Shown here: in pieces, positions 1 through 39,781 of the stretch | Numbering within the stretch: position 1 is the stretch's first letter | How the letters are laid out: every line of letters begins with the position of its first letter | DNA from: Kiritimatiellia bacterium | Lineage (GTDB): Bacteria > Verrucomicrobiota > Kiritimatiellia > RFP12 > UBA1067 | Length of the DNA: 39,781 nt | Direction of reading: 5' to 3' | Assembly: GCA_024405335.1 (NCBI GenBank) | Contig: JAKSOX010000001.1 | Span: 1 to 39,781, forward strand | The notes under the pieces: model-generated | What the model was told of the DNA's origin: nothing | The model's input: the letters and a program-made list of their open reading frames with translations, nothing else | Database searches by the model: none | Translations under genes and position numbers: made by a program

Positions 1-49
1 CCTAATCGTACCGAACGGAAACCTAATCAAAACCTAATTGGCACCTAAT
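1..49. repeat. Four copies of CCTAAT (1-6, 22-27, 33-38, 44-49); the last three are spaced exactly 11 bp apart
   Basis: Read directly from the sequence: cctaatcgta..acctaatcaa aacctaattg gcacctaatc. The helical-turn phasing suggests a protein-binding array. The function is unknown. Confidence 0.5.
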
Positions 50-359
50 CGTTGTATCCGTTTAAGCAACAGGTTGAAGCGAATGTTTTCTGTTTTTGCC
101 GGTTATCCCTTTTTTCTTGCCGGGTGCCATTTTTTTGCCCCTCGCGCGCGCTCGTAATGTGGCGCTCGGTTGGGCGGAGGGGCGGCGCAGCCGAAGTCTG
201 CGCCATGAATCCGGCCGTGCTGCTGCCGACGGACTGGATCGGCGGTGCGCCTTGCGCGGTCATCCGCGTCGCTGATCCTGACCGCGCCTGCGTGTAAGAA
301 TGGCGAATGGTATTTTGAGTGCTAATTCATTATAGTGAACATTTATATCGATTTTGCCG

Positions 360-388
360 TTGACAGAGCAGTCGCAATGTGATATTAT
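360..388 (+). promoter_or_regulatory. Sigma70-type promoter: TTGACA (360-365), 17-nt spacer, TG-extended TATTAT (383-388)
   Basis: The -35 is a perfect consensus, the spacing is 17 nt, and TG sits one nt upstream of the -10. The ATG at 397 lies 8 nt after the -10, so the transcript is probably leaderless or nearly so. Confidence 0.6.
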
Positions 389-396
389 TCACTTTA

Positions 397-603
397 ATGA
401 ATATAGGCGAGATATCGGATTATATCGTTAGGCGGCGGAAGACCTTGAAGATTTCACAGCGGGAGCTGGCGGAATTGAGCGGGGTTTCGTTGCATTCGCT
501 TTCCAACCTTGAGTCGGGGAAGGGCAATCCCACGCTGGAGAGTCTGCTTAAGGTTGCGGATACCCTGGGGGTGACGATTACCGCGGGGGTGAATCGGATA
601 TGA
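397..603 (+). CDS. XRE-family helix-turn-helix transcriptional regulator (HipB-like)
   Basis: The HTH signature is ISQRELAELSGVSLHSLSNLESGKGNPTLESL. The stop overlaps the next ATG (ATGA at 600-603). The ORF track starts at 379, but ATG 397 fits the promoter geometry better. Confidence 0.8.
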   Translation: MNIGEISDYIVRRRKTLKISQRELAELSGVSLHSLSNLESGKGNPTLESLLKVADTLGVTITAGVNRI

Positions 604-1490
604 TCGTGCTGCCGTTCACTCACGCAGATCTGAATCTGCCGGCTCCGGATACCGGAACGCCGGTGCGGTCGTCGATTTCGGGTGTTCAGGACAAGGTCGA
701 GCTGTCTCGCCGTCGCGGCGGATTCGAGGTGGTCGATCACGGCGGTGAATACGTTCTCAAGCCGATTCCGTCGACGCCGTTGCCGAAGTATCAGTCGGAA
801 GTGCCGGTGAACGAGGCGCTGACGATGTCCGTCGCGAGCAGGATCTTCGGAATCGAGACGGCGAAGCACGAGGTCGTTTCGTTTCGGGACGGAGAGCTTG
901 CCTATCTGACGAAACGGTTTGACTATCGAGGTGGACAGAAGATACGGCAGGAAGACTTCTGCCAGCTGTCCGGACGGACGGCGGCGAGTCACGGGGCCGG
1001 CTATAAATATGACGCCAGTTACGAGGAGTGCGCCGACATCCTGCGGCGGTATTGCAACGCAAGTCGCGTGGAGCTGCCCAAGCTGTTTCGCCGCATACTG
1101 TTCTGCTACCTGTTCTCCAATGGCGACGCGCATCTGAAGAACTTCTCGCTGTATGAGTCGGAGCAGGGGGATATGGTGCTGTCTCCGGCGTACGATCTGC
1201 TGGCGACGTCGGTGCATATTCCGACCGAAACGCCGTTGGCGCTGGATCTGTTCGCAGACGGACACGTCACCCCGTCCTTTGAGACTCTTGGGTTCTACTC
1301 GTCCGCGGATTTCATCGAGCTGGGGCGTCGCTTCGGACTTGCGTCGGGCGCGGTCCGTAGCGAGATGGCCAGGTTCACTTCGGCAGTGGCGGAGGTCGCG
1401 GGATTGATTGACGGTTCGTTGCTTTCGCCGGCGGCAAAGACCGATTACGCCTCCGCGTTCGCCAATCGCATCAAGGCGATCAGACAATGA
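600..1490 (+). CDS. HipA-family Ser/Thr kinase core lacking N-subdomain 1 (HipT-like toxin)
   Basis: Three kinase motifs are present: the Gly-rich loop SSISGVQDKV, the catalytic motif FSNGDAHLKNFSL, and the Mg-binding motif SPAYDLLATS. At 296 aa it is shorter than the roughly 440-aa HipA. Confidence 0.85.
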   Translation: MIVLPFTHADLNLPAPDTGTPVRSSISGVQDKVELSRRRGGFEVVDHGGEYVLKPIPSTPLPKYQSEVPVNEALTMSVASRIFGIETAKHEVVSFRDGELAYLTKRFDYRGGQKIRQEDFCQLSGRTAASHGAGYKYDASYEECADILRRYCNASRVELPKLFRRILFCYLFSNGDAHLKNFSLYESEQGDMVLSPAYDLLATSVHIPTETPLALDLFADGHVTPSFETLGFYSSADFIELGRRFGLASGAVRSEMARFTSAVAEVAGLIDGSLLSPAAKTDYASAFANRIKAIRQ

Positions 1491-1810
1491 GAAGCGGTAT
1501 TGTCTATTACCGGGATCGCATCGCCGGTCGTCTGCTGGAATCGGACGACGGATACGAGTTCGCGTATCTGCCCGAGTATCTGAACGATTCTTCGGTTCCC
1601 TCGGTTTCGCTTACCTTGCCGAAGCGTCCGGAGCCCTACCGTTCGCCGCATCTGTTCGCGTTTTTCAGCGGTTTGCTCGCCGAGGGGGTCCAGAAGGACA
1701 TTCAGTGCAGATATCTTAAAATCGACGAGAATGACGAATTCGGACGCTTGCTGCTCACGAGCCGGCTGGATTGCATCGGCGCGGTCCACGTGGTGCCGGA
1801 TGCCGGCTGA
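1487..1810 (+). CDS. HipA N-terminal subdomain protein (HipS-like, 107 aa)
   Basis: It aligns by eye to the first ~100 aa of E. coli HipA (VSLTLP, FAFFSGLLAEG, RLDCIGAVHVVPD). It overlaps the kinase stop by ATGA. Confidence 0.75.
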   Translation: MRSGIVYYRDRIAGRLLESDDGYEFAYLPEYLNDSSVPSVSLTLPKRPEPYRSPHLFAFFSGLLAEGVQKDIQCRYLKIDENDEFGRLLLTSRLDCIGAVHVVPDAG

Positions 1811-1873
1811 GGAAGCATCGGTTTCGCAATTGCCTCGAATCGCACACTTGACCAACCCATTGCGGCGCAAACG

Positions 1874-1882
1874 TGGTATACT
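1874..1882 (+). promoter_or_regulatory. Extended -10 element TGGTATACT
   Basis: The motif cGTGGTATACT lies 8 nt upstream of ATG 1891. It belongs to a recurrent motif family in this window. Confidence 0.5.
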
Positions 1883-1890
1883 ACGCGCCC

Positions 1891-2322
1891 ATGGAACAAA
1901 AGCGTTTTGTCACGGAGGACGAAGAAGGCACTTGGGCCGTCGCGCGCGAATTCGCGGCGGAACTCAAGCCCGGCGACGTGGTGTGCCTGGAAGGCGACCT
2001 CGGCGCCGGCAAGACGACGTTCACGCAGGGGCTCGCGGCCGCGCTCGGCGCCGGGCGCGCGGTGACGAGTCCCACGTTCTGCCTCGTTTCCGAACATCCC
2101 GCCCGCGATTTCATGCTGGTGCACATGGACCTCTACCGTCTGCACGGTCCGGACGACGTGCTCGCGATCGGCTGGGAGGACTATCTCGCTCAGGGCGCGG
2201 TGCTGGTGGTGGAATGGCCCGACCGCGCCGGCGAATTGATTCCGCCATCGGCCAGGCACGTGGCGTTCACCCATCTTCCCGGCGCCGACGGCTGCCGCCG
2301 CGCCATCGAATTCAACCCTTGA
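1891..2322 (+). CDS. tsaE: tRNA t6A37 threonylcarbamoyladenosine biosynthesis ATPase TsaE (YjeE)
   Basis: It has the Walker A motif GDLGAGKTTFTQGL, then SPTF and DLYRL, at the typical ~145-aa size. The GTG at 1873 given by the ORF track lies inside the -10 element, so ATG 1891 is preferred. Confidence 0.8.
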   Translation: MEQKRFVTEDEEGTWAVAREFAAELKPGDVVCLEGDLGAGKTTFTQGLAAALGAGRAVTSPTFCLVSEHPARDFMLVHMDLYRLHGPDDVLAIGWEDYLAQGAVLVVEWPDRAGELIPPSARHVAFTHLPGADGCRRAIEFNP

Positions 2323-2340
2323 TCCGCAGAACCGACTTCC

Positions 2341-3663
2341 ATGAACGTCAACAAAATCAATCCTTCCACCCTCAAGATCACGGACATGCGCTTCGCCGAC
2401 ATCGACGGCGCTCCGAAGCGCTGCACGCTGATGAAGCTCTACACCAACCAGGGGCTCGTCGGCTACGGCGAGGTGCGCGACGCCTCCAGCCGCACCTACG
2501 CGGCGATGCTCAAAAGCCGCATCCTCGGCGAGAATCCGTGCAACGTGGAGAAGATATTCCGCCGCATCAAGCAGTTCGGCGGCGATTCGCGCCAGGCCGG
2601 CGGCGTGTGCGCGGTGGAGCTCGCGTGCTGGGACTTGTGCGGCAAGGCGTGGGGCGTGCCCGTGTGGCAGCTCCTCGGCGGCAAATGGCGCGACGAGATC
2701 CGCTGCTACTGCGACACGGATTCGGAGGGCGGCGGACGCGACATGGGCCAGGCGCTCAAGGCGCGCATGGAGATGGGCTTCACGTTCCTCAAGATGGATC
2801 TCGGCATCGAGCTCATCCGCGAGATTCCCGGCGCGCTCATCGCGCCGCTCGGGTATCTCGACTACCTGAAGCGGATGAAGCACGTCGTCAACACGCCGCA
2901 CGGGTCGATCGATCCGAAGTGCATGCGCGGCGAGGCGTACGATTTGTTCAACACGGCGCACGGCTTCACCGGGATCCACGTCACCGAGAAGGGGCTCGAC
3001 CACCTCGAAAAGTACATGGCCGACGTCCGCAAGGTGGTCGGCTGGGAGGTGCCGATCGCGATCGACCACTTGGGCCACATTCCGTACGAGGACTGCGTGC
3101 AGCTGCTGCGGCGGCTCGAGAAGTACCACCTTTCCTGGGCGGAGGACGTGCTGCCGTGGCGCAACGTCGAACAGTGGAAGCAGCTCCACGCGGCCACCAC
3201 CACGCCCCTGGGGACGGGCGAGGACGTGTACCTCAAGGAAGATTTCATGCCCTTGCTCGAGTCGCACGCGCTCGCGGTGGTGCATCCCGACCTGCTCACG
3301 GCGGGCGGCTGCCTCGAAACGAAGAAAATCGGCGACGCGGCCGAGGACTTCGGCGTGCAGATGAACCTGCACATGGCCGAAAGCCCGATCGCCTGTCTGG
3401 CGGCGGTGCACGTGGCGGCGGCGACGCGCAATTTCATGGCGCTCGAACTCCACAGCGTGGACGTGCCGTGGTGGGGCGACCTCGTGAAACCGGCGCTCTC
3501 GTACGCGGGCGGCTTCATCAAGGTTCCGGACAAGCCCGGACTCGGCATCGACGCGCTGAACGAGAAGCTGGTCGAGAAACATTTGTGCAAGGATTTCCCG
3601 CCGGCGTGGGCGCCCACGGCGGAATGGGACAAGGAATGGTCCAACGACCGCCGGTGGTCGTGA
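2341..3663 (+). CDS. Enolase-superfamily enzyme (mandelate racemase/muconate lactonizing enzyme family; probable sugar-acid dehydratase)
   Basis: The N-terminal capping region is GLVGYGEV. Barrel metal-ligand-like motifs are FLKMDLG, WAEDVLP and GTGEDVY. The substrate cannot be determined. Confidence 0.65.
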
Positions 3664-3709
3664 GGGCGGTTGCGTTTTCGGGTTCGGAACACGGAAAGGA
3701 AGAAACGGC

Positions 3710-4585
3710 ATGGCTGCGGATTTGATCGACGGAAAGAAACTGGCGGCGGACCTGCGCGCGGAAATCGCGGCGGGCGTCGCGAAACTGAAAGCGGAAAAGG
3801 GCGTGACGCCCGGTCTCGCGGTGATTCTCGTGGGCGACAACCCGGCGAGCGTTTCCTACGTGACGGCCAAGGAGAAGGCGTGCGCCGAGGCGGGCATGTA
3901 CTCGCGCGAAATCCGGCTGCCGGCGGAGACGCCCGAAGCGGATTTGCTCGCGCTCATCGGCGAATTGAACGCCGACCCCGCGATCCACGGCATTCTCGTG
4001 CAGCTGCCGCTGCCGAAGGGCGTTTCCGAAAAGCGCGTGATCGACGCCATCGCCGCCGAGAAGGACGTGGACGGCTTCACGCCCGTGAACGTGGGCAAGA
4101 TGCTCATCGGCGAGGAATGCTTCCTGCCGTGCACGCCGCACGGCATCGTCAAGCTCGTCCAGGTCACGGGCATGGACCTCAAGGGCAAGCACGCCGTGGT
4201 GATCGGCCGTTCGAACATCGTGGGCAAGCCCGTGGCGGTGCTGCTGTCGCGCAAGGACGTGAACGCCACGGTGACCATGTGCCACACGGGCACGAAGGAC
4301 CTCGCCGCGTTCACGAAGACGGCCGACGTGGTGGTGGTGGCGGCGGGCCGTCCGAACACGCTGACGGGCGACATGCTCAAGCCGGGCGCCGTGGTGATCG
4401 ACGTGGGCGTCAACCGCGTGCCGGACGCGTCCAAGCCGAAGGGATACCGTCTCTGCGGCGACGCGGACTTCGCGAGCTGTTCCGAAGTCGCCTCCGCCAT
4501 CACGCCCGTGCCGGGCGGCGTCGGCCCGATGACGATCACGATGCTGTTGTGGAACACGCTGGAGGCGGCATGTCGCGCGCGTTGA
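3710..4585 (+). CDS. folD: Bifunctional methylenetetrahydrofolate dehydrogenase/methenyl-THF cyclohydrolase FolD
   Basis: Motifs present are [42 protein letters not shown] and [11 protein letters not shown] Shine-Dalgarno sequence (aaaggaag) lies upstream. Confidence 0.9.
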
Positions 4586-4935
4586 CGGTGGCCGGCGCCG
4601 TGGGCATGCTGGTGGTGAGCAACCTGTTCATGCTCATGGCCTGGTATTGGCACATGAAGCCCGGCAGCTTCATCGGCCGCCAACCGCTGTGGGCCGTGAT
4701 CCTGCTCAGCTGGTGCATCGCATTGCTCGAATACGTCGTGATGATTCCCGCGAACCGCATCGGCGGCGAAGCCGGGCTCACGGTGGGCCAGCTCAAAATC
4801 GTCCAGGAAGTGGTCACGGTGGGCGTGTTCATCCCGTTCGTGGTATTTTTCATGGGCGAGAAGTGGCGTTGGGACTATTTGTGGGCGCTCCTCTGCATGG
4901 TGGGCGCCGTCTACTTCGTCAACCGCGCCCGCTGA
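4570..4935 (+). CDS. Small DMT-superfamily membrane protein (DUF486-like, 121 aa)
   Basis: It has four hydrophobic segments. It is the C-terminal part of ORF 3670-4935, starting at ATG 4570, and overlaps the folD end by 16 nt. Confidence 0.6.
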
Positions 4936-4942
4936 TTCCCCG

Positions 4943-4966
4943 CGCCCGCGATCATCGGCGCGGGCG
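4943..4966 (+). terminator. GC hairpin (8-bp stem CGCCCGCG/CGCGGGCG, 8-nt loop) after the DMT gene; possibly a weak terminator
   Basis: The stem was read directly from the sequence. No immediate U-tract follows, so terminator function is uncertain. Confidence 0.3.
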
Positions 4967-4997
4967 ACATGCGCCCGTTGAAGTTTTGTCGCGGACG

Positions 4998-5006
4998 TGA
5001 TACAAT
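4998..5006 (+). promoter_or_regulatory. Extended -10 element TGATACAAT upstream of tig
   Basis: ggaCGTGATACAAT resembles ggaCGTGGTATAAT at 16815. It sits 49 nt upstream of tig ATG 5056, which has its own Shine-Dalgarno sequence (gaaagg). Confidence 0.45.
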
Positions 5007-5055
5007 AGCCACTCATTTTTTTCAAAGGCGGTTTTTCCAGAAGAAAGGCGAACAA

Positions 5056-6261
5056 ATGAAAGTTGACAAGAAAGTCGAAAAGAACGCGTGCGTGGTGTCC
5101 CTCACGGTGAAGGCCGAGCCGGACGAAATCAAGGACGCCTGCAAGAAAGTCCTGAACGCGTTCGTGCGCAACGGCAGCATCCCCGGGTTTCGTCCGGGCA
5201 AGGCGCCGGTGGAGGTCGTGAAGAACAAATTCGCGGCGGAAATCAAGCAGGAGACGCAGGGCGAATGCTTCCGCATGCTGTATCCGAAGGCCCTTGAAGA
5301 GGCCGGGCTGAACCCCGTGGCGATGGAAGGCGTCACGGAGGCGACGCTCGCCCCGGAAACCGGTTTCTCCTTCACGGTGATCGTGGAAGTGCGCCCGGAA
5401 TACAAGCTGCCCAAGTACAAGGGCATCTCCATCAAGCCCGGCGACACGGCGGTGTCGGAAGAAGCGGTGACCAAGCAGATCGAAGATTTCCGCAAGGCGT
5501 TCGCCAAGTTCGAGGACGCCAAGGAAGGCGACGCGATTTCCGAGGGCGACTTCGTGCAGTTCGACTACGACGGCACGCTCAAGGGCAAGCCGCTCGCGGA
5601 GGTGGTGGCCGACGTGCCGGCCGTGTGCGGCGCCAAGGGCTACTGGACGCAGCTCGAAGAAGGGCGCTTCCTGCCCGAAATCCTCGAAGCGCTCAAGGGA
5701 CTCAAGGTCGGCGACGAAACGACGGCGAAGGTCAAGTTCGCCAAGGACAACGCTCCCGAGCCGCTCAAGGGCAAGACGTGCGAATACGCGCTCAAGGTGC
5801 TCGCGTTCCGCAAGCGGCAGCTGCCGGACGACGCGAAGTTCGTCGAAGACGCCAAGGCCGAGTCCATGGAAAAGCTCCGCGCCGACACGCGCGCGCGCCT
5901 CGAAAAGCAGGCGGCCGACGCCGAAGCCGCGAACCGCAAGAACCAGGCGATCGAAGCGCTCGTCAAGAAAGCCGATTTCGACGTGCCGCCGTCGCTCGTC
6001 CAGCGCCAGACCGAGGCGTACCTCAGCCAGCTCGCGCAGCAGATGCAGTACGCGGGCGTGACCAGCGACTACATCGAGCAGCACCGCGAGGAAATCCTCA
6101 AGGACGCCACCGAACGCGCGACCACGCAGGTGCGCCTTTCCTACGTTCTTCTCGACATCGCCGACGCCGAGAAGATCGAAGTCGACGAGAAGGACGAAGC
6201 CAAGCGCGACCAGGCCCGCGCCGAAAAGACGCTCGACTTCATTCTCGCGAACGCGAAGTGA
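5056..6261 (+). CDS. tig: Trigger factor
   Basis: The N-terminal ribosome-binding region is [12 protein letters not shown]. The gene sits in the conserved tig-clpP-clpX order. The start is taken at MKVDKK. Confidence 0.85.
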
Positions 6262-6280
6262 TCAGGAGAATTGGATTGAC

Positions 6281-6877
6281 ATGAACGCGAAGAACTATCT
6301 GGTTCCGATGGTCGTGGAGCAGACCTCGCGCGGCGAGCGCTCCTACGACATCTATTCCCGTCTGCTGCAGGACCGCATCGTGCTGCTGGGCGGCGAAGTG
6401 ACGGACGAATCCGCCAACCTCATCGTGGCCCAGCTCCTGTTTCTGCAGGCGCAGGACGCGAAGAAGGAAATCTCCATGTACGTGAACTCGCCGGGCGGCA
6501 GCGTCACGGCGGGTCTCGCCATCTACGACACGATGCAGTTCATTTCGTGTCCGGTGGCCACGTACTGCATCGGCCAGGCCGCGTCCATGGGCGCGGTGCT
6601 GCTCACGGCCGGCGCGAAGGGCAAGCGTTTCGCGCTGCCCAACGCGCGGATCATGATCCACCAGCCGTGGGGCGGCGCCGAAGGCAAGGCGTCCGACATC
6701 GAAATCACCGCCCGCGAAATCCTGCGCCTCAAGGAGCGACTCAACGAGATCCTGGCGGCGCATTCCGGCCGCAAGATCGAAGAGGTCGTCCGCGACACCG
6801 ACCGCGACCATTTCATGAGCGCCGTCGAGGCGCAGGAGTGGGGTTTGGTGGACAAAGTCCTCGTTCCGAAGAAGTAA
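6281..6877 (+). CDS. clpP: ATP-dependent Clp protease proteolytic subunit ClpP
   Basis: Motifs present are [11 protein letters not shown], the catalytic Ser in GQAASMGA, and His in IMIHQP. A Shine-Dalgarno sequence (aggag) lies upstream. Confidence 0.95.
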
Positions 6878-6880
6878 GCC

Positions 6881-8101
6881 ATGGCGCGCAAAACCGAAAA
6901 TCCCCGCTGCAGTTTCTGCGGCCTTTCGCCGCGCGACGGAGTGTCCGTGGTGCCCGGTCCCGAGGGCGCGAACATCTGCAACGAATGCGCCACGATGCTG
7001 GCGCGGATGTTCGAGCAGACCGAAAAGAAGACCTCCGGAGCCGTCCGCAAGACGCCGCCGATGGGCCCCGTGCCCACGCCGAAGGCCATCAAGGCGGAGC
7101 TCGACAAGTACGTGATCGGCCAGGACGCGACGAAGAAAATCCTCGCCGTCGCGGTGCACAACCACTACCGCCGCCTCGAAGCCCCGAAGACGGACGACGA
7201 CGTCGAAATCGAAAAGTCCAACATTCTGCTCATCGGCCCCACGGGCTGCGGCAAGACGCTTTTCGCCAAGACGCTCGCGCGGATGCTCAAGGTGCCGTTC
7301 GCCATCGGCGACGCCACCACCCTCACGGAGGCCGGCTACGTGGGCGAAGACGTGGAAAACCTCGTCCGCTACCTGCTGCAGAACGCGGGCGGCGACGTGG
7401 AACTCGCCAAGCGAGGCATCATCTACGTGGACGAGATCGACAAGATCGCCTCCAAGACGGACAACGTGTCCATCACGCGCGACGTCAGCGGCGAGGGCGT
7501 GCAGCAGGCGCTGCTGAAGATTCTCGAAGGCACCACGTGCCGCATTCCGCCGAAAGGCGGCCGCAAGCATCCGGACCAGGAGTACATCGAGGTGGACACC
7601 TCGAACGTCCTTTTCATCTGCGGCGGCGCGTTCGTGGGGCTGGACCGCATCGTGGGCGAACGTTCCGGCAACCGCGCGATCGGCTACGGCGCCGTGGAAC
7701 AGGCGGCCGAAAAGCAGGCGGCCGACGACCTGAATCCGCTCGACGTGCGTCCCGAGGACCTCGTGAAGTTCGGCCTCATCCCAGAATTCACCGGGCGCCT
7801 GCCCGTGGTCACCGCGATGAAGGAGCTCACGGAAGACGAGCTCGTGCGCGTGCTGACGGAGCCGAAGAACTGCCTCGTGAAGCAGTACCGCACACTGCTC
7901 GCTTTGGACGGCGTGTCGCTCGAATTCGAGCCCGCGGCCCTCAAGGCCCTGGCGCGCAACGCGATTGCCCGCAAGACGGGCGCGCGCGGTCTGCGCGCTG
8001 CGATGGAGCGCATCATGACGGACGTGATGTTCGACGCTCCGGAAGGCAAGATCCGCAAGGTCGTCGTCACCGAGGAAATGGTCAAAGAAGGCCTCAAATG
8101 A
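6881..8101 (+). CDS. clpX: ATP-dependent Clp protease ATP-binding subunit ClpX
   Basis: It has the zinc-finger motif CSFCG...CNEC, the Walker A motif GPTGCGKT, and [10 protein letters not shown]. Confidence 0.95.
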
Positions 8102-8451
8102 CGGTCACGCTGCTGAAGTCGAAACTCCACCGCATCCACGTAACCGAAGCGCGGCTCGACTACGTGGGGTCGCTCACGGTGGACGAGGATTTCATGGACG
8201 CCGCCGGAATTTTCAACTACGAAAAGATACTGGTGGCGGACGTGGAAAACGGCAACCGGTTCGAGACGTACGCGATCAAGGGAGCCCGCGGATCGGGCAC
8301 GTGCTGCCTGAACGGCGCCGCCGCGCACAAGGGCGCGGTGGGTGACCGGCTCATCGTGATGGCGTTCGCCCAGATGCCGCCCGAAGAGGCCGCGGCGCAC
8401 GAGCCCAAGGTGGTGTTCTTCCGCGAAGACTCCAACATCCCGCGGCTTTGA
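8098..8451 (+). CDS. panD: Aspartate 1-decarboxylase PanD
   Basis: The sequence reads [25 protein letters not shown], with the Gly-Ser self-processing site. It is 117 aa and overlaps the clpX stop by ATGA. Confidence 0.85.
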
Positions 8452-8476
8452 CGGTGGTGCGCTGGCGCGGCAGTTG

Positions 8477-8485
8477 TGGTATAAT
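8477..8485 (+). promoter_or_regulatory. Extended -10 element TGGTATAAT
   Basis: The motif ttGTGGTATAAT ends 7 nt before metF ATG 8493, and no Shine-Dalgarno sequence can fit in that gap. This implies a leaderless mRNA. Confidence 0.55.
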
Positions 8486-8492
8486 GTGCCGC

Positions 8493-9353
8493 ATGAAGAT
8501 TTCAGACATCGTCAGCTCCGGCCGTCCCAGTGTTTCGTTCGAGGTTTTTCCGCCCAGGAAGGACGCTCCGTTCGCGCCCGTCAAGGAAGTGGTGGCGCGG
8601 TTGTGCCGCGCCAAGCCGTCCTTCATGTCCGTCACCTACGGCGCCAGCGGCAACGCGCAGGCGAACACGGCCGAGATGGCGGAATTCGTCCAGGCGCAGG
8701 GCGTGCCCGCGCTCGCGCATCTCACGTGCCTCACGTCCACGCGTGACAGGATCGCGGACGAGATATCCGATCTCCGCCGCCGGGGCATCGAGAACGTGCT
8801 GTGCCTGCGCGGGGACCGTCCGCCGGACGCGACCGAACCGCCGCCCGAGCATTTCCGCCACGCGGCGGACCTCGTGCGCGCGCTCAGGCCGTCCACGTTC
8901 TGCCTGGGCGGCGCCTGCTATCCCGAGTGCCACCCGGAATGCGCGCATTTCCAGGACGACGTCGCGCACCTCAAGGAGAAGGTGGACGCGGGGCTCGACT
9001 TCCTCACCACGCAGATGTTCTTCGACAACAACGTCTACTTCCACTACCTCGCGCGGTTGCGCAACGCGGGCGTGACCGTGCCCGTGCTGGCGGGCATCAT
9101 GCCCGTGACGAACGGCAGGCAGATCGCGCGCATCTGCAAGCTGTCCGGCACCGTGCTGCCGCCGCGTTTCCGCGCGATCGTGGACCGTTTCGGCGACGAC
9201 GCCGAAGCGATGACGTCCGCCGGCGTCGTCTACGCGACGGAGCAGATCGTGGACCTCTTCGCGAACGGGGTGAACGCCGTGCACGTGTACACGATGAACA
9301 AGCCGGACGTCGCCGAGCGCATCATGGCGAATCTGAAGGGCGTCGTGTCGTGA
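8493..9353 (+). CDS. metF: Methylenetetrahydrofolate reductase MetF
   Basis: Motifs are SFEVFPPRK and VTYGASG, with the length and overall pattern typical of MetF. The ATG at 8448 in the ORF track would run through the promoter element, so ATG 8493 is preferred. Confidence 0.8.
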   Translation: MKISDIVSSGRPSVSFEVFPPRKDAPFAPVKEVVARLCRAKPSFMSVTYGASGNAQANTAEMAEFVQAQGVPALAHLTCLTSTRDRIADEISDLRRRGIENVLCLRGDRPPDATEPPPEHFRHAADLVRALRPSTFCLGGACYPECHPECAHFQDDVAHLKEKVDAGLDFLTTQMFFDNNVYFHYLARLRNAGVTVPVLAGIMPVTNGRQIARICKLSGTVLPPRFRAIVDRFGDDAEAMTSAGVVYATEQIVDLFANGVNAVHVYTMNKPDVAERIMANLKGVVS

Positions 9354-10102
9354 GCGCGTCCGGACTGTACGACACGCATGCGCACTTTCCGGGCGATCCG
9401 GACGAAATCGCGGCGATCCTGAAGCGCGCCCGCGCGGCCGGCGTGGAGCGGCTGATGGCCGTGGGCGGTTCTCCCGAGTTGAACGGCGCGGCGCTCAAGG
9501 CCGCGGAAATCGCGGCGGCGGATCCGGACGCCGCGCCGCGCGTGGTGGTGGCGCTCGGCACGGACCGCGACCAGCCCGGTCTGCTGCCGGTGGAAGGAAC
9601 ACGCGCCGCCGTGGGCGAAATAGGCCTCGATTTCCACTATTCTCCCGAGACGGCACCGGCGCAGGAAAAGCTGTTCGCCGCCCAGCTCGAAGAAGCCAAG
9701 CGGCTCGGGCTGCCGGTCGTGATCCACACGCGCGACGCGGACGACGCCACCCTGGGCGTGCTGGACGAGACGGATTCGCATTTTGGCGTGATCCACTGCT
9801 TCACGGGATCCGTGCCGTTCGAAAAGAAGCTGCTGGACCGCGGCTTCCACGTGTCGATTTCCGGCATCGTCACGTTCCGCGCCGCGGAAAACGTGCGCGA
9901 CGCCGCGCGCTACGCGCCGGACGACCGTTTGCTGGTCGAGACGGATTCGCCGTTTCTGGCGCCCGTGCCGATGCGCGGCCAGGCGAACGAGCCGGCGTTC
10001 CTCGTCCACACGGCCGCTTTCCTCGCCGACCTCCGCGGCACGACGCCAGAAGCGCTCGCGCTTCTCACCACGGCAAACGCCGTCGAATTGTTAGGAGCAT
10101 GA
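9350..10102 (+). CDS. TatD-family metal-dependent hydrolase/DNase
   Basis: Motifs present are DTHAHF, EIGLDFHY, VVIHTRDA, IHCFTG and ETDSPFLAP. The GTG start overlaps the metF stop (GTGA). Confidence 0.75.
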   Translation: MSASGLYDTHAHFPGDPDEIAAILKRARAAGVERLMAVGGSPELNGAALKAAEIAAADPDAAPRVVVALGTDRDQPGLLPVEGTRAAVGEIGLDFHYSPETAPAQEKLFAAQLEEAKRLGLPVVIHTRDADDATLGVLDETDSHFGVIHCFTGSVPFEKKLLDRGFHVSISGIVTFRAAENVRDAARYAPDDRLLVETDSPFLAPVPMRGQANEPAFLVHTAAFLADLRGTTPEALALLTTANAVELLGA

Positions 10103-10104
10103 CC

Positions 10105-11217
10105 ATGAAAAGACGCGATTTTCTGAAAGCGGCCGGCGGCGCCGCGATTTGGGCGGGGTTCGGCGGACGCGCGGCGGACGCGCGCGAACTTCCCGCGCTG
10201 AAGGCGGCGATGGACGATTTCGTCGCCAAAAAGCTCTACGGCGGCCTCGTGTGCGCCTCCAACCGCGGCGACCTCGTTTGCGCGGGTCGTCGCACGCTCG
10301 ATCCCGCGGACGGCCCCGTCACGGCGCATTCGCTGTTCGATCTCGCGTCCGTCGGCAAAACGCATACGGCCGCGTTGTGCGCGTTGTTGCACGCGCAGGG
10401 GAAGCTCGATCCGGACGCCCCGTTCACCGAATACCTCACCGAGCACGTGCTCGCGAAGGAAAACTGCAAGATCACGGTGCGCGACCTGGCGACGCATTCC
10501 GGCGGTTTCGACAACGCGAAACCCTACATGGTTCCAGATCCGAAGAAGATGATGGCGGCGCTGTACGCGAAGCGTCCGGTGCGTTCGCGCGGGGAGAAGT
10601 TCCACTACGCCTGCTCCAACTTCGCGTACTTGGGGCTGATCGTCGAAAAGCTGACGGGACTCGACCTCGATGCAGCGGCCAGGAAGATGCTTTGGGGACC
10701 GCTCGGGATGGCGCACACCACCTGGAACGAAATCGTGGGCAATTCGGACGCCGTCGAATTCGCGCCGTCCACTTACGAGGGACCGAAGCGCAAAATCGGC
10801 GAGCACAATGACGTGTGCTGCCTTTACGCGAAGCGTCCGATGGGCAACGGCAGCAACTTTTCGTGCGCTCCGGACATGCTCAAATTCGTGACGGATCTGC
10901 TCGAGCGCAAGCGCTTCCCGAAAGCGTACTACGACCTCTTGTTCACGCCGTGTTTCGAGAGGGACGGCGTCCGTCGCAGTTTCGGCTGGGACATGCGCGG
11001 CACTTCTCCGCACACCTCCGCATGGGGTGAGTCGAAATTTTCGGACGCTGCCATCAGCCACGTCGGATGGACAGGCCCCGCGATTATGGTGGATCCAAAA
11101 CGCGGCTTCGCGGGCGTCGTTTTGGGCAGCCAGGAGGGCGGCAAGGACAAAACGATGGGTCCGCGCATGCGACTGCTGGAAATCATGGCCGCAACCGATT
11201 TTTCCTTCGGGTTGTGA
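10105..11217 (+). CDS. Exported serine hydrolase of the beta-lactamase/transpeptidase-like family (class C-like)
   Basis: It has a Tat-type signal (KRRDFLKAAGGAA), the SxxK motif ASVGKT, and the YxN motif YACSNF. ATG 10105 lies 7 nt after AGGAG; ATG 10099 is an alternative start. Confidence 0.7.
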   Translation: MKRRDFLKAAGGAAIWAGFGGRAADARELPALKAAMDDFVAKKLYGGLVCASNRGDLVCAGRRTLDPADGPVTAHSLFDLASVGKTHTAALCALLHAQGKLDPDAPFTEYLTEHVLAKENCKITVRDLATHSGGFDNAKPYMVPDPKKMMAALYAKRPVRSRGEKFHYACSNFAYLGLIVEKLTGLDLDAAARKMLWGPLGMAHTTWNEIVGNSDAVEFAPSTYEGPKRKIGEHNDVCCLYAKRPMGNGSNFSCAPDMLKFVTDLLERKRFPKAYYDLLFTPCFERDGVRRSFGWDMRGTSPHTSAWGESKFSDAAISHVGWTGPAIMVDPKRGFAGVVLGSQEGGKDKTMGPRMRLLEIMAATDFSFGL

Positions 11218-11234
11218 TGTGCGCCGCCAGTTTG

Positions 11235-11243
11235 TGGTATAAT
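11235..11243 (+). promoter_or_regulatory. Extended -10 element TGGTATAAT
   Basis: The motif tttGTGGTATAAT ends 7 nt before ATG 11251, a leaderless geometry. Confidence 0.55.
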
Positions 11244-11250
11244 CCGCGCC

Positions 11251-13824
11251 ATGAACAAAGCGACGATCATTTTCGGGGCCGTGGCGACGCTGGGCGTCTT
11301 CGCGGCGGGGGCGTTTGAAGTCGAGCAGGTGATGCGCGCGCCGCGCTACACGCGCGGCGACACCAACATCCGCAAAGTGCAGGCGATCGACCACGCGGAC
11401 TGGATCTGGTTTCCGGGCTGCGCCACCGACACGCCGTTCGTGGGCAAGCCGCGCACGTTCCGTTTCCGCCGCGCGTTTACGTCCGACGGTTCGCCGCTCA
11501 CGTTCGACGTCTCCGCGGACGAGCGCTACGTGCTCGTGCTCGACGGCAAGGTGGTCGGGCGCGGTCCCGACCGCGCCGCCACGGTCGAAAACTGGATGTA
11601 CAACTCGTACCGCGTGAAGGGACTCGCGGCCGGTCCGCACGTGCTGGAGGCCGTGTGCTGGACGCATTGGGGACAGGCCCCGCTCGCGCAGATCACCTAC
11701 CGCGGCGGGTTCGTGCTGAAAGCGGAAGGCGTCTACGACGCCGCGCTTTCCACGCGCAACACGGCCGGCAAGGAACAGGGCATCGACATCGTGGTGGCGG
11801 ACGAGCTCGGCAAGTCGAAAAAGGTGCTTTCCAGCGGCTGGGAAGTGGGCGAGATCGTCAAGGGCTGGAAGCTCTACAACGGCGGCCCGTCGGTGTGGGG
11901 GTGCGGTCTCACGCTGGACCTGACGGGGTGCGGATTCCTCGAGATGCAGCCCGAAAAGTGGGCGAAGGCGGAAGTGGTGGCCCACGGCGCCGGCGCCACC
12001 CCGAAGTACATCTGGGGAGGCCGCAACTGGGGCTGGATGCTCTTCCCGACGCAATTGCCCGCGCAGCTCGACCGCCGGATCACCCCCGGACGGTTCGTGG
12101 CCGGCATGGACAAGGTTTCCACCGAGGCGGACCTCTACGCGCAGGAGGGCACGCGCCATCCCGCGGTGGCGCGGCTGAACGCGCTGCTGAAGGACGGCAA
12201 GAAGTGGACCGTGCCCGCGAACGCGGAAGTGAGCGCGTGCTGGCAGCTGGGCGACTACTACGGCGCGTATCCGCACCTCGTGGTTTCCGGCGGCAAGGGC
12301 GCCGTGGTGCGTTGGGGCTGGGCCGAAAGCCTCTACACGAAGGAAGGCGAAAAGAACGTCCGCTCGCAGTTCGTCGGCAAGCGCTTCATCGGCACCTTCG
12401 ACACGTTCCGCATGGACGGCCGCCCGCGCGCGACGTTCAACGTGCAGTGGTGGCGTTGCGGCTGCTGGTGCGAGCTCAAGATCAAGACGGCGGACGAACC
12501 GCTGACGTTCGAGGAAATCGCGATCGACGAAACGCGCTACCCGCTCGAACCCGAATGCTCCTTCGCCTGCGACGACCAGTCCTTCGGCCCGATCCAGAAG
12601 ATCTGCACGCGCGTGATGCAGAGCTGCAGCCACGAAATGCTCTTCGACGGCCCGTTCTACGAGCAGCAGATGTATCCCGGCGACACGCGCGTGCAGCTGC
12701 TGTCGCTTTCCGCGCTGTCGCGCGACGACCGCATGATCCGCCGCGCGATCGAGGTGTTCGACTTCGGCCAGCGCGACGACGGCCAGGTGCCGTTCAACGC
12801 GCCCACGCAGGGCACGCAGGAGGGCGCCACCTACACGCAGTGCTGGCTGCTGATGCACGGCGACTACGCCATGTACCACGACAACTTCGACTGGCTCAAG
12901 GCGCGTCTGCCGGCGATGCGCAAGGCGCTGAGCGGATTCGAACTCTACGAGAACGGGGCGGGGCTGCTGGCGGCGCTGCCGGGCTGGAATTTCATGGACT
13001 GGGACAAGAACTGGACGGCAGGCACGGCGCCCGGCGCCTACGCCGGCGAGGGTCCGTCCTCGCTGGTGAACCTCTTCTACGTGCTCGACCTGCAATCCGC
13101 CGCCAAGGCCGAGCGCGCGTGCGGAAACGAAACGATGGCGCGCGCGTGGGAGTCGAAAATCCCCGCGCTCAAGAAGGCGATCCTCGACGCGTTCTGGGAC
13201 GAATCGACGGGCATGCTCCTGGACGTTCCGGCCGAGACGAAGGACGGCAAGACCCTGAAGACGCGCAGCGAGCACGCGCAGGTGCTCGGCATCGTGTCCG
13301 GCGTGCTCGAGGGCGACCGCGCGAAGCGCGCGTTCGACGCGATGCTCGCGGTGAAGGACGATCCGAAATTCGCGCGCTGCACGGTGTACTTCTCGCATTA
13401 CCTGTTCCAGGCGTGCTTCCTGATGAACCGCGCGGACTGCGTGATGAAGCGGCTGGACCTCTGGCGCACGTACGTGGACCAGGGCTGCGCCACCACGATC
13501 GAGCATCCCGAGTGGAAGGGCCACGTGTCTCGCAGCGACTGCCATGCGTGGGGATCGCATCCGCTCTACTGGATGCAGGCCGGTTTCGCGGGCGTGACGC
13601 CGGCGAAACCGGCGTTCGCGGAAGTGCGCGTGGCGCCGCAGCCGGCGGGGCTCAAGTTCATCCGCGCGAAAGTGCCGCACCCGAAGGGCTTCGTGGAAGA
13701 GGATCTCGCGTTCGATGGCGGCGTCGCCAATGGCGTGGTCACGCTGCCGGAAGGCGTCGCGGGCACGTTCGCGTTCGGCGGCAAAACGCTCGCCCTGAAA
13801 CCCGGCAAGAACGAAATCAAGTGA
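11251..13824 (+). CDS. Secreted (alpha/alpha)6 glycoside hydrolase, GH78 alpha-L-rhamnosidase-like
   Basis: It has a signal peptide. The N-terminal pattern DWIWFPG...FRFRRAF...YVLVLDGKVVGRG is typical of rhamnosidase N-domains. Later motifs are YEQQMYPGDTR and DCHAWGSHPLYW. The family was assigned by eye only. Confidence 0.55.
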   Translation: MNKATIIFGAVATLGVFAAGAFEVEQVMRAPRYTRGDTNIRKVQAIDHADWIWFPGCATDTPFVGKPRTFRFRRAFTSDGSPLTFDVSADERYVLVLDGKVVGRGPDRAATVENWMYNSYRVKGLAAGPHVLEAVCWTHWGQAPLAQITYRGGFVLKAEGVYDAALSTRNTAGKEQGIDIVVADELGKSKKVLSSGWEVGEIVKGWKLYNGGPSVWGCGLTLDLTGCGFLEMQPEKWAKAEVVAHGAGATPKYIWGGRNWGWMLFPTQLPAQLDRRITPGRFVAGMDKVSTEADLYAQEGTRHPAVARLNALLKDGKKWTVPANAEVSACWQLGDYYGAYPHLVVSGGKGAVVRWGWAESLYTKEGEKNVRSQFVGKRFIGTFDTFRMDGRPRATFNVQWWRCGCWCELKIKTADEPLTFEEIAIDETRYPLEPECSFACDDQSFGPIQKICTRVMQSCSHEMLFDGPFYEQQMYPGDTRVQLLSLSALSRDDRMIRRAIEVFDFGQRDDGQVPFNAPTQGTQEGATYTQCWLLMHGDYAMYHDNFDWLKARLPAMRKALSGFELYENGAGLLAALPGWNFMDWDKNWTAGTAPGAYAGEGPSSLVNLFYVLDLQSAAKAERACGNETMARAWESKIPALKKAILDAFWDESTGMLLDVPAETKDGKTLKTRSEHAQVLGIVSGVLEGDRAKRAFDAMLAVKDDPKFARCTVYFSHYLFQACFLMNRADCVMKRLDLWRTYVDQGCATTIEHPEWKGHVSRSDCHAWGSHPLYWMQAGFAGVTPAKPAFAEVRVAPQPAGLKFIRAKVPHPKGFVEEDLAFDGGVANGVVTLPEGVAGTFAFGGKTLALKPGKNEIK

Positions 13825-13834
13825 GGCGTCTGGC

Positions 13835-16585
13835 ATGAATACCACCTTCGCGTTCGTCGCATTTTCGACGGTGCTGCTGGCGCTTTCCGCGCGGGGCGCG
13901 ATTTCGGTCCGCTGCGACCATCCCGGCGGCAACGTGACGGTGCTCGGCGTCGACGAGGCGGCAGGCGTCGTGCGCGTCGAACCCGATTTGCGCGACACGC
14001 AGGGTTCGTGGTTCCACTTCGACTTCACCGTGTCGGGCGCCGCCGGGCGCAAGTTGCATTTCGCCTTTCCGGAGGGCGATTTCCAATACCTTTCGTCGCT
14101 CGGTCCCGCCATCAGCCGCGACGGGGGACGCACCTGGCGATGGCTCAACGCGGACGGCCGTCGGCACGAACCGGCGAACGCTTTCGACTACGCGTTCGCG
14201 GCGGACGAAAACGAAACGCGCTTCGCCATGTCCATCCCCTATTCGCAGAAGGATTGGGATGCGTTCGTCGCCCCGTACCGCGCACGCAAGGACGTGACGT
14301 TCGGCGCGCTCTGCAAATCGCGCGGCGGCACGCGCGACGTCGAGTTCGCGCGGTTGCCATGCCACGGCCGCGCGGAGTGGCTCTTCGTGTTGACCGCACG
14401 CCACCACGCCTGCGAAACCACGGGAAATCCGCCGATGGAAGGCGCGTTCGCGCTGGCGCTGGGCGATTCGCCGGAAGCCGCCTGGCTGCGCGCGCACGCG
14501 GACTGCTGGTTCGTGCCGTTCGTGGACAAGGACGGCGTGGAGGAGGGCGACCAGGGCAAGAACCGCAAGCCGTACGACCACAACCGGGACTACGCCAAGG
14601 GACGCTACCCGAGCGTCCGGGCGATCAAAGAGCTGGTGGTGCGCGAATCGGCGGGCAAGCGCATCGTGTTCCTCGATCTGCACTCGCCGTGGGTGCGCAG
14701 CTCGCCGTCGAGTCCCGAGCAGGACCAGGCGTTCACCTTCGGGGCGGACGACCCCGCGCTGAACGCGCACTGGAACGCGTTCCGCGAGCATTGGAAGAAG
14801 TCTCAGCGCGGCGGCAAGCTCGTCTACGACGGCCGTTACGACATCCAGGCCCGCCAGGGGTACTGGAACTTGATGAAGAAGCAGTGGGACGCGGGGTACT
14901 TGTCGTCCGACGCCTGGGTGCGCACGCTGACGAACGCCTGGCTCGCCACGTGCTGCGAATTCGGCTATTCGCTGTGCGGCGGCGTAAATTCCGTTCCCGC
15001 CATGCGCGAACTCGGCGGCAACATGTTCAAGGCGGCGATCCGCACGGCCAGCGACGCGGAGGGCGCGCGCGTCGTGAGCTTCAAGGACGCGCACAAGATA
15101 AAAAGCTGGGACGCCTGGGGCGATCACGTGCAGAAAGCGGCCGTCACGAACATGCTCCAGAAGGAGCAGCCGTGCGTGACCTGGCGGCGGCTCAACGCGC
15201 TCGATTTCGGCCTGAAGGAAATCGGCCGCCTCGCGACGCGCACGTCGGACCAGATCAAGGGCTCCAAGTGGTCCGTGGGCTGCGAAACGATGGACCGCGA
15301 CTACGCCGAATGGGACAGCTACAAGGCGCTTCTGCCGATGCTCGGCGTCAAGCACGCGCGGTTCTTCTCGGGCTGGGCCAAGACGGAGCAGGAGAAGGGC
15401 GTCTACGACTTCTCCTGGCTCGATCCGCAGATCCGCGAGTGCGCGGCGATGCAGATCAAGCCCTGGGTGTGCATCTCCTACGGCAACCCCGTGTGGGGCA
15501 GCGACTTCCGCCTGGGCATGCGCGTGAAGCAGGTCACGGGAAACCCCGAGGCGTTCGCGGCGTGGATCCGCTACGTGAAGGCGCTCGTCGCGCGCTACCG
15601 CGACGTGGTGGACGAGTGGGAGGTGTGGAACGAGCCGTTCGGCCAGGCGGCGGAGTACGCCGAACTGTTTTTGCGCACGGCGCGGGCCGTCCGCGAAGTG
15701 CAGCCCGAGGCGAAGATCTACTGCACGGCGATTTCGATGGCGAAGGACATGTCGAAGAGCGACTACGCGGTGGTGCTCGATAAGCTGAAGCGGGAGAACG
15801 CGCTCGATCTCGCGAGCTACTTCGTCTACCATCCGTATTCGCCGAATCCGGACGACAGCTACGAGGCCGGCGACGGACAATTCGGCTGGCAGATGGCAAT
15901 GCCGCTGCGGGAGTTCGTGAAGAGCTATTCGCCGGACTTCGACGTGATGCAGGGCGAGGTGGGGTGTCCGGCGCAGCTGGAATTCGCGCACGCGCTCAAC
16001 GGCATCGAATGGACGGAACATTCCCAGGCGAAGTGGGATCTTCGCCGCGCGATCGGCGACGCCGCGCGGGACGTTCCCTCCAGCGTGTTCACGATGATCG
16101 ACCTGCAGTACACCTTCATGTTGCAAAGTTTCGGCCTCGTGCGGTCGAATGCGCTCAAGGAATTCGTCTACCGCCGGCCAAAGTGGTACGCGATGCGCAA
16201 CGTGTACGCGCTTTTCGACGACGACACCAAACCGGCCGGTCTCGCGACGCGGTTGCCGGCGGCGATCGAGCGCCGAGCCGATCCGCGCGACGCCGCGCCG
16301 CGCACGCTGACGCGCGCGGACTTCAAACGCTTCGGCCGTTCGCTGCATCTTTTCTGGTATTCGGACGAACGGCCGTCGAACCGACTCGAATTCGATCGCG
16401 CGACGTTGCGCGTTCCCGACCGTCTGGACGCGCCCGTGTGGGTGGAGATGATCACGGGCCGCGTGGGCGAAATCGACGCGAAAAACGTGCGGATCGAGGG
16501 AAACGAAACCGTTCTTTCGGACGTTCCCACGTGGGATTCGCCGGTGCTGATAGCCGACCTCGCCGCCGTGCCGCTGGCGAAGTGA
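13835..16585 (+). CDS. Secreted two-domain protein: N-terminal M14 zinc-carboxypeptidase-like domain plus C-terminal clan GH-A TIM-barrel glycosidase
   Basis: It has a signal peptide. The M14-like ligand motifs are RHHACETTG (HxxE), DHNRDY and LDLHSP. The GH-A acid/base motif is EWEVWNEPF, and the candidate nucleophile is in MQGEVGCP. Confidence 0.6.
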   Translation: MNTTFAFVAFSTVLLALSARGAISVRCDHPGGNVTVLGVDEAAGVVRVEPDLRDTQGSWFHFDFTVSGAAGRKLHFAFPEGDFQYLSSLGPAISRDGGRTWRWLNADGRRHEPANAFDYAFAADENETRFAMSIPYSQKDWDAFVAPYRARKDVTFGALCKSRGGTRDVEFARLPCHGRAEWLFVLTARHHACETTGNPPMEGAFALALGDSPEAAWLRAHADCWFVPFVDKDGVEEGDQGKNRKPYDHNRDYAKGRYPSVRAIKELVVRESAGKRIVFLDLHSPWVRSSPSSPEQDQAFTFGADDPALNAHWNAFREHWKKSQRGGKLVYDGRYDIQARQGYWNLMKKQWDAGYLSSDAWVRTLTNAWLATCCEFGYSLCGGVNSVPAMRELGGNMFKAAIRTASDAEGARVVSFKDAHKIKSWDAWGDHVQKAAVTNMLQKEQPCVTWRRLNALDFGLKEIGRLATRTSDQIKGSKWSVGCETMDRDYAEWDSYKALLPMLGVKHARFFSGWAKTEQEKGVYDFSWLDPQIRECAAMQIKPWVCISYGNPVWGSDFRLGMRVKQVTGNPEAFAAWIRYVKALVARYRDVVDEWEVWNEPFGQAAEYAELFLRTARAVREVQPEAKIYCTAISMAKDMSKSDYAVVLDKLKRENALDLASYFVYHPYSPNPDDSYEAGDGQFGWQMAMPLREFVKSYSPDFDVMQGEVGCPAQLEFAHALNGIEWTEHSQAKWDLRRAIGDAARDVPSSVFTMIDLQYTFMLQSFGLVRSNALKEFVYRRPKWYAMRNVYALFDDDTKPAGLATRLPAAIERRADPRDAAPRTLTRADFKRFGRSLHLFWYSDERPSNRLEFDRATLRVPDRLDAPVWVEMITGRVGEIDAKNVRIEGNETVLSDVPTWDSPVLIADLAAVPLAK

Positions 16586-16698
16586 CCGCTCGGCCATTCG
16601 AGCCCGCGCCGCAATTCGCCGCCCGGGATGACAGGAACAACAGGAGCTGCTGAAACTGCCGGACAGTCGGCGAAACAAAGAGGGTCGCCGAAAAGAGT

Positions 16699-16728
16699 AA
16701 ATGCAACATCGCCGTAGGTGTTGCATTT
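16699..16728 (+). other. Perfect 10-bp inverted repeat AAATGCAACA-N10-TGTTGCATTT; either a terminator-like hairpin or an operator
   Basis: Read directly from the sequence. A third half-site, GTTGCAT, follows at about 16739-16745. The trailing TTTGATTG is only a weak U-tract. Confidence 0.4.
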
Positions 16729-16779
16729 GATTGCCGAAGTTGCATTCTCTTTGTCTTCTCACCCGGTGATCTCTTTTTT

Positions 16780-16799
16780 CGAAGTTTTTCGAAGTTTTT
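16780..16799 (+). repeat. Tandem direct repeat CGAAGTTTTT x2 (UP-element-like, about -55 to -36 relative to the predicted TSS)
   Basis: Read directly from the sequence: ttttttcgaagtttttcgaagtttttg. It is positioned just upstream of the -10 at 16823. Confidence 0.5.
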
Positions 16800-16819
16800 G
16801 CGTCCGGGCGGCGCGGACG

Positions 16820-16828
16820 TGGTATAAT
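16820..16828 (+). promoter_or_regulatory. Extended -10 element TGGTATAAT
   Basis: The motif ggaCGTGGTATAAT lies 21 nt upstream of ATG 16850, with a Shine-Dalgarno sequence (aaagga) in between. Confidence 0.55.
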
Positions 16829-16849
16829 GTCGGACGAAAGGATTTAAAA

Positions 16850-17548
16850 ATGAAAAAAGGAAATTTGTTGAGTCACGTCGTGGACGCCTTGGGGTTGGTG
16901 AAATTGCCGGGGCGCAAGTCGGATCCGAAGCTGGGGGCGCTCGACCGCGGCGTTCTGGAAGTGGCGCTGATGATCGCCGCCTTGGACGGCGAGATCATGC
17001 CCGCCGAATATGAAACGTTCGAGCTGCTGGCCAAGCAGTGCCGCGGCTACACCCAGAAAAACGCGAAGCAGTGCCTGGACGGCGCGTTGCGCAAAGCCGG
17101 CTATCTCATGGCGGCGGCGCAGGTCGGGTGCTATCCGCCCGCCGAGCGCGTTTCGGCGTTCGTGGAGTTGGCGGACGAGGCGCTGCCGAACGGTTTCGCG
17201 TTCGGCTCCGAAGCCGATTTGCGCCGTGCGTTCGTGCTGTGGATCGCCATGGCCGTTTCCGACGGCGCGTTCAGCGAATTGGAGCGCTCGGCCGTGAAGG
17301 CGCTGCGCGACCATTTCGAGCGGGTGTCGCTCGATCGGCGGCAGACCGCCGAAGCGCGTTGCGCGGCAATGAATCCGGCGTTTCCGTTCGTGGTGGCGCC
17401 GAAAATCAACACGCGCAAGGTGACGCTGTTCGAGGAAGATTTCTTCAGCCGCGCCGAGGAAGTCGTCAAACAGCTGGGCGACGCGCGCACGCGCAAAGCG
17501 GCGCAGGACGCATTCGCCGAACTCGTCCAGACGGCCGTCGCCGGTTGA
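16850..17548 (+). CDS. Hypothetical protein with two TerB-like repeats
   Basis: The two repeats are MIAALDGEIMPAEYETFELL and IAMAVSDGAFSELERSAVKAL, which resemble the TerB/DjlA-N fold signature. The assignment is tentative. The start is taken at MKKGNLL. Confidence 0.4.
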   Translation: MKKGNLLSHVVDALGLVKLPGRKSDPKLGALDRGVLEVALMIAALDGEIMPAEYETFELLAKQCRGYTQKNAKQCLDGALRKAGYLMAAAQVGCYPPAERVSAFVELADEALPNGFAFGSEADLRRAFVLWIAMAVSDGAFSELERSAVKALRDHFERVSLDRRQTAEARCAAMNPAFPFVVAPKINTRKVTLFEEDFFSRAEEVVKQLGDARTRKAAQDAFAELVQTAVAG

Positions 17549-17574
17549 CCGACCTTTTGCAGGAGCAGTTTGCC

Positions 17575-20500
17575 ATGAAAAAGTCGACTGTCGTTTGGGC
17601 GTGCGTTGCCGTCTTTACGTTGTCGTTGGCCGCCTGTTCGCTGGCGGGTTTTGGCTGGATGTACCGTCAGGTGCGCGTGTACGAACGCTATAAAGGCGTC
17701 TCGATCGTTTCGCACAAGCCAGGCATGAAGCGCTTGCGCGCCGTGGTCCGCGCCGTCCGCAAAAAGACAGGCCTTTTGCCGCAACCCGCCGCCAAGTTCG
17801 ACTGGTACGTCGTCCGTGAGTCCGACGACATCGTTTCGATCGCCATCCGCGCGAGGTGCGCGCCGTGCGATCTGCTTGCCGCGAACGGTCTTTCCGACCG
17901 CGATGAAATCCATGTCGGGCAGAAGCTCAAAATCCCGGTCGTCGCCGCCGCGCAGAACGCCGCCGCGACGGAGAAAACGGCCGAAGCGCCGCCGCAACTG
18001 GAAATCACGGGCGTGGAATACGGCGGAGGTTCCGAAATCGTGGTCAAGTTCAGCGAAATTCCGGATTTCGCTTTGGCGCGTTCCCACGTGAGCGTGTCGC
18101 CTCTGCGCACCGGCGTCTTCGGCGTGACGCCACGCAGATCGTGGCTAAGAGGCGACTACGTCATGAATGGCATGGTCATTTCCGGTGATTTCGCGTTCCG
18201 GACGAACGTGACGTTGCGCATCCGCAAGGGGTTGCCCCTGGCGCCGATTGACGGCGTGCCGGTCGCGACGGGCGCGTTGGCGGAGGATTACGTCTACACG
18301 TTCACGCGGGACGACAGGACGCCTGCGGTTCGGTTCGCCGATGGCGGCCGCTATCTGCCCGCCTGCGGCGCGCGGTCCGTCGCGCTTGAGAGCGTCAACT
18401 ACGACAGCGTGCAGGCGGAAATCCGCCGCGTCGAACCGGCCAACGTCGTCCAGTTGCTGGCGCGCGAGGCGGACAGGTACTACGGTTATTGGCCCGGCGG
18501 CGACGTCGATCACAAGAACACGGAAGAGTTGTCCGGCGAGCCGACGCTCGTCAGGCGGACGTGCCGGAACCTTTTGAACGAGCCGTCGAAGACGACGCTG
18601 CCCGTGTCGGTCGCGGACGGCGGTCCGCGCAACGGCATATTTCTCGTGGCCATCGGCAGCGGCGACAAGCCGTTATGCGACTCGGAGTATTTATGGGACG
18701 ACCACGGTTGCAACCGCAACACGAACTACAATCCGCGGACGTATCGTCTGGTGTGCGTGACGGATTTGGGCGTTTCCGTGCGGAAATCCGGGGACGGCGT
18801 GGGCGTGTGGGTCGCGTCGCTCACGAGCGGACGCCCCGTGTGGGACGCGCAGGTCGACGTGTATTCGGCGGCGAACGTCAAGGTGTTTTCCGGCCGCACG
18901 GGCATGAACGGCTGGTGCGCGCCGAAGCGCGTCGCCGCCGGCGAGCCGTTCGCCGTGGTGGTGTCGTCCGCCGCCGGGGACGACCGCGCGTTCCTGGCGC
19001 TTTCCGACCGCAACGAAATCGACGAGACGCTGCCGGACGGCGGACGGCCCGCGTTTCTGGAGCCCGGCGAATGCACGGGCTTTTGCTGGACCGAGCGCGG
19101 CATCTACCGCCACGGCGAGAAGATTTTCTTCCAGCTGATCCTGCGCGACGGCTCGATGCGCGCGCCGAAGCCGTTCCCCGTGACGCTCGAACTGCGCGAT
19201 CCCGAGGGCGACGCGTTCGCCGTGGCGACGGCGCTGCCCGACGCGACCGGCGCGGCGACGTGCGACGGTTTCTCGGTGCCGGACGACCAGCCGAGCGGCA
19301 AGTGGACGATCGTGGCCAAACTGCCCGGCGAGAAGGGCGCCGAGCTCGGCAGCGCCACGGTGAAAATCGAAGAGTTCGCGCCGCCGCAGGTGCGCGTGAA
19401 GGTCGCACCCGACGCCGACGCCGGAACCACGAACTTCGCGTTCGCCGTGTCGGCTGAGCATTTCTTCGGAGGGCCCGCGCGCGCGCTTCTGTGCAAGGGG
19501 GCCGTCGTGTTCGAGGACGCGCCGTTCGCGCCGGAAGCGTGGAAGGGGTATTCCTTCGGCGACGAAGCGCGCGGCCTGAAGCCGAATTTCGAGCGCATCG
19601 CCGTCTTGACGCTCGACGACGCGGGCACGGCGCGTTTCGCCGCCGCCATGCCGGAAGCCCTCGGCAAGCCCAAGGCCATGGTCCGCGCCACGTGCCAGGG
19701 CGTGGTGATCGAGGACGGCGGCCGTCCTGCGGCGGCGCGCGCCACGACGCTGCTCCACCACTATCCCTGCTACGTGGGCTCCACGCTCACCGGCTGGCTG
19801 CGCGCGCCGGAAAACGGCTTCGCGAAAATCCCGTTCGCGTGCGTGCTGCCCAACGGCAGGCGCGCGTCCGGCGGGAAGACGCTTTCCGTGAAGCTCGAGC
19901 GCGTGGACAACGTGTACACCTACCGCGCGCAGGGGAACGGCTGGAACACGTGGGACTGCGAACGCGTCCGCAGCACGGTGGTGGAAAACGACACGCTCGA
20001 GACGCCAGCGGAAAAGGACGCCGAATGGACGATGCCGGTGAACGCCGCCGGCGACTACGTGATCACGGTTTTGGACGAGGATACGGGCGCGTCCTATTCG
20101 AAGGCGTTTTATTTGAGCACGTGGGGCGACGAGTCGATCCGCGCGCCGCTCGCGAATCCCACGGCCGTGGCGATGCGTCCTGACAAGGCGTTCTACCGCG
20201 CGGGCGAGACGCCGCGGCTGATCGTGAAGTCGCCGTTCGCGGGACACGCCGTGCTTTCGGTGATGCGCGAGAAGGAGTTGTACACGGAAATCCTCGAACT
20301 CACGAACGCCACCAGCGAAATCGTGCTGCGTCCCGTGGCGCGCGAGCATGCGCCGAACCTCGACGTGTACCTTTCCGTGGTGCAGAGCGTGGAGGCGAGC
20401 GCGAAGCGCCTGGCGGCGCGCGCGCACGGCCAGGTCACGATCGGCGTGCGTCCGCGCGAGAACGAGCTGGACGTGTCGCTCGACGCCGCGGTGGCCCTGC

Positions 20501-22572
20501 GGCCGGCGGGCGGCGGCGCGGACGTGGCGGTGGACGTGGTCGCGGCGGGCGCGTGCGTTTCCGGCGCGGTGGCCACGGTGACGGTCGTGGACGAGAGCAT
20601 CAACGTCCTCACGGGCGAGAAGACACCCGCGCCCGTCGACCACTTCGCGCTTTGGCGCGAGGGACGCCATCCGCTCTTCGACTTCTACGACAAGATGCTG
20701 CCCGTTTACGACGACGGCCTCAGGGGGAACGGCGCGAAGACGGGCGGCGATCTCGGCGCACATCTGCTTTCGCGCGTGAGCCCAGTCGGTTCGCGCCGCT
20801 TCAAGCCGCTCGCGCTGTGGCAGGCGGACGTGCCGCTCGCGAACGGCCGCGGCAAGGCGCGGTTCGCGCTGCCCGAATTCGTCGGCGAAGTGCGCGTGAC
20901 GGCGGTGGTGCGTTCCGCCGCCGCGGCGGGCGCCGCGTCGATCCAGAAGAAGGTGGCGCCGAAGCTCGTGGCGCAGCCCGACGCGCCGCGTTTCGTGGCG
21001 CCGGGCGACGTCTACGAGGCGACGCTGCCGCTGCACAACCGCAGCGGGTCCGACGGCGAGGTGGTGGCGTCGGTGGGCGGCAAGACGTTCCGCGTGGCGA
21101 TGAAGAAGGATTCGTCCACGAACCTCGTGGCGCGGCTGACCGCGCCCGCCGAGCCGGGCCACGTGGAGCTGGTCTACCGCGCCGAAGGTTTCGGCGAGGT
21201 GCACGCGCAGACGATCGAGCTGCCGGTGCGTCCGGCCGTGGCGTGGCAGGAGGCGGCCGGGTCCTGCCGCGAGGAGGACTGGACGCCGCCGGCGGAAGGC
21301 CGGTGGACGGCACGCGCGTTCGAGACGCCCGTCGGGAAGTACGAAGCGGCCCTCAAATGGCTGGCGGACTATCCGCACGGATGCCTGGAACAGACGGCGT
21401 CGCGCATCTTCCCGCTCGTCGCGGCCGGCGGTTTGCTGAACACGGTGGTTTCCAACGGCGCCGAATACGCCCAGGCGGGCGTCCGCCGCGTCGAATCGAT
21501 GATCCGCGCGAGAAATTTCGTGACGTGGCCCGACAGCTCGTACGAACCCTGGGATCCCGAAACGTCGCTTTACGCCGCGCATTTCCTCGTCGCGGCCGGC
21601 AAGGCCGGACTGGCCTGCAATCCCGTGGCCGAACGGCACGTGCTGAAGCTGCTCGAATGGTGGTGCGGCCATGACGATCCGTCGGTCGCGGTCTACGCGT
21701 CGCTTTCCCTGGCGCTGGCAGGCAAGCCGCCGAAGAGCGGCATGTTGTCGCTGTACGACAAGCGGAAGTCGTTGAACGCGCTCGACCGCGCGCGGCTCGC
21801 GCTCGCGTTCGCCGAGGCGAACGACCTGACGCGCGCCAAAACGCTGCTCGCGGACGCCTTCGAGCCGCAGTCCGTGAAGGAGGCGTCGTTCGCGCTGATG
21901 GCGCTGCTGGCGGCGGATCCTGACGACGCGCGGATTCTCCCGCTCGTCCGGTGGCTCGACGCGAAGCGCGACAAGCGCCGGTTCTGCTGGGGCACCACGG
22001 GCGACAATGCGCACGCGCTCGTCGCCATCGGCTCGTATTTTCGCGCGCATCCGCCGAAGCCGGGCGAGAAGTTCGTGGTGTGGCACGCCTTGTCGCTGCC
22101 GAAACCGGAGGACGTCCGCGACGACCAGCAGGGGCTTTTCGTGGAGCGCCGCTACCGCACGCCCGAAGGCGCCGAGGCGGATTTGTCGAACCTGAAGTGC
22201 GGCGACCTCCTCGTCTGCACGCTGTCGATCACGTCCGACGTGACGCGCGTGGTGAACGATCTCGTGATCGAAGACCTGTTCCCCGGCGGATTCGAGCCGG
22301 TCCAACGCGAAATCAACGCCGCGAAGACGTGCGGCACGGGATCCGTTTCGCGCGTCAGCGACTGGGTGCTGCGCCACGACGCGCGCGACGACCGCATGCT
22401 GGTCTTTTCGAAGCGGTTCGAACTGGAGGCGGGCCATGAAGCGTTCTTCGCTTATCCGGTGCGGGTGGTTTCGGCGGGCGATTTCGTTCTGCCGGGCACG
22501 AGCGTGGAAGGGATGTACAATCCTGAGCTGCACGCTCGTCGCGCTCCTGGCCGCGTCGTGGTGGTGCATTGA
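17575..22572 (+). CDS. Bacterial alpha-2-macroglobulin family lipoprotein (YfhM/ECAM-like, 1665 aa) with an N-terminal LysM domain and a CLEQ thioester
   Basis: The lipobox is LSLAAC. The LysM domain is YVVRESDDIVSIA...GQKLKIPV. The thioester motif is YPHGCLEQTASR (CLEQ at 21382-21393). The gene is followed by pbpC, as in the known yfhM-pbpC pairing. Confidence 0.85.
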   Translation: MKKSTVVWACVAVFTLSLAACSLAGFGWMYRQVRVYERYKGVSIVSHKPGMKRLRAVVRAVRKKTGLLPQPAAKFDWYVVRESDDIVSIAIRARCAPCDLLAANGLSDRDEIHVGQKLKIPVVAAAQNAAATEKTAEAPPQLEITGVEYGGGSEIVVKFSEIPDFALARSHVSVSPLRTGVFGVTPRRSWLRGDYVMNGMVISGDFAFRTNVTLRIRKGLPLAPIDGVPVATGALAEDYVYTFTRDDRTPAVRFADGGRYLPACGARSVALESVNYDSVQAEIRRVEPANVVQLLAREADRYYGYWPGGDVDHKNTEELSGEPTLVRRTCRNLLNEPSKTTLPVSVADGGPRNGIFLVAIGSGDKPLCDSEYLWDDHGCNRNTNYNPRTYRLVCVTDLGVSVRKSGDGVGVWVASLTSGRPVWDAQVDVYSAANVKVFSGRTGMNGWCAPKRVAAGEPFAVVVSSAAGDDRAFLALSDRNEIDETLPDGGRPAFLEPGECTGFCWTERGIYRHGEKIFFQLILRDGSMRAPKPFPVTLELRDPEGDAFAVATALPDATGAATCDGFSVPDDQPSGKWTIVAKLPGEKGAELGSATVKIEEFAPPQVRVKVAPDADAGTTNFAFAVSAEHFFGGPARALLCKGAVVFEDAPFAPEAWKGYSFGDEARGLKPNFERIAVLTLDDAGTARFAAAMPEALGKPKAMVRATCQGVVIEDGGRPAAARATTLLHHYPCYVGSTLTGWLRAPENGFAKIPFACVLPNGRRASGGKTLSVKLERVDNVYTYRAQGNGWNTWDCERVRSTVVENDTLETPAEKDAEWTMPVNAAGDYVITVLDEDTGASYSKAFYLSTWGDESIRAPLANPTAVAMRPDKAFYRAGETPRLIVKSPFAGHAVLSVMREKELYTEILELTNATSEIVLRPVAREHAPNLDVYLSVVQSVEASAKRLAARAHGQVTIGVRPRENELDVSLDAAVALRPAGGGADVAVDVVAAGACVSGAVATVTVVDESINVLTGEKTPAPVDHFALWREGRHPLFDFYDKMLPVYDDGLRGNGAKTGGDLGAHLLSRVSPVGSRRFKPLALWQADVPLANGRGKARFALPEFVGEVRVTAVVRSAAAAGAASIQKKVAPKLVAQPDAPRFVAPGDVYEATLPLHNRSGSDGEVVASVGGKTFRVAMKKDSSTNLVARLTAPAEPGHVELVYRAEGFGEVHAQTIELPVRPAVAWQEAAGSCREEDWTPPAEGRWTARAFETPVGKYEAALKWLADYPHGCLEQTASRIFPLVAAGGLLNTVVSNGAEYAQAGVRRVESMIRARNFVTWPDSSYEPWDPETSLYAAHFLVAAGKAGLACNPVAERHVLKLLEWWCGHDDPSVAVYASLSLALAGKPPKSGMLSLYDKRKSLNALDRARLALAFAEANDLTRAKTLLADAFEPQSVKEASFALMALLAADPDDARILPLVRWLDAKRDKRRFCWGTTGDNAHALVAIGSYFRAHPPKPGEKFVVWHALSLPKPEDVRDDQQGLFVERRYRTPEGAEADLSNLKCGDLLVCTLSITSDVTRVVNDLVIEDLFPGGFEPVQREINAAKTCGTGSVSRVSDWVLRHDARDDRMLVFSKRFELEAGHEAFFAYPVRVVSAGDFVLPGTSVEGMYNPELHARRAPGRVVVVH

Positions 22573-24652
22573 CTGGACTGACGCCGGGTCCGACGTCTAC
22601 CCCGGCGGCATCGTGTTGCGCGACGCCGCCGGCGACGTGCTGCGCGTGTCGTTGGGCGAGGGCGACGTGGACTGCCGCCCCTATTACGAGGCCGATCCGG
22701 AAGACTGGGTCGTGAAGGCGCTCGTCGCCGCCGAGGACGGCACGTTCTGGAAGCATTGCGGCGTGCGGCCGCTTTCCGTGCTGCGCGCCGCGTTCCAGAA
22801 CGTCACCTGCCGACGCCGCGTTTCCGGCGCGTCCACGCTCACGATGCAGGCGGTGCGGCTCATAAAGCCGCATCCCAAGTCGCTGTGGTGGAAGTACAAG
22901 GAGGCCGTGATGGCGCTCAAGATGGAGCGCGCCAAGGACAAGCGCTGGATTTTGTCGCAGTACCTCAACCGGGCGCCGTTCGGGTCGAACTTCATCGGCG
23001 TCGAGGCGGCGGCGAACGGTTGGTTCGGCAAGGGCGCCAAGCAGCTTGGCGTGGCCGAGGCCGCCATGCTCGCCGGCATGGTCCAGGCGCCTTCGCGGTT
23101 CCGTCCGGACCGCGGCTTCGACCGCGCGTTCAAGCGGCGCGACTACGTGCTTGGGCGCATGCGCGAGCTGGGCATGATCGACGACGCCCAACTCTCCGGG
23201 GCGCGGGCGATCCGTCCCGTGATTTGCCGGGCGCCGCGTCCGTTCAAGCACCCGTACTATTGCGACTGGGCGATGCGCACGCTCGGCAAGGACCGTCACG
23301 CGCAGCGCAGGAGCGGCGATTTCAAAACGGCGCTCGACGCGGACGTCCAGCGCGTGCTGGAGACGGCGGTGAACCGCGCGGCGGACGCGGGCGGCTATTC
23401 CGCGGCGGGTGCGGTGATGCGCGTGGAGACGGGCGGCGTGCTCGCGCTCGCGTGCAGCGGAGACTACTTTTCGCCGGACGGCGGGCAGGTGAACACCGCG
23501 CTCGCGCCGCGTCCAGCGGGTTCGACGTTGAAGCCGTTCCTCGCGGCGCTCGCGATGGACAGGGGACTGGCGACGCCCGAAACGCGCCTCGCGGACGTGC
23601 CGATGGCCGCGCACGGATACCGCCCCACGAACTTCGACGCGCGGCACCGCGGGCGCGTGTCGCTGCAGGACGCGCTGGTGCTGTCGCTCAACGTTCCCTT
23701 CGTGCGGCTGCTCAAGGAGGTTGGCGTGCCCGCGTTCGCCGACGAATTGCGCGCGTTCGGCTTCGGGCACGTTTCGTCGGCGGCGGACGCGGGACTCGGC
23801 ATGGCGATCGGCAACGTGGAGGTGACGCTGATGGAGCTCGTGGCGGCCTACCGCACGCTGGCGCAGGGCGGCGGCGACGCGTGTTCGCGCGGGGCGGCGC
23901 ATCTGACGACCGAAATGCTTTCCGGCGACGAGCGCAGCGGCGAGGCCCTGGGGCACGTGGCGGACGTGCCGTTGCCGCGGTTCGCGTGGAAGACGGGCAC
24001 GAGCGCCGCGTACCGCGACGCGTGGACCGTGCTGTGGAATCCGGAATACGTCGTGGGCGTGTGGTGCGGGCACAAGCGCGGCGGTTTCGGCGACGTCACG
24101 CTCGTGGGCGTGAAAGCCGCGGCGCCGGTGGCGTGGGGTGTCGCGCGGGCGTTGTATCCGCGGAACGACGGGCCGTGGTTCGTGGAGCCCGGCGAGGTGA
24201 CGCGCCGCAAAGTCTGTTCGCTCACCGGCGCGCCGGCGGGACCGGACTGTCCCGCCTCGGAAACGGGCCGCGCGCTCGCGGGGCGCAGTTCGAACAAGCC
24301 GTGCGACATGCACGTGCGCGGACTCGACGGCCGCGTCGTGGTGCGCGAAGACGCGCAGCTGGCGGCGTTTTCGGGGCGCGCGTCGACGGCCGGGAAACTG
24401 TCCATCGCCAAGCCGGAAGACGGGGCGAAATTCCGCCGCGTCGCGGGCATGCCGCAGCAGAAGGTGGTGTGCCGCGCGGTGGGCAATCCGCAGGGCGCGC
24501 GGCTGTGGTGGTTTCTGGACGACGTTCCGACAGGCGAAACGACGGGGTCGGATCCGTTCGCTTTCGACATGACGCCGGGCGAACACGTCGTCCTCTGCGC
24601 CAACGCCGAAGGCGTGTCCGCCGCCGCGTCTTTTTCCGTGACGGAGGACTGA
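22436..24652 (+). CDS. pbpC: Penicillin-binding protein 1C (bifunctional glycosyltransferase/transpeptidase)
   Basis: The GT51 motif is EDGTFWKHCGV. The transpeptidase motifs are STLKPF (SxxK), SLN and KTGT. GGAGG lies 6 nt upstream of ATG 22436. The start overlaps the A2M gene by 137 nt. Confidence 0.85.
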   Translation: MKRSSLIRCGWFRRAISFCRARAWKGCTILSCTLVALLAASWWCIDWTDAGSDVYPGGIVLRDAAGDVLRVSLGEGDVDCRPYYEADPEDWVVKALVAAEDGTFWKHCGVRPLSVLRAAFQNVTCRRRVSGASTLTMQAVRLIKPHPKSLWWKYKEAVMALKMERAKDKRWILSQYLNRAPFGSNFIGVEAAANGWFGKGAKQLGVAEAAMLAGMVQAPSRFRPDRGFDRAFKRRDYVLGRMRELGMIDDAQLSGARAIRPVICRAPRPFKHPYYCDWAMRTLGKDRHAQRRSGDFKTALDADVQRVLETAVNRAADAGGYSAAGAVMRVETGGVLALACSGDYFSPDGGQVNTALAPRPAGSTLKPFLAALAMDRGLATPETRLADVPMAAHGYRPTNFDARHRGRVSLQDALVLSLNVPFVRLLKEVGVPAFADELRAFGFGHVSSAADAGLGMAIGNVEVTLMELVAAYRTLAQGGGDACSRGAAHLTTEMLSGDERSGEALGHVADVPLPRFAWKTGTSAAYRDAWTVLWNPEYVVGVWCGHKRGGFGDVTLVGVKAAAPVAWGVARALYPRNDGPWFVEPGEVTRRKVCSLTGAPAGPDCPASETGRALAGRSSNKPCDMHVRGLDGRVVVREDAQLAAFSGRASTAGKLSIAKPEDGAKFRRVAGMPQQKVVCRAVGNPQGARLWWFLDDVPTGETTGSDPFAFDMTPGEHVVLCANAEGVSAAASFSVTED

Positions 24653-24696
24653 AAAACTCTGCGGCCGACCTTCCAGTTGCCTTTGGCGGACGTTTG

Positions 24697-24705
24697 TGGT
24701 ATCTT
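24697..24705 (+). promoter_or_regulatory. Extended -10-like element TGGTATCTT
   Basis: The cgtttGTGGTAT core is shared with the other sites. It lies 21 nt upstream of ATG 24727, with a Shine-Dalgarno sequence (aaaggag). Confidence 0.4.
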
Positions 24706-24726
24706 ATTGGGGCAAAGGAGTAGTGC

Positions 24727-26391
24727 ATGACCATTCGATCGTGTTTGGAGAAGTTTGCATCCGAGACGCCGGACGCCGTGGCGCTGAGGTCTTTTGGTTC
24801 CGACAAGACCTGGCACGAGCGCACGTGGAAGGCGTTTCTGGACGGCGTGCGTTCGACCGCGGACGCATACGGGCCCAAGTTCGGATTGAAGCCGCGCGAG
24901 GAAAACGTCGCTTTGATTCTCGGCAACGGCCCCGTCTGGATGGAGGCGTATCTGGCGCAGTCCGGCTGCGGCGTGAGCGTGGTGCCCCTCGACCCCAAGC
25001 TCCACAACGCGGAAGTCCAGTACATCCTCAAGGATTCCGGCGCCGTGGTGGTCACCACGGACAAGGCGCATCTGGAGATGATGCGGCAGATCGCCGCCGA
25101 TCTGCCCGATTTGCGCGCGGTGGTGATAGTGGACGGCGGCCAGCCGTCCTACGACGCCATCGGCCAGGTGCCCGTGTACGACTACGAGAACCTGCGCGAC
25201 CACGACGGCACGTGGTTCGCGCGCAACGTGGCGCGCGAAGACGACGTGGCGAGCGTCATCTACACCTCCGGCACCACGGGCAAGCCCAAGGGGGCGATGC
25301 TCACGCACGGGAACTTCATGGCGGACGTCGAAGGCGCGCTCGGCGCGTTCGGCGAGCGCGTGGACAGTTCCGACAGTCTGCTCATCATCCTGCCGCTGTT
25401 CCACGCGTTCTCCTTCCTCGCCAACTTCGTGCTGGGGCTCTACCGCGGCATGACGATGAGTTTCGTCAGGTCGCTCTACACGGTGGGCGAAGACGTGAAG
25501 CTCGTGCAGCCCACGCTGGTGATGGCGGTGCCGCTGCTGGCCGAGAAGGTGTACGACAAGATCGACGCGAAGCTCAAGGCCTCCAAGGCGGCGAAGTTCC
25601 TGATCGCGGCGGGGCTCAAGTCGATTGTCTACAAGAACGTCAAAAAGGGGCTGGGCGGCAAATTGCGCTTCATGATCGTGGGCGGAGCGCCGTGTCCGAA
25701 GCACGTGCTCGAGGGGTACAAGAAGCTCGGCATCACGCTGCTGGAGGGCTACGGGCTCACCGAATGTTCGCCGGTGGTGTCGGTGGCGGGGCCGAAGTGC
25801 GCGAAAATCGGCACGATCGGCCTCAAACTGTCCAACATCGAAGTGCGGCTGGCGGACAAAAACGAGCAGGGCATCGGCGAACTGCAGGTGAAGGGCCCGA
25901 TCACGATGAAGGGCTACTGGCACAACGACGAGGCCACGGCCGAGGCGTACGACGACGGCTGGCTCAAGACGGGCGATTTGGCGTCCATCGACGCGGAGAC
26001 GGGCCTCATCTCCATCCGCGGGCGCAAGAAGGCGCTGATCGTCAACCGCGAGGGCAAGAACATCTACCCGGAGGAAGTCGAGAACCGCATCGCCGGCGAC
26101 CCGCTGGTGGCGGATTGCGTGGTGGTGGGCTACACGACGGGCGGCATTCCTGGCGAGAAGGTCGGCTGCGTGGTGCACCCCGACGAGGACGTGCTCAAGG
26201 AGCTCGAGGGCGGTCAGCCGATGGCGTGGGAGGCCGTGGAGAAGCTCGTGCAGGCGCACGTGCACGCGCGGTGTTCGGAACTCGCCGACTACAAGCGCGT
26301 CCGGAAGGTGGTGGTGGTCAAGGAGCCGCTCGAACGCACGTCCATCCAAAAGGTGCGCCGCGTGGCCTACAAAGGAACGCTTGACGAATAG
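24727..26391 (+). CDS. AMP-dependent acyl-CoA synthetase (long-chain fatty acid-CoA ligase-like)
   Basis: Motifs present are YTSGTTGKPKGAMLTH, EGYGLTE, TGDL and the C-terminal K in IQKVRR. Confidence 0.8.
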   Translation: MTIRSCLEKFASETPDAVALRSFGSDKTWHERTWKAFLDGVRSTADAYGPKFGLKPREENVALILGNGPVWMEAYLAQSGCGVSVVPLDPKLHNAEVQYILKDSGAVVVTTDKAHLEMMRQIAADLPDLRAVVIVDGGQPSYDAIGQVPVYDYENLRDHDGTWFARNVAREDDVASVIYTSGTTGKPKGAMLTHGNFMADVEGALGAFGERVDSSDSLLIILPLFHAFSFLANFVLGLYRGMTMSFVRSLYTVGEDVKLVQPTLVMAVPLLAEKVYDKIDAKLKASKAAKFLIAAGLKSIVYKNVKKGLGGKLRFMIVGGAPCPKHVLEGYKKLGITLLEGYGLTECSPVVSVAGPKCAKIGTIGLKLSNIEVRLADKNEQGIGELQVKGPITMKGYWHNDEATAEAYDDGWLKTGDLASIDAETGLISIRGRKKALIVNREGKNIYPEEVENRIAGDPLVADCVVVGYTTGGIPGEKVGCVVHPDEDVLKELEGGQPMAWEAVEKLVQAHVHARCSELADYKRVRKVVVVKEPLERTSIQKVRRVAYKGTLDE

Positions 26392-26402
26392 CGCTTGCAC
26401 GT

Positions 26403-26410
26403 TGTACAAT
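26403..26410 (+). promoter_or_regulatory. Possible -10 element TTGTACAAT upstream of the gspF-like gene
   Basis: TACAAT at 26405-26410 is preceded by TG. This is a weaker match than the other sites. Confidence 0.3.
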
Positions 26411-26443
26411 TCTCGCATCTCTTGACAGCAGAGGAATCGCGGC

Positions 26444-27757
26444 ATGGCAAAATTTCAATACGTGGCGGTGGACGCGTCGGGCAACGAACAGCGCGGCACG
26501 CTGGAGGCGGCCAACCGCGGCGCGGCCATCGCGGCCGTCCGCGCGAACGGCCTGATGCCCAAGGCGCTCGGCGAAATCAAAGGCGAAGAGGCCGACGCGG
26601 CCGCGCAGCCCAAGGGCGGCGCGCGCGGCGCGAAGAAGCCGGCGGCGAAGGGCGGGCTCAACAAGGAAATCAAGCTCGGGCTGCCGAAGTTCATGAAGGG
26701 CGGCGTGAAGGCCAAGGACCGCACCACCTTCACGCGCCAGCTTGCGACGCTGGTGAACGCGGGCCTTCCGCTCATGCGCTGCATCGAGGTGCTGAAGAAG
26801 CAGAACCAGATTCCGTCGATGGCGGAATGCCTCGACGGCGTGTCCGAAAACATCCAGGGCGGCGGCACGTTTTCCGAGGCGCTCACGCAGTTCCCGAAGA
26901 TATTCGACAACCTGTACGTGAACATGGTGAAGGCCGGCGAAGCGGGCGGCGTGCTCGAAGTCGTGCTCCAGCGACTGGCGGAATTCGAGGAAAAGGCGCA
27001 GAAGATCAAGAACAAGGTGAAGGGCGCGATGATCTACCCGGCGGTGGTTCTCGTGGCGGCCATCGGCATCACGGCGTTTTTGCTCGTGGCGGTGATTCCG
27101 AAGTTCAAGCAGGTGTTCCAGGACATTCTGGGCGGCGAGCGTTTGCCGGCCATCACGGAATTCGTGATGGGATTTTCGGCGTTCGTGCAGCACAACGGCA
27201 TCCAGATCGGTCTGGGCGTGGCCGCGCTCGTGGTGCTCTACAAGATCGTGGACAAAACGCCCCAGGGCAATTTCGTGCTGGACGCGATCCGCCTGAAAGT
27301 CCCCGTGACCGGCACGTTGGTGAAGCGCACCGCCATTTCCCAGGTGACGCGCACGCTGGGCACGCTGCTGTCTTCCGGCGTGCCGATCCTGCAGGCGCTC
27401 ACGATCGTGCGCGACACGTCGTCCAACCGCATCATCGCGAAGGCCCTGCAGAGCGTGCACGACGCGGTGAAGGAAGGCGAATCGATGACGGACCCGCTGG
27501 CCGCGTCGGGCGTGTTCCCGCCGATGGTGGTGTCGATGGTGCAGGTCGGCGAGGAGACGGGCGCGCTGCCGGAAATGCTCACGCGCATCGCCAACAACTA
27601 CGACGACGAAGTGGACAACGCGGTGGCGGGCCTCACGGCGGCCATCGAGCCGGCGCTGATCATCTTCCTCGCCGTGATCGTGGGCACGATCGTGATCGCC
27701 ATGTTCCTGCCGATGATCAAGATCATTTCCAACGTGTCCGGCGCGGGCGCGATGTGA
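26444..27757 (+). CDS. Type II secretion / type IV pilus inner-membrane platform protein (GspF/PilC family)
   Basis: The N-terminus (FQYVAVDASGNEQRGTLEA) is typical of the family. It has two T2SSF-like repeats with TM segments, and FTRQLATLVNAGLPL. A Lys/Ala-rich linker follows the first ~45 aa. Confidence 0.85.
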   Translation: MAKFQYVAVDASGNEQRGTLEAANRGAAIAAVRANGLMPKALGEIKGEEADAAAQPKGGARGAKKPAAKGGLNKEIKLGLPKFMKGGVKAKDRTTFTRQLATLVNAGLPLMRCIEVLKKQNQIPSMAECLDGVSENIQGGGTFSEALTQFPKIFDNLYVNMVKAGEAGGVLEVVLQRLAEFEEKAQKIKNKVKGAMIYPAVVLVAAIGITAFLLVAVIPKFKQVFQDILGGERLPAITEFVMGFSAFVQHNGIQIGLGVAALVVLYKIVDKTPQGNFVLDAIRLKVPVTGTLVKRTAISQVTRTLGTLLSSGVPILQALTIVRDTSSNRIIAKALQSVHDAVKEGESMTDPLAASGVFPPMVVSMVQVGEETGALPEMLTRIANNYDDEVDNAVAGLTAAIEPALIIFLAVIVGTIVIAMFLPMIKIISNVSGAGAM

Positions 27758-27785
27758 CGGTTTGTTTGGACGGGAGAACGAACGG

Positions 27786-29093
27786 ATGAAGAAGGCGTTT
27801 ACTCTTCTGGAGCTGCTGGTGGTGGTGGTGATCATGGTTTCGCTGATGACCATGATCTACCGCCTCACGGGCATTTCCGGCGGCGTGAACAGCATCGCGG
27901 ACACGGTGTCGAGGATGCAGCGCCTCGAAAACGCGCTTTCCGGCTACATGGCGGCCTTCGGTTCGTATCCGCCGGTGAAGGTGCACGGGTACCAGGACAT
28001 CTACCGCGCCTGCACCCAGAACGGCGAGTACTACGGCGAACCGGACAAGGCGTTCAACCGCAAGTGGGGCGGCTACCCCTGGAAGGACATCATCATGCAG
28101 GTCACCACGGCCTGCAAGGCGCAGCCAGTGCGGATGGATTTCCCCTACGAGTCGGACCAGGGCGCCCACGTGATCGAAACGTCGGACAATATCATCGAAA
28201 AGCTCAACTCCGGCGTGTACGACGACGACATCGCGCAAGCCAAGGAGGAACTGGGCGAAGGGCTCGTGGCGCAGTATCTGCAGTCCGCGCTGGCGGGATT
28301 CGACATCGGCAACCCGTGGGGCCGGTTCACCGCCGCGTCGAAGGATCCCAACGTGGCCCCGGGCACGCGGCTTTGCGACATGGAGGACTGGAACGACATC
28401 AAGCTTTTCCGTTTCGGCCTGCTCGCGTTCCTGCTGCCGCGCTATCTCATCATGATGGGCTGCGCCTGCGGCGAGAACATCGAGGGCGACAACCCCATGA
28501 CGTTCGCCCAGTGGACGGCCAACAACGCGCTTCCCGCGCGCTATTGGCTTGACGGCACGCCGTACACCGACTGGAAGGAATTCCTCAACGACCTCGGCGG
28601 CGAGAACGGAACCGACAAGTCGAAACGCTGGCGCATCGAAATGATCCCCTCGCAGGCCGTGTGCCAGCGGTGGATACAGAACCTCGCCGGCGACATGGTG
28701 ATGGGCCGCCAACGCGTTCTCTACGGCGTGGAAATCGGCAACGGCATGAGCACGCTGCTGATCGAACGCTGGATGGACGTGTACGACCAGGCGTTTTCCC
28801 CGGGCCAGAGCGGCACTGGCGTGATCGGCGACCAGTACGTGCTCGACAACTACACGATCACGGACGGTTTCGGCCACGACTTCTACTACTTTTCGCAACC
28901 GCCGTACACCAGCTACCGCCTGTGGAGCGGCGGTCCGGGCGGCGCGGCGTACCAGGACAAGGAAAGGGCGGGAGCCACGTTCCCGCCGTGGATGTCGCTC
29001 GACGACCTCCAGGACGAAGACATCCCCGCCGAAACGCAACGAAAGGTCGCCGCCGCGTGGATGGCGGACGACGTCGTCCATCTGAGCCACTGA
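27786..29093 (+). CDS. Large pseudopilin-like protein (435 aa) with a prepilin-type N-terminal methylation motif
   Basis: The N-terminus is MKKA|FTLLELLVVVVIM (Glu at +5, Ala at -1). A degenerate GspG-type C-terminal signature is present: DGFGHDFYYFS...LWSGGPGG. Confidence 0.7.
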   Translation: MKKAFTLLELLVVVVIMVSLMTMIYRLTGISGGVNSIADTVSRMQRLENALSGYMAAFGSYPPVKVHGYQDIYRACTQNGEYYGEPDKAFNRKWGGYPWKDIIMQVTTACKAQPVRMDFPYESDQGAHVIETSDNIIEKLNSGVYDDDIAQAKEELGEGLVAQYLQSALAGFDIGNPWGRFTAASKDPNVAPGTRLCDMEDWNDIKLFRFGLLAFLLPRYLIMMGCACGENIEGDNPMTFAQWTANNALPARYWLDGTPYTDWKEFLNDLGGENGTDKSKRWRIEMIPSQAVCQRWIQNLAGDMVMGRQRVLYGVEIGNGMSTLLIERWMDVYDQAFSPGQSGTGVIGDQYVLDNYTITDGFGHDFYYFSQPPYTSYRLWSGGPGGAAYQDKERAGATFPPWMSLDDLQDEDIPAETQRKVAAAWMADDVVHLSH

Positions 29094-29104
29094 AAGGTTT
29101 TGCC

Positions 29105-29731
29105 ATGCCACGCGCCGAACGACACGGATTCACGCTTCTCGAACTGCTCGTCACGATCACGATCCTGGCGGTGCTGATGGGCGTCGCGCTGAACTCCTTC
29201 AGCAAGGTGTCGCGCAGCGGGCAGCGCGCCAAGGACCAGGAACTCGTTTCCGAAGTGGCGACGTCGCTCATCTACCTCATCCAGGAAAAGAAGGTGTGGC
29301 CGACGGCCATCCTGAAAGGCGTGGCGGAAGGGGAGGGCGTCATCAACGCCGAGGTCGCCGCCGCTTTCGCGAAGGAAGGCCTCATGAACATCATTTCCGA
29401 CTCGGACGCCGACGGCGTCCTGCGCACGATCGGCCGCGACCGGCTGGGGCTCGTCGATTCCTACGGCGCGGCCGTGCTGAAGCGCAACAAACGCGCCGGG
29501 GAAGACGCCATCGTGCCGAGCGGCGGATCGATCCACGACCATCTCATCCGCTACGCCATCGACGACGACGACGACGGCATCACCGAGGCGACGGTGGGCG
29601 GACGGAAGGTGCGCGTGCGCGCGGCCGCCATCGCGTGGGGGTGCGGCCCCGACGGCAAAGTGGAGGATCCGAACCTCGCCGGCCGCACGGACGACGTGTT
29701 CAGCTGGCGTTTGACGCAGGAGGTGCGTTGA
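29105..29731 (+). CDS. Pseudopilin-like protein (208 aa)
   Basis: The N-terminus is ERHG|FTLLELLVTITILAVL. The C-terminal end is AWGCGPDGK...DDVFSW. Confidence 0.7.
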   Translation: MPRAERHGFTLLELLVTITILAVLMGVALNSFSKVSRSGQRAKDQELVSEVATSLIYLIQEKKVWPTAILKGVAEGEGVINAEVAAAFAKEGLMNIISDSDADGVLRTIGRDRLGLVDSYGAAVLKRNKRAGEDAIVPSGGSIHDHLIRYAIDDDDDGITEATVGGRKVRVRAAAIAWGCGPDGKVEDPNLAGRTDDVFSWRLTQEVR

Positions 29732-30360
29732 TGCGCCGGAACGGTTTCACCATTCTTGAATTGCTGATCGCGATCGCGATTCTCGGCATTCTCGTGGGGC
29801 TGGTGGCCGAAACGGCCGCCGGCGCCTACTGGATGGCCCGCAAGCGCCGCATGGCGGCCATCGAGCAGTCGCTCCAGACGGCCATCGAAACCTACAACCT
29901 CCGCAACGGCAAATGGCCCGGAGTGCTGGAGAACTACGCGAAAACCGCGTCCGACAAGCCGTATTACGTTCTTTCCGACGACCAGGCCGACAGCATCTTC
30001 GGCCAGTTGTTGCGCGAATCGTGCCGAAAAGGAGCGAATCCCTACCTCGACCCGCAGTCGATGTTCGTGGCGCGCAAGTCGATCGCCTTCGATTCCTGGA
30101 AGCGGAAAGGCGGCATGGATTTCAACGTCGCCATGCGCCAGAAGATTCCCGTGTCGCAGCTGACGGTCGGCTATCCGACGTTCGGCAAGGCGCATTTCCA
30201 CCGCTTCACGATCATCTACAAGCCCCGCACGGACATGGTGCAGGTGACGCATTGCTGCCAGAAGTGCTGCGTCACGAGCGACACCGAAGCCGGCATGTGC
30301 GTCGAGGAAAAGGGCGCGGGTATCCAATCGAAATGCCCGAACTGGTGCCACGACTATTGA
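29731..30360 (+). CDS. Pseudopilin-like protein (209 aa) with a Cys-rich C-terminal tail
   Basis: The N-terminus is RRNG|FTILELLIAIAILG. The tail is HCCQKCCVTSDTEAGMCVEEKGAGIQSKCPNWCHDY. Its ATG shares one nt with the upstream TGA. Confidence 0.7.
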   Translation: MRRNGFTILELLIAIAILGILVGLVAETAAGAYWMARKRRMAAIEQSLQTAIETYNLRNGKWPGVLENYAKTASDKPYYVLSDDQADSIFGQLLRESCRKGANPYLDPQSMFVARKSIAFDSWKRKGGMDFNVAMRQKIPVSQLTVGYPTFGKAHFHRFTIIYKPRTDMVQVTHCCQKCCVTSDTEAGMCVEEKGAGIQSKCPNWCHDY

Positions 30361-30370
30361 CGGAACGAAC

Positions 30371-31273
30371 GTGAAACAGGCCTTCACATTGCTGGAACTG
30401 CTTACGGTCATCGCCATCACGGCGATGATGGCAACCATTTCCATGGGCGCCTACCGCGGCGTCGTGCGCGGCATGGAGGACCGCGGCGTGATCGCGTCCG
30501 CCACGCTCGTCGTCTCCGCGGCCCAGAACCGCGCCCGCGCCGACCACGCCTTGACGGCCGTCTTTTTCTACAACGTGATTTCGCAGGAGGGCGACGACTC
30601 GCCCGAAAACAAAACGGATTACATGGCCCACGGCGAAGCCGTCGCGGTGCGCGGCATCGGGCGCATCACGCGCGTGTTCGGGAACTATCTGGCGGACGAG
30701 TGCAACGACCTCGAGCAGGAGTACGCGATTCTGGATTCCAAGGATCCGGTGGTGAAGAACCCGAAAACCAAGGCGTCCGGCCGCAACGCCACGGGCGCGG
30801 CGCAGATGATGCGGCTTTTCAAGTTGACGTCCGAACGGGACGCGCAGGGCAGCCGGAAGCTTCCCTGTTCCAAAGTGCTCATGAACGCCATCGTGGGCTC
30901 CGATTTGTTCCCCATGGAAGATTTCTATTTCGAGCCGCCCGTGGACGCGGACGGCAATCCCGTCCGGGAAATTCCGGGCGTTTGCTTCAAGGTCGCGGAC
31001 GCGAACGGCGTGTCCTGGCAACTGGGCGACGTGTACGCGGTGTCGTTCAAGGACACGGTGCTGCCCAACGGCTACGTGTTCGGTTCCAAATCCGACTTGC
31101 CGTCGTCGCTCGACGATCCGGTCAAGTTCGTGAAATCGATCGTGTTCGATCCCGACGCGACGGGCGCCGCGCTCGAGGGATCCGTAGACGTCCACTCCAT
31201 CCGTGCCGTCGAAGGCAAGCGCGTCGAGTTGCGCAAAGTGGGAACTTCGTCCACAACCACGGGGAATCTGTGA
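30371..31273 (+). CDS. Pseudopilin-like protein (300 aa, GspH-like position)
   Basis: It has a GTG start and the N-terminus MKQA|FTLLELLTVIAITAMM (Ala at -1). Confidence 0.65.
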   Translation: MKQAFTLLELLTVIAITAMMATISMGAYRGVVRGMEDRGVIASATLVVSAAQNRARADHALTAVFFYNVISQEGDDSPENKTDYMAHGEAVAVRGIGRITRVFGNYLADECNDLEQEYAILDSKDPVVKNPKTKASGRNATGAAQMMRLFKLTSERDAQGSRKLPCSKVLMNAIVGSDLFPMEDFYFEPPVDADGNPVREIPGVCFKVADANGVSWQLGDVYAVSFKDTVLPNGYVFGSKSDLPSSLDDPVKFVKSIVFDPDATGAALEGSVDVHSIRAVEGKRVELRKVGTSSTTTGNL

Positions 31274-31274
31274 C

Positions 31275-31907
31275 ATGGCGCGCGCGACCTCCAAATCCGG
31301 TTTCTCGCTCACCGAGGTGACGCTGGCGCTCGGCATCGTGGCCGTGGCCATTTCCGGGCTGCTGTCGCTCTACACGTATGCGTTCCGCGAAGGTTCGATG
31401 GGCCGCGAGGACACGGCCGGCGCCGCTTTGGCCGAGCGCGTGATCAATCCGCTCGCGTTCGCGCTGTCCTCCACGAACATTCCCTGGAGCGTCTGGACCA
31501 AAATCGGCTCGCCGGCGGAAATCCGCGACCAAGACCTGAAGGTGGTGCCCGTGTGCCGTCTGTGGCCGGCCGCGGGATGGCGCGCGTACATGGACGCGTC
31601 CTCCACGGTCGGCGCCGGCGTCTACGTCACGGGTTCGCCGCTGCGCAAGGCGCAGGACGCCTACCGCAAGCTGGTGGACCTCCTCGTGCCGTACCTCGAG
31701 CCGGACGTGCGGAGGTTCGTCCAGGGCGTGCCGACGCCCGGCGAAGAAGGTGGCATGGTGTACTCGCTCGTCATTTCCCGCGACACCGAGTTTTCGCCGG
31801 TCGTGAACGTGGCGGTCCGCTGCGTGCGCGCCAACCGTTTCGTGTATCTGATCAGCCAGCCGATGTATTTCACGGCCGTCCATTTCCAGGGGGATCCAAA
31901 CCGATGA
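31275..31907 (+). CDS. Pseudopilin-like protein (210 aa, GspI-like N-terminus)
   Basis: The N-terminus is SKSG|FSLTEVTLALGIVAVAISG. It starts 1 nt after the upstream stop. Confidence 0.65.
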   Translation: MARATSKSGFSLTEVTLALGIVAVAISGLLSLYTYAFREGSMGREDTAGAALAERVINPLAFALSSTNIPWSVWTKIGSPAEIRDQDLKVVPVCRLWPAAGWRAYMDASSTVGAGVYVTGSPLRKAQDAYRKLVDLLVPYLEPDVRRFVQGVPTPGEEGGMVYSLVISRDTEFSPVVNVAVRCVRANRFVYLISQPMYFTAVHFQGDPNR

Positions 31908-32356
31908 AACGCGGCTTTTCCCTGATCGAACTCATGGTGGCGTCGCTGCTGCTGTCCATGATCGTGGTGCTGCTTTCGACCATGATGAACCAGAGCGCCA
32001 TCTCCTGGCGCGCCGGCAGCGCGAGCGTGATCGAGCTCGGTTCGGCCCAGCAGAAGATTGTGAACCACCAGGTCGAGGCGGACAACCTGCTGCCGCGGCT
32101 TTACGGCGAAAGACCCCTGATGACGGTGTCTCCGTGGGACGTCCGCGGCAACGTCCGCGCTCGCGCCTTCGGCGTTCCGCAATGGGTGAAATCGTCGGTG
32201 AACCGTCCGGACTCGGACGCCTGGCAGGTGAGCGGCAAGGGCGGCAAATCGGGCCGGGCGGCGGGATGCCTCGTGGGCGTGGTTTCCGCCGGGCCCGACC
32301 GCAAGTTCGACACGGAAGACGACATCTCGTCGTGGATGGGAGACGTGGTGGAATGA
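31904..32356 (+). CDS. Pseudopilin-like protein (150 aa, GspJ-like N-terminus)
   Basis: The N-terminus is MKRG|FSLIELMVASLLLS. The C-terminal end is VSAGPDRKFDTEDDISSW. It has an ATGA overlap with the upstream gene. Confidence 0.7.
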   Translation: MKRGFSLIELMVASLLLSMIVVLLSTMMNQSAISWRAGSASVIELGSAQQKIVNHQVEADNLLPRLYGERPLMTVSPWDVRGNVRARAFGVPQWVKSSVNRPDSDAWQVSGKGGKSGRAAGCLVGVVSAGPDRKFDTEDDISSWMGDVVE

Positions 32357-32823
32357 GCCGGCGACGCGGATTCACGCTCTTGGAACTGTTGACGGTGATC
32401 GCCATGCTCACCGTGCTGACGGGCGCGCTTTCGAGCGCCGTGGCGTCGGCGCGCCGGCGCACGCGCATCGTCCGCGCCGACGCGGAAGTGCACGAAATTT
32501 CGAACGCCATCCTCGCCTACGAAAACATTTCCGAAAACAAGTCCCTGAACGGACACGCGATGAGCGACCAGGAGGCGACGGAAAAGAACCTGGGCTTCAT
32601 TTTGGGCGACGGCGGCAAAACGGCCGGCGGCGAAAAGATACCGGTGCTGTTCAACGGCGCGGTTTCGTCGGACGGCAAACTGCACGATCCCTGGGGCACG
32701 CCCTACCACGTGTCCATCGAGGTCACCCAGGAATCGCCTGAGGAAGACGAAGTCGGCAAGGAACTTTCCACCATTCTCTATCTGCCCAATTTCTACCGGT
32801 TGGGCGAATTGGAGCGGCAATGA
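32353..32823 (+). CDS. GspG-like major pseudopilin candidate (156 aa)
   Basis: The N-terminus is RRRG|FTLLELLTVIAMLTVL. The motif HDPWGTPYHV (DPWGTPY at 32686-32706) matches the T2SS GspG signature DPWGxPY. It has an ATGA overlap with the upstream gene. Confidence 0.75.
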   Translation: MSRRRGFTLLELLTVIAMLTVLTGALSSAVASARRRTRIVRADAEVHEISNAILAYENISENKSLNGHAMSDQEATEKNLGFILGDGGKTAGGEKIPVLFNGAVSSDGKLHDPWGTPYHVSIEVTQESPEEDEVGKELSTILYLPNFYRLGELERQ

Positions 32824-35800
32824 ACAAACGCGGATCGGCACTTCTCATCGTCCTCGGCGTGATGGCGTTCGTCACGGCGTCCGTCGTTTCGTTCGCCGTG
32901 TACATGCGCGAAAGCCGTTTGCCTTCCACCTTCTTCCGCCGCGCCATGGCGGAACGCCAGTTCGTGAAAGCCGCGTTGGCGTACGCCATCGACGAGATCG
33001 ACGCGGCCGTCGGCGACGACCCGTTCCCCGGCGTGGGCAAGAACGTCTCCTTGACGCGCGACGGTTCGCTTTGGGGGACGGACGTCTGGAAAAGCCGCGT
33101 GCTCATGCCGTTCGGCACGTGCGACTGGTCGAACACGGTGTCGGTGCTCACGCTGGAAGGGCTCGGCTATCTGCCGCCGGCCATCGTGAACGAGGTCCGC
33201 TGGGGCGCGCGCTGCACCACGAACGCCGTGTGGCGCGGCTTCAACTACGACTTGGGGCGCTACGCTTTCGTGGCGGTGAACGTATCCGACTTCCTGGACG
33301 TGAACAAGCTGCACGCGAACACGAACCGGTCCGTGGGCGCGCCCATTTCGCTGGGGGCCCTCCTGTCCCGCGAAGGATCGTTCGACGATCCGGAAATTCC
33401 GGCCAGCGATTTCGACTACTTCCTTTCGCGCCGCGGCAACAACGATCCGATGGTGGCGTTCACGTCGATGATGGACTACAATCTCGCGTGCAATTTCGCT
33501 CAGGACGCCAAAATCAAGCGCGGTTCGCCGTTCGGCAACATGATCCGGAACTGGACGAGTTCGTCCGACTCCTGGTACGCTGGAATGACGTCCAACGACG
33601 TGGTCCGCCAGGCGTTCATCACCGACACCTGGTTCCCGAAGACGAATTCGACGTGGCGCGTCGATTTGGACAATCCCGCCCACCAGCCGTTCGCCCTGTG
33701 CGGCTCGTGGTTTCCTGGCGACGCCCCGGGCAAAACGTCGTTGTCCCACTGCTACAACATCGACTACAAGCGCCAGCCGTGGGCGGGCACGTATTTCGAC
33801 ACGCTGCCCATCATCGCCACCGGCATGTTGTGCGATTATCTGGACAGCGACAGCGTGCCGTTGTCGCTGGCCATGCCGTGCACGGAAATCGCGCCCATGG
33901 TCGTGGGCATCGAAGCCGGCGGCATTTTCAATTTCCGCCTGGGCGTGAAGAAGACGCCGGTCGAAACGGGTCCCGCCAAGCAGGACGGCGAGGAGCCGGA
34001 CGAAATCAACGAATACACGCACACGCTGTGTTTCGCGGTCGATCCCGAAATCAACGTCACTTGCGCGTTTCCGTTCCGCCGCGTGGCGAACCGCCTGAAG
34101 AAGAAGTCGTTCTCCGTGCAGTGCGTGGCGCGCCTTTTCTTCACGGATTCCAGCGGCGCCACCTGGACCGATGGCGGGTTGCGCATCCCGTTCAACAATC
34201 CCGACGCGAACCGGTTGTGCCTGCCCGAGGCGCCGTTCACGTGGCCGACGCGCGACATGGCCGGCCGCGGCGGCGAAAACCCGCCCCCGTGCATCACGTT
34301 CGTTTCCGACAAGCAGACCGTCGACGCGCCGGACTGCTCCACGGACGAAGAGGACGTCGTGCTCGACACCCTGTCCTTTTCGTTCTCGCCCTCGCCGTAC
34401 ACCACGGGCATGTCGGCGAACGGCGACCGCGGCCTGGAACTGGCGAAATACCAGTACAACGAGACGTCCGGCAAATACGTGTGGCCCCTGGACGCCGACG
34501 GCAACCTTACGGACGAGGTCTACCAAAACGCCTTCCGTCTGTACAAGAGCGACTGGACGTTCGCCAAAATCGGCGACGGCGGCACGTTCCGTCCGTCGTT
34601 GGCCGTGTGGGTGCGCATTTCCGACAGCGACAACGCCACCGTGGACCTCGTGCCCGCGCACGTCCACTACGATTCGATCAACAACCACAACGACCACACG
34701 GACGTCGACATGCCCGACGTGTGGCGCACCTGCGCCAACAACATCGGCGACCGGCCGCTGCTCCGCTTCTTCACGTCGGGCGTCGATCTCAAGTTCGACC
34801 GCGCGTCGCTGCTGACGCTCGCCAAACAGACTGGCACGCTGAACGCCACGTTCGACCAGAGCAGCTACTACTGCTGCGACCCGCGCTACAACTACGCGCC
34901 CGAGGACTGGGTGGCTTTCGCGCCGGACAACGACCCGCAGAAGGATCCCGCGGAGCGTTGGCTGGACGAGGCGGTGCATCCCGTGATGAACGACGGCCTC
35001 CAGGGACGCGACCGCGACGTGTTCATGTTCGTGTCCAACCAGGGCTATCTGCAAAGTCCCTACGAATTGATGTTCATTCCGCGTTTGAAACCCTTCCCCG
35101 GAAACGAGGGCGACCCCGAGTGGGGCGAGTTCATGATGCGCAGAAACTTCGACGGCGTGGTCCGCACGTCTCCAGGCGCCCTCGCCGACGCCGACGTCAT
35201 GTGGCGCAGCTATCTGCCGCCGGCGCTCGGCGGCGAGGACGATTTCGGCCTGCTGCGGATGCACGAATGCGCCTCCGAAGAGGCGTTCCGCGTCAACCCC
35301 TACGGCGACAGCCGGTTCGTCGCGTTGGCGTTGGCCAACACGCCGTACGACTGGTTCGCCGCCGGCACGAACGCGCAAAACCTGTGCTGCTCCTCCGAGC
35401 GGACCGAAAAGCGGACGCAGTTCGAGAAACTTGTCAACGGTCTGCAGCGTTCGTTCTGCACCAAGAGCATGGACGACGCGTCGCGCTGGACGTTCGAGGA
35501 AACCCAGGCGCTCGGCCAGCGTTTTTCCGAGTTCTTCCGCCGTTCGGTGGCTGACGCTTCCATCGGTTCGTGGCTGGCGGCCTACGACAGTCTGGACTGG
35601 GGCGGAAAAGACCAGAGTTCCGGCGCTTCGCAGGCGTTGAACCCCGGCGACGATCCTTTGGAGGCGTTCGGCGACGATTTGACGTTCGCCGACCGCAAAT
35701 TCCTGTACGCGTTCTGGCGCAACTGTTTCGTGAACCGCCAGCAGCTGTTCCTCGTGTTCGTGCGCGCGGAAATGAACACCATCAGCATCAACGACAAAAG

Positions 35801-36017
35801 CCGCCGCGGCATCCGCGCCGTGGCGCTGGTGTGGCGCGATCCCGCGATTCCCACGCCCGCGCGCAACGGCGGCGCCGGCGGCGGCTACAAGGACATGGCG
35901 GATTTGTATCTGCTCAAGAACGGCGGCGAAGGGTCCCGGCCCGATTCCTGGCGCACGTGGGACCGTTCCGGACCGCCGCACCGCACGCGCGTGCTTTTCT
36001 ACCACCAGTTCGAATAG
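32820..36017 (+). CDS. Giant GspK-like minor pseudopilin / tip protein (1065 aa)
   Basis: The N-terminus MNKRGSALLIVLGVMAFVTASVV resembles the GspK leader and lacks Phe+1 and Glu+5, as GspK proteins do. It has an ATGA overlap with the GspG-like gene. I recognise no motifs in the rest of the protein. Confidence 0.6.
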   Translation: MNKRGSALLIVLGVMAFVTASVVSFAVYMRESRLPSTFFRRAMAERQFVKAALAYAIDEIDAAVGDDPFPGVGKNVSLTRDGSLWGTDVWKSRVLMPFGTCDWSNTVSVLTLEGLGYLPPAIVNEVRWGARCTTNAVWRGFNYDLGRYAFVAVNVSDFLDVNKLHANTNRSVGAPISLGALLSREGSFDDPEIPASDFDYFLSRRGNNDPMVAFTSMMDYNLACNFAQDAKIKRGSPFGNMIRNWTSSSDSWYAGMTSNDVVRQAFITDTWFPKTNSTWRVDLDNPAHQPFALCGSWFPGDAPGKTSLSHCYNIDYKRQPWAGTYFDTLPIIATGMLCDYLDSDSVPLSLAMPCTEIAPMVVGIEAGGIFNFRLGVKKTPVETGPAKQDGEEPDEINEYTHTLCFAVDPEINVTCAFPFRRVANRLKKKSFSVQCVARLFFTDSSGATWTDGGLRIPFNNPDANRLCLPEAPFTWPTRDMAGRGGENPPPCITFVSDKQTVDAPDCSTDEEDVVLDTLSFSFSPSPYTTGMSANGDRGLELAKYQYNETSGKYVWPLDADGNLTDEVYQNAFRLYKSDWTFAKIGDGGTFRPSLAVWVRISDSDNATVDLVPAHVHYDSINNHNDHTDVDMPDVWRTCANNIGDRPLLRFFTSGVDLKFDRASLLTLAKQTGTLNATFDQSSYYCCDPRYNYAPEDWVAFAPDNDPQKDPAERWLDEAVHPVMNDGLQGRDRDVFMFVSNQGYLQSPYELMFIPRLKPFPGNEGDPEWGEFMMRRNFDGVVRTSPGALADADVMWRSYLPPALGGEDDFGLLRMHECASEEAFRVNPYGDSRFVALALANTPYDWFAAGTNAQNLCCSSERTEKRTQFEKLVNGLQRSFCTKSMDDASRWTFEETQALGQRFSEFFRRSVADASIGSWLAAYDSLDWGGKDQSSGASQALNPGDDPLEAFGDDLTFADRKFLYAFWRNCFVNRQQLFLVFVRAEMNTISINDKSRRGIRAVALVWRDPAIPTPARNGGAGGGYKDMADLYLLKNGGEGSRPDSWRTWDRSGPPHRTRVLFYHQFE

Positions 36018-36077
36018 CGCGGCCGCCGTCGGCAATTCGGTTTTCACGTCACACGGACACAGGGGAACGTTCAAAAG

Positions 36078-37034
36078 ATGAAGCGAGTTTTGTTGGGAGT
36101 TGGATTGCTGGCCGCCGGTTTTTCGGGAGCGGGCACGCTGGACGGCATCGCCGCGAAGGTCGACAGGGACGTGATCACGGTGGGCGACGTGATGAACGAA
36201 ATCCGCCGCCACCCGGAAGCGCGCGACCGCATGGGCGCCGGAAACGAGTCGGAAATGCAGGCGCTGTACCGCACGGCGCTCGACAACCTCGTCGACCGCA
36301 AGCTCATACTCAAAGCCGCGGCCGACCGCAAGCTGGACATGCAGGAGTGGATCGTGGACAACCGCATCCGCGAAATCGTGCACGATTCGTTCGACGGCGA
36401 CATGAACAAGCTCACCGCCGAACTCGCCGCGTCGAAAGTGCCGATGACCGAATGGCGGAACAGGATCCGCGAGGACATGATCGTGAGCGCGATGCGCTAC
36501 CAGATGGTGGAAAACTCGATTCGCGTGTCGCCCCTGCAGCTCAAGAAGGAATACGAAGAACATCCCGAGCGTTACGTGAAAGGCGCCAAGGCCGACGTGC
36601 GGGTGATATTGCTCAAGCCGTCGGACGGCAAAGACGCTCCGTCGGTAAGCACGCGCGCCGACGAAATCCTGGAGCGTTTGGCGAAGGGAGAGGATTTCGC
36701 CGAACTGGCGAAAAAGTTTTCCGCCGATTCGCACGCGAAAGACGGCGGATTGTGGTCGGGCGTGAATCCCGCGGACACGTTCCGCGAAGAGATTTGCGCG
36801 GTGATCGCAAAGCTCAAAGTCGGCGAAACGTCCAAGCTCATCGATCTCGACGGCTGGGGATTCATCGTCCGCAAAGAGCGCGCCACGGCGGAAGCCAAAA
36901 TGACGCTCGCGGACGCCTACGACGAAGTCGAGAAGAACGTCAAGGCCGAATTGGCCCGCGATGCCTACTCCGCGTGGGTGAGGCGTTTGCGCGCGGATGC
37001 GTTCGTGAAGCTTTATCCGGCTCCCGCGGAGTGA
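36078..37034 (+). CDS. Periplasmic peptidyl-prolyl isomerase/chaperone (SurA/PpiD-like, parvulin domain)
   Basis: It has a signal peptide. The SurA-N-like region is IAAKVDRDVITVGDV. The parvulin domain motifs are FAELAKKFSADSHAKDGGLWSGV...WGFIV. Confidence 0.75.
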   Translation: MKRVLLGVGLLAAGFSGAGTLDGIAAKVDRDVITVGDVMNEIRRHPEARDRMGAGNESEMQALYRTALDNLVDRKLILKAAADRKLDMQEWIVDNRIREIVHDSFDGDMNKLTAELAASKVPMTEWRNRIREDMIVSAMRYQMVENSIRVSPLQLKKEYEEHPERYVKGAKADVRVILLKPSDGKDAPSVSTRADEILERLAKGEDFAELAKKFSADSHAKDGGLWSGVNPADTFREEICAVIAKLKVGETSKLIDLDGWGFIVRKERATAEAKMTLADAYDEVEKNVKAELARDAYSAWVRRLRADAFVKLYPAPAE

Positions 37035-37051
37035 CGACCGGCCGCGCGTTT

Positions 37052-37882
37052 ATGAATCTCACTTCGCCGTCGCAGGTCAAGGACTGGTGCATCGCGAACG
37101 GGTTCCACCCGAACAAGGTGCTCGGCCAGAATTTTCTCATCGACAAAAACGTCCTCGACGCGATCGTCGACGCGGCGGAGCTCGCCGCGTTCGGGCCGTC
37201 GCCGCGCGTGCTTGAAATCGGCCCCGGCCTGGGCGTGCTCACGGAAGGGCTGCTGGCGCGCGGCGCGCGGGTGTCGGCGATCGAAAAGGATCCCGTGCTC
37301 GCGGCGCGACTCGCCGAATCGCTGGGGAATCCCGCGGACCTCGCCGTGACGGCGGGCGACGCGCTCGACGTCGTCAAGGCAGGAGGTTGCGACGGTTTCG
37401 CGGCGATGGTTTCGAATCTGCCGTATCAGGCGGGGACGCGGATACTGCTCGAATTGATCCGCCGCGTCGACGCGGGCGCGGCCGTTCCCGAAACGATCGT
37501 GGTGCTCGTGCAGACGGAAGTGGCCGAGCGTCTCGCCGCGGGTCCGGGATCGAAGACGCGCGGTCTTGCGGGCGTGTGGGCGCAGCTCGACTACTCCGTG
37601 TCGATCGTGCGGAAAGTTTCGGCCGCGTGCTTTTGGCCGCGCCCGGAAATCGGATCGTCCGTGGTGAAGCTCGTGCGCCACCACGCGAACGACGCGCTGG
37701 CCTCGGACGCGCGCAAGGCGTTCCGCGCGCTGTCGAAGCAGGCGTTCGAGCATCGCCGCAAGCAGCTGGGATCCATATTCAAAGGGCGAATCGAGTCATC
37801 GGCGCGGGCCGAAGAACTGTCGAATTCCGATTGGATTTCGCTTGCCAACGCATGGAGCAAAGAGTATACTTCCCTTTCGTAA
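37052..37882 (+). CDS. rsmA: 16S rRNA (adenine1518/1519-N6)-dimethyltransferase RsmA/KsgA
   Basis: Motifs present are KVLGQNFLID, the SAM-binding motif VLEIGPGLGVLT, and SNLPYQ. Confidence 0.9.
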   Translation: MNLTSPSQVKDWCIANGFHPNKVLGQNFLIDKNVLDAIVDAAELAAFGPSPRVLEIGPGLGVLTEGLLARGARVSAIEKDPVLAARLAESLGNPADLAVTAGDALDVVKAGGCDGFAAMVSNLPYQAGTRILLELIRRVDAGAAVPETIVVLVQTEVAERLAAGPGSKTRGLAGVWAQLDYSVSIVRKVSAACFWPRPEIGSSVVKLVRHHANDALASDARKAFRALSKQAFEHRRKQLGSIFKGRIESSARAEELSNSDWISLANAWSKEYTSLS

Positions 37883-37930
37883 ACCGAATTAGGCGGGTGC
37901 CGAGGGCGGTTTCGACCAAGAACAACAAGG

Positions 37931-38275
37931 ATGAACAAGATGGATATCTACTGTGGTAACCTGGCTTACGCCACCACTGACGAAGGACTCAAGGCCGCGT
38001 TCGCGGCGTATGGCGAAGTTACCTCCGCTCGCGTGGTGACCGATCGCATGACCGGTCGCTCGAAAGGATTCGGTTTCGTCGAGATGCCGAATGCCGAACA
38101 GGCCAACGCGGCCATCGCCGCGCTCAACGGCCAGGATCTGGACGGCCGTCCGATCCGCGTGAACGAATCGCAGCCCAAGCCCCGCGAAGAGCGTCGCGGT
38201 CCGCGCGGCGGCGGCTACGGCGGTGGTTTCGGCGGCGGTCGCCGCGATCGCGGTCCGCGCGACACGCGCTGGTAA
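37931..38275 (+). CDS. RRM-type RNA-binding protein with an Arg/Gly-rich tail
   Basis: RNP2 is IYCGNL and RNP1 is KGFGFVEM. The C-terminus is RGPRGGGYGGGFGGGRRDRG. The alternative start ATG 37940 (MDIY) has better Shine-Dalgarno spacing (aagga, 8 nt). Confidence 0.85.
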   Translation: MNKMDIYCGNLAYATTDEGLKAAFAAYGEVTSARVVTDRMTGRSKGFGFVEMPNAEQANAAIAALNGQDLDGRPIRVNESQPKPREERRGPRGGGYGGGFGGGRRDRGPRDTRW

Positions 38276-38295
38276 TCGCTCTTTGCGATGCATGG

Positions 38296-38337
38296 AAAAA
38301 GCGGGCGCCGATACGGCGTCCGTTTTTCTTTTGTTTT
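38296..38337 (+). terminator. Rho-independent terminator
   Basis: The 9-bp GC stem is CGGGCGCCG/CGGCGTCCG (one G.U pair), at 38302-38310 and 38314-38322. It is followed by TTTTTCTTTTGTTTT and preceded by an A-tract. Confidence 0.8.
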
Positions 38338-38381
38338 GACCCTGCGCACTGCGTCGGCATTTTGGCGTCGCTCGAAAGTTG

Positions 38382-38410
38382 TTGAAACGACAAGTCCAAT
38401 TTGATACCCT
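38382..38410 (+). promoter_or_regulatory. Candidate promoter: TTGAAA (38382-38387), 17-nt spacer, TGA-TACCCT (38405-38410)
   Basis: The spacing and the TG extension fit. The -10 hexamer is weak. ATG 38417 lies 6 nt downstream, a leaderless geometry. Confidence 0.35.
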
Positions 38411-38416
38411 ATTCGC

Positions 38417-39766
38417 ATGAACAGACGTGAATTTTTGGGCGGCGCGTTGGCCGCGGGCGGTTTTTGGGCGGTTCCCGGGGCGGTTGCCGCGGCGAGCCCC
38501 GTGCGTTTGCGCTTCGGCGTGGTGAGCGACGTCCACGTGCGCGAGGGCGGCCCGCGCGACCACTCGACGGGCGGCGACACCTGGTACTTCAGCAAGGCGC
38601 TCCGCTATTTCAAGGACCGGAAGGTCGACGCCGTCCTGATCGCCGGCGACATCGCGGACGCCGGACGCGACAGCGAGATGGAGTCCGTCGCGAAAGCGTG
38701 GTTCGAGGTGTTTCCCGAGGGCTGCGGTGTCGAGAAGCTCTTCGTCAGCGGCAACCACGACTGGGGCGGGCAGGGAACGATCGCGAAGATGTCCGCCCTT
38801 TGGGAACGGGTCTGGCGCGAACCGTACGTTTCGCTTTGGCACAAGACGGTGAAGGGCTACCATTTCATCGGCAAGCACTGGGACTCGAACGGTTTCGGCG
38901 GTCTTGCGGCTTGGTTGAAGGAAAACGGCGGACCGCTCAAGGGAGAAAAACCGTTCTTCTACGTGCAGCACCCGCATCCGAAAGACACCTGCAACGGCGC
39001 CTACGCATGGGGACGCGACGGCGGCGCGACGACGGCGGCGCTCGCCGACTGGCCGAACGCGGTGGCGTTTTCGGGACATTCGCACCACGCCCAAACCGAC
39101 GAGCGTTCGATTTGGCAGGGCGCCTTCACGTCGATCAACACGGGCTCGTTGCGCTACGGATGCCATCCGGACGACGGCGGGCTTCCTGGCCGCGGCTACG
39201 AAAACGGCGTCAAGGGCCCGGACGACAAGCTGATGGGTCCATGCAACGTCTGCGAAACGAAGACGGGGCTGCTCGTCGAGGTTTCCGACGACGCGATCGT
39301 CTACGCCCGCCGCGACTTCCAGAACGACCGGCCGCTCGGTCCCGATTGGGTGCAGCCGCTGCCGGCGAAGGCGCAGGCGCCGGCGATGGGTTTCGCCGAA
39401 CGCGCGGCGAAGGAGACGCCGCCGGCGTTCGCTCCGGACGCTGCGATTTCGGCGAAGGACGTGAAGGGCCGTCCGCGCAAAGGCGCGGAGGTCGACGCGG
39501 TCGAGGTTGGTTTCCCGGCGGCGAACGCGAGCGCGACGCGCGCGTTCGTCTACGAGGTGCGCGTGACGGGCGATGGCGAACCGCTCGTGCGCGAAGTCGT
39601 AGCGGAGGGTTTCGACCAGGCGGCGGAAAGCGCGTGGGCGAACAAGCCGTCGCGCGTCGTTCTCGCGAAGTCGTGGCTGCCGAAGGGCGGAAAACTCGAA
39701 ATCGCCGTGACGCCCGTGAGCTCGCTGGGCGTCCGCGGCAAGGCGCTGATCCGGAAACTCGGATGA
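38417..39766 (+). CDS. Exported calcineurin-like metallophosphoesterase
   Basis: It has a Tat-type signal (NRREFLGGALAAGG). Motifs present are SDVHV, GDIADAG, GNHDW and GHSHH. Confidence 0.75.
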   Translation: MNRREFLGGALAAGGFWAVPGAVAAASPVRLRFGVVSDVHVREGGPRDHSTGGDTWYFSKALRYFKDRKVDAVLIAGDIADAGRDSEMESVAKAWFEVFPEGCGVEKLFVSGNHDWGGQGTIAKMSALWERVWREPYVSLWHKTVKGYHFIGKHWDSNGFGGLAAWLKENGGPLKGEKPFFYVQHPHPKDTCNGAYAWGRDGGATTAALADWPNAVAFSGHSHHAQTDERSIWQGAFTSINTGSLRYGCHPDDGGLPGRGYENGVKGPDDKLMGPCNVCETKTGLLVEVSDDAIVYARRDFQNDRPLGPDWVQPLPAKAQAPAMGFAERAAKETPPAFAPDAAISAKDVKGRPRKGAEVDAVEVGFPAANASATRAFVYEVRVTGDGEPLVREVVAEGFDQAAESAWANKPSRVVLAKSWLPKGGKLEIAVTPVSSLGVRGKALIRKLG

Positions 39767-39781
39767 TGCGCCGCGCTGGGG

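Follow-up and report, generated by a model that had tools for sequence, protein, structure and literature searches.

Canonical hipBA operons encode a kinase of ~440 aa to which N-subdomain 1 is fused. In toxin-antitoxin operons the order of the genes is taken to be important, since how much toxin is made relative to antitoxin depends on it. The HipT kinase of E. coli O127 has TrpS as its target.

The closest solved relative of the locus described here is the HipBST system of Legionella pneumophila (Lpg2368-70; PDB 7VKB, 8EZR; Lin et al. 2023, PMC10653801), which has the same three component types. Its genes are ordered hipB-hipS-hipT (B-S-T). HipS serves as antitoxin, and the DNA-binding repressor is HipB, with three 18-nt operator sites separated by 53-bp gaps. 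The HipBST system of E. coli O127:H6 (Vang Nielsen et al. 2019; PDB 7AB3-5; PMC10627512) shares the tripartite split-HipA architecture and is also B-S-T. A Ser-psi-Ser loop has been described for its HipT, and the inhibitory Trp65 of its HipS is inserted into the kinase active site.

The survey of Gerdes, Baerentsen and Brodersen (2021, PMC8262856) defines Hip families by gene organisation. Its catalogue already includes types in which a short kinase comes first and a HipS or HipS-like part follows it, either downstream or at its C-terminal side: hipJS, hipIN and hipL, with 2, 14 and 14 of 1,239 modules. These types are without a HipB/HTH gene, and a HIRAN domain is present in HipN and HipL (hipL being a kinase-HipS-HIRAN fusion). 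The survey assigns the kinases of all three types to its main clade XI, with HipJ next to HipI. The reversed-order hipAB and hipEB operons, in which the toxin changes places with the HTH antitoxin, offer a precedent for independent and repeated order flips in Hip operons.

The window analysed here, a 39,781-nt stretch of a Kiritimatiellae metagenome-assembled genome (MAG), contains a module in which hipB remains first and hipS and hipT have changed places (hipB-hipT-hipS, or B-T-S). Our reading, at a probability of about 0.8, is that it belongs to the Legionella-type (HipBST-Lp-like) subfamily of HipBST and is a functional type II toxin-antitoxin cassette. All of its parts are of known kinds, and neither a new protein family nor a new biochemical principle is involved.

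Architecture of the module

Three overlapping plus-strand ORFs (379/397-603, 600-1490 and 1487-1810) were confirmed, with ATGA overlaps at 600-603 and 1487-1490 joining each to its neighbor. ORFs, overlaps and Pfam domains together bear out the preliminary description of a HipBST-like HTH-kinase-HipS module. The start assigned there to the HTH gene, GTG 379, has to be given up, as it sits inside the promoter, 3' of the -35 hexamer and 5' of the -10; the true start is ATG 397. The 68-aa protein that begins there is identical to GenBank MCQ2388081.1, and gene calls for HipB in relatives (65-68 aa) agree with this start. Coordinates are collected in Table 1.

Table 1. Features of the hipB-hipT-hipS module in the window
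Feature	Position	Strand	Remarks
Mobile hipB-hipT-hipS cassette	324..1803	+	block common to other contigs (blastn)
Distal palindromic operator candidate TTCATTATAGTGAA	326..339		centre ~64 nt upstream of hipB ATG
Sigma-70-type promoter	360..388	+	TTGACA (360-365), 17-nt spacer, TATTAT (383-388), extended -10 TG
Proximal palindromic operator candidate TTCACTTTAATGAA	388..401		from last -10 base, includes hipB start codon
hipB, 68-aa Xre/HTH_3 repressor (predicted)	397..603	+	Pfam HTH_3 1.1e-14
hipT-type Ser/Thr kinase toxin (predicted), 296 aa	600..1490	+	Pfam HipA_C 2e-42
hipS, 107-aa stand-alone HipA N-subdomain 1 homologue, presumed antitoxin	1487..1810	+	Couple_hipA 7e-20

The near-consensus sigma70 promoter noticed earlier stands, matching at 11 of 12 hexamer positions in addition to its extended -10. 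In most relatives, the region ahead of hipB shows, by eye, a -35 of TTGAC type and an A/T-rich -10 hexamer in the corresponding position. The hipB ATG follows the -10 hexamer by 8 nt, so that the mRNA is probably leaderless. A search for an internal promoter upstream of hipS found none; the sole other promoter-like site (1695-1722) falls inside hipS.

The palindrome TTCAN6TGAA occurs three times in the window (0.19 expected). Two copies lie on either side of the promoter in B-T-S and B-S-T modules alike, and among close relatives, whichever their gene order, a site mostly begins 67-71 nt upstream of the ATG (56 nt in locus L019). The distal candidate forms one arm of the inverted repeat I1. 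A small HTH gene placed first, with operator-like repeats in the promoter that its product is predicted to bind, is the arrangement of a HipBST operon, and evenly spaced palindromes upstream of hipB are a likeness to Legionella, although the window has two candidates ~62 bp apart.

Component proteins

The HipA-family kinase core, first recognized by its Gly-rich loop and its NGDAHLKN and PAYDLLAT motifs, is confirmed by the HipA_C match and by the location of every motif: S25-I26-S27 of RSSISGVQDK are encoded at 672-680, the catalytic Asp176 of NGDAHLKN is GAC at 1125-1127, and PAYDLLAT spans residues 196-203. Catalytic positions are all invariant in alignments of the relatives (G28, V29, K32, K54, N174, D176, K180, N181 and D199), as are S25 and S27 across 34 relatives. 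S25 aligns to Ser54 of Legionella HipT, HipT(Lp). The Gly-rich loop of the window kinase reads Ser-Ile-Ser, as in O127, and that of Legionella Ser-Val-Gln; the Ser-psi-Ser site common to the O127 and window kinases is thus present, and autophosphorylation is predicted.

N-subdomain 1 is missing from this kinase, as had been proposed. Only 22 residues (~30 fewer than in Legionella HipT) precede the Gly-rich loop, and the protein aligns from about HipA residue 165 on, the N-subdomain being a separate ORF in another frame, unlike in canonical HipA. Comparison with PDB sequences ranks HipT(Lp) first (9e-33), then O127 HipT, whose sequence similarity is lower (9e-21), and HipA (8e-7). An AF2 model (pLDDT 87.3) finds HipT(Lp) and O127 HipT as its top Foldseek hits, with TMq 0.76-0.87 (0.86-0.87 for O127 HipT).

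The earlier assignment of the 107-aa ORF as a HipA N-subdomain homologue is upheld by HMM search, with TIGR03071 (2.5e-22) matching as well as Couple_hipA. Its best PDB sequences are HI_0666 (1.3e-10), HipS(Lp) (2e-10) and O127 HipS (2.8e-7). The AF2 model (pLDDT 92.7) superimposes in Foldseek on Legionella HipS chain 7vkb_B with TM 0.85/0.89 and rmsd 1.7, the TM range over HipS(Lp) and O127 HipS being 0.85-0.91, and reaches TMq ~0.8 to the HipA N-terminus. Where O127 HipS has Trp65, window HipS has Val (AEGVQKD) and HipS(Lp) has Ile, a Trp being absent from both; the O127 neutralization mechanism therefore cannot apply literally. In Legionella, HipS neutralization does not use Trp (PMC10653801), and this Legionella-type neutralization is assumed here as the model for window HipS.

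HipB matches TIGR03070 (couple_hipB) at 2.8e-16 and 59.2 bits; the curated cut-off is higher, at 71.65. Purifying selection acts on all three genes, dN/dS being 0.09 for hipB (against the related locus L155), 0.16 for hipT and 0.09 for hipS.

Gene-order survey and origin of the swap

Besides the window, ten loci have hipT followed by hipS; they represent eight distinct modules and come from ten other samples or assemblies. The B-T-S loci are the window, L005, L099, L012/13, L155, L156, L157 and L158/159; the remaining one, L096, has the T-S order without hipB. Kinases of this clade are 65-93% identical to that of the window.

Outside the clade, B-T-S occurs in 0 of ~85 split modules sampled. 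A scan of genome contigs with a single-protein query gave four loci, all B-S-T. Approximately 68 of 80 metagenome loci are complete B-S-T modules; the remainder end at a contig edge, and in none of these does hipS lie 3' of the kinase wherever sequence continues past it. Viral contigs contribute ~17 split modules, again B-S-T. The suspected rarity of the order is therefore supported, with B-T-S confined to one small clade. Its novelty stands only in part: kinase-then-HipS order is already published for hipJS, hipIN and hipL, but neither together with hipB nor in the lineage of the window kinase.

The interpretation of the layout as a circularly permuted split of hipA is, as worded, not supported by comparison with relatives. 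HipB, the kinase and HipS each have orthologues in ordinary B-S-T modules of related Kiritimatiellae, the identities being 53-60%, 57-64% and 59-65%, respectively (the B-S-T neighbors by kinase identity are P0021, 64%; P0022, 61%; P0025, 59%; and P0097, 57%). Identity declines in parallel for the three, from 69 to 53% (HipB), 73 to 57% (kinase) and 75 to 59% (HipS), and more distant relatives are all B-S-T. From this orthology we infer that B-T-S arose by a later exchange of hipS and hipT in a HipBST lineage whose hipA was already split, and is no independent split of hipA.

The swap most likely arose once, because a 3-codon extension of hipB is common to all B-T-S members having hipB, and the ...Q-CAATGA-hipS junction is identical in all clade members, the hipB-less L096 included. 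Bootstrapped neighbor-joining trees (Kimura distances) give a single origin poor support: for the concatenated tree, 36% of bootstraps recover the B-T-S group as monophyletic, and the kinase-only tree pairs P0021 (B-S-T) with P0019 (B-T-S). No kinase remnant, as might be left by a B-S-T-S-T duplication intermediate, was found 3' of hipS, where 1811-1890 is just the short gap ahead of tsaE. In L096, the ORF that follows hipS shows no similarity to the kinase and no Pfam/NCBIfam match.

Mobility of the cassette

At 1.48 kb, the module is mobile as a single unit. Blastn matches to L155, L158 and L159, at 92-93% identity, are restricted to window positions 324-1797/1803, so the right edge of the cassette falls within hipS. 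In L158/L159 the flanks are unrelated to the window: upstream lies the gene of a 1320-aa protein, and downstream an ORF resembling esterases. GC content is 0.573 over 324-1810 vs 0.649 for the contig, and GC3 is 0.68-0.74 in the module vs 0.81-0.91 in tsaE, a racemase-family gene and folD. The preliminary description had argued for horizontal acquisition from AT-rich flanks. Positions 301-500 do have 42.5% GC, but that stretch is the promoter/operator region; the evidence for mobility is now stronger, because a 93%-identical cassette stands in unrelated context and its GC3 is below that of the host. The location just upstream of tsaE is confirmed by the Pfam TsaE match (3.3e-37) of ORF 1873-2322, whose likely start is ATG 1891.

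The carrier is the chromosome of the Kiritimatiellae MAG, and the module begins 323 nt from the contig end. No tRNA was found near the module, no transposase or integrase adjoining the cassette and, by eye, no direct repeats flanking it; the window contains no Rfam families. PADLOC and PHROGs searches returned weak or generic matches only.

Proposed mechanism and alternative readings

By analogy with the known HipBST systems, HipB dimers would bind both TTCAN6TGAA palindromes around the promoter and repress it. HipS would bind HipT in trans, at the place of HipA N-subdomain 1, and hold it inactive, and the Ser25-Ile-Ser27 loop would permit control by autophosphorylation. HipS would be translated after HipT, not before it, by termination-reinitiation at the ATGA overlap. 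No good Shine-Dalgarno sequence was found ahead of hipS (there is an AAGG 11 nt upstream), so that HipS may be made in at most equimolar amounts, an uncommon situation for an antitoxin. The cassette is possibly an abortive-infection cassette as well.

Such late translation, from a site without a strong ribosome-binding site of its own, could also mean that roles changed with the swap: HipB, with or without autophosphorylation, would become the effective antitoxin, or HipS would be a positive or substrate-directing subunit made after the kinase. Legionella HipB does bind HipT directly as well (PMC10653801), and the C-terminus of HipS is free and variable in the B-T-S clade (103-136 aa). This change of roles is nevertheless improbable, as the HipS core (16 invariant and 22 nearly invariant columns, dN/dS as given above) is as conserved as in B-S-T relatives, the 68-aa HipB is an HTH protein of minimal size that lacks an additional toxin-binding tail, and no clade-specific substitution is seen in the kinase motifs.

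A descent independent of hipBST is very unlikely. The module would then be a hipJS-type member of kinase clade XI (Gerdes et al. 2021), derived for example from hipIN by loss of HIRAN, with the HTH gene gained later. Its kinase gene is indeed followed by a stand-alone HipS gene, its 296-aa kinase fits the HipJ-type range of 279-321 aa, and L096 has precisely T-S without an HTH gene. However, hipJS is defined by the lack of a DNA-binding partner (PMC8262856), whereas here an HTH gene overlaps the kinase start, and HipB, the promoter and both operator candidates are common to the window and its B-S-T relatives. Every recovered relative, near or far, is B-S-T with orthologous HipB and HipS, and the window kinase clusters among the B-S-T HipT kinases sampled, which is indirect evidence against membership of main clade XI. 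PADLOC model PDC-M03A matches the kinase at only 1.6e-4, vs 9e-33 for HipT(Lp). The PDC-M03A/B pair is probably of the hipIN type; it comprises a ~280-aa kinase and a 245-aa protein whose N-terminus is HipS-like.

A module so near the end of a MAG contig might be an assembly chimera, or a functionless, pseudogenized remnant. There is hardly any chance of this: the ORFs are intact and the motifs invariant, and a decayed or chimeric locus is refuted by the recurrence of the order in the other samples and assemblies and by purifying selection (dN/dS 0.09-0.16).

Significance of the gene order

HipBST has the order hipB-hipS-hipT, from which the module departs. Under the rule of Gerdes et al. (PMC8262856), hipB-hipT-hipS would therefore be a separate organisation, the eleventh beside the ten that the catalogue of HipA-family kinases lists, and one now shown to move as a cassette whose right edge lies inside one of its own genes. 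The orthologous modules differ essentially only in whether hipS comes before or after the kinase; promoter, operator candidates and ATGA couplings are alike. The clade thus permits a clean test of the effect of order on HipS:HipT ratio, activation threshold and phenotype. It is doubtful that the swap is an adaptive rewiring, in which reinitiation-limited HipS would create a hair-trigger switch (e.g. for abortive infection) checked mainly by HipT autophosphorylation and HipB repression. If it were, these B-S-T and B-T-S modules, of the same class and at ~60-65% identity, would constitute a natural experiment on gene order and the toxin:antitoxin ratio.

Gene content and a HipBST assignment

Judged from sequence, the hipB-hipT-hipS module near the contig start is a real, horizontally mobile and functional-looking HipBST-family cassette, with a rare gene order (B-T-S) restricted to a small clade whose kinases are at least 65% identical to its own. 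The window is a complete contig (39,781 bp) from a metagenome-assembled genome that NCBI lists as Kiritimatiellae bacterium, and GenBank gives the module proteins (MCQ2388081.1 to MCQ2388083.1) generic product names ("helix-turn-helix domain-containing", "HipA domain-containing", "HipA N-terminal domain-containing"). Profile searches agree with the preliminary description's reading of an HTH protein, a kinase and a HipA N-subdomain, including the Pfam HipA_C and Couple_hipA models it had named as a check; its three overlapping ORFs, kinase motifs and near-consensus sigma70 promoter are likewise borne out. Its hipB start, GTG 379, is wrong. That codon falls in the promoter spacer, after the -35 and before the -10 hexamer. 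The genuine start is ATG 397; the 68-aa product is exactly the GenBank protein, and HTH genes called in all relatives encode a consistent 65-68 aa.

Features of the hipB-hipT-hipS module (window coordinates unless residues are stated)
Feature	Position	Strand	Evidence or remark
Distal 14-nt palindrome TTCATTATAGTGAA	326-339		operator candidate, upstream side of promoter
Promoter TTGACA / TATTAT	360-365 / 383-388	+	17-nt spacer; 11/12 positions match; extended -10 TG
Proximal 14-nt palindrome TTCACTTTAATGAA	388-401		operator candidate, downstream side of promoter
hipB (HTH ORF)	379/397-603	+	HTH_3, 1.1e-14
ATGA overlap, hipB/hipT	600-603
hipT (kinase ORF)	600-1490	+	HipA_C, 2e-42
Kinase Ser25-Ile26-Ser27	672-680	+	loop motif
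Kinase Asp176 of NGDAHLKN	1125-1127	+	motif
Kinase PAYDLLAT	residues 196-203		motif
ATGA overlap, hipT/hipS	1487-1490
hipS (last ORF)	1487-1810	+	Couple_hipA, 7e-20; TIGR03071, 2.5e-22

Among solved structures, the kinase sequence matches HipT of Legionella (9e-33) and of E. coli O127 (9e-21), and full-length HipA at just 8e-7, in an alignment that begins near residue 165. Its AF2 model (pLDDT 87.3, below 50 in the Gly-rich loop, residues 21-29) is closest to the same two HipT structures (TMq 0.76-0.87), with HipA next. The 107-aa protein finds HipS of H. influenzae (1.3e-10), Legionella (2e-10) and O127 (2.8e-7), and the HipA N-terminus at 0.026; its model (pLDDT 92.7) superposes on Legionella HipS (TM 0.85/0.89, rmsd 1.7 A), followed by O127 HipS and HipA N-subdomain 1. 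By two sequence features the module stands between these characterised systems: the position of the inhibitory Trp65 of O127 HipS aligns with Val here and with Ile in Legionella, whereas the kinase loop (Ser-Ile-Ser) is of the type seen in the O127 "S-psi-S" group.

Expression signals

TTCAN6TGAA palindromes occur three times in the window against 0.19 expected. In most close relatives of either gene order, copies of this palindrome begin about 70 nt and 9 nt 5' of the hipB ATG, with a TTGAC-type -35 and an A/T-rich -10 between them. Here the first base of the proximal copy is the final one of the -10 hexamer, and the hipB start codon falls within the copy. This arrangement of predicted operators parallels Legionella HipBST, where HipS is the antitoxin, HipB binds DNA, and evenly spaced HipB operators were demonstrated by EMSA (PMC10653801). 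The third exact copy, TTCACGCCCGTGAA (4076-4089, inside folD), has a G+C-rich centre, which neither operator candidate has, and probably matches by chance.

Since the hipB ATG lies only 8 nt after the -10 hexamer, its mRNA is probably leaderless. In the module sequence, hipS was found to have neither an internal promoter nor a strong ribosome-binding site ahead of it, and HipS is probably made by reinitiation where its gene overlaps hipT (ATGA). The likely start of the downstream tsaE (ATG 1891) has the geometry of hipB (-10 end 388, ATG 397), lying 8 nt past an extended -10, TGgTATACT (1874-1882), with no Shine-Dalgarno before it; the organism may often make mRNAs without a leader.

Gene order among relatives

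The kinase has thousands of homologues; a graded series of relatives, from near to distant, was read for genomic context. The order B-T-S is found in L155 (93% kinase identity), L156 (75%), L005 (73%), L099 (72%), L157 (70%), L012/L013 (65%, another Kiritimatiellae MAG) and L158/L159, reached through a HipS 96% identical to that of the window; L096 (67%) has hipT-hipS without an HTH gene. The closest B-S-T modules are L097 (64%), L010 (61%), L014 (59%) and L006 (57%), followed by four loci in distant genomes (32-47%). About 68 of the 80 best metagenome loci are complete B-S-T modules; contig ends cut the others, and no sequence 3' of their kinases contains hipS. IMG/VR viral contigs carry about 17 split modules, all B-S-T, the remainder being fused hipBA. 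The gene-order survey proposed in the preliminary description thus places B-T-S in the clade only, with none found outside it among these near, distant, metagenomic and viral loci.

Identity to the window falls in parallel for HipB (69 to 53%), HipT (73 to 57%) and HipS (75 to 59%), so the three genes are orthologous and co-inherited, S/T order alone differing. B-T-S is for this reason read as a derived S/T swap in a HipBST lineage that was split beforehand, and not as the separate, circularly permuted split of hipA suggested previously. A single origin of the swap agrees with the neighbour-joining trees but is not proved by them: B-T-S is monophyletic in just 36% of bootstraps of the concatenated tree, and the kinase-only tree pairs P0021 (a B-S-T kinase, 64%) with P0019 (B-T-S). 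Two shared derived junction characters favour a single event. All B-T-S HipB proteins have three additional C-terminal codons (GV + N/E/D-R-I/R; EVEQM in L012) where B-S-T HipB ends in ...GV, and the kinase of every B-T-S or T-S module ends in ...Q, with CAATGA leading directly into hipS.

Several relatives have peculiarities of their own. One metagenome contig (L037, 157-4091) holds a tandem pair of complete B-S-T modules (157-1857 and 2443-4091). In L096 (1-2491) the kinase starts at GTG, after a purine-rich spacer and an unrelated upstream gene, and the hipS stop codon is overlapped by an ORF of at least 207 aa (containing TTNGMLAKCW...EPYSEYYA) with no Pfam or NCBIfam match. Distant B-S-T kinases (L001-L004; alignment columns 1-40) bear an N-terminal extension of ~30-40 aa whose CxxC...(C/H)xxC pattern resembles a zinc ribbon; the extension is missing from the 296-aa Kiritimatiellae kinases, whichever their gene order.

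Published organisations frame this result. A survey of 1,239 Hip modules recognised ten organisations, with B-S-T in all 48 hipBST modules; kinase-then-HipS was already known from hipJS (2 modules), hipIN (14) and fused hipL (14), of clade XI and lacking an HTH partner (Gerdes et al., PMC8262856). HipBST-Lp was later expanded to 86 representative systems, and the available text of that paper describes no order other than B-S-T for the subfamily (PMC10653801); among the listed papers from 2023 onwards that mention HipBST (16 of 19), no title or abstract suggests B-T-S. The window module is hipBST in its proteins but not its order, and hipJS in its order but not in having a DNA-binding partner. 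Weak matches (~1e-4) to the PADLOC candidate pair PDC-M03A/B argue indirectly against clade XI affinity of its kinase. The module is a useful natural order-swap comparison, not a new system.

Mobility and selection

Three contigs, each from a different other sample (L155, L158, L159), match the window at 92-93% nucleotide identity over 324-1797/1803 only, and the flanks of L158 and L159 (a 1320-aa protein upstream, an esterase-like gene downstream) are unrelated. The cassette therefore spans from the distal operator candidate to ~7 nt short of the hipS stop codon, which accounts for the variable HipS C-termini in the clade (103 to 136 aa). Further clade members have differing neighbourhoods. 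G+C is 0.586 in the three genes (397-1810) and 0.573 over 324-1810, against 0.649 for the contig, and GC3 is 0.68-0.74 against 0.81-0.91 in tsaE, a racemase-family gene and folD. Horizontal acquisition, proposed earlier, is upheld by this composition and the shared cassette; no tRNA, integrase or transposase adjoins the module.

Between the window and L155, dN/dS is 0.09 (hipB), 0.16 (kinase) and 0.09 (hipS) at an unsaturated dS of ~0.2-0.45, with similar values in more distant pairs until dS saturates. Kinase catalytic and ATP-binding residues are all invariant among relatives, and B-T-S is retained down to 65% protein identity.

At L010 (k141_661600, 1-6000) a SLFN/AlbA_2-HATPase gene, a ThsB-TIR gene, HipBST and AbiEii follow in sequence. 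This setting resembles a defence island and may point to a function against phages in this HipBST subfamily.

Elsewhere in the window, a tRNA-SeC called by ARAGORN (31015-31104) is probably a false positive, as Rfam has no tRNA there at gathering threshold and the surrounding ORFs form a type II secretion/pseudopilin cluster (T2SSF, N_methyl). The contig start (1-52) carries four CCTAATC/T copies (at 1, 22, 33 and 44), the last three 11 nt, or about one helical turn, apart; these may be iterons to which a protein binds, or may be what broke the assembly at this point.

Follow-up and report, generated by a model that had tools for sequence, protein, structure and literature searches.

A nine-gene operon encoding a GspF-type platform protein, seven prepilin-type subunits and a very large terminal protein with a GspK-like leader was found on a contig of a Kiritimatiellae MAG. 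On balance, the operon probably represents the platform and pseudopilus half of the T2SS of this lineage, with its partner genes located elsewhere. The machine is of a known and not a new kind, and the present variant of it is unstudied. The operon is real and is widely conserved among gut Kiritimatiellae. These glycan-degrading bacteria occur widely in the guts of humans, ruminants and horses, with hardly any members in culture, and the operon constitutes a conserved filament module in them.

Organisation of the operon

The window analysed in this study is the entire 39.8-kb contig, and since the contig is complete at this length the operon was not cut by assembly. An initial annotation, made from the DNA sequence alone, had proposed a T2SS-like platform and pseudopilus variant with elaborated subunits from a PVC-group bacterium, and the Kiritimatiellae origin of the contig agrees with the proposed source. 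The operon and its candidate promoter are arranged as follows.

26381-26410, + strand: sigma-70-like promoter candidate (TTGACG, 18-nt spacer, TACAAT), 34 nt 5' of gspF
26444-27757, + strand: gspF/pilC-type inner-membrane platform gene, 437 aa
27786-29093, + strand: p2, modular prepilin-type subunit in the GspG position, 435 aa
29105-29731, + strand: p3, prepilin-type pseudopilin, 208 aa
29731-30360, + strand: p4, prepilin-type pseudopilin, 209 aa, 8 Cys
30371-31273, + strand: p5, GspH/FimU-like minor pseudopilin, 300 aa, GTG start
31275-31907, + strand: p6, GspI/PilV-like minor pseudopilin, 210 aa
31904-32356, + strand: p7, minor pseudopilin in the GspJ position, 150 aa
32353-32823, + strand: p8, GspG-like pseudopilin, candidate major subunit, 156 aa
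32820-36017, + strand: K, GspK-like leader without Glu5, proposed cap or tip, 1065 aa

The intergenic spacing from gspF to K, taken from the coordinates, was +28, +11, -1, +10, +1, -4, -4 and -4 nt, exactly the gaps and overlaps given by the initial annotation, and all nine ORFs were intact. The promoter candidate agrees with the consensus at 10 of 12 positions, and no other + strand site occurs across positions 26000-37200; the number of promoter-like sites was not above shuffle expectation, so this site is regarded as a candidate only. The upstream neighbour is an AMP-binding acyl-CoA synthetase and the downstream neighbour a SurA-like PPIase, as had been described. The remaining genes of the window are housekeeping genes and glycoside hydrolases, with 26 kb of unrelated housekeeping genes lying 5' of gspF.

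The GC content of the operon equals that of its flanks, and a horizontally acquired island was rejected as a reading. A tRNA-SeC call within p5 was dropped, Rfam support being absent. In GenBank, seven of the nine genes are already named as T2SS or prepilin proteins; p3 carries the name 'GspH family', and p8 is entered as a 'hypothetical' protein of 147 aa, whereas the ORF read here encodes 156 aa, a difference of 9 aa. The proteins of the MAG carry the accessions MCQ2388102-109.

Conservation in related genomes

The nine-gene block was compared with 84 related loci from species-level genomes of gut and rumen Kiritimatiellae, a comparison that the initial annotation had suggested. The eight pilin-like genes were collinear in nearly all loci (72-81 of 84; 78 of 84 for p3 and 78 of 84 for p4), and gspF lay immediately 5' of the block in 45 of 84, being missing from that place in about 15. 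Relatives' contigs of 81-165 kb showed the same layout. One relative is GCA_964386385.1, with contig CAYLRN010000007.1. Reduced paralogous cassettes were also present (locus L082), and clustering of the flanks of the related loci gave a small ORF as the sole conserved neighbour.

The platform gene

The product of gspF contains two T2SSF domains (Pfam, E 2.3e-66) and is a GspF-type platform at the family level. It scored 401.6 bits against TIGR02120 (GspF), just short of the equivalog cutoff of 424, and 385-392 bits against PilC models with a cutoff of 700; by these scores it falls far less short of the GspF equivalog model than of the PilC models. PilC is the name used for the platform in several sources. 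Identity among gspF orthologues is 73-95% over the clade, as would suit a core housekeeping role. Among relatives, identity was 30-38% for K and the minor subunits compared with 73-79% for gspF; K and the minor subunits evolve much faster.

The prepilin-type subunits

All of p2 to p8 scored above the TIGR02532 cutoff of 16.3 bits (range 17.3-31.3 bits), which places them among type IV pilins or pseudopilins. A six-frame regex scan of the 39.8-kb window found exactly seven prepilin motifs, every one inside the operon, a clustering that is far from a chance pattern, and Glu5 was present in 100% of orthologues in the five pilin families tested (p2, p5, p6, p7 and p8). The profile and the scan both agree with the earlier description of seven prepilin motifs with Glu+5 and an eighth, GspK-like leader, K having Ile at +5. 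The subunits had also been described as oversized as a group; this stands for p2 (435 aa) and K (1065 aa), and the other six, at 150-300 aa, are of ordinary size. The proposed variant with elaborated subunits is therefore supported with two such subunits.

p2 matched N_methyl/TIGR02532 and, weakly, T2SSG over residues 349-390, and many of its orthologues have a precomputed PF08334 match. Its AF2 model (pTM 0.83) predicts an alpha1 helix at residues 7-58, a mostly helical insertion of ~240 aa at about residues 88-300 and C-terminal strands at residues 310-381. On this model p2 is a modular type IV pilin, made up of alpha1, the helical insertion and C-terminal strands with weak T2SSG similarity. 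A lack of pilin folds, named by the initial annotation as a finding that would speak against it, was not encountered in p2, the sole motif-bearing subunit modelled, which has a long alpha1 helix. Foldseek gave no significant match of the p2 model to the PDB, EpsG appearing only at E about 6. The protein contains 13 Trp residues.

The score against TIGR02532 was 31.3 bits for p3 and 27.7 bits for p4. The C-terminal sequence of p3, GCGPDGK...TDDVFSW, reads like a GspG C-terminus; the N-terminus of p4 scored 33.6 bits against TIGR01710, and an AGGAGG motif is found 5' of p4. Orthologues of p5 matched TIGR02596 (27/34), GspH (22/34), ComGD (29/34) and XpsH (13/34), and those of p6 matched PilV (31/32, best E 9e-10), TIGR02598 (29/32) and GspI (7/32), in both cases below the curated cutoffs. 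For p7, orthologues matched TIGR02599 (28/32) and GspG (26/32); the protein carries a GspG-type C-terminal motif, GPD..DDI..W, and its profile positions 134-155 weakly matched the C-termini of GspG structures (E 0.012-0.76).

The sequence DPWGTPY is unique to p8 within the operon, as the initial annotation had observed for the DPWGxPY signature. In the p8 family D112, P113 and W114 are invariant within the motif DPW(G)xPY. The protein scored 31 bits against TIGR01710 (cutoff 88.85), 16 of 32 orthologues gave weak Pfam T2SSG matches, and the alpha1 region alone matched solved pilins. The profiles of p2, p5, p6, p7 and p8 together matched PDB entries in the alpha1 region alone, except for the weak C-terminal GspG match of p7, and hhalign between the paralogues aligned N-terminal helices alone.

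GspG-like features are distributed over the paralogues p2, p3, p7 and p8. The last five genes, whose orthologue sets gave matches that were weak yet specific to a family, appear to map onto the order H-I-J-(G')-K, with p5 as H, p6 as I/PilV, p7 as J and p8 as G, followed by K; these H, I, J, G and K assignments lie below the curated cutoffs, as seen for the window proteins, and concern mostly N-terminal segments.

The giant terminal protein K

The N-terminus of K is MNKRG/SALLI. The K family conserves Gly-1, and 37 of 37 sequences have Ile at +5, giving a leader without Glu5 like that of GspK. The GspK model NF037980 (T2SS_GspK) matched 22 of 38 K-family members; in the two members examined the alignment was confined to positions 2-54 and 2-60 of the 307-position profile, and scores were 16.5 bits at most, where the cutoff is 130. 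K itself had no match in Pfam at E <= 10, whether searched as the whole protein or as N- and C-terminal fragments, nor in NCBIfam, and the K profile had none among PDB sequences.

The AF2 model of K (pTM 0.80) has a strand-rich centre at residues 360-660 and, near the C-terminus, strands at 975-985, 998-1006 and 1056-1063. Foldseek searches of this model against the PDB and BFVD returned nothing at E < 0.06, and GspK was not among the matches; a GspK globular fold was not detected in K by Pfam T2SSK, NF037980, PDB sequence or Foldseek searches. Beta-sandwich matches of the model (complement, fibre knob) were not accepted, having E > 0.06. The models of K and p2 are both confident, and neither has a significant match among solved structures.

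At E <= 1e-3 the K family has 1243 clusters, and at the stricter E <= 1e-30 it still has at least 473 clusters at 50% identity. K contains 29 Trp residues and two invariant acidic/aromatic motifs, DPRxNxAPEDW and RDxD...QGYLQSxYE; its invariant Asp, Glu and aromatic residues lie at D609, D618, D687-E695 and D731-E749. The leader, together with the conservation of segments at both termini, leads us to infer that K contains a pilin module.

Partner genes

As the initial annotation had reported, GspE, a secretin, GspC/L/M and a prepilin peptidase were not found in the 39.8-kb window, and the same holds in cis in the relatives. The ATPase motif G[PS]TGSGK[ST]T was absent from the 84 related loci, and a looser pattern was absent from their 1.47 Mb and from the window. 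The secretin C-domain motif and the A24 peptidase motif were likewise absent from the related loci (1.47 Mb), and neither gspE nor gspD was present within 10 kb 5' of gspF in loci L085 and L086. The loci examined contained neither a retraction ATPase nor ComEC or ComEA, and PilB/PilT, PilMNOPQ and a PilY1-type domain were not found.

Probable function of the operon

The function had been called not deducible from known systems. It can be argued further than that, and secretion appears to be the most likely function, as yet unproven. Several features suggest that the operon is the platform and pseudopilus half of a T2SS. The gene order seems to follow the canonical gspF-G-H-I-J-K (F, G-like, ..., H-, I- and J-like, K-like last). 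Likely GspG hallmarks are the DPWGxPY motif of p8, the T2SSG matches in p2 and p8 orthologues and the C-terminal motif of p7, and the last subunit alone is without Glu5 with Gly-1 kept, which is the GspK signature and goes with the NF037980 matches in 22 of 38 K-family members. The GC content shared with the flanks, the collinearity of the block in relatives and the conservation of gspF favour the same assignment, as do the scores of gspF against the GspF and PilC models and the T2SS or prepilin names that GenBank gives to seven of the nine genes. In the cultured relative Kiritimatiella glycovorans, a T2SS and numerous sulfatases with signal peptides have been reported (PMC5148204).

Other features count against this assignment. 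GspE, GspD, GspC/L/M and the peptidase are absent from the contig and from the 1.47 Mb of related loci, and gspF is not beside the block in about 15 relatives. The H, I, J, G and K assignments fall short of the curated cutoffs and draw mostly on N-terminal segments, and p6 is a better match to the T4aP protein PilV than to GspI. With eight subunits, two of them 435 and 1065 aa long, the set is far more complex than any characterised pseudopilus, and a tip of ~115 kDa resembles PilY1, an adhesin of the cell surface, more than it does GspK, which is periplasmic.

If the operon does form half of a T2SS, the seven Glu5 prepilins would enter the inner membrane, where a peptidase encoded elsewhere would cut after the conserved Gly or Ala. 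K, without Glu5, would then assemble with the H-like p5, the I/PilV-like p6 and the J-like p7 into the tip complex that primes the filament on GspF. Below this tip the GspG-like p8, which is small and conserved, would polymerise, and the GspG-related p2, p3 and p4 may join it. Polymerisation would be driven by a GspE-type ATPase, encoded elsewhere, and the short filament would push folded exoproteins out through a secretin also encoded elsewhere. The exported cargo in this lineage might be glycoside hydrolases and sulfatases.

A possible but clearly less probable explanation is that the operon makes a surface type IV pilus-like filament with K as its tip adhesin, a GspK/PilX-type module being fused to a large effector module. 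K would then act like PilY1, CofB or ComZ in adhesion to gut mucus, plant particles or other cells. Consistent with this, the size of K is near that of PilY1, p6 orthologues match T4aP PilV in 31 of 32 cases, the platform is called PilC by several sources, and K and the minor subunits evolve faster than gspF, as is expected of exposed proteins; the predicted strand-rich centre of K (residues 360-660) may be added to these, and modular pilins are widespread and presumed to be ligand-binders at the tip (PMC8179133). However, PilB/PilT, PilMNOPQ and a PilY1-type domain were not found, K has no Pfam match at E <= 10, a clear T4aP-type major pilin is absent, gspF is nearer to the GspF model than to the PilC models, and the GspG motifs and the F-then-G...K order indicate a T2SS. 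The contig itself raises another doubt, as it belongs to a MAG and lacks the partner genes: the block might be the tail of a canonical gsp operon broken up in assembly, or a non-functional cluster in decay. This is very improbable and was refuted by the contig context, the contigs of relatives and collinearity: 26 kb of unrelated housekeeping genes precede gspF, the 81-165 kb contigs of relatives share the layout and have neither gspE nor gspD in the 10 kb of sequence shown 5' of gspF, and the intact ORFs (9/9) form a set that is collinear across the 84 loci and has invariant motifs. The initial annotation had named such a split operon among the findings that would refute it, and the data speak against one.

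It is unlikely that the operon instead encodes a retractile filament that captures or imports polymers (sulfated glycans or DNA) in place of TonB/SusCD-type uptake, with p2 and K as aromatic-rich ligand binders. The Trp-rich composition of p2 (13) and K (29) would suit such a role, the invariant acidic/aromatic motifs of K may be compatible with a binding site, p5 orthologues match ComGD in 29 of 34 cases, and K. glycovorans is reported to be without TonB-dependent uptake despite living on polymers (PMC5148204). Against it, carbohydrate-binding, lectin and DNA-binding domains were undetected by Pfam and Foldseek, no locus contained a retraction ATPase, ComEC or ComEA, and the reading is purely inferential. 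Similarly improbable is the proposal that the eight-subunit set is a dedicated PVC surface or trans-envelope filament, in which the K cap and the p2 shaft, having new ligand-binding folds, capture sulfated or host glycans. Such a filament, if real, would serve glycan import or tethered degradation, supply the polymer acquisition that these bacteria, being without TonB/SusCD, otherwise lack, and be a new functional class of type IV filament and not a secretion piston.

The operon indicates that a T2SS-like pseudopilus can carry eight subunits with a ~115 kDa cap from a large family without a Pfam or solved-structure match. If it is simply a T2SS, it still defines the organisation and annotation of that system across the whole class. 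If K is a ligand-binding tip, it would extend the known range of modular pilins and of cell-surface functions in PVC bacteria.

Comparison with known systems

No characterised T2SS or T4P subtype was matched by the gene set, in line with the initial annotation. In the T2SS pseudopilus, GspF is the platform, GspG the major subunit and GspH-I-J-K the minor subunits, with GspK-I-J forming the tip complex. The present operon shares with this pseudopilus (ETEC, Klebsiella Pul) the order of a platform gene, a G-like gene and minor subunits of which the last is without Glu5, together with the DPWGxPY and GspG-type C-terminal motifs and Glu5 leaders on all other subunits. It differs in having eight subunits instead of five, in the division of GspG-like features among several paralogues, and in its first subunit of 435 aa with a ~240-aa helical insertion. 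K is 1065 aa long, compared with about 330 aa for GspK, and shows neither a T2SSK domain nor a GspK structural match; none of gspC, D, E, L, M and O is linked to the operon, and the window proteins all score below the curated cutoffs of the Gsp equivalog models.

The Verru_Chthon cassette is a four-gene, pilin-like, uncharacterised cassette from Verrucomicrobiota, a sister phylum in the PVC group (TIGR02596 D, TIGR02598 B, TIGR02599 C and TIGR02600 A), whose gene order we take, from the family names, to be D-B-C-A. Orthologues of p5, p6 and p7 match D (27/34), B (29/32) and C (28/32), and both sets end in a very large protein, K here and protein A in the cassette. In contrast, the window proteins reached none of the subfamily cutoffs for D, B, C and A (D 18.8 against 70 bits, B 19.5 against 51.4 and C 15.7 against 256.5), TIGR02600 touches only one of 38 K-family members (E 0.0018), and the present operon has four extra pilin genes and usually gspF too. 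A literature search found no paper on the operon or on the Verru_Chthon cassette. The comparison offers a plausible identity for these cassettes as an H-I-J-K-type tip set.

The T4aP proteins FimU-PilV-PilW-PilX-PilY1 share with the operon a series of minor pilins followed by a presumed tip protein of ~1000-1100 aa, and p6 resembles PilV. PilY1 is about 1100 aa long and, unlike K with its pilin-type leader, is not a pilin; the T4aP machinery genes are not nearby, and a PilY1 beta-propeller was not detected in K (none by Pfam, none significant by Foldseek).

The modular type IV pilins (S. sanguinis PilB/PilC, ETEC CofB, Thermus ComZ and GspK) combine a pilin module with a large extra module, as p2 and K appear to do, although neither known domains nor solved structures include a match to the extra module of p2 or of K. 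Such pilins, with modules grafted on or inserted, are common and are presumed to be located at the filament tip as ligand binders (PMC8179133). The extra module of GspK and of ComZ is inserted inside the pilin fold (Raynaud et al. 2021, PMC8179133), an arrangement in keeping with the alpha1-insertion-strands layout of p2 and with the conservation of K in its N- and C-terminal segments. The most extreme multi-domain pilin of that survey has 860 aa with 12 repeat copies (PMC8179133), a length that K exceeds at 1065 aa.

Organisation of the operon

The operon occupies window positions 26444-36017 (+), and ORF listing with translation bore out the nine same-strand genes proposed in the initial annotation: gspF, seven prepilin-type genes (p2-p8) and K, which encodes a GspK-like subunit lacking Glu5.

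Genes of the operon (window coordinates, strand, product)
26444-27757, +, gspF, platform protein, 437 aa
27786-29093, +, p2, prepilin-type, 435 aa
29105-29731, +, p3, prepilin-type, 208 aa
29731-30360, +, p4, prepilin-type, 209 aa
30371-31273, +, p5, prepilin-type, 300 aa, GTG start
31275-31907, +, p6, prepilin-type, 210 aa
31904-32356, +, p7, prepilin-type, 150 aa
32353-32823, +, p8, prepilin-type, 156 aa
32820-36017, +, K, GspK-like subunit, 1065 aa

The computed intergenic distances (+28, +11, -1, +10, +1, -4, -4 and -4 nt) were the same as those first given, and GC content was even across the operon and its flanks. The K product shows 100% identity to a hypothetical protein of a Kiritimatiellae MAG, and the window makes up a whole contig of that MAG. 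The subunits had been described as oversized, which held for p2 and K only, the other six being ordinary in size. GenBank names gspF as T2SS F family, p3, p4 and p5 as GspH family, p2, p6 and p7 as prepilin-type, and p8 and K as hypothetical. Its p8 entry (MJ138_00140) is 147 aa long, 9 aa short of the ORF at 32353-32823; this call presumably drops part of the prepilin leader, and a misannotated start site seems to conceal a GspG-like subunit here. A tRNA-SeC predicted by ARAGORN within the p5 coding region (31015-31104, +) had no Rfam support, neither tRNA nor tRNA-Sec being found there at the gathering score, and probably reflects a spurious call in GC-rich coding sequence.

Platform protein and prepilin signatures

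Two T2SSF domains were detected in GspF by Pfam (E 2e-66), and 427 of its residues aligned to 400 positions of the GspF model TIGR02120. A Lys/Ala/Gly-rich stretch of low complexity (…EEADAAAQPKGGARGAKKPAAKGG…, residues about 45-75) follows approximately the first 45 residues of GspF. The prepilin-domain model TIGR02532 was passed by all seven of p2-p8, and a six-frame regular-expression search of the 39.8-kb window recovered exactly the seven prepilin motifs claimed, all within the operon. In each of the five pilin families examined (p2, p5, p6, p7 and p8), every member carried Glu5. The N-terminus of K is MNKRG|SALLI, and the GspK-like leader ascribed to it is a family trait, since K relatives keep Gly-1 and position +5 is always Ile. 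DPWGTPY, the single GspG signature reported, was present in p8 only.

Neighbouring and partner genes

Pfam scans identified upstream a HipA-like kinase, FolD, trigger factor, ClpP, ClpX, MTHFR and TatD, together with a beta-lactamase-fold protein, two GH-like proteins, an alpha-2-macroglobulin, PBP1C and an acyl-CoA synthetase; a SurA-like PPIase, an RRM protein and a metallophosphoesterase lie downstream. The following features were also observed:

600-1490, HipA_C kinase-like gene at the contig start
1731-3725, 664-aa ORF without a Pfam match
17038-24652, +, gene pair: 1844-aa bacterial alpha-2-macroglobulin with an N-terminal LysM domain, and the adjoining PBP1C-type bifunctional penicillin-binding protein
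36078-37034, SurA-like PPIase gene 3' of the operon, syntenic in 9 related loci

Alpha-2-macroglobulin and PBP1C are a known pairing; as listed, the two ORFs share about 137 nt, so the PBP1C start probably lies further downstream. An RsmA/KsgA-type gene follows the SurA-like gene where called genes were seen (related loci L003 and L004).

As had been claimed, no ATPase, secretin, GspC/L/M or peptidase was found in Pfam scans of the window genes. No GspE-type Walker A motif occurred in 84 related loci, and searches of 1.47 Mb of loci, and of the window as well, with looser Walker A, secretin C-domain and A24 peptidase motifs gave nothing relevant, the only Walker-like matches being an ABC transporter and ClpX. 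Two more gspF-centred loci, on 165-kb and 81-kb contigs, showed housekeeping genes across 10 kb upstream. Any ATPase and secretin genes of these genomes are thus unlinked to the block throughout the loci covered.

Conservation across relatives

When the K-family alignment was scanned against 185,579 species-representative genomes, 185 stretches encoding a relative were confirmed, of which the best 80 were fetched; nearly all came from gut or rumen Kiritimatiellae-type MAGs. With a threshold of E <= 1e-3 the family comprises 1243 clusters (50% identity); E <= 1e-30 leaves 473. By phmmer synteny, the p2-to-K block was collinear wherever sequence was available (72-81 of 84 loci). Neighbours other than gspF were not conserved. 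GspF identity was 73-95% across the clade, mean pairwise identity of the pilin families was 36-47%, and K was 30-36% identical to its relatives, two close ones being higher (54% and 71%).

gspF lay directly upstream of the block in 45 of these loci and was lacking from about 15 with at least 3 kb of upstream sequence (L014, L016, L019, L024, L026, L028, L030-L033, L042, L044, L046, L049 and L079); in L042 a helicase, a Na/H exchanger and TrmE are found there instead. An eight-gene pilin block thus exists without gspF, indicating that platform and filament genes are separable modules.

Further variants were observed. L082:8230-12664 (+) is a reduced paralogous cassette of three genes (p2-like, 352 aa; p5-like, 239 aa; K-like, 893 aa) without gspF and the other pilins; its MAG, Horse_feces187, also contains the full block (L017), so the full operon can be accompanied by alternative short pseudopilin cassettes. 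The nearest relatives carry an extra 306-aa prepilin-type gene between K and the SurA-like gene (L003:13726-14646, L004:12136-13056 and loci close to these), which is absent from the window. In 21 loci K is directly followed by a short ORF (about 180 aa) without a Pfam match (for example L001:13173-13703, L086:19997-20545 and L034:14202-14882); it may be a tenth operon member in some lineages and is not present in the window.

Subunit identities and predicted structures

None of the window's proteins reached the curated cutoffs of the Gsp equivalogs or Verru_Chthon subfamilies. Whole orthologue sets scanned against NCBIfam gave consistent, family-specific patterns, all sub-threshold.

Matches of orthologue sets (sub-threshold; p8 against Pfam, weak)
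p5: Verru_Chthon D 27/34, GspH 22/34, ComGD 29/34
p6: PilV 31/32, Verru_Chthon B 29/32, GspI 7/32
p7: Verru_Chthon C 28/32, GspG 26/32
p8: T2SSG 16/32
K: GspK 22/38, Verru_Chthon A 1/38

T2SSG (PF08334) was also carried by many p2 orthologues. In two K members examined, the GspK match covered positions 2-54 and 2-60 of 307, and K failed the GspK fold and domain test. Pilin profiles matched solved structures in the alpha1 region and nowhere else, except for a weak match of the p7 C-terminus to GspG C-termini.

The K model (pTM 0.80, mean pLDDT 76.7) has two N-terminal helices (6-32 and 36-64) and a conserved C-terminal sheet, with a strand-rich centre between them; Foldseek returned no significant match in PDB or BFVD. 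The p2 model (pTM 0.83, mean pLDDT 83) has an alpha1 helix of 52 residues, then an insertion of about 240 aa that is mostly helical, and C-terminal strands coinciding in position with the weak T2SSG match; Foldseek gave nothing significant, EpsG appearing at E about 6 only. As modelled, p2 and K appear to fit the modular-pilin concept (PMC8179133), and their extra modules are new.

Discussion

The family matches and the Glu5 pattern suggest an F-to-K-like reading, in which gspF would be followed by a G-like giant (p2), extra pseudopilins p3 and p4, H-, I- and J-like subunits, a small G-like subunit (p8) and a K-like giant. Read this way, the gene order is an expanded canonical gspF-to-gspK order. 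We somewhat favour the view that the operon is the platform and pseudopilus half of this lineage's T2SS, a system reported in the cultured relative K. glycovorans (PMC5148204). In this scheme K would join the H-, I- and J-like subunits in the priming tip, and p8 would likely be the major subunit. Genes elsewhere would supply the energising ATPase, secretin and peptidase, and the many glycan-degrading enzymes that these bacteria export would serve as cargo.

An adhesive pilus on the cell surface, its tip adhesin being K, is possible and distinctly less probable. Less probable again is a filament for capture and uptake of glycans or DNA, an attractive idea given that K. glycovorans is reported to be without TonB-type uptake systems (PMC5148204), but the searches turned up neither a binding domain nor a retraction ATPase. 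That the operon is an artefact or relic is barely credible, being refuted by the conservation data, which likewise speak against the distal part of a canonical gsp operon split by assembly; conservation and synteny across loci mark the block as a stable, vertically inherited module, neither assembly fragment nor relic. There is a small chance that a new filament function is hidden in the operon we favour as half of a T2SS. The finding of the operon itself is solid, and a literature search found no publication on it.

The operon would work like a T2SS pseudopilus or a T4aP minor-pilin tip set. The short cassette beside a full operon in one MAG is akin to the coexistence of multi-copy Verru_Chthon cassettes, and it is these uncharacterised cassettes that the operon most resembles at the sequence level.
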